From contig NC_134471.1 of the NCBI RefSeq assembly GCF_964194025.1, forward strand, positions 62,434,001 to 62,498,000: a stretch of DNA of 64,000 bases, written 5' to 3'. The position numbers and the translations under genes are program-made. Below, piece by piece: positions 1-64,000 of the stretch; the stretch's first letter is position 1, and each line of letters starts with the position of its first letter. The stretch comes from Convolutriloba macropyga. Its lineage: Eukaryota. The notes under the pieces are model-generated. The model was given only the letters and a program-made list of their open reading frames with translations, did no database searches and was not told the DNA's origin.

Positions 1-383
1 CTCTTCGAATTAGGTCAAATTTTTCGGCAGCACTTGATCGAAGAAGAAGCCGTAAAAATTAAGATCCAGGGAAATATAAAATAATAATGGTACATAAACA
101 GGAGACAGTTGTCTTTTTGGACCGGCCAGTGCTTTTTGACAGTTATTAACTGATTGAAGCCAACGGTTGACTAAAATCGGAACTATTTTCCATTTTCCCA
201 CAAGTGCATTTACTGACCCAAGCTACAAAACATGCGATATTGTATATAGCGCAGTCCCATGTAAACAATAGCACGTGCACCTAAAGGGCGTGAACACCTA
301 ATGCGCACTAAAGTGCCAGAGGTTTGGATAAGAAAAAAATTCGCGAGAACTAGCAACTTGTGTCAAAAAGGAAAAAAAAGTAG

Positions 384-552
384 GGATCTATTCTGTTTCG
401 GATCTATTCGGGTGTGTTTTACGCCCCCCAGTTACAAATTATATGTTGTTATATAGCACGTTACTATGTAAGAAAATTGCACGTGCGCCTGGGGGGGGGG
501 GCGTAAAAAATATAAGCCCACTAAGCTGGGGGGGCCGAAACAGAATAGATCC
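384..552. mobile_element. 169-bp MITE with 18-bp perfect TIRs and an 8-bp TSD (Merlin-like termini)
   Basis: TIRs GGATCTATTCTGTTTCGG (384-401) and CCGAAACAGAATAGATCC (535-552), flanked by identical AAAAGTAG at 376-383 and 553-560. GG termini with an 8-bp TSD fit Merlin/IS1016; hAT and P also make 8-bp TSDs. Confidence 0.85.
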
Positions 553-599
553 AAAAGTAGTTTAATGAACATAATTTGCTGACGTCCTTATCGAAAAGT

Positions 600-1450
600 G
601 TCTAATGACTCATCAAGTCAGTATTATTGGAGAGTTGATAGAACAGAAAGCAGCATTATTAGATTGCTAACACGGGTTATTTTAGTGTTAATTGACAAGT
701 TTTGCTCGCGATACCCAGAAGGTAATTATCAATCCAACTAGAATTCGCTCAGTTATTTTTTTGTGAAAGGACACGTTACGAATAGGCACCCTAATAGTGA
801 GGTAAATATACTACAAGGGGGACATGGTGGGAAGGACCCAAGTATGCATCGAGTTAAATCTCATTGAGTCAGCCTGGTATAATATCCTTGCATGTGATAC
901 TCACATCAAAGGGATCTGTGTTTTTCTTCCCGCAACGTTTTGTCACTTCAACAGCCTCCTGCATGTCCGCATAATGCAATTTGAGAGCATAATCCAAATT
1001 TTCCGTATCATGACTGCTTACGGGCATTCCTTAAAAGGAACATCAATAAATTATGTTTATCAATAAATTATGTTTATAGTTGGAACAAAAACATCCTCGT
1101 TGTATGTTGTTATGAATATCGCCATGCGGCTTTTATCGCCTCGAACAAGTTTTCATGCTCTGGGGCGGAACTGAGCTGTTGAATATCTTCGAGAGGGTGA
1201 AAATAACGTGTAATGTTTTTAAAATGTAGTCAGCTTTTGCCACCACTCTTTTCCCGCCACACATCATACAACAATAATGCCAAAAGGAGTGGCGTAAAGA
1301 AGATAGTCTTATCCCAAACCAGAATTCGACAGTTAGCATCTGGGAACTGCATTATCTGCTATATTGTAAATTACCGTTGCACTACCAGTTTGCTTTATGA
1401 CTAATTGCTTTTCTAAGTATTTTCAATATCAAACTGGACGGAGTTTAATA
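600..1450 (-). mobile_element. Highly decayed BEL/Pao pol fragment (pre-integrase and integrase N-terminal region)
   Basis: Frameshifted minus-strand traces resembling the Pao 'SPF...GR...KHP' and 'FWI...C..CR' segments; weak and heavily interrupted. Confidence 0.35.
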
Positions 1451-2149
1451 CAGATTGAACAATGCGGGTTCTCTTAATGTAAACTTGTTCAATCCGACAT
1501 GAAAACAAATCAAAGAAAAAGATAAATATCTAAGACCTGTTTTGCATAAGTATTTTAACTTAAAAATAGGTTGTGTTCAGTTCTTTGTACTCAAAAATTG
1601 AAATACCAGAGGCTGCAGTCTCAAAAGTTGAATCGCAGCTCAGACAATTTGTAGAAAGAGAACTCAGTAACAAACACTTTACTGCTCAAGAAAAATTTTC
1701 ATTTGTTGCTCAAAAATTTAGCTTCAAAGCCAATATATGTCCTTTCATCCGATAGGAAGATGTAACGTGTTCCGACTGATGTGTTGAGAGTTCTTCAAGT
1801 TCTTTATATACACTGATCCTCCCTCTGTTCATTTGAATTCTCAACTGTTGGTTAACTCAAGATGACGACAGAAAAACGTTACTTTCCATGCAAAATTGAC
1901 ATCATTAATTGTTTTTAACCATATTGAATATCCACCGAATGTTCCAGATTCACGTCAGAAATTTGGTGAAAAATTGACGCAATAAATAGTTTTTAAAACA
2001 ATAACGTAAACCAACGTTTTTGCGTGACAATATATGTCGACCTAATTTATAGCAGAATTTCTATGTACAATAACAGTGGATATTTTAGTTAAAATTGGCC
2101 TTCACACTGCCAGCTCTGTTTTCGAACTTGCACAAAATATTTTTGTTTG

Positions 2150-5100
2150 ATAGTACAAGAGGGAGCTTTACATCTGGTCTTTTGTAGACTCCATAGTTCG
2201 TTCGATCTTTCGTTGATCGAATCACACCATCAGATCCTCCAAGGCTCTCCTTAAGTCGACCAAATTTAAAACACCCTCACGTATCACTATTCTCAATCAA
2301 CCAAACGAGTGGGGTTTTTTTTAGATTTTTGTTTAGTGTAGATCACCACTTCGGCAGATTACTCGAAGTTTACAGAAATCTATCCCAAAGGAAATTTACA
2401 TAAAGTAGAGTTTGACAAAGAAAAATGTCGACAATTGACGCACCCTTCATCGCATAGTAGATAGGGTAGGCAAACAATCATGTTGCTAAACAAATTGTGA
2501 TTGGGAATCAATGCTTCCACGTCAATTACATTCGTCTATTGTAAGTGACCTTGCGCTGAACGTCAGTTCAACAAGACACATCATAGTTGGAACAGCATCC
2601 TCTGTGACCAACCTCTTCCATACTCTTTGAAGAAATGTAGCTGTCCGTGGATTGAACTTTCTTTAACTCCTCGTTGAATTAGATGTTGTGCCATCTCCAC
2701 TTTAGCCCACGCCGCAGAAAACTGTGCAAAAAATTCTTGCTAAGCTGCATCAAAGATTCTTCCATTGTCAGTGATCATTGTTTAGGCTTTCTGTGCATTA
2801 AACCGATTAATTGCAAAAGAGAAATTTCTGTATTCAACTAAGGCACAGCCTCTACATGTACCGCCCTCACCGTTTGACCGCCCTCACCACCCATGTAAAC
2901 AGACAAAACCATTTTTTTATCTTTCTCTCGGCCAATCTTCTTAGTAAAAGGCCCAAAGCAGTCTACCCCATTTATTGTCAAAACTATTGAATACCCTTTG
3001 AGCTCTGCTTTTTCTTCAGTTAACACACTTGTTCACGACTGAACGTCGGAACTTTTGTCTGCCCAGGTTCCGCAACTTTTCATGTTCAGTTTTCTTTACC
3101 TGCTAAGTGCCTTCCAGCTGATTATCTTCGTTCTCAATTTGCAGGACTAACTCAAAAGATTGATTAACCCCGTGCATCAAATTTTAATTACAATGCTTTG
3201 TAATGAATTCCAATAGGATTCTACTTATTCCACTTTTGGCGCGAATTTGTACTTTTTTGTCAAGAAAGGGTTCAAGCTCTTGGATTCTACTGCTTTTCCG
3301 AATTTTTTTCAGCTTCTAGGAACTTCATCTCCTCGGCAAATTGTTTTTGCTGTTCCAACTTCAACATGATTGCTCTTCTTTTTTCTCGTTTCCACTGCTA
3401 CAATAATTATTGTTGGTTTATGTTTGCTCAATTTTTGAATAAATCTTGCCACTGTATTCACTAGCATGTTAACATTTTTGATTTGTTACCATTGAAAGGA
3501 AAACTCTGTTTGTTAGCAGGTGCCAACAAGACTGATGCAGAAATGTACTCTTCAACTGAGGCAACCTAAGTCTCATGTGCTCTGGTTATCCACTTTATGG
3601 TCGCTCTAACAGGCCGGCCCAGATTGCCACTTGCAGTGAGCAGAAACATCAATTGCAGGTAGTGTCTCAGCCACCCGATTGACTACAAATAATTGATGCT
3701 TGCAAGGAGAGCTGTGTTTCCGCTGCAGTGTTCTAGTATATTCTGCTCAATAACTGCTTCTTTCCAGGTAAAGTTTTTTGGCTATCCGCCCTTTTAACGG
3801 ACTGCCATTGCTGAAATTTCAAGCATGGTATTGAAAGAGGTCTCAATTGTGCCACTCCTGGGCCATTCCTGATTACAATTACTGATTCATTCCCACTAAA
3901 AAAGTTTCTTCTTTAGGCTCTTGCCGTGACGACTGACGCGGATATGTCTTCCTCATACAAAGCAAGAAATAGGTGCACTAGCTTTGGCCATTCACTTTCT
4001 TGTCACATCGTCCAGACCGGCCCCGTGAGCCATTTGCAGTGAGCAGAAACATCAGTTGTATCCAGTGTCTTAAGTTTTAGTTTAACTATAAACTCTTGTT
4101 GCTTGCGATGGGATTTGTGTATCTACAGTAGGGCTTTATTTGAGTCAACCCAATAACAACTTTTTTAATTGCATCTCATGTTCCTTGACTATCTAACTTT
4201 CAAACTGACTGCCATTACTGCCACTAGCAGTTCCAAGCGTTTTATTGAAAGATGTTGGATCAGTTCCACTCTGCGTTGTCACATGACCAAAAACTAAGTC
4301 GGCTGATAGGTGTTTTATATGAGACCGTGGATAGGATTTTGCGAAAATCGTCTGTTCTTATGCCTGAGCAAACACAAAAAGTTCTTCTTTGTACTTTACT
4401 GCATTGAACATACTTCTATTGACTGCCACAGACTGGGTATTGATCTGTCCAGCTAAAGATTTTCGCTGAAAATCCCCTTCGTTGTCTCAATGCAGTCCTT
4501 TCGTAGTCCAGAAGTCCTAAATAAGTCGTCTTATAGGATCACTAAACAGAGCAAACAGTCCAATTGTGTCAAATAATGACCATATTGAGTACCTCTGAGA
4601 TATGGTGTTTCAACCTGTTTTTGGCACCGCTACATTCCTAGAGAGACACTCTCATCATTGACAGTCAATTGTACTCAAGCAGTGAAGATCCTTTCATATT
4701 GGGTGCCATGTTAACCTGCTTGTTGTTGCATACCGATATGTAGGCTTCTGGGACTTCTTCAGACACCTCGCTGTTGTTTTTTCAAATTCTAGGGTCAAAT
4801 ACATGTTGCGAGAGAAGGGGTAGTACCTGAATAAAAACTTAAATGGCTTCTTCTGGGGCTTCTACCGGTTTGATGCAACCTTCCACGTAAATGTTGTTTC
4901 ATATTTTTTTTTCGTGGAAGTAGGATAGATTTTTTGATTATTGGTTCCTGAACAGTTCTTACTGGCCGTAGAAAACTCAAGCTAATTCTATCTCGCTCGA
5001 GAACTTGCACATAGTGAAACATCGATTCAATATCAGCTGTCAGGGCTTTAGTTTCTTCATGAAATATGAACATTCTTCCAGTCAACCCATGTAGCTGATC

Positions 5101-8100
5101 AAGTTTCGCTAATAACTTGTTCCTAAGGCAAACGGCTGTGTATTTTGAAGCTGCATTTCAGAAGTTTCTCAATTTTCTAGGTTTTTCTGGTCGCGTTTAG
5201 CTCAGATGGCGTGACAGACACCATTATTTTTCAAACGCACATTTCTGACACGTTAGTCTCTGGTTCATTCCAAAGCGTTGTATCGCTTGCCCATAAATGT
5301 TGTTGTACTCTCTAGCAACTTCTGTAACTGCAGTTGCATTTTATTGTGACTGAAGACGTTGATTTTGGAAGCATAGTTTTCAATTTTCCACCGTGCTTGG
5401 ATTTCCCCAGCAACTTCAACTCAATTGTGCAGGCAAAATGACGAAATTTTTTCCCCTTCATAGGTACACTATCTACCCCTCGTAGCTCTGTTAGGATAAC
5501 GGAATGGCAATTTCATGCCCCTGACTTGTGTTAACATTGGGGTTGCAGCACATAGGCTTCTTGACCAAGCAAGATGCCACCTTTCTTTAAGTTGAGGTTT
5601 TTTTGCAGGAAAATTTCAATAGTTAAAACTTTGCTTCAGCTTCGCTTAGTTGTAGTTTGTGTTTCTGATTGACGCGATTTACGTTTGTGCAGATGCCTTG
5701 GTTGAATGTTCTTTTTATGTAGTCCTTTTATTTTGAGAGGAACTGTTTCGGTCTTCAGATCTTTTATTTTTTGTATGCCAGCTATGTTGAGACCAACATC
5801 GGTGCCTTGGACACTGCCTTGGAACTTTCCTTGCAAGCTTTGTAGGTGCAAGAAAAGTTCCAATGTATTCACCAGTCATTGGGTTCGCTTACCATTGTAT
5901 TCACTAGCCTGCTAAATTTACTGATTCGTTCCCAGAGAACAAAGCCTTTGTAGTTTGTCATCAGGACTGATGCGGGACTTATGTATTCTTCATTTGAGGC
6001 AAGACTGGGTTCAATTGCTCTGGTCATTCACTTTCTGGTTGCTTCAAACAGGCCAAACCTGCTTGCCACTTGCAATGAGCAGATTCACTAGTTGCCTCCA
6101 GTGTCTCAGCCACGCAATTGACTACAAAAATTTGATGCTTGCGATGAGAGCTGTGTATCCACCGCATTATTCTAGTGGAGTCTACTCAATAACTCCATTT
6201 GCTTCTTTCCAGGTAATGTTCTTTGGCTTTCCGTCCATTTAACGGACTGTCGTTACTGCAGCTCGAAACTCCAAGTGTGGTATTGAAAAAGGTCTCAATT
6301 GTGCTACTCTTCGTCAATGCCTGCCTAAATATCCAATTATAATCTCTGTTAAAATTACTTATTACTTCCAACTGAAAAAAACTTTCTTCTATAAGTTTTG
6401 CCATGAACACTGACGCCGATATGGTTCTTCATACGACTATGTGCACTAACTATGGTCGTTCGGTTTTTGGTTACATAATCCAGGCGGACCCAGTGAGCTA
6501 GTTGCAGTGAGCAGACGCATCAGTTGTATCCAGTATTGTAACCATTAGATTGAATACAAACTCATGTTGCTTGCGGTGAAATTCGTGTATCTACTGTAGT
6601 GCTGTAATTGAATCAAGCTAATAACTACATTTTCTTATTTGCATTTCATTTTCCTTGGCTATCTGTTTTTTCAACCGGACTGCTATTATTGCTACTAGCG
6701 ACTCAAGGTTCTTGTTGAAAGAGGTCGCATCAGTGCCACTCTGCATTGTCACATGGGAAAAACTAAATGGGCGGAGTAGTGTTTTGGTTGACAGCGTAGA
6801 TATGCGTTGGCAAACATTGTATGTTCTTATTGTTGAGCCAAAACAAAAAATTTTTCTTTGTCCTTTACTGCATTGAATGTACTTCAAATGACTCCTAAGG
6901 ACTGGGTACTGATCTTTCCAATTCAAAATTTTTGCTGCATCACAAAGCTTAACTTTTTTGTCCCAATGCTGTCCTTTCTTATTCCAGATGCTTTTAAGAG
7001 GTCGTCCTATAGGAACACGGAACAGAGCAAACAATCCAGTAGGGCCAAAAACTGAACATATTGGTGACCTCTGAGGTATGGGCGTTTCAAACTATTTTGT
7101 TTGCACCTCTGAATTCCTAGTGAGATACTTTTATCATTAGCAGTCAACTGTATTCAAGCAATGAAGATCCCTCCATATTGGGTGCCCATTCGACCTACTT
7201 GTTGCTGCTGACCGATATCTAGTCTTCTGGGATTGCTACAGACACCTCGGATTCAGCTTGGTTTCAACTTGCTTCAGCTTGGTTTAGTCATTGTTTGTCT
7301 TTCGGAACGCAATTGATGGTTGTGCAAATGCCTCCAATGTTATTCTTAAGGTAGTTACTTTATATTGAGAGGAACTGTTCCTTTCTTCAGATCCTTCTTT
7401 TCGTGTATGCCCGCTATATTGAGACCAACATCGGTACCTAGGACATGGCGTTGGATTTTCATTTGCAGACTTTGATAGATGATGGAATCTTCTGGTCCAT
7501 TATCGAGGAAAAAATATGTGTTCAGCTTGTTACCACCGCTCTATATTGCGACGAGAACAATCAGAAAAATTTTATAATTTATCTACTATGGTCAATTGTT
7601 GCTGCGCTAACTTTGACTGGATTGTTTTTTTTCTGAGAGCAGCATTCTAATGCACTTCTCTGTACATCCATATATAATGCGCGCGTTGAATTAAAAATCT
7701 TTCTGTGAAAATCCTTTAACTAAGCAGTTGTCTTTGAAGCCTTCCTTCCTAACTGCTGCATACCGATCATTCACAATCTTGTTCTTGAATAATGGACAAT
7801 TCCTATTTTAATTAGTTCCATCAGCTTGCGGATAGTGATCGCTCTGCATTTGTTTCGCTTCTTTCACATTTGAGCTGGTATTGAAGCTCGATATCGTCGA
7901 GTTCTTCTTGGATTGTGTTTCTTCAGTGTTTTCCTGTTGCAAGGGATGCAACCCTTCAAGCAAGAATGCCATTTTTTCTAACATTTTTCCATGCCGAACC
8001 AGATCAGGCCAGTGTTCACCATTTTCGTCAAAAGGAGGCACCACATATTTTTGAGTTAACTCACCTACCGTTATATGTAAAGACGAGCTTGATTGCAGAT

Positions 8101-8500
8101 CGACTACCTGTGAGTACTCTTTGAGTATGTTTACAACGTTAAACACAGTGAATGATTTTTGATTGACTGAGGTTTGATTGACTGACCTTTGCGAAGACTC
8201 TTCACTTGAGCGTTGATGATCAGATGAAGAAATCAAAGTTTACTCTCCAGAATGCTCCTGATAGCACCATGGAACTGTCCAAAATAACAGACCCCAGATA
8301 TTGCTCACTTTGCCGTGTCCGTCAGAATAAATTTATCGTGGTGTATTATTCGTTGATCAACTATAGCATTGAGCGCTCAAGCCCAATCCGGTCACTGTCG
8401 AGGATTTTCATCAAAGTTTTTTGTTTCATTTTTGAAAGGTTACTGCTACCAGAATAACCATTGGTGTGTCGCAAAACAGTTACTGGGAATGCGTTTCCAT
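2150..8500 (-). mobile_element. Decayed BEL/Pao LTR retrotransposon (gag-PR-RT-RNase H-IN) with internal tandem duplications
   Basis: Minus-strand motifs: Gag 'LTDTAK*AISG..YFGQFHGAIRSILE..IINAQVKSLRK', 'VNILKEY..DLQSSS', 'WPDL' (~8400-7950). Protease 'NTYFFLDNG' (~7520). RT 'KALTADIESMF..VQV' (~5050). RNase H region 'FALF...LKSIW..GQHWD' and 'RLELLVAVMAV'; 'KWLTGPVW..SEWP'. Integrase 'GVDCFGPF..IGR..VRAVHVE' (2838-3026) and 'VWKRLV'. C-terminal 'GVYKRP' (~2180). Many stops and frameshifts; no LTR recognised. Confidence 0.85.
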
Positions 8501-9469
8501 TTAAATCGATTGACGAACAAGGGCGTGAATTTCGATTCCGTGAGAAGCGACTATGCTTGTTTGGTTCAGGGCTTGCATAAAATTGAAACCGGGACCTTTT
8601 GGGCTTTGGTGAGCTTGTTACACCGCAGGACCAAACAGATGAATCTGTATTCCAAGGGCTCCAGTTGATGATTGATTAGCATACTCAATAGTGGACTGGG
8701 AATGAGCTTCATCTTTTTATGTAGAGCCGCATTTTTTATTTCGCGGCTTTTTTCCAAGCAGTTCGAGAAAAAATCATTGAGTTCGAAGTTATTTTCTGCA
8801 GTGTTGAACAACAAGCTTTGAATGTTTTAAAATTTTGGAACTGATATATAAAACACAAGCACTATAGAGAAACTAGTACTGCGGAGAACTATGTCCTTTA
8901 AAACCTGCTTGTGAGTGTTCTAACAAAGCAACCATGCCTCGACTAGTTAAAATGCGTACATGTAGAGACTATAACAAGAAAGACTCTCAGTCACAATCAA
9001 ATCACCTCTTTAACTGTTGTTCCACTATCATTCAATTTTCCAATGAGCTGCAGGTTTTCTGATTGACGTGCGACATTTGCTACCAAAACACCGTGCTTCT
9101 GTATGTCCTAAATTTTAATCTAAAATATAAATTCTTTATGCAATTTTATTATTTCAAAATGCTCCTCACTAATGAAGTTTTGCTTGAGTCCTATTTGCTA
9201 ACTATCTTTAAAAAATAATAATATGAACTGGACTCAAAAAGACCCAACGGGGCTCAGACTATAACGATCACTACTGTATGAGATGAATAATGGTGAACCA
9301 TTGGTTTTCACCGCGTTCTCAGTTTTCTTATAAAAAAATTTTCTTACTTGGGTTTTAACCTGTTACCTCTTGTGTGCCTTCAACTTCCTATTCCACTGCA
9401 TCAACTGTCACCTAATTCTTTGATACTTCTCGTGAATATAAATCAGATTCAATAAACGTTGGAAAGCAC

Positions 9470-9770
9470 ATGCTGTGAATTTTTGTTAGAAATGTATTGA
9501 ATTTTGCGTTGAATGTTTGTACGAAATGCGATGAAATGAGGTGAATTTTTTTCACCGCCTTCACACAATTTCTTACATTAACTTACCGCAAAAGTTCACG
9601 TGGTGAGTTCTTGCAAGAAATACGGTGAATTTCGGGGTGAATTTTTTAAAGAAATGCGTTGAAATGCGGTGGAAATTTTTTTCTTCGCATTCACAACAAT
9701 CACCGCATTTCTTACAAAAATTCACCGCATTCAACTCATTTCTTACAAAATTTCACCCACAAACCTCGGC
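9470..9770. repeat. Palindromic MITE-like element built from GCGGTGAA/TTCACCGC motifs (copy 1)
   Basis: Alternating direct and inverted GCGGTGAA and TTCACCGCATTTCTTAC motifs, ending in aaacctcggc; homologous to 14945-15171. Confidence 0.7.
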
Positions 9771-9777
9771 TTACCGT

Positions 9778-12700
9778 CCAGGATGAAGTTACCGACTCAT
9801 GACAGGTATCGGCCAGACTGACATGTGGATATTGGCCAGCCAAACGGACCGAAATATGAGTATTGGCAAGAACGAACAGACCGAAAGGTGAGTACTGGCT
9901 TCAATGAACAGAGCAAAATATGTTTTTTGGCCAGACAGAAGAGAATAAAAAGACCAAAAAGTTGTCATTGGCCAGACCGAACAGACCGAAATGTTGGTTT
10001 CGGCCAGAACGAAAAGACCGAATTGTGAGTACTGGCTAGACCAAACAGAGCGACATATGGGTGTTGGCAAGAGTGAACAGACCGAAATGTGGGTTTTGGC
10101 CAGAAAGAACAGACCGAAATGTGGGTATTGGCAAGAAAGAACCGACCGAAATGTGGGTAATGTCTAGATCGAACAGAGCGAAATATGGGTACTGGCCATA
10201 CTGGAGAGACCGAGATGCAGTTATTTGCTAGACCGACCAGAGACAAATATGGTTATTGGCCAGACTGAACAGACAGAAGTGTCGGTATTGACCAGACTGA
10301 ACAGACCGAAATGTGGGTATTGGCAAGAAAGAATCGACCGAAATGTGGGTACTGTCTAGGTCGAACAGAGCGAAATATGGGTACTGGCCAGAAAGAACAG
10401 ACCAAAATGTGGGTAGTGGCCATACTGGAGAGACCGAGATGCAGTTATTTGCTAGACCGACCAGAGACAAACATGGTTATTGGCCAGACTGAACAGACAG
10501 AAGTGTCGGTATTGACCAGACCGAACAGACCGAAATGTGGGTATTGTCAAGAAAGAACCGACCGAAATGTGGGTACTGTCTAGGTCGAACAGAGCGAAAT
10601 ATGGGTATTGGCCAGAAAGAACAGACCAAAATGTGGGTAGTGGCCATACTGGAGAGACCGAAATGTGGATATTCGCTAGACCGAACAGAGCGAAATATTG
10701 ATATTGGCCAGAAAGAACAGACCTAAATGTGGGTACTGTCTAGGCCGAAGAGAGCGAAGTATGGGTACTGGCTATATTGGAGAGACCAAGATGCGGTTAT
10801 TCGCTAGACCGAACAGAGCGAAATATGGGTATTGGCCAGAAAGAACAGACCTAGATGTAGGTACTTTCTAAGCCAAACAGAGCGAAAAATGGGTACTGGC
10901 CATACTGGAGAGACCGAAATGCGGTTATTCGCTAGACCGAACAGACCGAATTGTGGGTATTGGCCAGAAAGAACCGACTGAAATGTGGGTACTGTCCAGG
11001 CAGAAAAGAGTGAAATATGGGTACTGGCCATACAGGAGAGACCGAAATGCAGATATTCGCTAGACCGAACAGAGCTAAATATGGGTATTGGCCAGAAAGA
11101 ACAGACCGAAATGTGGATACTGTCTAGGCGGAACAGAGCAAAATATGGGTACTGGTCATACTGGAGAGACCGAAATGCGGATTTTCGCTAGACCGAACAG
11201 ACCGAAATGTGGATACTGTCCAGGCAGAAAAGAGTGAAATATTGGTACTGGCCATACAGGAGAGACCGAAATGCAGATATTCGCTAGACCGAACAGAGCT
11301 AAATATGGGTATTGGCCAGAACGAACAGACTGAAATTTGGGTACTGGCTAGACTGAACAGAGCGAAATATGGTTATTGGCCAGACTGAACAGACCAAATT
11401 GTGGGTATTGGCCAGAAAGAACAGACCGAAATGCGGGTATTGGCCAGAAAGAACCGACCGAAATCTGGGTACTGTCTAGGTCGAACAGAGCGAAATATGA
11501 CCATTGGTCAGAAAGAAAAGACCAAAATATGGTAGTGGCCATACTGGAGAGACCAAAATGCGGATATTCGCTAGATCGAACAGAGCGAAATATGGGTATT
11601 GGAAAGAAAGAACATACCTAAATGTGGGTACTGTCTAGGCCAAACAGAGCGAAATATGGGTACTGGCCATACTGGAGAGACCGAAATGCGGTTATTCGCT
11701 AGACCGAACAGAGCAAATTGTGGGTATTGGCCAGAAAGAACCGACTGAAATGTTGGTACTGTCCAGGCAGAAAAGAGTGAAATATGGGTACTGGCCATAC
11801 AGGAGAGACCGAAATGCAGATATTCGCTAGACCGAACAGAGCGAAATAAGGGTATTGGCCAGAAAGAACAAACCTAAATGTGGGTACTGTCTAGGCCGAA
11901 GAGAGCGAAATATGGGTACTGGCTATACTGGAGAGACCAAGATGCGGTTATTCGCTAGAACGAACAGAGCGAAATATGGGTATTGGCCAGAAAAAACAGA
12001 CCTAAATGTGGGTACTTTCTAAGCCGAACAGAGCGAAATATGGGTACTGGCCATACTGGAGAGACCGAAATGCGGTTATTCGCTAGACCGAACAGACCGA
12101 ATTGTGGGTATTGGCCAGAAAGAACCGACTGAAATGTGGGTACTGTCCAGGCAGAAAAGAGTGAAATATGGGTACTGGCCATACAAGAGAGACCGAAAAG
12201 CAGATATTCGCTAGACCGAACAGAGCTAAATATGGGTATTGGCCAGAAAGAACAGACCGAAATGTGGATACTGTCTAGGCGGAACAGAGCAAAATATGGG
12301 TACTGGTCATACTGGAGAGACCGAAATGCGGATTTTCGCTAGACCGAACAGACCGAAATGTGGGTATTGGCCGGAAAGAACAGACTGAAATTTGGGTACT
12401 GGCTAGACTGAACAGAGCGAAATATGGTTATTGGCCAGACTGAACAGACCAAAATGGTGATACTGATTAGACCGAACAGAGTCAAATATGGGTATTGACC
12501 AGACTGAACAGACCGACTTGTCGGTATTGGCCAGAACGAACAGACCGAATTGTGGGTACTGGCTAGACCAAACAGAGCGACATAAGGGTGTTGGCCAGAG
12601 TGAACAGACCGAAATGTGGGTATTGGCCAGAAAGAACAGACCGAAATGTGGGTATTGGCAAGAAAGAACCGACCGAAATATGGGTACTGTCTAGGTCGAA

Positions 12701-13928
12701 CAGAGCGAAATATGGCCATTGGTCAGAAAGAAAAGACCAAAATATGGGTAGTGGCCATACTGGAGAGACCAAAATGCGGATATTCGCTAGATCGAACAGA
12801 GCGAAATATGGGTATGGGAAAGAAAGAACATACCTAAATGTGGGTACTGTCTAGGCCAAACAGAGCGAAATATGGGTACTGGCCATACTGGAGAGACCGA
12901 GATGCAGTTATTCGCTAGACCGACCAGAGACAAATATGGTTATTGCCAGACTGAACAGACCGAAGTGTCGGTATTGACCAGACCGAACAGACCGAAATGT
13001 GGGTATTGGCAAGAAAGAACCGACCGAAATGTGGATACTGTCTAGGTCGAACAGAGCGAAATGTGGGTATTGGCCAGAAAGAAAAGACCAAATTGTGGGT
13101 TATGGCCATACTGGAGAGACCGAAATGCGGATAATCGCTAGACCGAACAGAGCGAAATATGGATATTGGCCAGAAAGAACAGACCTAAATGTGGGTACTG
13201 TCTAGGCCAAACAGAGCAAAATATGGGTACTGGCCATACTGGAGAGACCAAGATGCGGTTATTCGCTAGATCGAACAGAGCGAAATATGGGTATTGGCCA
13301 GAAAGAACATACCTAAATGTGGGTACTGTCTAGGCCGAACAGAGCGAAATATGGGTAGTGGCCATACTGGAGAGACCGAAATGCGGTTATTCGCTAGACC
13401 GAACAGACCGAATTGTGGGTATTGGCCAGAAAGAACCGACTGAGATGTGGGTACTGTCTAGGCAGTAAAGAGCGAAATATGGGTACTGGCCATACAGGAG
13501 AGACCGAAATGCAGATATTCGCTAGACCGAACAGAGCTAAATATGGGTATTGGCCAGAAGGAACAGACCGAAATGTGGATACTGTCTAGGCCGAACAGAG
13601 CGAAATATGGGTACTGGTCATACTGGAGAGACCGGATTGCGGATTTTCGCTAGACCGAACAGACCGAAATGTGGGTATTGGCCAGACTGAACAGACCAAA
13701 GTGGTGATACTGATTAGACCGAACAGAGCCAAATACTGGTATTGACCAGACCGAACAGACCGAAATGTTGTTATTGGCCAGAGCGAACAGACCAAAATTG
13801 CCATTGGCCAGAGGGAAGGGGCAACCCAAAATTTATCCAGACCAGTTGATTGGGTCGCACCGGACCCCCCTGTCCGCGACCCGTTTCGATCTGGACAATA
13901 CCTGTCTTGGTCGCGGAATTCACCCTGG
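9778..13928. mobile_element. Non-autonomous TIR element enclosing a ~4-kb higher-order 32-bp satellite
   Basis: Left end CCAGGATGAAGTTACCGACTCATGACAGGTATCGGCCAGA aligns with the reverse complement of the right end CCAGGGTGAATTCCGCGACCAAGACAGGTATTGTCCAGA (~40-bp imperfect TIR). A short relative of the right end lies at 33435-33599. Confidence 0.65.
9800..13812 (+). repeat. Tandem array of ~125 32-bp monomers (consensus ~GACCGAAATGTGGGTATTGGCCAGAAAGAACA) with higher-order repeats
   Basis: Strict 32-bp period. The diagnostic variant CCATACTGGAGAG recurs mostly every 128 bp, with some 224/96/288/448-bp intervals. Near-identical ORF-track peptides recur at offsets of 384, 767 and 1151 bp. Confidence 0.95.
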
Positions 13929-14284
13929 CGAGAAAAAACTTTTTAGCATACATTGAGATTTCATATTTTGCCACCGTTTTCAGCAAAAACAATTTCATTT
14001 AGCCGATAACTTGGTTTAGTTAATTTCTTTACTTAAAATTTCATGCCAAACCTTCTCACGAGAGGGGTGGTATGAATCACCAATTGAAGCGCTAATCAAC
14101 AGTTAATATTTCAACTCCCACAATTATTAATCCAAGTGACTTTATGTAACTAATTACCAATTAGGTTTTTTTCTTTTCGGCCTAATCAACATGTTATAAT
14201 GTATCACCAAAAACAGTAAGAAGTGCCAGTACTTATACCCGCCTAAAAATACCGTCTAGTAAGTATTGATTGCCTGAAACATAC

Positions 14285-17200
14285 CAAAAACTCTGTAAGT
14301 ATGACGTCTTTTTTTCGCGTCCTTTTTGCCACAAAGATCCAGAACTTCTTCTTTCGGTCTTCGGACCTTTGGCATCTCTGCCAGTGCAATGTCGTTCATC
14401 TTGTTGGAACCATTCAGTTTATATCTGAAACGCAGAGACGCACGAGACATCAAAAGTGCCTAGAAATTTCAGGGTTTTTTTGTCATTCTAGCATTATACA
14501 GCCCCCTGTGAACATAATTGAGGGGCACGAAATAATCGGATTGGGGTTTATAATGGGAAAACCAATTATTTTTTAAACTGAGTAAAAGAAGAATATACGG
14601 GCTCCGAATGTCAAAAACAAATAACTCAATAACTTGATTATTGGCATTGAGCTTGTGCTATTAGTGCATGCATAAAAAGAATCTAGGCATAAATAGATTA
14701 TAAAAAGTATGTTACAGCAAGAGTTCAAAAACCTAGATTGGGGATGGGTCGACTTTTTGCTCTATCATATCGAAAAATGGTTCAAAAATAAAGTTTTTTT
14801 GATATTTTCACTACTTTTGCCTGCTTTCAACACTTTCCAGTTTCATTTTCATCCAACTGATTATTTTGAAAATTGCAAGTATAATTTGAAGGAAGATTAC
14901 AACAAGATCCCACATAATTTAACGCTTTTTAGCGTTGACACCTAGGCCTGGGATCGAATAGCGGTGAATTATTGTTTTTCACCGCATTCACCGCATTTCT
15001 TACATTAATTTGCCATAATAGGCTATGCGGTGAATTTTTGTCAGAAATGCGGTGAATTTGGTGGTGAATTTTTGTAAGAAATGCGGTGAAAAGCGGTGAA
15101 TTATTTTTTTTCTCCGCTTTCACCGCAATCACCGCATTTCTTACGAAAATTCACCAAAAAACCTCGGCCGGGATATAATAATTAATATTTAAATGCTTCG
15201 AAGCCATGTGAAGTGAAAATGTAAACGAAAAGATAAAATTAACCCACTTCGAGTGCTAATTGCCAGACATGAAAATTACATTGCTCCTAACATTTAAAAC
15301 TGCCCTGTAAACAAAAAAAATTCATTTAGAACTGTCAATCACTGTCAATTTATCTTTTATCCATAAAATTGGGGAACTAAACTTGTATGCTTAACCTAGG
15401 TTAAACTAAAGGCGTTACATATAATCGACAAACTTGCCAAATCTAATAGAGATGTGGAAAAATTAATCTTGATCTTCTCCTTTTGTGAAACATCAGACGT
15501 GCACAGGCATAATTCAACGTCCTCTCTCCGAGGTCCCAAAATTTGAAAAATTTTAAAAATTTTATGCGCTCCAGGTGCGCTCGAGATTGTCTGTTGTCAG
15601 TCCATCCCCGACCAAAACTACCTCAGATCAGACTCAACCCAGATCACTGCCAAGAATAGCGAGCGACCAGAGCTCAGACTCAAACCCCCGCTATTTCTTC
15701 ACATTCTGATGTTCTCGAAATTGCTACTGATACAGTGTTGAAAAGATTCTCTGCGCTAAGATAAATATTTATTTTTCACTTATCAGTATTTGAAAATCGA
15801 TTTGACGTACCGCGATACAAATTAAATAGCTGTTCCTGAGAAATTAGACAATAACAATTTATGAAAACTGTTTGTAAGAGGATTTTTTTCTTGTGCAACA
15901 GAACGTTAGCTGCTGTCTTAAAGTATTATCTTGGAAGGTCAAACTTAAGTACCGTATTGGTCTAGTAAATCTTCGAAGTTTCGGCCAAGGTGGTCAACCT
16001 CGGTTACGCCACGAGAAAAACGATATCCTCGTGAAAATTAACTTAAATTTTCATTCAATTGATCACTCAGACAAAACTGAACGAAAACTTGACTGACTAA
16101 TTAGCTCTCAAAAATCTTTCGCAAGGCTGATTAAGAATTAAAAGAACAAATCTGAATAAGATCTGAAGTAATCTTAAGAGTCGCACGAATCAAGTATAAA
16201 GTTGAATGAAACAGATTTATGGGACAACTACATCTTCTCTTTTTTTTCTTTTTCTTTTCAATATCTCTTTTTATTGTTCCGACCCCTCTTGAGGAGGGAG
16301 GAACTATATACTCAAATGGGTTTTTTTGTTCAGACAATTTTCGCCGATCGATATATTCATCGTAGTGTGTTGAGACTGGTACCATTAGAAAGCCCGTCCA
16401 GCGTAGAATATGGAATCAAAAAGATTTTTTTTATTTTTGTTTTTTACAGGGAGTTATCGAGGTTGAAACTTTTGAGAAAATAGAGTGAATTCCGTTGTTT
16501 TTATTCACATTTTCCGGAATTTTCGCCTAATATTTCGTCAATTTTGCTAAAACTTCTTAAAAATTTTAAGAATAGTGTTGTTGATTTTATTTTTAAAGAT
16601 AAAAAATTATTGTTGATTAATTTGATTTATTTTTTGTCAAAAATTTGGGCTAAACATTTCAAAATTCAGCCTTGTTCCACCAAAAACAGCACAAAATAAG
16701 CTCATTTAGTCCACTTTCATTAAATGTGCCGGAAGTACACAGCCAAACAACACTAATACAATCTTTGTAGATCAAAAATGGGTTATTCCTCTTCAACTTC
16801 TGTTGAGAGTGCTCTGTAATTAAAACTTTGCCGTTTTTTGCTAAATTTACTCGTTGATTATCAAATACGCAGAATTTAGTTTTGAGTGTTCCTAAGTGTT
16901 CCTAATGGAGAATAAGCTTTAGCAGGGCTGGTTGTTGACCAATCTTGGACTGTTAAAATCCAAAAAGGAATTGGATTGAAATCAGTCGGTCTTTCTTTAA
17001 ACAAAAATTGATGTTTTTTTTTAATAATTAAAGAACAGAACAAATCAAATCAAAGCTCAGGAGTGATAGATTCAATTGGCATCCTAGGCAGCTCCAAGCT
17101 ATTGCATTTAGTTTTTTAATTGAAAGATTATGATCTTTTTGGGTTTTAAAAATAATTGATGTTTAATTAAATAAGGGCTTAATTAACTTTTCCTCTAATT

Positions 17201-20200
17201 TTTTTCTTAATTTGGCCAACTTGAAGCTTAGCGTCAGCAAAAAAGGAATGCTTCTTCTTTCTACTGATTTAATATTTAATCTCTATTGCGGTTGAAAGCC
17301 TTAAGTTATTGTTTTCTGGCTTTGATTTAACTAGATTTTAGATTTTTTTTATTTTTTTAGATATTTACAGTTTTTCATGTTTTCCAGTTCTGTCACTTTA
17401 TCAAATTATTGACAGCTCTTATATCACATTATTGGTTTTCACAAAGAGGCAAAAGTGAAAAAATTTAAACCCTGAAAAAATAGATTATCATTTTAACGGC
17501 TTCGACACTTCTTTCTCGAAGAGTTTAATTGAATTTTTTAATTTTGTCTTTAACTATCGTTTTTACTTTGTTGTTTTAGTCGTATGAAATTTCCTGTATA
17601 ATGACAGACTTCATTGGCCTTTTAGGCAAGAATAGATTAGCCCATTTTCTGATATTAGTAGATAGCTGATGGCTTCCATGACTTTGAAAGCAATTGTTTT
17701 CGCAAATTTAAAAAAAACTTTAACTTCGCATTTTTTCTTCTTATTGTCTTTTTGTTACCTAATCTCGTTAATTACAGGTAAAATATGACATTATTAGTGT
17801 CAAAGGAAGGTGTCAAAAAAGGGATTGGTGTTTTTAATGATACCAGTCAACTTTCTCTACGGTGAATATATCGATCGGTCAAAACTGTCTGAACAAAAAA
17901 AAACCATTTGAGTATATAGTTCCTCCTCCCACAAGTGCTGTCGGAACAAAAAAATCCACAGGGTACAATAATAGGTACTCTGTTGTTTAATATTTAGTTG
18001 AAAGATTTGGCGACTGTGATAACGAAAGATGGTTCGGTTGTTTAATACGACAGACGAATTGATTTTGCATCAGACAAGAACGACCCCGCCAAAGTCAAGA
18101 ACGACCCCGCCAAAGTTCTATTCTGAAACACACATCAAATTTTTGAAAGATTCTCAAAATCAATTTCACTAATGAAAAACAAAATTATTGTAATAAAAAA
18201 CAATTATAAAATGCCAGTCATTGTGTATGCAACAAAAACTACCGGAGCGCACAAATTTTAATAGCTTAAAGTAGAAAACAAGCCGAAGTTGGGTGAAGAA
18301 ATGAAACGATGTTTCAGCAAATGATTTCTGGAAAAAAAATGGGCAGCAGTAAAAATTTATCAAATGAATCAACATTTTTGTTAAACGTAATGGTTTTTAG
18401 TTATACTTATTAATCTTAGTTACACATTAGTTAATATGACCTATTTAACTCTTATTATACTAGAATTACAAAATACCAATTATTAGACAGGGAAAAACTG
18501 ATATCTGCGGCGGAAAGATTAACTTTTAACTGCACGTCGCCTCAATACCATTTGTTGTTTCTCGCTTGTGTAATTATGGAATTATCGATTGCCATCAAAA
18601 TTTTGTTGGGACATACAAGGCGACTGTCCGATTTCACTAACAAATTAGTCGCAATGCCAATTTTTATTGCTACAATCGCAACTGGACTCTGAAGGTTGTC
18701 TGACGAGTAACATAAGGAAGTGAGAAACTTACTTTTCATGGAATACAAATTTTTGTGTCGGCTCACAATGTTGCTTTCTGCCTGTCGTTTTCGTATAGTC
18801 GTCCAGTAAGATTACTAGACCATCTAGACAAACAAACTTTCTGAATATTAATCAATTCAAACTGAATCAAAGCAGCAAAAATTACTTTTCTTAACCTGAA
18901 ATTTAAATTCTAAATGGAACAGCTCCATTTCACGAAAAAAATGGAGTCGGTTTAACGTACAGACTAGTCGTATCTCAGAGACTGTGGCCGTGGATTCTAA
19001 ATGCAAACTTTAAAAAAATCAGATTAGAATTTTGATTACGCTATCTGATTTGAATCGTCCCATAGTTTAACCCCAAAAGGGGCGTCAAATTGTCACTAAT
19101 TGAGATCCTGATAACACATAAACTGAAACAAAAAATCAAAATTTGGAAACCTTTAACAAATTCAGACTCTTCTGAAATGATTTTTTAACTCTCATGTGTC
19201 GTAGCAATATAAATTTTGATAATCATTCACCTCTGGTTTAGAGAAAACGTTTGGGTGGTTTCCGGCGAATTTTATATTGAGAAATTTTTTGGAGTTAAAT
19301 TAGTGAGTTAATTTAATTTCCTTATTTCTTCTAAGAAATTTTTCCTCTAAAGAAAAAAGTGACTGGTTCCAAAAATAACATCTGAATGAACAATGAGATT
19401 TTGATGCCAAAATATAAAAATGCATATATTTCAATTATTTTCATCTAATTGATTTTTGTAATTTACTGTTGCCCAATCTAAGCACCCAAAGTATTTCAAT
19501 AAAAAATTAAGAATGTACAAAAAGTTTCTGCTTCTTATCACCCCAATTTGTATAACCCTATAATTTAACCCTGTATATAATCAGCCCTCAGTCATTTAAC
19601 CCAGCAAATTATTCACCCCGAAATTAATTTAACACCGAATTATATTTTAAAATCTATTTCGGCGTCCAAAAGAATGATTAGCAAAGCTAGAGTTCATAGG
19701 ACTCAATTAACACAAAACTACTGACCTTCAAGAGCGCGGCATTTAACAACTTTGTGAAATTGAAGAAAAATGACGAGACGACTCTTTAGTGCAATGCCTT
19801 TGATCGAAAAAGAACCTTTGACAAGTCTGAATTTTTTTGCACTTTGATTTGAAAAACCAGTACGTACAAAATATCATTTATTAGACTAGAAAAAAAGCAA
19901 CTCAATTTAGGATTGTTTTTTAAAAGAAGAAAGCATGTTCACTCTACAAGTCTCATTTTTGAGGAAATATTAAACTGTTCAATTTCTGTTCTGAAATTGC
20001 TGTGATCTTTTTTGCTGCTGAAACAGTATAGATCTTCCAGCCAGCCAAACTGATATCTGCAGATGAACCATTTTAACTTTTAAATGCACGTTGCCTCTTT
20101 ACCATACGTTCTTTATTTCTCCTGTGTAATTATGGAAACCAACAAAGTTTCGATTGCCATCAATATTTCGTAGGGATATAACAGGCGGCTGTCCAATTTC

Positions 20201-21734
20201 AATTAAAAATTGGTCGCAATACTAATTTTTCTTAAATGAAAGGATGTAAACGTAAAAGATAAAGCTATTCTCTGAGCAGACAAAAGTGAGCAAATCAAAG
20301 CGAAATGTGTTCGTGTGTTAAGAATTAGCCAAGAATTTGCAATGAAATCCAGATTGATGTTTTTGCTAGCAGCAATGTTGAGCACGTTTCATATCTAAAT
20401 GCTGCAAAACCGTGCTCCTGATTGGGTTCCATCAACGGGCTAACGTCTGGGATAGAATTTAATAATGAGTCACGGTAGGAGGCTTCGATGTAACTCCGTG
20501 AGGAGTCAAGGAGGGCCCAACTGAAAAACATTAAAAAGGATTTCATTTTTAAATTAACACGAAAACACATATACACAACAGTATTTCAAATACAGAACCA
20601 AGTCAAACTGACAACAGCCCTGAAAAAATAAAAAAATGAGTATCAGTTTCATTCCTGTAAATCGCCATCAAGTTCTGCACTTTTTTTCAAGCTCTCATAC
20701 TGTTTCTTTCTTCTTTGGGTATTTTTGTGCGGATGAGGCGTCCAAAAATTTTAATTTTGCACCAAATTGTCTGTTTAAAGATTAGACAAAAATTTCTAGG
20801 TTCCTTGGTGGGATCCGCGGAACAAGGTTTGTAGTTTTGCTTATAACTATTGAGTCGTTAGCTTTATTTCCCTGACAATTATGATCCATGAAACCGTTCA
20901 AAATAAGTGCAATTTGAAACCTCAACAGAAGCGCAATCTGATTTTTTTCTATATCATAACAGTATATCCAAAGTCAAAGTCATTACATTTCAGATTATTA
21001 AAGTTAAAATTAAACAAAAATTGACGCTGAAATTTTTTCTCGAGAACTCATTCATTGTAACAGCAGTGGGTTTTGGTCTGTTAATTGTAAAAAAAATCTG
21101 TTATTTTTCTTACTGACTGTGCTTTCTGTGAATATTTTACATTTTGCGATTGTTTTCTCTGGCAGTATTTTGTAAAGTCAGCTCACATTGCAAGGCTAGA
21201 TTCATAAATAAATGAAAACGTATATTTTCATTTATGAAAACGTATAGAACGTATGTTCTTTTTCAAAAAATCCTATTTTAAGGATGATAACCAAATATTA
21301 GAGTATACTACACAGCTGCTTAATGCTTGATTTTTTCTCTGATAATCCGAACTATCAAAAAGGTAATGCTTTTTTTTCAACTTGATAAAAATAAACTTGA
21401 TAAGTACAAAAGATTCTGTTTGATAATTACAGTGTGCATGGTAGTTGGGGTCGTTTTCATCAATGTACACACAATGTGCTGCAGTAAGAACGTGTCTGTC
21501 TGATATCAGAGTCCCACCGCACGAATTTTTCAATATCGGTTGTCCCCCATTTGGTACAAGTTTAAACAGCATTACAACCACAAAGAAATCGGACCGTTGA
21601 CTTGGCTCGACTAGGTTGCCATTTATGATTCGTTCAGTTATGTATGCACTGGCCGATGTCTCGTTGCCCGTGTGCCCGCTGGCAAATGAAAGAGCTAAGG
21701 CAACCAGAACCACTATTTCCGACCACGAAGACAT
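14285..21734 (-). CDS. Secreted trypsin-family (S1A) serine protease, gene 1, partial: exon1 21734-21431, exon2 18823-18733, exon3 14424-14285; later exons not found in window
   Basis: Exon1 encodes a signal peptide (MSSWSEIVVLVALALSFASG), activation site TER|IING, and CGGTLISDRHVLTAAHC (catalytic His), with donor T|gtaatt. Exon2 has acceptor tgtctag|, encodes (Y)GLVILLDDYTKTTGRKQHCEPTQKFVFHEK, and ends at donor gtaagt. Exon3 has acceptor tttcag|, encodes YKLNGSNKMNDIALAEM...LCGK...YRVF(G) (catalytic Asp), and ends at donor gtatgt. Phases 1/2/1 join in frame and match gene 2. Confidence 0.85.
14945..15171. repeat. Palindromic GCGGTGAA/TTCACCGC MITE-like element (copy 2), ending ...CCTCGGCCGGG
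   Basis: Same motif architecture and orientation as 9470-9770, with a GGG terminus. Confidence 0.7.
16274..17949. mobile_element. Non-autonomous long-TIR element with hairpin-containing termini, copy A (internally deleted)
   Basis: Starts TTGTTCCGACCCCTCTTGAGGAGGGAGGAACTATATACTCAAATGG and ends ...CCATTTGAGTATATAGTTCCTCCTCCCACAAGTGCTGTCGGAACAA (~110-bp inverted match). Its body is the reverse complement of 24780-26363. Confidence 0.8.
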
Positions 21735-22379
21735 TAGTGGTGCCAAATTGTATCTGAAAATTGGGAAAACATTTAACTACTCCTAAAATTGGTGATTGAA
21801 TTATCAACTGTACAAAACTTCTTCATTTTCCTTGAGTCCAACCCTCCATGGAATGTAGATTAGGAAATGCATACCAGCCATGCAGTTTTTTGTCCATTTA
21901 ATTTTGACCGATAGATGATGTACTTTGAGGATCGAGAAATTTAATAGTGGTACCAATAACATCCCTAAAGACTGAATCGATTATTGTAGAGCTATATACA
22001 TTTTTTGAATTAAAAATGCAACGTTGTTAACTTTTACTTGGCTTAAAAGTCTCGACTTAGAATAGGTTGGAAATAAATTCTACATAACCTAGCCCAGCAA
22101 TTTATTTTTGAATTCTAAATAATTTAATGTCAATATATTTAATTATTCATTTCAAAGGCGACCTGTCCCTCAGAGTCCGATCTAGAAAACGTAGAAAAAC
22201 AAGCCATCAATAAGGATTAAAAAATTTCAAACAGCCCGAGAGAATATTATAGAAGTTTACACCCTAACAGCACCGATCGACAAAGACTGCGATAGTCTAC
22301 TGCAGGCCAAGACAGCCATAAGAATAGAAATAGTGATTGTATGATAAGATGACCGTAGTTCTCTAGGATTAGTGATTTG

Positions 22380-23365
22380 TAATAATAATAATAAATTGTT
22401 TACGGATTACGCATGATACAAACGGGCATTTACATAATTTATTAATTTTCAAATGTTACATGCGCTCCGAAAGGACACCATTGACCCCTATGGATCGTTT
22501 TCAGGCGCCTTTGTGATGAAGATAAACAAAAGAGTTTGTCGGGTTTATGCAGGGAAAAGGACTACTATTTGTCTAAAAAAAAGTTTCAAATAAAACCAAA
22601 ACACAATTCTTGGATTTAAACGGCAGTATACAACTTACAAATCTCGATCGTTCCAATAAGCCAAAAATATAGTTTTTTATGTCTAAAGAACCAATAACAT
22701 AGTTTTTAAGGAAATTTGTAGCGAAAATTTTAACCTGTTTTTCTTTCATTTTTCACAGGCTTTTGAAAAAAGTAGGATCTAAACCAAGCAAGCAGTTGCA
22801 TAGTTTTCTCAACCTTACTGTAATTGAGCAATTACTTAGTTTAGGGTAACTCACTTTAAGTTGTTTTTTTGTTTTTCTCATCCCATCAATTTCAATCAGC
22901 TCTTTTTCTGCGATTGCTTTTTTCAGTTGTTCGACATTGCATTCTTTTCGTATCACTTTTATCAGCAACTTTAGCAGTTCGTAAATATGGAGTTCTTGTG
23001 TGCTGTAGATGTTGTCTTCTTCTCGTATTTTTTTAGTTGACTCAAATTTTTTCTTAAAAAAGATTATTCTAAGCAATCTGTTTACTTTGTTATCAATAGG
23101 CTGTAGAATGCTTTTTGTCGTCGACCCATAAGCTATGACTCCGTACTGTATGATTGGCTGTACATAAGTCTTATAGACTCTTATCATATGCGATACTTTT
23201 AGGAACTTTCTCAGACTATAAAACATAGCAGTGAACTAGTTCAGCTTATTCTGGATAATATTGCTATGTTCGGAAAAGCTTAAACGGTGATATAGAATGA
23301 TGCCTAAATACTTGAAACTGTTTACATTTTCTATTTTTTCCGCGTAAAGTGAAAAGCCGTCAAAA
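22380..23365 (-). mobile_element. 5'-truncated non-LTR retrotransposon (CR1/L2-group-like), C-terminal ORF2 plus 3' UTR
   Basis: 'IENVNSFKYLGIILYHRLSFSEH...KLN' followed by 'FYSLRKFL...YKTYVQPIIQYGVIAYGST' is the typical post-RT region of this group. The 3' UTR has a GC-rich stem and a (TTA)n tail near 22380-22395. Confidence 0.8.
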
Positions 23366-24249
23366 TTTGTAATTTGGACACTTTGATATATTCGTTTTCC
23401 TAGACAATAGTTTGACCCGGGACTTCGCATGCAAATGAAGGTTCAGAGCCGAAACAGGAGGAAATGAAAATCATGAACTGTGGGACCGACAAAGACAATA
23501 GACGAGTACGTTCTCTTTTGGTTACTTGTTTGTCTTTCAGAACATGAAAAGAATTTTTGTTGTAGGTCTCTTGAATTTTGTTTTAAATGTAATTTGTTAC
23601 CTAAGGATGCGACACGCTGTCGAGCAAACCGTTGACATAACTAGTGTTCCAACTGGCAAAAAAATCAACTAATGGCCAACGTATGTCACTATTCCTGGTA
23701 TTTTTTTCTATAAAAGTAACAAGGCGGCTCGTTAATGTGCGATCGCACATAAAGTTCCGACCCCGCTCATCCACAATTTTGGCATAATTGTCTATCAAAT
23801 GAGGAGCAGATGGAAAAACACAAAAAATTCAAGTATATCTCAAAAAAAAACTGGTGGATGAACGAAAAGATAGCCTCCAAAGCAAATAACTCAGTGGAGT
23901 GAAAAATGATGCATTAGATATATGAGATATGCCAATACTGAGAAAGCGAGTCAAGAAAAACAGCAAAATAAAACAACAACAACAAACATTAATTACATCA
24001 AAAAAATTTATGTCCGTTTTAAAAAACAAAAATTAGTAACAAAGACAAATAGCGTCAGATAAAACTGAAAATAAACAAAATAACTTGTAATTCACCAGAA
24101 AAAAATGGTTATTCACCAGTTCATAATAAAGCTTGGTAACAAATAGAGAAAAAAGAACAGAAACTTTAAAGTCAGAAAATTCGCTGAATTTAAAAAAAAA
24201 ACAATTAATTTCAAAGTAATGGAAACCATTAGGAATCAACTACAATATC

Positions 24250-26363
24250 CCATAAGTTTACAATTACCAATGCTTTTTTGGAAGGGAATTAAGAACTCTT
24301 GGCATTCATTTTTTCTGGAGTTACAAAAAGAACAATAAATAGACAACAAACTAAAAATCAATTAAAACTTGCCAGAAAATGCTTTGGAAGCCGTAAAACC
24401 ATACTTTGGCCCCAAAATATGTTCGATTGCACCTCCGCCGAACACCAATAATGTATTATGTGGCCGCTCATTAATGAAAATAAGCAACAATTAGACAAAA
24501 AGAAAAAAAATGCAAAAGAATGTAATACTTATTTTTTTTCGAAAAAGATTTATTTCCAAAGACATAAAAGCCATTAATTATAAAATGAAAAATTTGAATT
24601 GGTTCGTCCATTCTTCCAAAGGAAGCCCTTGAAACCTGCAATAATCCAGAATATGTCTTACGTTTACAGAAAGAACGTCAAATATGACAAAAAACAAAAA
24701 TTAATTTAATTTTTTTTTGCGAAAAACCCGTGTCGAAGCCAGTAAAGTCATAACAAAATCTTCAAAAACATTAGATTTTGTGACACCAATCCCTTTTGAC
24801 ACCTTCCCTTGAAAAAATTGATGTCATATAAAAGCTTTAATTAACGAGTCCAGGTAACAAACAGACAATAAAAGGAACAAAATTGCGAAGTTGAAATGTT
24901 TTTTTTTTCATTTTGGAAAACAATTGTTTTCAAAGTCATGAAAGCCATTATCTATCTTCTAATATCAGAAAATCGGCTCATCTACCCTTCCAGAGAAAAA
25001 CCAATCAAACCTGGTTATTGCACAGGAAATTAAATACGACTAAAAAGACAAAGTAAGAGCGACATTTAAAGACAAAATTAAAAAGTTAAATTAAATTCTT
25101 CGAGACAGTACTGTCAAAGCGGCAAAGAACCATAATCTATATTTTTCAGGAATTAAATATTATCTATTTTGCGTTAATTTGAACGCAAAAATGTGATATA
25201 TGAACTGACAATAACCTGATAATTTGGCAAAACTAGAAAACATGAAAAGTGGGCAAATACCTAAAAATTAAAAAAAAAAAAGTGAAATCTAGTAGTGTAA
25301 AAGCCAGAACGCCACTTAAGGCGTAAAACAACAATAAAGACTAAATTTGAATTAGGCAGAAAGAAGGAGCGCTCTTTGATTGCTGACACCAAGCTACAAG
25401 TTGACCAAATTAAGAGAAAATTGGAGGCAAAGTTCAATAAGCCATTTTTTATTTGAAAATCAATTATTTTAAAAGTCAAAACAACCATAAGCTTTCCAGC
25501 AATCAACTAGATAAATTAGTTTCAAGCTAATTAGGAAGCCAATAGGATTTAATATTAGTGAGCGTTGATTTGAACGGTTCTTTTATTTAATTAATACAAA
25601 AAAGATCGAAATTTTTTTTTATAAAATCCGATTGACGACAATCCGAATTATTTTTGGATTGTAATGGTCCAGGATTGATACAGAACTAATCTTGCTAATG
25701 CTGATCGTCCATTGGGAATATTTAATTTTTGCAATGTCATTGATATAGATATTTTATTAGTTAAAAACTCAAAAATAAATGCTGCGTTCTTGATCATCAA
25801 CGAATAAAGTTAGCAAAAAACGGCAAAGTTTTATTTACAGAGCACTCTCAACGGAGTTGAGGTAGAATTAGCCCCCTTTTCAGTCTACAAAGATTGTGTT
25901 AGTGGTGTTTGGGTGTGCACTTCCTGCAAATTTAATCAGAGCGGACTAAAGAAATTTATTTCGTGCTGTTTTTGATGAAAAATTCTGAATTTTGTGAAAT
26001 ATTTTGCCGGAATTTGTGACAAAAAAATTTAATGCAAATAGTTGACAATAAATTTTATCTTTAAACTTAAAATCAACAACATTTTCTTGAAAAATTTTAT
26101 TAAATTTTTGTCAAAAATTCCGAAAAATGTGAATGAAATCAACGGAATTCACTCTATTTTCTCGAAAGTTTAAACCTCGATATCTCCCTGTCAAAGACGA
26201 AAATCAAAAAATCTTTTTAATTCTATATTCTACGCTGGACAAGCTTTCTAATGATGCCAGTCTCAACTCTCTACGATGAATATATCGATCGGCCAAAATT
26301 GACTGAACAAAAAAAACCTGTTTGAGTATATAGTTCCTCCCCCCTCAAGAGGGGTCGGAACAA
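24250..26363 (-). mobile_element. Long-TIR hairpin-ended element, copy B (inverted relative to copy A)
   Basis: About 1.55 kb of colinear reverse-complement similarity to 16274-17832; ends TTTGAGTATATAGTTCCTCCCCCCTCAAGAGGGGTCGGAACAA. Left boundary uncertain. Confidence 0.75.
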
Positions 26364-26489
26364 CAAGACTTATCTGTATCCGTGACAATGTTGACCTGAT
26401 ATTTTTCATAAAGTAGAGCCAAGCTATTTAACACAGCAAAGTTCATTTAGCATGAAATGCACTTCACATTACACAATTGTTGGTGTGGA

Positions 26490-26680
26490 NNNNNNNNNNN
26501 NNNNNNNNNNNNNNNNNNNNNNNNNNNNNNNNNNNNNNNNNNNNNNNNNNNNNNNNNNNNNNNNNNNNNNNNNNNNNNNNNNNNNNNNNNNNNNNNNNNN
26601 NNNNNNNNNNNNNNNNNNNNNNNNNNNNNNNNNNNNNNNNNNNNNNNNNNNNNNNNNNNNNNNNNNNNNNNNNNNNNNNN
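26490..26680. other. Assembly gap (run of N)
   Basis: 191 consecutive N. Confidence 1.
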
Positions 26681-27687
26681 ACACAGTGTTTGACATTTTT
26701 TGCTGAATCTTAGAAGCCATATCCAAGGCTATATATGGCGTCTTTGACTCCGTATCCAAGATCATAATCGCTTCCTGGATACCTTATGCAAGACTATAAA
26801 ATGCTCTATCGGTGGAAAAACAGTTGAAAAAACCTCTCTGATTAAATTATCAATTTCATGTAAAATCGTGAAAACCATACCAAAGATCATTTGGCTTCTT
26901 AGAAACCATAGCAAGATCATGCAAGAAATTTCGCTTAGACTTGGATGGAACCATAAATGGTCCTCGAGATGGAATCTAAGAATGGACAACCGGGCATGTT
27001 GTATTTGCCTCGGATTGTTGTATTCTTCCACAACGTTCTAAAACGGTCCGAGGAGGAATGGAAAACTTTCGCTGTTTTTGGAATTTGGCGAGAGAACACA
27101 TGAACTTCCCTCCTCATGGACATTTAATCGAATTCCAAATCCATTTTTTACAGTTTGATTTATCATTATCGTGTTGCTGAATGATTTAAGTTTATCAAAA
27201 AACTGTTGAACAGAGCTGTGCAAGGAAAAAAACTTAAAAACAACCTTTTCTGCATACAATCTCAATTAAAAAATAACCAAATTAATTTTCTCTGAGTCTC
27301 TTTTGACAAGCAAAGAAATGATAAGTCAATTTGATACTTATATTTTAAAGTATGTCTTAAGATAAAAGAAGCTTATCTATTTTTTAAAAAAATTGGTTGG
27401 GTTTAATATGTTCATGAGTTTTGAAAAAGCGTTGACATCATTCTTGTTTTTATTCGATGAGGGTAACACTGCATTGAATTTTACCTCACAGTTGTCATAG
27501 ACATCCAGAATCTCCCAAACCCTGAGGCGAAGCCGAGATGTAGATTAGCTTGGTGATAGCGTCTTATCAAAACTAGAGTTTTACCACTGTTTCAGATTTT
27601 TGAAGGAATCAAAAAGCGCAATTATGCTACCTGATTGACTTGTAGTGCGATTGTTGTTATGCTCTCGAACCGGGAATTGAATAAATA

Positions 27688-28888
27688 CCCAGGTTGAGTT
27701 CCAGACCCAAATTTTCGTCTAATCAGACTTTCCAGGCCGAAATTATCTCTGATCAGACTTTCCAGATAAAAATTAAACCTGATCAGACTTTCCAGACTCA
27801 AGTTACCTCTGATCAGACTTTCCAGATACAGGGGGTCTCTGATTAGACTTTTCAAATAAAAATTAAACCTGATCAGACTTTCCAGACTCAAGTTACCTCT
27901 GATCAGACTTTTCAGACACAGAGGGTCTCTGATCAGACTTTTCAGACCGAAAGCGTTCTGATCAGACCATCTTCAGACCATGGTCCAGACTCAAATTCAG
28001 ACCATTGCCCAAACCTTAATCAGACTATGATCAGACTCAAGTGCGCTCGAAGAGGTTATGATCAGACCCAGTTGCGCTCGAAGCGCTTATGGTCAGACTT
28101 AGTTGCGCTTGCAGCCATTTATGATCAGACTGAAGCGCGCTCAAAACCGGTTCTGATCAGAGTCAAGTGCGCTCCAAATAGTCTGATCAGAGAAAGATTT
28201 CACGTATGAGCAAATCTCTTAATTTTGCTATAATATATTAATTTCATAAAGACTGATGTTTGCAGTATTTAATTCATGTAAGAAAAAAATCAATTAGAAA
28301 AATATTGCTAAAGAAAACGAAACCCAATTGTTGAGATCAAATTTTTTTAGTGAACCGCTTAGTGTATAATTCTGACTCAATGGATGAGTGTAGACAGCTT
28401 TCCATAACAAGCATTGTGGTTTCCAGTTAATCAAAATTTCCTCTGAAGGGGACCGGACCGGTCTTTCCTATCAGCTGGATTCCTTTTTTTCTGATCAGAG
28501 TTGTCGGAATATAGATGAGTCTCTGATCAGAACGCTGCTTTATTGTTCCCTCTTGGCAGAGCCAACATTTTTCATTAAATAGAAAAAAAATGAAAAAATA
28601 AGGCACTCGAAATGGTCCTTGATCAGACCCAATTGCGTTCGAAAACATTTCTGATCAGACCAAATTGTGCTCCAACCGTTTTTAATCAGACTTAAGTGCG
28701 CTCGAATACGCCTGTGATGAGACATTTAAGAACAAATTGACCTCTGACCAGACAAACTTCAGACCATGGTCCAGGTGTAGCGCGCTCGTACTTCCGTCCA
28801 GACCCTGTAATTTCGCACTGGGAACACACGGGTGTGCGCTCGATTGGGTCTGATCATAAAGCAATTTGGGTCTGCGCCTCAACCTGGG
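27688..28888. mobile_element. 1.2-kb non-autonomous CCC...GGG TIR element with TCTGATCAGA subterminal arrays (EnSpm/CMC-like), copy 1
   Basis: 26-bp TIR CCCAGGTTGAGTTCCAGACCCAAATT versus CCCAGGTTGAGGCGCAGACCCAAATT (reverse complement of right end). The palindrome TCTGATCAGA repeats every ~30 bp in both arms around an AT-rich core. Confidence 0.8.
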
Positions 28889-31800
28889 TTCTTTCTCACC
28901 TGCGTTCCACTATTTTACCCAAATTGTTATTATGGGTAAAATAGTGGGTAATACTTGGGTTAATTTTTTTCATCAATATATCAAACCGTTTATCAACAAA
29001 GAGGGAAGAACAAGTAAATGATGACTAAAAATTGGATGCGTTGTTCTGAATAAGGATTGAGGCAACTAGTTCAAGCAGTACTTCACCACAAGTGTGATCT
29101 TATTTCCTTCATTGCCGTGTGTTCATACCAGCTTTAAAAGTGGCATGAATATTAGGAACTGGGTTTAACGCAAGTTTTGGAAAACTAACAAAAAAGTAAC
29201 GCAGCTGCATTTTTGTGATGGTTTTTAATGATATTTGCATCAAATTTTGTGAAAAAAGAAACTGAGTTAAAATTTGAATCCAGATTTTTTTCAGAATTCC
29301 GAATATCAACACCGTCGCAAGCACTTGCACGCACGAAAAAAAAATTGTGCAATATTGCTTCATGTCATATTCACCAAATGTAGAATTAATTGACTGGAGT
29401 TATTCAATGGAAATAAACAAGTGAAATCAAAATAAGATCACTAAAAAACTGAAAAAGCTCAAAAGTTGGTCGAAGTAATTAAGCTTTGAATATAGAAATA
29501 TTTGCAACTGATTTTGTATTTGGTGGGTTATGGACATTCGCAGGAGGAACAAAAAGCGTTTTTATTAAAGTAACAGATTTAATTTCTCAAAAATGAAATA
29601 ATGGCAAAATGATACTTCACAGTACAATTAAAAAGATTTACAGGAGAGATCTGATTCATAGATCAAGCTGATGATTTGGAAATTGAGGATGAAAAAGGAC
29701 CCAAAACTCAACTGTATATATACCCATTATCATTGCAAAAAAGTCAAGACACAGATTTTATCTTAGCACAGAGAATTATAGTTGTCGTCGCAAGGGTACC
29801 CATTGTGGTCTGCTTCTGCAAAATTCCTAAAAATCAGTCTCAATGGATGCCATGTATAGAATGCATTTGCACTTTCTACGAATTCATTCATACTTCTGAT
29901 GGTATCTTAATCATTCAGTAAATGCTGGGAAGACTTTACATCAAATAATCTAACTCTACTAACTGCTATCTAGAATCATCAGTTTGAACCGAGTTTTTTC
30001 ACAGCACCATTTCCGAAGATTAAGTCATATCAATTTAGTGACTTGAATCAATTTGCCCCTGTCTGATTAAACAGACAAGTTAAACTTTCTAATATTTCTA
30101 ACTAAATTTCAGACTATAATTTGAATCGAATTACTAACATCTTTATTTTTTAATTAAGTGAATTGCCTAGCTGAAAATTATAGCCAAACGTCGAGGTTGA
30201 CGCAATTTTGTCTTATATTGGCAAACCTAAGCCTAATTTATCTGCCTAAATTAACAGCTAGACAGTTAATTTCTCAAAACTTTCGCCAAGATGAAAAACG
30301 GCCACCTAAACAAAAGTGGATAGATCAATTTACTGTAATTATGCCCGGGAAGTCAAAAAGAAATCAAATTAAAAATTTCAAATAGAATTCAAACCAAAAA
30401 TTGAGCAAAACTTGTATTGACGAACGAAAAAAATTAAGACCAGGATCGTTATTACAGTGGTATCAGACTACAAATCCCTATACCGGGATAAGTTTTGATT
30501 TCAATAAAGCAACTGAGCCTAAGAAGTTAAATTACAGAAAATTGAGGAAAAAAGATTCTTTTCTCAGAAGAACAGTGATGTAAAAGTCTTTGGAAGGGAA
30601 CTTGAATTTTAGGGAAAAAAAGCTGAAGCTACTGTACGCACACACTGTCTGCTGTTAAAATAAGTATGAATAATTTATCGATAGTGCCATCAAGTGAATA
30701 ACTGTTTCGGAAATAATTGTTATCCGATTTCTACACAAGCACAACTACTCACTTAACTCTATCATTAGTTCAAATTACCTACATTTGAAAAGAGTACAAG
30801 CTTCTAGTTAAAAGGACTGTAGTATGGTGTGATGACAACCATCAAGAGATGTAAAACCACAACTCATGTTTTTGCAACCAATTCTGAGAGGATTGATATC
30901 ATTAGCTTTATTCGAAAAAAAAGGTGAACAAAGTTTTGATAAACAAATTCACAACTTGTCAAAAATGAAGAAAAACAAAACTATTAGAAAAAATATGGAA
31001 CTTCAATACTCGTCTAAAGTTTGTGAAAAAAAGGATTTTATTGGAAAAAAAAACAGATTATGGTGTAAAATTCAGAAGTAAGCATTCATCTAACAGATAG
31101 TTTCACTTAAAAGCTACAAAATGACTTGAAAATTAACAGATCTGCCGTAAAATTGAACCCTCTACATTAAAAAAAAATTAGTGTAAACGTAATTAATTGA
31201 GTTGAATTGAAAAATATGGAGGCAATAAATACAATCAACACTACCCCACATTACAAAGTAGATAAGACCTGAAAAATGGCGTGAATATAACCAAAAAATT
31301 TTGTGCCAGATGAATATCTTGAAGAATTTCGACAAAACAACATTATAATCAAATGTTATTTTTTCAACGGCATTGTAGATTAAATCAGATATTGAATTAA
31401 AACAGACATCATAACGCACAAGAGCAGGCAATCTCGGCATTTTATTTCACCCATTTTAAAGTAACAACTAACGTTTTCACGCCCTGAAGCAATTGATAGC
31501 TTCTGAAAAATTGGGAGCGCTTTCAAATGCGTCCCAGTAGAGCACGTGGCTACCGGAAAAATTCCAATGTTGAGGATTTCCAACAAAGCATTTTTAGAAG
31601 TTCATTATGCAAAACTCACAAACCAATGTATTGTAATCGATGTCTGCTCTTTCTACAGGAGACCAGTTACTTCGATTAACATAATTTGTTTCAGATTTTA
31701 ACCTTTAATGAGAGAAAAATTTTCTTTTTGTCTTCTTCGACCAATTTTGTGAGTAATTAATTAATGTCTGTTCACCTAATATTCAACCATTTTTTTCATT

Positions 31801-31935
31801 TTTTCTTTTTCAAAATATCATACGTTTTTCATAATTTATAAAACTGGGTAGATTCATTTTTGAGAAGTAGATCAGATGGGCAAAAAATTGGTTAAAATGT
31901 TTCTTAAAATTTCTTCTCCAAAAACCGAGGTTTTA

Positions 31936-32220
31936 CCCATACCGAACTCCAAGTGTTAATCAGTACTGGGCAATTGTAAATGCAAGTCTCCCGTGTAGTA
32001 TAAATTGCTCGCCTTCTTACTTGAAATTTGCTTCTTTCAAGCGTATTTTAACGGCGCAAAAGACAAAACTTTAATTTTTCACTTGGCTTGGACTTGCCAA
32101 GTTTTGGCCAAGTCTGACAGGTCTTAAATGTGCTATGATCATAGCTCTGAATCAGTACCGATTCTTAGACTTGGAATTAGACTTGCCCAGTACTGATATT
32201 GACTTGGGGTTAAGTACGGG
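31936..32220. mobile_element. 285-bp CCC...GGG MITE (CAAGTC/GACTTG family, short form)
   Basis: ~38-bp imperfect TIR CCCATACCGAACTCCAAGTGTTAATCAGTACTGGGCAA versus the reverse-complemented end CCCGTACTTAACCCCAAGTCAATATCAGTACTGGGCAA. Confidence 0.7.
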
Positions 32221-33434
32221 CATGTACTTCGATTCTAGCCACCAATAATGTGAGGATGATTAAATAAATCAAAATATGAGATGGCTTTCAAAACAATCGT
32301 TAGGGGCTTGAAAAATTAAACAAAGGTATGGAAATTTGAAGAATTACATCAAAACCTAGACAACTCTCAGCAAATGTTCGCCCAAAAATGCAGTTAAACT
32401 TGCTTTGTTGAACTCCGCAAAATTATGTGTTTTGAAATACTAAACGCACAGCTTTTTAAATTCATGCAACGTATACTAGTTTGGAATGCAGTCAAAAAGT
32501 TTGAGTAAAAAATTGATTGAACAAAAAATTTAAAGTAGCTTAAACATTTTTAAAGAAAAAATATGGCAACATAACATTTTTTTGAGGTCTGAGTGGTTCT
32601 CCGTGGTGTGCCTGAAGCTGCGTGTATAAGAGCATCGTTGTTTTGAAGAGAAACAAGAATGTTTGGTAATGTGTTTTTGCTCATTATATAGCAAGGCCGA
32701 ACAAATTTATATGATAAATGAGATAAGAAAAAAAAGTAATTCATGACAAAATTTACCGTAATTCCTATCACCGCTGAATTCAGGTATTTAAATACGGAGC
32801 GAAATGAGCTGCTGCTTTGACAGCTATTCTGCGAAAGTCAGGCACGTTTAATAAGTACTATGTACTAGACTGAACAGGGAGCATTGACCTGAGTTCTATT
32901 TAAGCATTGACCTGCTCAAAATCTGAAAAAAAAACAGGATTGTGTTGGAATAACCTAGTAAAGGCGCTGAAAATCGATGGTATATATTTTTTCGGTGGAT
33001 ACAGGATGCATATAATAATCCACTTTATCCGCTAAAACTTGCTGGACTGATCCATTTAAGAGTTCTAAAGCGCAGCAAATTCAACCGATGGCTATGTATG
33101 AGTAATATTTAAAGTACTTCTGCAGAACTCATATTATTCAGTACTTTTCTTCAAAAGTTCAACCGACCATGGCAGCCTGTGAAGCTCACTGTTCAATAAT
33201 TGCTAACTGTTTCCGCGATACATATCAAAAACGCATCTCTTAAACTTCGCTGGAAAATCTTCATTAAAAAATATGAGATTAACATTTCTTTACTAAGCTT
33301 GAGAGATGCTCTCGGCTCGTCCAGTCCTCACAATATATATTTTCTTCTGAATGTTTTGGGGAAAAAATAATTACATCAGATCAACTTCTCAGCGTCTCGT
33401 TCTGGTTTAGCTGCTTCAGCGTTTTACTTCGAGG

Positions 33435-33599
33435 ATGGGGTATGGGCAAGACCGAACAGATCCAATTCAGACATGAGCCAGACGGAGCAGCGCGACCGAA
33501 AATTTCTCCAGACTATGAGCTGGGTCACATTGGACCCCCTGTTCAGGACCCAGGTCCGTCTGATCAATGCCTGCCTAGAGTTGAGGACTTCATCCTGGG
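33435..33599. mobile_element. Isolated right-end fragment of the satellite-carrying element family (9778-13928)
   Basis: CAAGACCGAACAGA...AAAATTTCTCCAGAC...TGGGTCACATTGGACCCCCTG...CTTCATCCTGGG resembles 13750-13928; its reverse-complemented end CCCAGGATGAAG matches the left end at 9778. Confidence 0.6.
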
Positions 33600-35122
33600 T
33601 TGCTTTAATTTGTTTCTCAAGACTAGATAATTAGATAATATGTAGCTGCATTTTATTTTTGCTGATGCAACAACAGCATTAACTGCGTTCATGCTTCCAT
33701 TTTTAAATTTTACTTATGCCTAGTGAAGTAAACAATGTTGTTTACTCTAGTCTATTTTCTAACTCATTAATTGTGAAGAGATTTCTCCTTGCGTTATTAC
33801 GCAAACAGTTGTTTTATATAGGGTTTTGTTGGTTCACAGATGACAAATTGGGATCTAGCAAAACAAAAAAAATTAAAGCGCACAGATTTTCTGCATTTCT
33901 AAATCCGGGTTTTGAAAGTCTCGCTTCACTAATATAGCTGCAGTTAGTGAACTAAACTTATTTCAAGTATTGAATCTCAGCGTTGCGTGAGCTAGTTTTT
34001 TTCTTGTGTACAACACTTTTATAAACAAGCATAATTTATTTTCAGAGCAATAGTTATAACCAATTATTTCGTTTAACTCCAAGCTATACGGAGCGTATAT
34101 ATAACAATTGAATTGCTTAGCATAAATTCACCACAATCCAACTTCTAGAACTTCTAAAAAACAGAATTGTTTATGAAACAGATATTTATTGAATTGAAAA
34201 TGCTACTGTTTTGCAAAATTATACGATAGAAAAACGTAAAATTCTGAGCAAAAATGAAAATAAAAATTCCCGGAGGTCGTTGACAGAGCATATCAGCGTT
34301 GAATCAGTCTAAAGGCATAATGTTTTTTGTGGATGTCCAGTACTCTTTTCATGTCCCAATTTACACTGTCTAGTCTTGATTTTTGATTAGAACTGAAGGC
34401 ATGTAAAATAGTTTGTTCCAATTAACTCTGCAATTCGAACTTCCGCTTGATTACGTGTAACGATTAATTTGTGGAGAAAATTGTAACCGCTGATGTAAGT
34501 GGACTTTGTGATTATTTCCTACAAACTAGCGTAAGTATAAAGAGCGTGTTTAGCTTTAGAAGTACAGCATAATTATAATCAGACTTAATTTCAGCGCATG
34601 AGTAGTTTTCTTTTGAAGACTACACAGGATAAAGTTAACGTGGGTGGATTGACTTACTTCATTTTAATCATAATGAGGATAAACTGCGCATAATTTGAAA
34701 CACACATGATATGCATCGTTTCAGAAGTGAAATCGAGTTTTACTATTGATGTATGCCGATTCTGCGCTGAATTGCTCTGAGGCCCGCGCCCGGCCACAAA
34801 AAAAACATATCTGGACTGCAGCTTTGTTGTTTTCGTTTGTTTGTTTTCAAATTTAGAAGATTGGTTGAAAAGTTCCACTGAGAAAAATCCAGCAAAATTA
34901 GTGAAGTAACAATATTACCCAGAGTGCCGGTGATTTTTTAGGAAAAAAACAAACTGAAAAATGCACTAGAAGTGATGCTCTACAAAGTAGGGAGAACGGC
35001 TGTCTCCTCATTTTTTGTTCTTGTCCTGCGGGAATTAAATATGTCGCATTAGAAACAGTTTTTGTTTTGACTTTTATGAACAGTTGGGAAACAACACATA
35101 TTGTTAATGTGTTCGATATCCT

Positions 35123-36018
35123 CCCCGTTCAAGTCTTAATCAGTTCTGACTCAGTGAAATTGCAAGTCTTGCATCAGTACTGTACCAGAGCTCTGTTCTG
35201 ATACAGTACTTTTTTTAAGACTTGTCACGTCTTAAATTAAGTCGTAAGTCCTAGAAAGTCTTGAGTCGATTCTCGGCCGAGACCTGACAAGTTTTGAGAA
35301 GATCTTGGCCGAGACTTGAAAAGCCTTGTGCAAGTCTTGGCCAACACTTGACAGGTCTTGAATCAAGTATTGAGCAAAGTTTTTATTGTTGGTTTGCTTT
35401 CGATTGATAACGAAAGAAGAAGGCCACCACTTACAGTGACCTGCCTAAAAAACTCTCGAAAGTGAAAATAGAAGCACAAGACAACACGAGCACTTCCACA
35501 AAGTTCATTTCATAGTGAATTTAAAAAGACAGGCATGGTAACTCTTTTCTGCGCATTGAAAAAAGTGGTTCTGCGGTTAATATATGGGACATTTGAAGTT
35601 GCTCGATTTAGAAATAATTTGATCAGATTAGCAAAATTCTCTTTAATAAACTTTACACATGTTTGCTTATTTTGAAATGCATTAATTATTAATGAGTTCT
35701 TCTTCTTCTTAAAATTGTATTGTGCCTTACTATGCAATAATCAAGACTTGTCAAGTCTTGGTCAAAACTTTACTCAAGATTTGTCAAGCCTTGATCAAGA
35801 CTTGACTCAGGACTTGCCAAGTCTTGGCCAAGAGTTGACTCAAGACTTGTCAAAGTCTTTTCCAAGACTTGACTTAGACTTGACAGGTCTTGTGAAAGTG
35901 TTGACAAGTCTTCACAAGTCTTAAGAATTGAGATAAGACTGGCTCAGTACTGATTTGTCAATTCGAGACGTGTATTTCACTGGAGAAGTACTGATCAAGA
36001 TTTGAAATTTGTTCCGGG
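35123..36018. mobile_element. ~0.9-kb foldback-type CCC...GGG MITE with 11-bp CAAGTCTTG/CAAGACTTG subterminal repeats
   Basis: Left arm (35130-35375) and right arm (35741-36006) are inverted arrays of ~11-bp units and share the CAGTACTG motif with 31936-32220. Confidence 0.7.
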
Positions 36019-36979
36019 ATTGCATTGACCAAATTTTTCCAGGTTACTCTTTAACCACGTTTCAGCCACGTTTCAGAGAAGCCATAGTTACAGTACAAAA
36101 CAGTTTTGTTAACAAGTCTGCTTAGTAAAATTTAGCAATCTGCGTTTTTCAGGTTGTAAGCGGAGCGCTATATTGTGACAGTTTTTATTCGATGCGTCAT
36201 TGCTTTCTGGAAGATTTGCAAAAGTTTCTCAGTATGAGCAGCCGCAGTTTTCCTTTTGAATTTACGTCCAAATCAAAAATCTAAATCTAAAAAAACCGCT
36301 CGTTTGGATGCTGAAATACTCTTAAGCCAAACAAAACATCATTAAAAATTTTTTATTCTAAAAACAACACTTAGGTTCACTTTTTTGTTTCTGTCAAGAT
36401 TCTAATAACAAAATTTCGCTTTAAATAAAATCTTGTCCACAGAAACTTTGATTCATTTCAGCCAATGAGCCTACCTTAATTTCTGGCACAAACTCGTGAA
36501 TTACATTTAAATCAACAAAGATTTGCGTTGCCTCAAATTGACACTAATAGTGAATAATGAGTTCTTGTCTGGTGTCATTTTTACTTTTCGCGTCTTTTTA
36601 TTTCAATAACGCTGATGCGACAGGAAACTTGACTAAGCGGTTATACAATGGGAGGCCACTCGGGGCACATGAACGAGCCGATTTCTTTGTTACGGTGGAG
36701 TTGATCAAAGATGCGCTCCTCATATCACCCGAGGAAGTTATGGGTAAATGCGGCGGGGTGCTGATATCGGAAGTTCACGTTTTGACTGCTGCTCATTGCG
36801 TCTACATTGACCCAGATGACGAGGAATATTATCAACACTGTTAGTGTGATCAGTGCCCAATTGCTGTTAATTTCACTTGATCTTGCGAGTAAAAGATTCA
36901 GTGGTTCTTAAAGATTGTGTGATATGCTAATTGTTAGGCTTCACAAGTAAAACAATGGGTAATGTCGACCCGTCTATGC

Positions 36980-36984
<5 letters not shown>

Positions 36985-37018
<34 letters not shown>
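36985..37018. repeat. (TA)n microsatellite in intron 1 of gene 2
   Basis: About 17 TA units. Confidence 0.95.
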
Positions 37019-37022
<4 letters not shown>

Positions 37023-37749
37023 CTAGTGAAATTGACATTAAGACTAGTCGGTCGGTCCCAATTACCACTCGCTGACAGCTTGAAAATTGCTCCCGGAATA
37101 AATAATGCGTGCTTATCTTAAGAGAATCTTTCAAGATATCTTAGCGGATAAAAATCTAGGCAAATTTTTTTTCTATGACCCAGCAAACGAAATCTCCTTT
37201 TATATATGAACAAAATTTGAGAACTGAAATTTCAGCAATCAAGTAAGTTGTAAGGCACATTAGCTTCAGCTTCTTTCGTTTTCAAATGAAAATTGAACCA
37301 AATTCTCACCTCTGATTTCAAAAAGGTCTTTTTTTCAAACTTTCTGTTTCTAAAGCGCAAATAACGTGGTGAATTTTAATTTCTAGGCTGATTTTCAGTC
37401 AAGCTATACTACCAGTTGTGATTGAAAAACATTGATTGACCTTCAACTCTGCTTAGACCATCTGCGAATTACGCTGGAGGATTTCACACGTAGGGTACAC
37501 AGACGAGAAATAGACAAAACAAGAAGGTTTTGGCCTCACGAAGAGTAAGTGAATGGTAGTTCATAACACATTCTGTGCACACTTCCGCAATTTTCACCAA
37601 TTTAAATTTAAAAAAAACAATTGTTGTTTTTGCTCTCATTGTAATTGCTTTCTTATTTTGGACGGCCACACTGAATGATGCAAAGAGGTATCTCTATCGG
37701 TGGCAAAACACAGCTTTGATTTTGCTATTAGGGCAGACACTATGTTGGC

Positions 37750-39420
37750 TCCTTTTACAGCCTTAAGGTATGAAGAGTTAGGGCTACTTATTTCTGCGCT
37801 CGAAGTAGACATACCTAATTCTCTCAGAATAGCCGATTCAGTAATATATTGACGGAAAAGTTCAATTATGACGGCGTTTAATATCGTTAACACCAGAGTC
37901 AAGGTATTGAGAATACCAATGGCGTGCTCAACTAAAAGTTCAAGACTTACTGAAGTCAGGCGTGCAAGCGCTATATTAAAGAGAACAGAATCTTCTCAGT
38001 CTCTGATTGGCTGGAGGCGTGCGTACAGTATTTCATCTGCTACCACCATCCGGGGTTAAGAGTTTTTCACCCAAAGCTGTAGAACGTAGCTTAATACGTT
38101 GAATATGTCATCCTCATCAAATATTGGAGTTGGTGACTTGTGTCGTCTTCTGAGGTCCGTGTCTACTGAAGTTGGTGACTATAGTCGCCAGTAAAGGATC
38201 ATTATCTTTTCACTTGCAGAGTCAGTAAGAGTTCCCGGTGCAGAATTTGCTGGCCAGCAGCGTCACTCCTGTAGGGTATCCGGCTGTCTCCCACTGTCAT
38301 GTAGTGAGAATTTGTTCCCAGCTGGGTGGAAATTTGTAGTCTGTAGTCTCTGAGTTGGTTGTACAGGGAGATTTTAGGTCATCTCAATCTGGTGCAGGTC
38401 TTTTTCCGATCGGATTTACCAGCTTACCTTCTTGTTAGAAGCCAATTAACCCTTTAAACTTTGTAAGTATATTTCTTATAAATTAAATTAAAATTTAATC
38501 CCCTTTAATCCATTATAAAGTTTAATCCGCTTTAAACTTTATAAGTTTAATTCCTATTGGTTCTACCAGAGAAAAGAAGAAAAAGAAATTTTCCTTAGCT
38601 TCAATTTGAAGGGAGGAAAGCAAAATGGTAGAAATTGAGAGAAAACGGAGATATAAAAAAATACAGGGAAAAATTTACAAAAACAAACGTTTTGTAAGTT
38701 TACAGGGAACTGTGTCTTTTTTAGGAACAGTGACCCTGGCAGTGGGACTGTGCCCATCAGCAGTGCTGAAACTCGAAGTCAGGGGCCCGATTATCAGGGT
38801 CCCTAAAGAAAGCGAGCAATTCATTTTCCGGGGCCAGAGAAGCAGCAAGAGCCCGAGAATACAGATCGTTGTTGCAATGTGGCTGCATCGCCATTAGATG
38901 GTTCAAAATCTGCTGTTCAACGGCTGACGGCTCTCAGTTGGCCAACTTGTTTTGCGGTCCAATTTCTGTAGAGGATGTTTTAGGTATGTCCATACATACA
39001 TTTTATGGCGCCTGCCTCCTGTACACAATGTGGATACTCAATTAGGACAAGAATAGGGTTGTACGACCATGCATACAGGGAACAAAGAGGAAGTAGTTCT
39101 CAAACAGATAAAATTGCTTCTTTGCTGCACATAGGGTCAATGATAAAGGTGTAGTTTAGATAAAACGGAGATGTATTTTTCTTATTAACAAGTTGAAGCT
39201 GCGAGCCGATATGCATCAGGGGATTCGTTGAAGTGATCTTGTACGAAGAGATAGTTGTGATTGATCTGAAGCATCTTCATACGATTCATTTTATTCGACT
39301 GATTATTTATATCCGTCTGTGTGGGATGTAAAAATCCGAACTGGAGTTAAAATGTGTCATTCTTCTGGTAGACACGATAGAGAGTCGTGTTCTTCGCAAA
39401 ATTCGTGTTGAGGTAGTCAT
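37750..39420 (-). mobile_element. Possible very old RTE-like LINE RT fragment, interrupted by an AT-rich insert at ~38440-38700
   Basis: Higher GC than surroundings, with weak frameshifted minus-strand traces resembling 'KLR.Y.A.V', 'D..RR', 'YG.P'. No intact motif. Confidence 0.3.
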
Positions 39421-39429
39421 GCTGGGGAA

Positions 39430-40430
39430 ATGACCTCTGATGAGACCAAGTGCAACGTACGGTGTGGTATCAGACCAAAATTACGGGGCCTTGACTTTGG
39501 TTTGAGCGCACAATAGTATGATCAGAGGTCACTTTCAGATGGTGATGGTCTAATCAGAGCTCTTTTCCGTATGGGTTGGTCTGATCAGAGGCGGATTCAA
39601 GCGCACATTAGTCTGATCAGAGACGATTTTAAGCGCAATTGGGTCCGATCAATTTCAAACGGATTTTTTTTTTCTAATTTTCATTTTATGTCTTTTTGAG
39701 CGAGGGATGTTGGCTCTGCCAAAAAGCAACAAAAAATCAGCATTCTCATCAGAGACACATCTAGAGTCTGTTGGCTTTGATCAGAACTAAACCGGTCCAG
39801 CTGAAAGAAAATGCCCATTCCCTAAAGAGGAAATTTTGATTCACTGTAGAAGGCGACGTTTTTTATGGAAAGATCTCTGAGTCCATCCATTGAGTCAGAA
39901 ATATGCAAAAATTGTATACTAATTAAAATTTTGCTGAGCAGTTGGGTTCTATGTTTACTAGCAATACTTTTGGAATGGTGTTTCCTTTAATTTAATACTG
40001 CAAACATATCTTAATGATATGAATATGTTATAGCAAAGTTGACGAAGTTGGTTCATAGTGAAAACTATTCACTGATCATACTATTTCGAGCGCAATTGAT
40101 TTTGATCAGAGGTTATTTCGAGCGCATAATAGTCTGATCAAGAGTGACCTTTGAGCTCACAATAGTCTGATCAGAAATTTTGAGCGCACAATCGTCTGGG
40201 CGATGGTTTGGGTTTGGTCTGGGCCATAGTCGCACAATTGTCTGGACATTGGTCTAATTTTGGTCTGATCAGAGGTCATTTCCGTCTGTCAGGGTCTGAT
40301 CAGAGACAGTTTCGAGAGCGGACTTTAGTCTGATCAGTGGATACTTTGGTTTTGGATGGTCTGATCAGAGGTTACTTTCGTCTGGAACGGTCTGATCAGA
40401 AGTCACTTGCGGATGGCACCTCAACCTGGG
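39430..40430 (-). mobile_element. TCTGATCAGA-array CCC...GGG element, copy 2 (inverted relative to 27688-28888)
   Basis: Ends CTCAACCTGGG at 40430. Core segments (TGTTGGCTCTGCCAA, CCATTGAGTCAGAA, AATACTGCAAACAT) are reverse complements of 28255-28570. Left end eroded. Confidence 0.75.
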
Positions 40431-41811
40431 ATGTCAGCCAATTTGCATTGAATTTGGGTTACTAAGGTCATTGTTGATGTGCAATCAATTTCTTATAATA
40501 ATTCTGGTGCTAATTTTAGATTTGACGCCAAAACTAGCTGGATGTACGATATTGCACTGGTGGAAATGAGGTTAGTTAGGAGACCAGTACAAGACTCAAT
40601 TCGACTGTGTGCCAAACAAGAGAAGAAGAGGAAACATCCGTTTAATTACAGAGTCTACGGTAAGTCTTAAAACAAAACATCTGATGACACCAAAAGCAAA
40701 AGGGATGACTTGTAATACCCCTTCCCCCACCTTCGTCCTAAATGATTTTATTCACATTAACACTTAGATTTTCATCCAATCTGTCTTTACTGTAATTATC
40801 GGTTTTCTTTGGTGCAAAATGATTTTCTGTTTAAGCAGAAAATTCCTGTTCAGATAGTGTCACAAGAATCGACAAAAACGAATTAAAATATACAAAGAAT
40901 AGACAAAAACGAGTTTAAACATAAACCAAGGCAGCTTTATTTTAGCCAACTATGCATAGCTTCTTAGCAGTTTAGTCTTACCTTGCTGCAAACAGTACAA
41001 TTACTAGTAAGTTCAATTTAAATCTTTGTGAGGAAACTTTTCTCGTGCTGTTTTCAATTAACTATTTCTAAAAAAGCCGTTTTCCAAAACTGCAAATGAA
41101 AAAAAATGTTCACCTTTTGCTTTAGATCAACATTGAGTTTAATAGAAAAATTTCCTAAAAAGTGCAAAAACTTTTGAACATATGTTTCGTTTGCGAAAAA
41201 ACTAGCTGTGGTCAGGCTAGAATTCTATCAAAATGCGGACAGTTGTATGATTTATTTATCAAGAGGTAGTCGTTTCCCAAAAAAGATCACTTGATTGCTG
41301 TGAAAGCTGAATTCAAATGATTGGATTGAACATTCGTTAAACGTCGTCAACTGCAGCAATCAGTTATAATTTGTTTTGCTAGGAACAGACCTAAAAAAGA
41401 AACAGAAAAAGACCACCGTTAAAAGATCCATAAGAAAGCCAAAAAGAGTATGAAAAGCCGATAAATATAGAAAATAGAAAAACATTAATGACCATTTGCC
41501 ATACTTTTGAAGAATGGACCTTGTACTCAACGGAAGGAAACCAAACAATTTTGCAAGTATTTTTTTGGATAGCAAAGTAATTTAATGAAAGATGAAAACG
41601 CATTAACCAGCACTGACTTCCTAATATTACAGCGACCTCTCCATCATTTCGAAGGTTTCGAAAGTTTTTGAATAGTTTTTTGGTTTTGCTTGGAATCTCT
41701 CTACGTTTTTCCAAAGTCTGCAACTTATAGGTCGTTGTATTACCATTTCATAACAAAAAACCTTTGTACTGTTTGTCATCGACTTCCCGAAAAAAAGTGA
41801 GAGCTGGCAAA

Positions 41812-42001
41812 GTTGTCAAGGACACATTGAATTCTAGTCAACAAAAGCCCGTTATCATAACAATCATAATCATCAAACTGGACGGAAATAGCTGACTGTC
41901 AAACAAACTTTAGCAACAAAATCAAGCGAAACAAAACAAAATTGAATTACATTAATAATCAAAACCGTTCCAAAATCATAAGATCTAATTAACCCCTCCT
42001 T
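41812..42001 (+). repeat. ~190-bp direct repeat, copy 1 (partner at 49073-49263); possible LTR remnant or dispersed repeat
   Basis: TTCTAGTCAACAAAAGCCCGTTATCATAACAAT...GATCTAATTAACCCC is shared by both copies, roughly 80% identical by eye. Confidence 0.75.
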
Positions 42002-42274
42002 CCCTTATTCAATAACAATTTTGGCACCCAACTTAACAGCCTTTGAAACCACACCTAAAGCTAAGTTTTGCTTTAAAAAACATTTCACAATGAGCTAGAC
42101 GGATGTGCACCATAATTTTTTTATCAATGTTTCAGAATATCCCCAGATCAGAAATTAGACTTGTATCAAAACACTCTGACTGTGGTGGGGAAACTACATA
42201 AAAAGACACAAAAAAACAAATAAAAAGATTGAAACATTCAAAAATTTTTTGATATTTAGTTTCGCATTTTCCTT

Positions 42275-43150
42275 TCCAGTTCTTCAGGGGTTTTAACCAA
42301 CCCAAGAACCCCTTCTGTTTGGTCGTTTCCCCACCCCCACCATTTTTTCGGTTCTTCAGGGGTTTTACCCACCTCTAGGACCCTTTTTGGTTGGTCATTT
42401 CCCCAACCCCCCGCCCTCTTTCTGGTTCTTCAATGGTTTTAACCACCCCAAGGACCCCCTTCTGGTTGGCCGTTTCCCCAACCCCCGCCTTCTTTCCGGT
42501 TTTTCTGGGGTTTTACCCACCCCAAGGAACCCCTTCTGGATGGTCGTTTGCCCAACCCCCCGCCTTCTTTCTGGTTCTCGCCGGTTCTTCTTGGGTTTTA
42601 CCCAACCCAAGGACCTCCTTCTGGTTCGTCGTTTCCCAAACCCCTGCCTTTTTTCCGGTTCTTCTGGGGTTTTACCCACCTCAAGGACCCCCTTCTGGTT
42701 GGTCGTTTCCCCAACTACCCGCCTTCTTTCCTGTTCATTCCGGTTCTTCTGTACTTTTACTCACCTTAAGGATCCCTCCGGTTGGTCGTTTCCCCAACCC
42801 CCCTTCTTTGTTTTTCTGGGGTTTTACACACCCGAAGTACCCACTTCTGGTTGGTCGTTTCCCCAACCCTCCGCCTTCTTTCTGGTTCTTCAGGGGTTTT
42901 TCCCAACCCAAGGACCTCCTTCTTATTGGTCGTTTCCCCAACACCCCGCCTTTTTTCTGGTTCTTCAGGGGTTTTACCCAGCCCAAGGATTCTTTTCTGG
43001 TTGGCCGTTTCCCCAACCCTCCGCCTTCTTTCTTCTTTTGTGGTTCTACGCATCCCAAGTACCCCTTCTGGTTGGCCGTTTCCCCAACTACCTGCCTGTT
43101 TTTGGATCCTCCGGGGTTTTACTCGCCTCAGGAACCACTTCTGGTGGATC
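42275..43150 (+). repeat. ~70-bp minisatellite, about 12-13 copies
   Basis: Unit ~TTCTTCAGGGGTTTTACCCACCCCAAGGACCCCCTTCTGGTTGGTCGTTTCCCCAACCCCCGCCTTCTTTCTGG; produces spurious ORFs in several frames. Confidence 0.9.
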
Positions 43151-43169
43151 GTATTGATTTTTTCCGCTT

Positions 43170-43660
43170 CCGGTAGGTATTTGTAGGTTCCGTTATTTGG
43201 TCGATATTGGTTTTGATAGGGACCGGCGTTTGGTAGATATTGGTAGGTTCTGTTAATTGGTAAATATTTGCTTTTGTTAGGCTTCGGTGTTTGATAGGTT
43301 TTGGTTTTGGTATGTATTGGTAGGTTCCGGCTTTTGGTAGGTGTTGGTAGGTTCTGTTAATTGGTAAATAATTGCTTTCGGTAGGCTTCGGTGTTTGATA
43401 GGTTTTGGTTTTGGTTGGTATTGGTAGGTTCCGGCTTTTGGTAGGTGTTGGTAGGTTCTGTTAATTGATAAATATTTGCTTTCGGTAGGCTTCGGTGTTT
43501 GATAGGTTTTGGTTTTGGTAGGTATTGGTAGGTTCGGGCTTTTGGTAGGTGTTGGTAGGTTCCGGTATATGATAGGTATTGGTATTTGGTAGATATTAGT
43601 TGATTCTAACACTAGTAAAGCATTGATTTTGATAGGTATTGATAGGTTTTGTTGGTAAAA
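43170..43660 (+). repeat. GT-rich minisatellite: TTGGTAGGT-like subunits in a 104-bp higher-order unit (~3.5 copies)
   Basis: TGGTAGGTTCTGTTAATTG recurs at 43241, 43345 and 43449. Confidence 0.9.
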
Positions 43661-43743
43661 ATTACTGTAACAACCGAAACTTTTCTGATTTTACTCGGTT
43701 TTTCCTTACAACTTCTTATTACTTACGGACTTCTTATTAATGG

Positions 43744-46700
43744 TTGAGAAGAGGTCAACCTCAAACATTTACAGTGACCAGAATGAGTACTAGTTCATTC
43801 GATTCCCTATATGGAAAAGTGTTAACTCAACAGTACTTTGGTATCTCAACAGCAACCAAGTCAAATGAAGATAAGCCTTTGGAAACCTCTAAACTTATGA
43901 TCGAAACGGACATCAGACTACACACTGACTATCTTATTGCTGTTATAGAGTCCTCGGAAGATATTGAAACTTTAGAAGATATTATGTCCGAAAGACACTG
44001 TCTTTTGAAGATAGACATAAAATGGCCTCTGACCCTTCACCAAATACACGTTAAAGAGAAAAAGACGCCTTTCAGCAAACCTTATCTGGTGGAGTATCCT
44101 GGAATTACAGTGAGAACATAGAAACATATGACAACACCTTGTCACATTTACAACAACGTCGCACTCATTTTGTTTTTGACGACACTTTTTCGATTGATCA
44201 CACTACTCAAAATAATACCTCGGCAACCGCTGAGAATTCATGTTTTGTCAGTTACGGTTATACTACACGCGGTTATACAACTCTACTTGTCAACAACACT
44301 TCATGCATCTTTATTTTTAAGATATGAGCTGCACCAAGAAGTGCATAACAGCAATCGTTCTCAACTTTGCCTTGCGGAGTTCACTCAACTGTGAGCAACT
44401 CACTCGGTCAAAATAACTTTCTTCCATTAACACAGTCCGGCTTCAGTTTTATTCCTAACACATCAAATACGCAGATGCCATTTGCTTCTATACACAATGC
44501 CGCAATGTCTACTCGTTTTCAAAAAACCGTACCCAAATTGCATGCGGACCATTTGGATGATGATCCATTGAGCTGGTTGAAATGGTACCGCATTTTTTAA
44601 GATACTCTTGACAGAGCACCTATGACAGTTTCTGAGAAAAATGATTCACCTACAATCGCTATTAACAAGTAAAGCGAAAGGCCCTGTCCACGGTTATGGT
44701 TGCAACAGTGACTTATACGCTTCAGCACTTAATTGCCTTCAAGAACACTTGGGGAACGCAAAGCAATTTGTAACTGCTTTCCTTGAGAAATTGTATAGGT
44801 CCAAATTGCCCAATTTGATAGGCCCAAATTGCCCAATTTGTTCCATCCAGAGAGCTAAACACAACTCTCATCTTCCATGGTGGATGTTTTTTAGCAACAA
44901 AAATCCATTCACGACCTTCACTCAGCTCCAAACCTGAATGTGGCGCTCGCAAATCCCGTACGTATCGAGTTGAACAATTTTTTGTCAGAAAAGGATTTCC
45001 AGCAACCATCTCCAACGATACTCTCTGACTGCCTTCTGAACTACTCCAAAGCATGTCGATATCGAAACTCTAGCCACCAAAGTACTCAATCAAGCCATGC
45101 ACAAAACTCCTAGAAAAATTCTCCGAGCGTACAAAACTACACACCAGCTAGAATTGGAAGGAAAAATAATCAATATAAACAATTAACAAGCAGCTCTACC
45201 AGGAACTCGGTAGTTGAAGGCAGGCAACCCCTGTGAAACTTTGCCCAAATAACAAAAATTGGAAATTCCTATTAAAGTGTACCCACCTCCAGGCTCTCCC
45301 AGCAATTTTTTGCAAAGAGCACAAAAGAAAATTTAGATTACGTTCCAACTGTTTTGCAAATGATCATGTGGAGAACTGCACTATTAAAAACTTTTGCCGT
45401 AGTAGCAATTGCGGTATGAAACACCACACTCTATTGCATGTTAGTTTTGTTATTATGTCCGAGTCAAAAAAGTCTAATGTGAAAACTTTAAACTTACAAG
45501 GAACAAGACAGGTGGTTGTGGTCACTGTACAACTCAAAAATGGCGATAAGGTTTGGGATATTTATGCTTATGTGGACAATGGTAGTTGCCAAAGCTTTTT
45601 TTTGAGGTTAACTCCGACAAATCCAAATTTAAGCACGAAAACCACTGGAAAAATGCCAATTAATGGCTGTCATATGACAAAAGAAATCGATTATGCTCCA
45701 GTAAAACTTCAAATTAGACCCTTACAAGAAGAAGAGTCATTCGCAAAACTAGGCGTTGTCACCTTTCTGGATTTGAATATGTCATCCGTTGATACGAAGA
45801 AAGTGAATCGCCTCTAAGATTCGTCTGAACACATCAACCATATATTTATACCAGATATAGGGGAAAATACTGTGTCTATCGCTCTCGGAATTGACAATCT
45901 AGATCTGTTGAACTACAAACAAATAATTAAAGGACCCAAGAGTGCACCATGGGCAGTTGAAACCCAACTTTGTTGGACATGAGCTGAAAAAACGGACTTA
46001 ATCCAAGCTGATTTCAATCCAGTTCAGTTAATTCACTCAATTAAACAGCCATCCTGATATGGACAACAGTATGTTCAAGTTGGTCTCCGACTGGATGAAA
46101 ATTGAAAACTTAGGCGTAGCTTCATCCAAGAAAACAATGTCCAAAAATGTAAAAATAGTCTTTGATATATAGAAGAAGAGCCCCGATCTCTCAATTAACA
46201 GGTGGTTTGCAGAGGTACAACTTTATCAGCTCATTAATAATCTTTCAAAGAATCCAAAATTAAAACAAGGAAACGATGAAACGCTTAAGAAAGACTCGCA
46301 GAACGGCTATGTCAGAAAAGAAAAATCATAAAAAAAGAACAACCAGATGAAAAAACTTCGTTACTTCCTCATCACGCTGTCACTTATAAGAACAAACGTG
46401 AAAAAGTACGCCATGTCGCTATTGCATAAAGTGTGTTTCAGGGTCAGTCCAGAAGTTTTAATCTTCTGAAAGTTTTAGATTAGCGAAGCAACCTTACCGA
46501 TGTATTTTTGCGAGTACGGGAGTACAAAATAGCGCTTTCTGCTGATATTGAACAAAAATTCATGCAGGTTAGAGTTTCTCCTGAAGACAGAAAAGTTTTG
46601 CGCTTTCTTTGGAACAATGCTGGTTTTATTGAAACTTACGATTATACCAGTCACAATTTTGTAGCCACAGACTCACAATGTATTGCCTCATATGCTTTGC

Positions 46701-48537
46701 GAAGAACTGCTTGTGACAACGAAGACCAGTTTGCAGATGCTCTCAAATATTTAGAACGCAATATTTACATGAATGATCTCAATGTTTCCACAAATTCACA
46801 CAAAGGTGTTCAAAAAACACTACAGGGAATTAAAAATTGTCACTCTAAAGGAGGTTTCAACCTAAGCAAATGGAATTCAAGCAGTACTGAAATTCTAAAC
46901 TTATTAGAACTTAAATCAGAATGCATCCAGACAACACTCTCCCTCAGAACCAAAAAGTACTTGGTTTAGCATGGAGCGCAGCATTGGAATGCTATATCAC
47001 TGAAAGTATACTACTACACAAATTCTAGATTACAGGCAACGGATCTCAAAAAGTGTTACTCAAATTGGCGGCGTCTTTGTGTGAGCCCCTTGGATTTTGG
47101 ATTCGTAGCGCATCTAACAATTCGAATACGGAAATTTTACAAGCCGCCTGGAACTATGGTTCACAATGGATAACATCCAAGATTTCAGTAGGTTAAGGGA
47201 AGAAAGTCCGGCATCCAAGGACGTTGAAATCTCTAGGAATTCTTTCCTAGAAAAAACTGTTAGCTCAATTGAGCTTCATACCTTTACTGAGGCATCGGAA
47301 TACGCTCTATTTGCCGTCTCGTACTTTCGAAAAGAGTACTCGCATCGACCAGTCTCCATTAATTTTGTTATGGGCAAGGCTCGTGTAGCCCCAATAAAAA
47401 AAATGACAATTCCCAACCTGCAACTGGAAGCCGCTGTATATGGGGCTCAACTAAATGAAATTATATAAAAACTTGATATAGAGTTTTCAGATTGTGTTTT
47501 TGTTTTGACACCACAACCGTCCTGTACTGGCTGAGAACACCTGAAATGCGCCAATGAGTAAATGTAGCAAATTGAATAGCCAATATTTATAGATGTCTCT
47601 TCCGCTTTCGTTTAGAAGTAAGTTTCATCCATAGCTAACCCCGCAGATGAACGAAGTCTAGGATATAGTGTTGAGCAAATGACAAAAAAATCTAGATGGA
47701 TTTCAGGACCGTCATTTGTGCGCCAAAAAAGGTTTGAGTGGCCAAAACAAGAAATTTTGCATTCCCAACATTTACAAGTTGTTTCCTTTTCCTCAGTAAA
47801 CTCAACTATTTTAAACATTGTCGTCGCGACAGGATTCAGCAATTGCAAAAAACTATTTGTTTGACAGTGCTCTCTACTTTTTTTTGCAGAAATTTTTTTG
47901 GAAACGCAACCCAGAAATCAAGTAAGCAGATCTCACTAGAGCTTATCTGCCCGTTATTGACAATTTTCAAAGACAAGATTTTAACCCAAAATATTGAAAA
48001 AGAAATTCTCTATTGCTAACCGACTGAAAGCAGTATCAATTTTCCTAGACAAGAATAACCAACTAAGAACACGTGGTCGCCTGACAAAGTCAAGTCCTCT
48101 GATGACCGCTCGTCATACAAAAATACTTGACGGTAACAAAGCTGTAGATAAACTACTGGTCCATCACACACAAACGAAACTATATGTCATTGGGGTCTCG
48201 AGCAGAATCGAAACACTCTCATGGAACACTATTTGATACTTCGCTGTAGAGCAGTTGTTAAACAGACTATACGGCACTGTTTGCCCTGTCCTAGAATGCA
48301 GCCAGATGTTAACACGCCAGATGTTGAATTATTTGAAATAAGGCGTCGAAAAGATTACAAGTTTGCAACTTGGTATGGATTTTAGAAGAACTCAATCCCC
48401 GTGACCTGTGCCCTTTGGCTAGAGTTATTCAAGTTTTCCCTGACAGAGACGGGATCTTCCGATCAGTTAAACTAAAGACGTCATTCAGAGAGCGCTTTAG
48501 ACACGTTGTGAAATTGAGCAAAGTATTTCCCGAGTGA
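43744..48537 (+). mobile_element. Decayed BEL/Pao LTR retrotransposon (gag-PR-RT-RNase H; integrase core deleted)
   Basis: Gag 'DPLSWLKW', 'MIHLQSLLTSKAK..VHGYG', Cys/His knuckle 'NCFANDH..C..KNFC..CGMKHHTLLH'. Protease 'YAYVDNGSCQSF'. RT 'ALSADIEQKFMQVRV..LRFLW' and 'NIYMNDL'. RNase H 'ELHTFTEASEYA' and 'GKARVAPIKKMTIPNLQLEAA'. Also 'NPAD', 'RWISGPSF', 'LRTRGRL' and C-terminal 'PDRDGI.RSVKLKT'. Multiple stops and frameshifts. Confidence 0.9.
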
Positions 48538-49072
48538 AACCCAAATTTTGGCATAAACAAAGCAGTCTCTCCAAAGATAGGAAATTTAGGGACAACCATT
48601 CACCCTTCTAAACAGAAGATTTTTTGTTTGTATTGCTGATCCTGAACTGGCTCATCCCTTATTACAACACCTTTCCGTGCCCTTGTCCATAATTATCTGG
48701 CTTCTGATTAACACGTTGCTCAATCTTCTACTCTGGATTGTCGTTTACAAACCAGCAGATCGATTGATCCCATCTTCAAGTTTCTTTGATCATCCCTTAT
48801 CAACAGCCCATTTGAACTTGTTTTTGATTTTTTTTCTCACAGGTGTAAAACGCACCCGTCTTGCTTTACTTTGCAGCCTGAGGTATTTGGTTACCAATTC
48901 CGATTTTTGAATTAGTTGGCTCAATTTTACTACCCATCGGATTAAAGTTTTACCCTTAAACTTCCTTACAGTCAATTTTTGTTTTAATTCTTTGTTCAAC
49001 TTTACTGATGACTAAACACGCTGCAATCCGACATTTATATTCTTTATTTGCAATTCTGCAAATGGGGCCAGC

Positions 49073-49263
49073 GATGTGAAGGACACTGTGACTTCTAGTC
49101 AACAAAAGCCCGTTATCATAACAATTATAATAATCAAACTGGACGGTAGTAGCTGACTTCCAAACAAACTCTAGCAACAAAATCAAGCAAAACAAAACCA
49201 AACTGAATTACACTATTAATCAAAACAGTTCTGAAATCTTCTGATCTAATTAACCCCCTCCTT
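49073..49263 (+). repeat. ~190-bp direct repeat, copy 2
   Basis: Homologous to 41812-42001. Confidence 0.75.
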
Positions 49264-49602
49264 CTTTTAGTCAATACTAAAAGTTTTACTATTCTCATAT
49301 GATACCTGTATAATGTCGATTTCCGAAAAAAGACAATATTTCTCTTACAAAAAAAGACCATATACAAAAGACCGACAATTATGTGAAACAAAATAAGTTA
49401 AAAATGAACAGAGGTAAGGGAAAAAAGCAAAATTATTCTGCTTCACAAATGATCAATCTTACACTCAGTAAATCCTTTTGAATTGAAATATCATAACTTC
49501 AAAGGTCGAAAGCCCTTATCCAGATTGACCATATATTTAGATTGATGCAACGGGGTTAACTTTGTTTTGATTATTAACCAACAATATGTGAACTGCTATT
49601 GG

Positions 49603-50426
49603 CCCACGTTGAGGTCCAAGTTTTTGATGAAGACCATTTTTGAGCGCAGACAGGGGGTACGGTACGTTCAAAAATACACAGGCGAGGATTTTTTTACGAG
49701 CAACATAAACTTACCAGTACTGCCCCATAGACAAGACAAAAACTGCCCCATTGACGCGCGAACTTGTCAGCAACATAGATGAGCCACTTCGTGTCACATA
49801 CATGAGCAGGTTTTTCCCAACAAACGAGCCAAAAAATTTGTCATAGGCGAGCTAAAGTGTGCAGCATACACTTTTTCAAACATTTTATTTGCACCAAAAG
49901 CGTCATCCACACAAATCGGAGGTACACAAACCGACTATTATAGTGCACTAAATTGCTTAATTTGAGTGTCTCACTTATTGTGATAATTTTAATGTCAGCC
50001 CGAGAAAAAAAACGAGGCTCTTTTTTATAGAACACTCATTAAGTCACATTTAATCTACAGCACATGGGAGAAGGTTCCTAAAAGGGGCACAAAGGAAAGA
50101 ACGAGGCAATGTATGGATAGCAAGTTGTTTTTTGGTCTACCTGAGTCTTTTCACTCCTTGAACGAGCCAAAGTCTGGATCATGAACTTGTTTGGTCATTC
50201 TGATTCTTTTCATAAATTTAACAAGCCACAATCTGTACCATAACGCATTTTGGTCTGGACAGTTCTTTTCATAAGCGTTTTTGAACGAGCACATGAACGC
50301 ACCAAAAATTTGAACGAGGCTTTGTCTGGATCATAAGCATCTTTGGTCTTCCTGGGTATTTTCATAGGCAAAAATGGTCTGGATGGGTATTTTCATAAGG
50401 ACTTTAAACGAGGACCCCAACCTGGG
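49603..50426. mobile_element. ~0.82-kb CCC...GGG non-autonomous TIR element with AACGAG/TTTTCATAAG subrepeats
   Basis: Start CCCACGTTGAGGTCC versus reverse-complemented end CCCAGGTTGGGGTCC. AACGAG, GGTCTGGA and TTTCATAAG recur in the right arm. Confidence 0.55.
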
Positions 50427-52549
50427 AGCTCACAATACTTAGTAATACACCTAATTTAAATGCAAAAAACAATAGTCTTTAAATCACTTGCTTTTAATTT
50501 AAACTTTACTGCATTTTTTCTCCGAATCTATGTCAGCTTCATCTCTTCATAGGAAAAACTGAAGCATAAATTGGATTAGTAATATTTTCCACATGCTGAA
50601 AAAAGTTCTCTACTGACGCATATCTTATGCTGAGAGGTAAATTTTACTTTTTTAAATTTCCCTTAAAAATGTTTTTCTTCAATATTTTTTGAAATAATTA
50701 AGTACTATTAAGAAGGCAATTAAATGTCACGAAACTCATGACATGAGAGAAAACTCCAGAACTTGCAGATTTTTATCGATTTACGGATGAATAATTATAA
50801 ATTTCACAAAAAACAGAAGAACTTAAAACGGAACTCATGAAAGATGAAGTAGAAAATCAATTTAAAGAGAAAACAAAAACCGAAGTTATTGATTTAGTTG
50901 CAATTCAGCCCATGCAAGTGTATTGTCTGGTGTCTGAGATTGGCTTAAGTCGTCCTCTTGGGTTGTTATGTAGGCATGGGTTCAACCAGTTGGAACATTG
51001 AAGAGTCAGTGTTTCCTGCAATGTTGTTGTATGCTGACATGCAAGAGATTGTTCCAGATACAAATGGGGCCTTTGCAGTTTGCGGAGAGCAGATGTCAGA
51101 AATTGCGGTTCCCTTTGATGTGAGCATTGATGTGAATTATTTATACTACATCACAACTAAACCATCAAAAGCAAATGTGATCAACCGATTTAAAAGTGTA
51201 ATTAGTGTTTACATTGTGTTATGTAAAACCTGATAGTTTTTAATTTTTTGCGTTTGCAAATTTGACTAGTTTTGGAGATAAAAGCGTTTTCCACAAAACT
51301 TATTTTTCATATCTTAATGAGTGAGATTCGCAGGCAAAGTGAATCTGCGAAACTGGAAATAAAATTTAGACCTATCTTAACGTTGGCATCTAGGAAGGAC
51401 ATTGGACGTGGTGTTTACAATAGCAGAGTTCTTTTCTTAACAGTAATTGAAAAACATAAAGCAGCCGTCACAATTAAAACTAACGCATGACTTGAAAACT
51501 GATGATTAAAAAAACAAATTCGGATGCCCATAAAAAAAGGAGGTTCGGTAATGTGCGTTCGCACATGATGTTTTGACCCCGCCCATCCACGTTTTGATTT
51601 ACTAGTCCACCAAATGAGGAAGAGAAAGAAAAGGTTCAAAAACTCTCATATCTTTCAGCAAACAATTAAGTAAAAAAATAAAGCTGGATTAGAGAGCCAA
51701 TGAGACTTGCCAGTAATGAGAGTAGTGGACGAGACACATTCAAAAACAATTACTAGAAAACAATAATTACAACCAAAACTCGATGAATATATTGAAAAAA
51801 AAAACAAAAAATAACGGAATGGGAAAGGAAACCGATAAATCCCGATCTAAACAAATCAACCTGCACCTCATTAGATGTTCATTAGATAAGATATAAGATC
51901 TCTCAATAATGCCACTTGGTGACAGGCCGATAATAAAGAGCAAAAAGGACAAAGTTCAAAAATACAATTCTCATTTTTTGAAAACAACCACTTTCAAATT
52001 GATTGCAACCACTTCGTATCAACTCGGCTAGTTATGGAGGCTATTTTATATGTGGAAAAATTGAGACTTGTCCTTATCCGTAATATGTTGGACGACTGCA
52101 AAACCAACAATGCCAATTGGGCCAACCCATAAGTGTCATAATCTGGAAAGAAATAAGAAGCCTCTTTTAGAACTTTTAAAAAATGCGTCATACCACAGCC
52201 GAGAAACCGTTGGTTTAAAAACGAACTATAATAAAGATTGGATCATGGTTAACTGGAAAGAGGATGCGATCTATCGTTACGGAGACCAGGCTACAAAATA
52301 GCAAGAAATAATATAAAACTGACAAAGCTCAAAACTCAATTGATATTTTAAAACAATTATTTTCAAAAAATCCAACAAACCATAAGCTTTGAACTTTAAA
52401 CAAAAACAGATAAAATTGAAACTGCTCAGGAATCCAGTTGTGCTTGTTAATATTGAAGCCGAATCATAGGACGAAAAAAACAGCAAATACTGATAAATTT
52501 GAATTTTCACAAAAAAATCATCAAAGCCGCAGTGTTGAAGCCATTATAT

Positions 52550-54645
52550 CTATAATACAGTAGAAAACTATAAAAAAACTTTCAAATGACAAAAGCAATT
52601 ACATGATTTGCTTTTTACCTGTTGATTTTAACTGGGTCTTCTGCGTAAAGCGTCTATGTGGAAAAGACAACAAAAAGAACCACTAATACTGACCAGTATC
52701 GAAAACACAAATTTCTTATGAAAACACATTTCTAAGCTCTATAGACATCTGTCAAAACATAACCAGTTGCCGAAATAATGCTTAGAGCAACAAAAAATGG
52801 ATTAGTTCTGTCAAAATTAGGGAATGGTCACTTGTTCACGACAAAGGTAACAAAAATGGGAATAACAAAAATGTTTTCTTTAAAGAAAAGAATTGGAAGT
52901 TTTTAAAACCGTTAAAAATGAACTAAATTCAAGAAACATGTTCAGTTAAAAAATTGTGGAGGCGTTCAAAGACTTTGGTTGTCATAAATTTAGAGGCAAA
53001 AACAATAAAATCCTTAAAAATTATGTGAGAGGACCGATGAGCAGTACGTTCAAACTATAGGCTATTCACTGAAGTCTTTGTTCTTCTGTGCATATATTTT
53101 ATGCCAGTTGGAACTATCTCTAGTGTGATAAGTTAAAGCTTAACAAACAACAACCCGAGGTAAAAGAAAACATGCAAATTTTGGGAAAAACAAAAATATT
53201 TTCTTAAAACATTTAGCTGTAATCCAAAATCAGTAAACAGATAGTTTGTTTTGAACGTATATAGAAGCAATTAGGGCTTTTGATTGAAAAGGAATTGCCG
53301 TATGAAAACGAAAAAATTCACAATTAAATGCAAATACACTGATTCAAGAAATTTTGAGAGAACTGCTTTGCAGTCGTTAAAACTATCAGCTATTCACAGA
53401 AGTCGCTTGTTTTTTTTGCGCATTTTTCACTGCCAATGGGTTTTTTAATTAATATGATTAGTTGAAAAGGGAATAAATAATTACCTTAAATACAGGGAAA
53501 CATGCAAAAATTCACAAAATTTTCATGAAATTTCGTCGTAAGAAAGCCAAGAAAACAATACTTGAAAATAAAACCAATGTAAAAAGTATTTTTTTTCCAA
53601 TTGAAAGAAGTTTTGCCCTGTTTAAGTTGAGAATAAGCTCTATTTTGACAGAAAGAAGATTAAAAGTTGACAAAGTTCACAATTTCACTAAATTTCTCTG
53701 AAAACAAATACCTTCAAAGTCATAAGAGGCATTAGATAATAACTCGAGGCATTGTATAGGCACACCTGCAACTCTTTATAAACCCAGTGAAACATTGTCA
53801 GGTGGCTGCAAAAAATGTTACGAATGAATCTAAAACAAAAGTAAATCATTCAAAATCTACAAAAATTCATTTTCAAAGCCATAAAAACTATGAGCTTTTC
53901 TAATATAATCCGAAAAAAATATTGATTTCAAGAATCCATGATGAGTTGACCACTGGCCTCAATTTTTCTCAGCGTCCAACAAAAACAATTAATCAATCCA
54001 TCAAAATAGATCACTTATTAAATGAAATATTTCAATAAACCACAATTAAATAAACACCACTGAATATTTTTCGGTTTATTTTTCAAAAACCGGAAAAAAT
54101 TTAATTCCAGAAAACTCCTACAGCTGTTTTTCTAGGAGTTTTCAATGATTGTAACAGCAGATGTTAGGTCTCTACTTCCTTCAATTATGAACGAAATAGG
54201 AACCAAAAGCTTATTTGGAGCCTTTTTTGAGTTAAAAAAGTCTCAAATTCGAAAAATTTAACAAAAAATGTACCAAAAAGTTCGATTAAAACGAATTGGC
54301 GAGCCTTCTTTACCCTTAACCGTAAAACTAATAACATTTTTTAGTGAAACTTTAAGGAGTTCTAGCAGAACTAGCGAAAATTTGGTCAAAATAACGTAAA
54401 ATGTGAATAAAAACAACGGAATTCACTCTATTTTTCTCAATAGAGTGAATTCCGAGAATCAAAAACTCCCCGTAAAATACGAAAATAAAAAAAAATCTTT
54501 TTAATTGCATATTCTACGCTGGACGAGCTTTCTAATGATACCAGTCCCAACTGTCTACGATGAATATATTGGTCGGCCAAAACTGTCTGAACAAAAAAAC
54601 CCATTTGAGTATATAGTTCCTCACCCCACATATGGGTCGGAACAA
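52550..54645. mobile_element. Long-TIR hairpin-ended element, copy C (opposite-end type; left boundary uncertain)
   Basis: 54330-54645 is the reverse complement of 16274-16580 and ends CCCATTTGAGTATATAGTTCCTCACCCCACATATGGGTCGGAACAA. The upstream AT-rich body has internal repeats (AAACTAT..GCTATTCAC.GAAGTC at ~53050 and ~53380). Confidence 0.6.
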
Positions 54646-57600
54646 TGAAAAGAAATTCGGCAATCAAATGGAATATCTCGGTTAATAGACAAAACAAAGT
54701 AACTCGAAGTATGATCATCAACGAAAAAGCAAAACAGACAAAAAAATTTGTGCTACATAAAACATTCACTTAATTTGCAGCAGACGGAAATCTATTCTGG
54801 GATTTTTCCTCCGATCTACGACTGAGAAGACTCTATTCTTTTTTAGATAGCCAATGCTCATATGTTTTATTTAGTCTTATATTATACTCTTATAATGTGT
54901 ATACCATTGACTCCGGCAATACATATATATCTTGCCGTAATAATTGCAGTTTACGTTCGGTGATTTCCTTAGTGGGTTAATCCTATAGAGTTCTGTAAGT
55001 CTACTTCGCGCTAAGAAATAAATAGTTCTACACCTACCAACTTTCAGACAATAAAGAGAGCCCATTTGGGGTCTGCCTTAAATTGGTTCAATTGGTTTAG
55101 AGAAGATTTAATTGGATGTCATCTGATGGTAGACTAAGATATCGCGTTCAATTTCCCTATGCATTACTATTTTGAAATGTAATTGGTCCGGAGTTTCAAA
55201 ACTTTAAATCACCTTCAATCTTTTAAAGGAGATGGCGATTTTGTTAGACAAAATATTGGTTCTTCGAACAAAAATATTGAAGAAATTTTGATCAACCATC
55301 CAAGGTATTGATATTTGATAAGAAAAATTGGTACTGTATTTCTCTGCTGCTAAAAAAGCACACTTTTAGTCGATCAAAATAAAATGAATGCCGACGGTTA
55401 CTATCACTAAAGAAAACGCGCACCTTCTTGAAATTAATATGTCATAAAAAGGCAGTCTATTGTCTTAATCTCAAATGCTTATCTCAAAACAACGTGAATT
55501 ATCCGTTTTCGATGTGGCAGCTGTTGCGCACAAAACGTATGGTATCTTGCCTTCGAAATTTTCAACGCTTGCGAAAATCAGTGAAATTTCAATTATTTGT
55601 TATGACGTTTTTGAGTTTCCTAAATTTTTTCAATAAATACAATCGGTTTTTTGCTTTTCGCTGAATTGATACTTTTACTTGATTTCGTTCCTATTTTGTT
55701 ATATTAGCCGTTGAGATTTTTTGTGTTGCTGAGTTCATCAAACACAGTTAAGCTTGCATAGTAGTACCTTGTGTGTTGCATTTATACAACCCAGTCTAAT
55801 GGGAAACTCTTCTCCAATCAATGTTATCTGAAAAAGTCTGCAGCTGCCAATAATATTATTGCTTTGTATTTGCCTCTCTCATTACTTTTTCAAAATAAAA
55901 TGTCCTACTTTTACTATTTAACTGTTCTTACATCAGTTCTCGTACAAAAATTTTTTATACGTGCTAAGTATAAAAAGTTATTTGATTAGAGCTCTGATAC
56001 AGCTCTGATTCAAGACTTACAATTTCATTGAGCGATTATGACAGGACGTTCAGTGAGTCTCGAAAAAAAAATTGTTTCAGATAGCCATCCAAATTTGTCT
56101 TCAAGGTCTGGTGAACCAAGTTGACATAGGACCAGGTGATAGTTGAAACCCGGCCGTTCATCAGCAATCCAACGGAAGATGTCTGTACGGAATCGCTTCT
56201 AGAGGGTTAAGATATGCCAGAATGACCGGATCCACCTTCACACGAGTATCAAGTTTTTTGGGATGGATTGAAAATACCACACATCACTTAAGGCGTTTGG
56301 GCGAAACTGAGGTTGTGTGCACAAGCCCACATTGTCGTAATCACAATCTACAAGGAAATGTTCAAGATGTATAAGATTCCGGGGAAACGAAAGTCGGAAC
56401 TCGTCAGAAAATTCAATATCTTGATTTTTCTCAAGAGCTGAGATAAATCGAAAATCTTAACAGGCCAGTTTATCATGACGAATTTTGCCACTACTGATAT
56501 TACACTGTTATGAGACATTGTTTCTCGAATCAAGATATTATCAAACTGTTTTAAATTTTGTTGCACTCGAGTACGTGATAAAAAAAAAACACTTTAAAAA
56601 ATTATAAGAAAATTTATTTTCAATTGACTCGATTTTTCCTCTGTACTATCAAAGTAAAGAAAGTCTAGCCAATAAGTTTCTTCAAACTCTATGGTTGCGA
56701 AATAGCTAAAATGATTGCAGCCTCCCTTTTTTGAGAATTAACTGATGCTTTTTCTAAATTTTTGCTTTATTTTTTTAAAACCGATCAAATTTATGTAAAA
56801 TATCAAAGCAGTAATGTAGCATAGATAACATAATTTGAATGATTCCATCTTCTCAATGAGCATCAATAAACAAATAGCTCCATATATGACGTAAGAAGTC
56901 ATAATGTGCATTTTCAGTTTGTTTGTTTCAGTCTTCACAAAACTATAAATATTCACTATAGGGGTTACCAGAGATAATAACAAGACGGCTCGTGGGTGTC
57001 TGTTCGTAGCACAGAACGTTCCAACATACCTGTCAAGGTTGCGAAAAAGTTTTAAATTCTGCCAGAGAAACCGTTGGTTGTATCCGGACTTTCCAAATAT
57101 AAGTGTTGTACAATCAGCAAAACACAGAAAAACCATTCAAACTCAAACACACACAGCACATATTACTCAAACAAACACCAACACACAAATACAAAGCCCA
57201 ACATCAAAAATACAAATTTAAAATATTGTTTTTTTTTGTCAATTGGTCATAACTCAAGGTTCGTCGTTGTTAATTTAGGTCTGCTTTGTTTTTTTTCTAT
57301 AAAACTAGATGTGGATTTTCTTAGGCAATTGTATCAATAACTGCAGTCTTGACACTAAACCTTGAAAGGTAGCTTATTAAAGTTTTTAGATATTTCTTTT
57401 TCAATTTCAAAATTTCATGACAATCAAACTTCCAAAATCTTGCAGCGTTACGAGCGACATATAAAGAGAGAGTTTTGATGTCTGAAACAAATTAAGTTTC
57501 CTTTTGTAGCAAATATTAACTAGTTTTTCTGATTTTTCTTTCCTTCGGACAGTTTTTGCGCTCTTCCTCTAATTGGGTTCAACATTTGAATCAACTAACT

Positions 57601-58109
57601 CTCTCGTGCTTTCTATACATTTATATTTCATTCATGCACTCAAAACACAAACAAAAACGCATACACTTGGTCACATGCACACCAGCGCACACACACCACA
57701 CACAAATACATACACAAACACATATATAAGATCATACTCCCATCGCCACCAAAAAAATCTTTTCAAAATTTTCCCTTTGGCATGTAATGATTTCTCAAAA
57801 TTCGTGAGCATTTCTAAAGGGCTTGACTGTTTTCTTTGGAATACTAGGTGTGGACTTCTTTAGGTAAGTGTTTGGGTAATCGTAAAATTGACAGCAAATT
57901 GGGAAATGAACTTTTCGAAGGTTTTTGAAATTTTTTGACGTTTTTGTGAGCATGAGGGCGTAATTAAAGTTTTGTGAGCATGAGGGCATAATGAAAATTT
58001 CAAAATGTCATAGAAATGTTATCAGTGAGATTAAAAAAGCACAACCTTGGCATTGGACAATTTTATATCTGGACTTTGCAGCAAATTTGAAAATTGTTTT
58101 TCCATTTTT

Positions 58110-58620
58110 CCATTATTTCTGACAGTTTTGCTCTCGAAAAAACTAGGTGTGGACTTCTTGAGGCATTTGTATTGGGAGAATTGTAAAATTGTCGTTTAGC
58201 TTGGAAAGATTTTGATTTTTCGTGAACATAATCCGCTCATTCGTTTTTTCAAGTGTTACGCAGACGTGTTAAAAAATTGGATTTGATAAACTCAATTTTG
58301 GTTCATTGTTTTTTTAAAACGGCAATTTTTAGCCACATTTTCTAACTCAGAAATTCGAAGAATTTAGAAAACTACTTAAGATAAAAAATTCTGCTAGAAA
58401 TTGCGGTTTTGAAAACATTCAGAAACAAAACTGTGTTTATCAAATCTATTTTTTTACACGTCTGCGTAATTTTTGAAAAGATGGAATAGATTTGGATGGG
58501 AAGGTTAAAATGTTATCAAACATCCAAAATGACAACTTTATTTTCATTTTTCTGTGGATACAAATGCCTCAAGAAGTTCACACCTAGTTTTTTTTAAAAA
58601 AATAACTGGGACAAAAATGA
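58110..58620. repeat. ~500-bp imperfect palindrome (long inverted repeat)
   Basis: AAAAACTAGGTGTGGACTTCTTGAGGCATTT (~58138) pairs with AAATGCCTCAAGAAGTTCACACCTAGTTTTT (~58562). TTACGCAGACGTGT..AAAAA..GATTTGATAAAC (~58256) pairs with GTTTATCAAATC..TTTTTACACGTCTGCGTAA (~58435). Centre near 58360. Confidence 0.8.
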
Positions 58621-60689
58621 AAGGTCGGCGACGATTAATCATTTTTTGGAAGTTTTTGGTCACATAGTTTAATTTTTTAATTTATAGGCTTGAAATTAAT
58701 TGTTTATTGAAAAGTCTCCACTTTACCCTATTGAATTTACGACAATAGTTTTTGTTTTATTCTATCTTAAATATCAATCAGATTTGACACCCCCACCCAC
58801 CCCGCACTATAGCGATCATTCCTTTTCTTTCTCAATTTTTCCTTCGAAAATTTCAGAGTCCCCCACTTTCAAATTTCTGATAAAACTTTTTTAAGAAATG
58901 AAAACTAGATCCTGCGGGCTAAAAACTTGTGTTTTTCTTTATTCTTTAGGATGCGTAAACAAAAAAGAAAAATTGAGCGAAGAAAAAAAGCCAGCCTCGC
59001 ATATATATTCCCCCATTTTTGAAACAAATGGTGCAATAATAATAATTTTGTTTGGGTTTTTTAAGTACCAGTGCACATAGTTCTGTGCACCGTTATGATA
59101 ATTGTACAAGCAGCGATAAGAAGTACCATTAATTCTTTATTCGCTGTAAACAATTTTTGTGACCTCACCAAAGTTTGAAACTGACTGTTTCCAAAATTAC
59201 AGTTATGAAAGTCACCGAACTTCTAAATTCGCCGAAGGAGATATGCAAAGGTCTCATAAATCCACGCCGTGAGGACCAATTTTATATTAATCATTGGAAA
59301 ATTGTTGTAAACTATTGGACAAAAAAATTGGCTGGCCAAAATTGTACAGGAGAAAAATGAAAAAAAGTTTCAGTCTTTAGCGTTCCCTTTAGCGTTCTGA
59401 TAGATCTTCCGAATTTTATGGTCAAATTTTATAAGGACACCCCAATAGTATTGACAACGAAGATATAAAAATAGCGCAATTTTCTCTGAAATTTGGCAAC
59501 TGCTCGGCAAATACATACACATGATGTTCTCTTGTTTTTGGAAAAGAAACTTCAAGCTCGATATTCTAAAAAAAGAAAATGTACAAGGACACAAAAAAAA
59601 CCTCATGAGTAGTTTTTTCAGAGGGCCGAATTGAACAAGTTCAGCTTTGGTTTGTTTCTTTTAATCGGCATGTCTCTAGTTTAGTGATTGTTTCTTGTTT
59701 CGTTTTTCACTGATATTACACATTACAGAAAAATTGATCACGCATAAATATCTTCGATTTCTTGTAGTATCAATACACTTCCGCACTTGACCCGTTATAC
59801 TCGTTTTCTGTTAAAAAATCTAATTTGAAAAAGACAACTAGGACAACGTTCTCAAATCAAACCTCAGAAACCAAAAGAAGTTAACACAAAGCAGAGAAAT
59901 TATCTACTCATATTTAGTTTTTTAAATCAGAAGATCAACGAAGAAATGATTAAAGACATGTGCAATAAGGCGCAACACCTGGAAATATGGACACCTAATA
60001 CAATTTTTTTGCTCAATGAATAGACGTTTCTTAGCAGAAATCTCTCGGTTATTTTTTTAACCTCCGACAAAACATTTTAAGCGCTATTCTCGCTGAAGTA
60101 GCTTGAGTGACTATATCTAAACAAGTAGCGGGGAAGTTTTTCTGTGCCGCCTCAATCTGAAATTGCATTTGTTGTTTGTAATATAATTATAGTACTAGTT
60201 TTCTTCTCTAATGTTTTAATATTATTGTAAAAACACATTTAATGTACTATCAATAAAATCATAAAATGAGTTCGTTTACAATAATATTTGTATTCTCTAA
60301 GTGAGCAAATATCTGACAGATAGATTTTGTTAAAAAGTCTTTTTTGGGATGCAAATTTTTGTTTCGTGAAAAAGTAACACTAATCAGCAATAAGACAACT
60401 AAATATAACTTCAGATTTACAATTTTCCTCCAAGAAATAAAATTACACTTTTTGGATGTTTTCTGGATTTAAATACAATGTAGAATGCAACACTGTGATT
60501 GCTTCGTAGGAGGTTCTTGAATTTTTTTATCGTAATGTTACTAAAAACAGAAATTACGCCATTTCCTTACATCGAAATAATGAGTCATACGAGTTAACCT
60601 AACTAACAAACCAAAAAATTGTATTCATTCTCACTTTGTTTTCAGAAACACTTTACCTGAATTCAATTCAATTTTTTTGGGATCAAAAC

Positions 60690-63600
60690 AAAACAAAATT
60701 GATAGAAATCTACTTGTCAAATGCACAAAGCGCGAGAGAATGTTTGTCAAGCAGCAAATGGCTCGACAAAAAAAATCTTGTGATAGTGGGACTATAAATT
60801 GTCCCATGTGTCCACATTTCTATACATAGAGGAAAGAGGACTTGAAAAACCACCTTGCTAAGCATCGCGCTCCTCAAGATATGAAGCTTAGTACAGTGTG
60901 CACTTTATGCTTGGAGGAATTTTCAAGTTTTTGTTCTCTTCAACAACATGAGAGACGGAAACACAGAACATCGACCAAAGTTGAAACCAAATCCAGCGAA
61001 CGCTTGAAACAAGTACTAGAATCAGAAGAATCGGATAAGAACAACGAACAGTTACAGCAGGAACTTAGCGCCTGTAAACACTTCTTTGACAATACTGAGG
61101 TGGAAAATGGGAGACATAGAGTATTCAATTTTAATTTGTCGACTTTTGATCCCTGCGAAAACAATGAAAAATTGAAGGAAGTGTTTGAAAAATTTAACTG
61201 CGCTGCAAAAATCAATATAGCTCTTGGATTGATTTTATGAAATGTGGACACAGACGAATACGGATACTTTTAAGCTCATGAGAACAACACGTTCTTTGAG
61301 AAGTCTCCTTTAGTTTGTTCTAAGGTCTCACTTCAGGATAGAGTTGAGAAAATGGATTTGGTTGAGACTCGTGCTCAAAAAAGGTCAAATAAAAAATGAG
61401 GGCACGCACTAACTACGAATGTGACATTTTTCTGTGCTCTTCTCAACAAAATCCCAATGGGATGTTTAGATGCTGTTATACCTGAACAGTTGTTGAGAAG
61501 ATCAGATGAATATTGTCTGGTTACGAATGGGTACAGAGAAACACAAAAAGACTACCTTTTCTTGTTGAGAGATGTAGTTATTCACTTGTATGGATCAGCT
61601 GAGCTGGAAACAAACGCTGCTAAGTTGTCCAGTGACTTTCTCCACGAATCTGGTCATGACGCAATTAACTTTAGAGGAGTGTCGATGGATCACATTGTGC
61701 TAGTTGAAAACGCTATAAAACAAAACATTTTCATTTATGACATTGATTTTGAGGACGGGGATTTTGTAGGTGAACTTGCAAGAAGAAGTATTGGGATGTA
61801 CGAGAACAACATTAATCTACTGCGCAACAACAACTACATTTGCTATGTTGATGATATCAACACGTTCTTCAAACGATTCCGCTGTCCTAATTGTGATACT
61901 TTTATTAAGCGTGCTGGTAATTTCCAACGTTACGTGAAATCTTGTAAAGATAGGATACAGCACATTTATCCGAAGAGTGTTTACACTTTGAGAGAAATTT
62001 TGTTCGATAAACTTGACGGATTTAGATTTAGATATGAGAAAGATCAAAAACTGTTCAAAAACTTGACTCTATTTGATTTCGAATCAATCTGCGTTCCATC
62101 TAATGAAATAAAAGATAAAATACAACCGTTTGGATAGGAAAACATGAACCAATCTGTGTGTGAATTTCCTCAAATTTATCATAAGAATCTATTTTTCTAT
62201 GCAATAAAGAACCCAAGAGACTGATTGTATCTTTTGTTGCAACACTAGAAGAACTAGCTAGCAAAAGTAGAGCAGAAATGTTGCAAAAAGTTTCCTCCAT
62301 TTTATTTTCGAGAAAATTCTATTTTCGAAAAGCTGAATGGAAGGAAAAATGAGCGTACTCCAATGTTGGAATTTCAACATATCGAAGAAGAAAAAAATGA
62401 TATGTCAACTCAATTCCTCCAAATTCAGAAAAATAAACTTCTCCAGCTACAACAACAATATGAACGTTATGTCAACACTTTACCTGTAGTTGGATTCAAT
62501 AGCATGAAATATGATCTGAATCTTATCAAGTATTATTTACTACCCTACCTCATTCACTATCGCGATACACAACCAACCATTAATAAAAAAAATCTAATCA
62601 TTTTGTATCCTTTAATTTTGGTGATGTACAGTTTCTCGAGATTCTATAGTCTCTTGGCGGAGCAACATCACTAGATTCGTTCCTCAAAGCTTACAAGACA
62701 AATGAGACCAAAAATTTTTCCCCTATAAAAGGTTCGACTCGCCAAACAAATTGGATGCAACTTTCATTTCCCCTTGCAAAGGTTTCATTAGTAAGTTGAG
62801 AGACGACATTCCCTTGAGAAAGAATTTACGGATTTCACAAAAATTATTGAATAGTGGACTTTCCAAACAGGAGGCTCTGAAAAAACTTAGATTGAAGGTA
62901 GTGCCCCCCTCGGGAGTTGCCAACTACAATTACTTGAAAAATGTGTTGGGATAGGAACAAATGACAACTTTTCAAGATTTTGTTAGGAGGTATAACAAGG
63001 ATGTTGTCCCGACACTAGACGCGATGCAGAAATTGATCGAATTCTATCACAACAAAGGGATTGATATGCTAAAACTTGGATGCAAACTACCTTGTTTGGC
63101 AAATATTTGTCTACACAAATCAACTAATAACAAATGCTATCCTTTCGTTGATTTAGACAAAGATTTACTTGATAAAATACGCGAGGTGACCGGTGGTCCC
63201 TCTATTGTCTTTACTAGAAAAGCGGTTGTGGATCAAACATTTATTCGAAACTCAGAAAACATTTGCAAGTCAATTGTGGGTAAGGACGCCAGTCAATTTT
63301 ACCCCTTTTCAATGTGTCAATAAATGCCCACTGGGCTTTACACTAGATGGGAAGTTGATTCAGACTCTCAGATGTTTAAAGCTAGGCATAATAGATCGAG
63401 GAAATTTGAGAACATGGTTATGTCGTACCTACAATCAGCGTCCTAACTGCACTATTGAAAGTTACTACACAAGTGGAACACAGAAAAAGATTGATTGTTT
63501 TAATGTAGACGGATTTTGTGCTCACAGTAAAACTGTATTTGAAGCATTGGTTTGTTATTTTCTTTTTTGTGCATGTCAGGAAGCATGAGCAAGTATGTCA

Positions 63601-64000
63601 GAAGAAGATACCCAGAGAAGACTCAAGAAACGGGATTATGATGAACTGAGACAAAACTTTTTGCGGAACAAAGGATATAAAATTGTTGAGATGTAACTGG
63701 CGGGAAACTCCCAAACGTGATGAATCTGTAAAAAGTCACGTGAAAAACAATTTCTCATTCAAGCTACCTCTGACTCAAGAATCTCTACTTGCTCAGATAA
63801 GAGAAGATAAAATGCTTGGTTACGTTCAGTGTGATCTCGAATTTCCAGATGGGTTGAAATACAAGTTCTCGAATTTTCCATCAATCTTTAAAAATTTTAA
63901 TGTTAGTCGAGCAGATTAGTCGAGCAGATGTTAGTGATTATATGAGGGTCTATGCAATTGATAACCATTTACTCAAGCAGCCTCAACGCGAGTTGATTTC
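60690..64000 (+). pseudogene. Decayed protein-primed family B DNA polymerase (pPolB) of a Polinton/Maverick/adintovirus-like element; runs off the window
   Basis: N-terminal C2H2-like fingers (CPMCPHF...LKNHLAKH; CTLCLEEF...LQQHERRKH), 'KINIALG', ExoI 'LFDFES', ExoII 'LPVVGFNSMKYDLNLIK', ExoIII 'YNKDVVP', 'GGPSIVF', motif A 'GKDASQFYPFSM', 'GYVQCDLE...FSNFPSIFKN'. Many stops and frameshifts. Confidence 0.85.

Follow-up and report, generated by a model that had tools for sequence, protein, structure and literature searches.

A decayed copy of a non-autonomous CCC...GGG transposon carrying a 32-bp minisatellite array with higher-order structure in the acoel Convolutriloba macropyga

The TRC set of CACTA-like animal transposons (CMC/EnSpm, Transposase_21) comprises SmTRC1 of Schistosoma mansoni and relatives in Tribolium and Aedes; CCC tips and 2-bp target duplications are among its described traits, as are repeated motifs in the terminal region (PMC1636069). 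In plants, CACTA/En-Spm transposons, such as 'Jozin' of Chenopodium, move by cut-and-paste and carry closely spaced subterminal repeats, with tandem arrays near the 3' end that enlarge the element by kilobases (PMC8978399). The DTC84/pearl-like tandem-repeat MITEs of bivalves are non-autonomous 'cassettes' in which internal repeats vary in number and the repeat variants are ordered, with a putative target duplication 2 bp long (PMC3879986), and in Drosophila virilis internal tandem repeats of the non-autonomous foldback transposon Tetris seeded the satellite-like TIR-220 arrays of kilobase size (PMC4079207). Each of these likenesses is found in a transposon family of the acoel Convolutriloba macropyga, one copy of which lies in the 64,000-bp stretch of contig NC_134471.1 analyzed here (positions 62,434,001 to 62,498,000; "the window," to which coordinates refer unless otherwise noted). 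We infer, with a probability of roughly 0.8, that the interval 9777–13929 represents a single old copy, probably immobile, of a non-autonomous family that moves by cut-and-paste, and that a 32-bp array expanded in place within this copy.

The 46-bp terminus of the family has 523 genome matches with up to three mismatches (267 forward, 256 reverse), including at least 100 perfect ones, and none in a reversed control. For the 3' end, 581 candidate copies were found genome-wide, and all 40 that were scored end at window position 13928. A 5' terminus is paired within 1.5 kb with 20 of 29 sampled 3' ends, and 19 of these 20 pairs are flanked outside the CCC...GGG by an identical 2-bp target duplication (TA in four copies; AT, TT, and CA in three each; TG and CT in two each; AC and AA in one each); in the remaining copy the end was not located. 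C...G stands next to the termini, completing the CCC...GGG tips, in all 19 scorable pairs of the 20. Family copies are 476–1,493 bp long (median ~1.1 kb), lack a long reading frame, and number in the hundreds; being short, non-coding, and abundant, with inverted termini and a target duplication, they have the properties of MITEs, although the window copy, at 4,153 bp, is no longer miniature. Sampled copies contain a median of 10 monomers of the 32-bp unit (range 1–21), and near-consensus monomers number 2,419 genome-wide (~77 kb of 1.18 Gb; none in the control). The family is thus young, dispersed, and non-autonomous, with paired CCC...GGG termini and 32-bp arrays of variable length, in agreement with the original prediction that the locus belongs to a non-autonomous CCC...GGG DNA transposon; the condition set to refute that prediction, termini left unpaired at other loci, does not hold.

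In the canonical copy L022, the 5' terminus is followed by ~440 bp of GGCCAGAC-type repeats, and nine 32-bp monomers precede the 3' subterminal segment, so that closely spaced, repeated subterminal motifs are present in the family. Deletion forms of ~480 bp retain nothing but the two termini with, in that order, the array and the 3' subterminal segment between them, a layout identical to that of the window copy. Minimal copies of this kind, L002 (476 bp) and L019 (485 bp), are flanked by target duplications, and in L019 the 5' terminus is joined in register to a monomer. The core of the 32-bp unit (GGCCAGACCG and its neighbors) coincides in sequence with the inner region of the terminus, and a short tandem run of the unit adjoins the 3' end of family elements. 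Because of this homology, the array is best described as an expanded subterminal motif, which is how it had been interpreted from the window. In every expanded array examined (59–113 monomers), the 3' subterminal segment and the terminus that adjoin the repeats are those of the family. Four of the five other kilobase-scale arrays examined lack the 5' terminus, and some large arrays may therefore originate at broken copies via another route. The polarized array design recurs across copies of the family to which the window element belongs.

In the window copy, both terminal inverted repeats are decayed. The 5' repeat (9777–9822, plus strand) matches the family terminus at 38 of 46 positions, and its outermost C is T; the 3' repeat (13884–13929, minus strand) has a 1-bp deletion, and its outermost G is C. 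Interior to the latter lies the unique 3' subterminal segment (13831–13883, plus strand), which genome search and alignment identify as common to all family copies. Aligned with the reverse complement of 13881–13929, the interval 9777–9822 matches at ~37 of 46 positions with two 1-bp gaps, which corresponds well to the ~40-bp imperfect inverted termini originally proposed to bound the array. The window termini are ~83% like the family consensus (i.e., ~17% diverged). The tips thus read TCC...GGC, with the outermost base mutated on both sides, and a target duplication is absent at this copy: reading the tips as mutated CCC/GGG leaves CG and GA as the flanks. That the copy represents a single insertion is consequently judged from layout and homology. 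At 33435–33600 (plus strand), an older related copy is represented by its 3' end alone, with one to two monomers followed by the subterminal segment and by a terminus that ends in CCTGGG and differs from the family terminus at 9 of 46 positions. This confirms as a homologous 3' end the short relative predicted at 33435–33599; no matching 5' terminus was found within the window.

Wrap-around alignment against the 32-bp consensus resolves 9831–13830 (plus strand) into ~124 head-to-tail monomers that share the orientation of the 5'-terminal motif, and Tandem Repeats Finder calls periods 32 and 64 across 9967–13798. The alignment contains two deletions of 1 bp each and one insertion of 9 bp close to the left edge. 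Two 1-bp slips in 124 units amount to a strict 32-bp phase, about three helical turns. Clustering yields four main monomer types, A (n = 34), B (n = 23), C (n = 22), and D (n = 22), together with an edge or ancestral type, E (n = 13), and so upholds the predicted ~125 monomers in a few recurring variants. Types A and E, which are nearest the family consensus, occur mostly at the left edge (from 9967) and the right edge, and types B, C, and D predominate in the interior; the exact GGCCAGAC core is retained in only 8 of the ~124 window monomers. As in satellites with higher-order structure, head-to-tail monomers form multi-monomer units that are more alike than neighboring monomers. Classical satellites reach tens of kilobases or more and occupy a substantial, usually heterochromatic, part of the genome, whereas this array, the largest seen, spans 4.0 kb (other arrays, 1.9–3.7 kb). 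Given this size and the mere ~77 kb of near-consensus monomers genome-wide, the window array is a dispersed minisatellite borne by a transposon and does not count among the classical satellites.

The clustering defines the higher-order repeats as ACDB units of 128 bp (15 in the type string) and AAACADB units of 224 bp (five). At lag 4, monomers differ by 6.7 mismatches on average vs. 8.7 in shuffled order (z = −8.1), and none of 1,000 order shuffles reaches 6.7, so that the order of monomers is not due to chance; the same test gives z = −5.1 at lag 8 and z = −3.5 at lag 12, and only a local signal at lag 7. Within the higher-order domains, identity is 0.62–0.70 at lag 32 vs. 0.85–0.90 at lag 128. 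From the type string and lag identities (all plus strand), two adjoining 7-mer units occupy 10255–10702 and are followed by a first 4-mer domain of four units (10703–11214); a second 4-mer domain, of six units and supported also by local identities, lies at 11598–12365, and a third, of four units, at 13165–13676. The type string places the other 7-mer units at 11375–11597, 12590–12813, and 12942–13164. A 224-bp stretch is 97% identical one lag apart (10191 vs. 10415). In the region of the second 4-mer domain, a 384-bp super-period is apparent as 91–98% identity at 11542–12180, and this domain also contains one arm of a younger duplication (10863–11214 vs. 12014–12365, 98.6% identical). A further duplication, at an offset of 2,527 bp, relates 9960–10216 to 12487–12743 with 88–94% identity. 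The predicted organization, mainly a 4-mer with 7-mer blocks and a ~2.53-kb re-duplication, is hence recovered in full; the 12-mer super-period is likewise real, as a local period.

The 384-bp unit is 87–100% identical only within the window array, and similarity at other loci does not exceed 79%. Since the array is locus-specific in this respect and the copy that contains it is decayed and without a target duplication, the higher-order structure is considered to have formed in place. After insertion, the monomers of the array diverged into four types. A roughly tenfold enlargement followed, with unequal crossing-over or slippage during replication as the presumed mechanism; copying of 4- and 7-monomer units first, and of blocks of 0.25–0.4 kb later, would generate the layered higher-order pattern. 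A quite improbable alternative is that of a mobile cassette in the strict sense, in which the length of the array and its higher-order structure both predate insertion and kilobase-scale arrays travel between the termini. Arrays of moderate expansion do exist in copies that appear complete, with both termini: L027, which has a CA duplication, contains 16 32-bp monomers plus triplicated 5'-type subterminal repeats, and an element at C1:76484746–76487519 contains ~58 monomers. However, the higher-order variants of the window occur nowhere else, and the other kilobase-scale arrays are mostly plain 32-/64-bp repeats, usually without a 5' terminus. Moreover, the internal duplicates are up to 97–99% identical whereas the termini are ~17% diverged from the consensus, and growth therefore went on long after insertion. 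The designation 'mobile satellite cassette' in the original prediction is accordingly not retained: what moves is a family with ~10 monomers, and the 124-monomer array is peculiar to a decayed copy.

Less probable still is a composite locus, in which two independent ends, or one end and a pre-existing 32-bp satellite, face each other by chance. The missing target duplication, the outermost bases that on both sides are unlike the family, and the existence of solo 3' ends (e.g., 33435–33600) would all be compatible with such an origin, but order, orientation, and spacing are exactly those of the minimal copies L002 and L019, which share with the window copy the succession of 5' terminus, co-oriented monomers, unique 3' segment, and 3' terminus. 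Furthermore, all of the inspected near-consensus monomers (from the genome set of 2,419) are located within or next to such elements, and among them the 32-bp unit was nowhere seen as a free-standing satellite. It is similarly very doubtful that the length of the array or its higher-order pattern was produced by mis-assembly of repeated reads. The ultra-low-input, amplified PacBio HiFi library from DNA sheared to ~10 kb and a contig N50 of only 0.19 Mb (PMC13650328) leave room for such an error, and the read support examined consists of short-read contigs rather than reads spanning the whole array. Nevertheless, the assembly derives from 66.5 Gb of HiFi data in 8.21 million reads with a mean length of ~8 kb (PMC13650328), which exceeds the 4.15-kb element, so that reads can span it. 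Both junctions (9730–9997 and 13854–14400) and several unique pieces from inside the array are reproduced with 0 differences and at single-copy depth in the short-read contigs of two samples, and the graded divergence among array duplicates (88–99%) is unlike that of collapsed or stuttered assemblies. Expansion in place at an old copy is thus the reading adopted here.

The protease gene next to the element has its exons at 21746–14307 (minus strand). The last exon block common to both protease paralogs of the window (14399–14307, minus strand) is followed, after 379 bp, by the element, and truncation of this gene by the element had been suggested. No protease exons were found beyond the element for either paralog within the window, and for the paralog at 36.6–40.6 kb, which has no element, neither a downstream exon nor a catalytic-serine motif is detectable in the window. 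The element-free paralog misses this part equally, and nothing links its absence to the insertion; the suggested truncation is not supported. An Rfam scan of 9300–14400 identified no known RNA family in the array, and returned only two sub-threshold miRNA-like matches, on a neighboring palindromic MITE. Insertion of the element into the abundant MITE upstream was ruled out, as that MITE ends at ~9731–9750, before the element, and does not reveal the target site; an apparent paralogous copy at 42.3–43.6 kb (tblastx) proved to be a compositional match to a different, 75-bp repeat.

By its type, the family would be a member of the CACTA-like elements of animals (TRC/CMC, Transposase_21), which fits its CCC tips and 2-bp target duplications; hAT and piggyBac, considered on the basis of the tips, were rejected because the duplications are 2 bp long and of variable sequence, not 8 bp or TTAA. 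For PF02992 (Transposase_21), which is abundant, the genome yields 726 candidates and 73 matches, many in open frames of ~1,000 amino acids. The assignment is indirect, since none of the listed Transposase_21 places is close to a listed terminus place, each listing covering part of its set, and no autonomous element with these termini is among them. Subterminal repeats of CACTA/En-Spm elements serve as protein-binding sites, and the 32-bp units are putative binding sites for the family transposase or an accessory protein. It is conceivable, if very unlikely, that the 32-bp phase is a constraint, with arrays acting as phased landing pads and expansions at dead copies titrating the protein and damping transposition; if so, protein-sink arrays at dead copies would constitute a self-generated control of copy number.

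The locus offers a readable example of how a putative transposase-binding-type subterminal motif could seed an array that later gains higher-order structure. One genome holds all intermediate stages of array growth: still-mobile copies with ~10 monomers, minimal terminus-array-terminus forms, plain arrays of 60–110 monomers, and the 4-mer/7-mer array of the window. In addition, an acoel, whose lineage has hardly any repeat annotation, joins the animals with CCC-tipped CACTA-like elements. Because plants, insects, and molluscs already provide good documentation of the transposon–satellite link, no new question is opened, and the window copy is a clear but ordinary case of satellite-like DNA arising inside a transposon.

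Compared with the TRC elements (PMC1636069), the C. macropyga family is non-coding and only ~0.5–1.5 kb long, and in the window copy the outermost C and G are gone, as is the duplication. The plant CACTA elements (PMC8978399) differ in their CACTA tips, 3-bp duplications, and 171-bp monomers, which are read as captured; the 32-bp monomer of C. macropyga is homologous to the element's own terminus and so was generated, not captured. DTC84 (PMC3879986) belongs to a different, pearl-related element type, uses a fixed AA target, and contains no more than five core repeats, and no higher-order expansion of 100 monomers is described there. In Tetris (PMC4079207), the repeats are 220 bp long, lie in long foldback termini, and were amplified in beta-heterochromatin, whereas the 32-bp units of the window lie between short termini on a gene-bearing chromosome arm. 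Finally, as in centromeric alpha satellite, neighboring monomers of the window (~62–70% identical) are grouped in units that are 85–98% alike; given an array of 4 kb and a 32-bp monomer, vs. megabases and a 171-bp monomer in alpha satellite, the resemblance is one of amplification mode only.

The element at 9777–13929 is filled by about 124 monomers of 32 bp (9831–13830). Tandem Repeats Finder places the array at 9967–13798 with periods of 32 and 64 bp, and in a wrap-around alignment the monomer phase is nearly perfect apart from two 1-bp deletions and, near the left edge, one 9-bp insertion. By clustering, the monomers fall into four main types (A, n = 34; B, n = 23; C, n = 22; D, n = 22), with a fifth type, E, near A and mostly at the array edges. 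The order of types gives 15 ACDB units of 128 bp, spread over three domains (10703–11214, 11598–12365, and 13165–13676), and five AAACADB units of 224 bp (10255–10702, 11375–11597, 12590–12813, and 12942–13164). In these higher-order domains adjacent monomers are 62–70% identical, compared with 85–90% for units 128 bp apart. Compared with 1,000 random permutations of the monomers, z is −8.1 at lag 4, −5.1 at lag 8, and −3.5 at lag 12; at lag 7 significance is local only. Above this level lie a 384-bp period (between 11542 and 12180, 91–98% identity), a duplication at an offset of 2,527 bp (9960–10216 vs. 12487–12743, 88–94%), and younger duplicated blocks (e.g., 10863–11214 vs. 12014–12365, 98.6%). 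Thus, the recurring monomer variants, the 4-mer and 7-mer ordering, the 384-bp super-period, and the ~2.53-kb re-duplication observed in the original prediction are confirmed in every element.

The junctions 9730–9997 and 13854–14400, as well as several unique internal pieces of the array, are recovered in short-read contigs of two samples with no differences and at single-copy depth. The assembly (txConMacr16.3) was made from PacBio HiFi reads (66.5 Gb, 8.21 million reads, mean ~8 kb; PMC13650328), which should be long enough to span the 4.15-kb element. A 229-bp contig from run X5, a sequencing run labelled as a different organism (organism B), is identical to the locus-specific stretch 10869–11097 at a depth of ~5, and the unique flanks of the array are absent from that run; this could reflect low-level carry-over between samples, or an array common to a close relative.

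As predicted, the array is bounded by imperfect inverted termini (9777–9822 vs. the reverse complement of 13881–13929), which align with ~37 matches over ~46 bases. Used as a query against the assembly (1,175,981,408 bases, 4,694 scaffolds; window at C4:62,434,001–62,498,000), the 3′ end (13796–13928) yields 581 candidate copies; 40 were scored, all of which stop at or before 13928, the closest (C5:61039869) reaching query base 136. At ≤3 mismatches, the 46-bp terminus of the family is matched genome-wide 267 times in forward and 256 times in reverse orientation (reversed control, 0). Because at least 100 matches are perfect, and 523 in total stand against none in the control, the family is young and recently mobile. 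Of the 3′ ends sampled (n = 29), 20 could be paired with a 5′ terminus no more than 1.5 kb away, delimiting elements of 476–1,493 bp, and in 19 of these 20 an identical dinucleotide lies on both sides, directly outside the CCC...GGG tips (the end of the 20th was not located by the script). The target dinucleotide is variable (TA, AT, TT, CA, TG, CT, AC, AA). Paired ends with 2-bp target duplications surround 32-bp arrays elsewhere in the genome, in keeping with the non-autonomous CCC...GGG DNA transposon originally proposed.

A canonical copy (L022) comprises the 46-bp terminus, ~440 bp of densely packed GGCCAGAC-based repeats, a unique AT-rich centre of 270 bp, nine 32-bp monomers, a unique segment of 89 bp, and the inverted terminus. 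All internal motifs are co-oriented with the 5′ terminus motif, which is inverted only in the 3′ terminus, and the terminus, over its inner 20 bases, is homologous to the 32-bp monomer. Sampled copies hold a median of 10 monomers (range 1–21). Centre-less deletion forms with target duplications also occur (L002, 476 bp; L019, 485 bp; L027); in L019 a monomer directly continues the 5′ terminus in register, as expected from recombination of the terminus motif with the array.

Further expanded arrays of 59–113 monomers, mostly plain 32- or 64-bp repeats, are located on C1, C2, and C3. In all five fetched whole (L070–L074) the 3′ unique segment adjoins the array, and in four a recognizable terminus lies beside it, none being detected there in L072; a 5′ terminus was sought in the same five and found in none. 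At the far ends of the four inspected (L070, L071, L073, and L074), the array gives way to unrelated sequence. One insertion is present twice on C1 with identical flank, ~7.5 kb apart (76475908–76479801 and 76483434–76488191), with ~33 and ~58 monomers, respectively, the result of a segmental duplication followed by a change in array length. At C1:71729799–71736238, perfect monomers recur at ~1.35-kb steps with a terminus closing the run, which may represent several family copies in tandem. Near-consensus monomers number 2,419 genome-wide (~77 kb; control, 0), and the 4-kb window array is the largest seen. It is a dispersed, transposon-borne minisatellite rather than a classical satellite.

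The higher-order structure is specific to this locus: the 384-bp unit has 87–100% identity only within the window array, and ≤79% at all other genome loci. The layout is exactly that of the minimal centre-less form, with 124 monomers rather than ~10. The termini differ from the family consensus by ~17%, the flanks show no target duplication, the exact GGCCAGAC core is kept in only eight monomers, and internal duplicates are 97–99% identical. In the simplest history, a minimal element would have inserted long ago and decayed, with its monomers diverging into types; 4-mer and 7-mer units would then have been amplified stepwise, and larger blocks duplicated, probably via unequal exchange or slippage.

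The original prediction also held that the element may have truncated the adjacent trypsin-like gene (minus strand; 21746–21429, 18833–18771, 15640–15560, and 14399–14307); the element starts 379 bp beyond the last common exon block of that gene. Compared piecewise, these four exon blocks are common to, and collinear with, an inverted paralog at 36581–40634 (plus strand), and include the motifs of His (TAAHC) and Asp (DIAL). A catalytic-serine motif or any further common exon is detected in neither paralog within the 64-kb window; the missing part is therefore not attributable to the element, and truncation by it is not upheld. Both paralogs may be truncated or non-catalytic genes. Downstream of the second paralog, placed as the element is relative to the first, are two tandem arrays (42272–43152, 75-bp G+C-rich unit; 43209–43584, 104/27-bp unit), unrelated in sequence to the 32-bp unit and with no clear inverted termini found. 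BEL/Pao-type retrotransposon protein fragments flank the protease pair (45233–48540, plus; 1–7100, minus), and an assembly gap of N occupies 26490–26680. Directly upstream of the element is a palindromic, foldback-like MITE (9470–9760), for which Rfam gave only sub-threshold, miRNA-like matches; its short-read word depth of ~195,000, vs. ~40 at single-copy flanks, implies thousands of copies.

Animal CACTA-like "TRC" elements, which carry Transposase_21, are described as having CCC tips and 2-bp duplications, both of which the family shares (PMC1636069). Candidates for Transposase_21 number 726 in the genome, and many of them lie in intact reading frames ~1,000 aa long. Among the matches listed for both, no link between these and the family termini was found, so it is by ends and footprint only that the family would be placed in the TRC type. 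The subterminal repeats of En/Spm-type elements have a protein-binding role, and by analogy the 32-bp unit is a putative protein-binding site. Plant CACTA elements offer a structural parallel for such subterminal repeats, and their internal tandem arrays lie near the 3′ end, as do the 32-bp arrays of this family (PMC8978399). The finding is real and was well read in the original prediction. Tandem repeats that vary in number inside non-autonomous DNA transposons are already known as array seeds from plants, from bivalve MITEs, in which repeat number varies and larger arrays are seeded (PMC3879986), and from Drosophila, in which the internal tandem repeats of the non-autonomous DNA transposon Tetris likewise seed larger arrays (PMC4079207).
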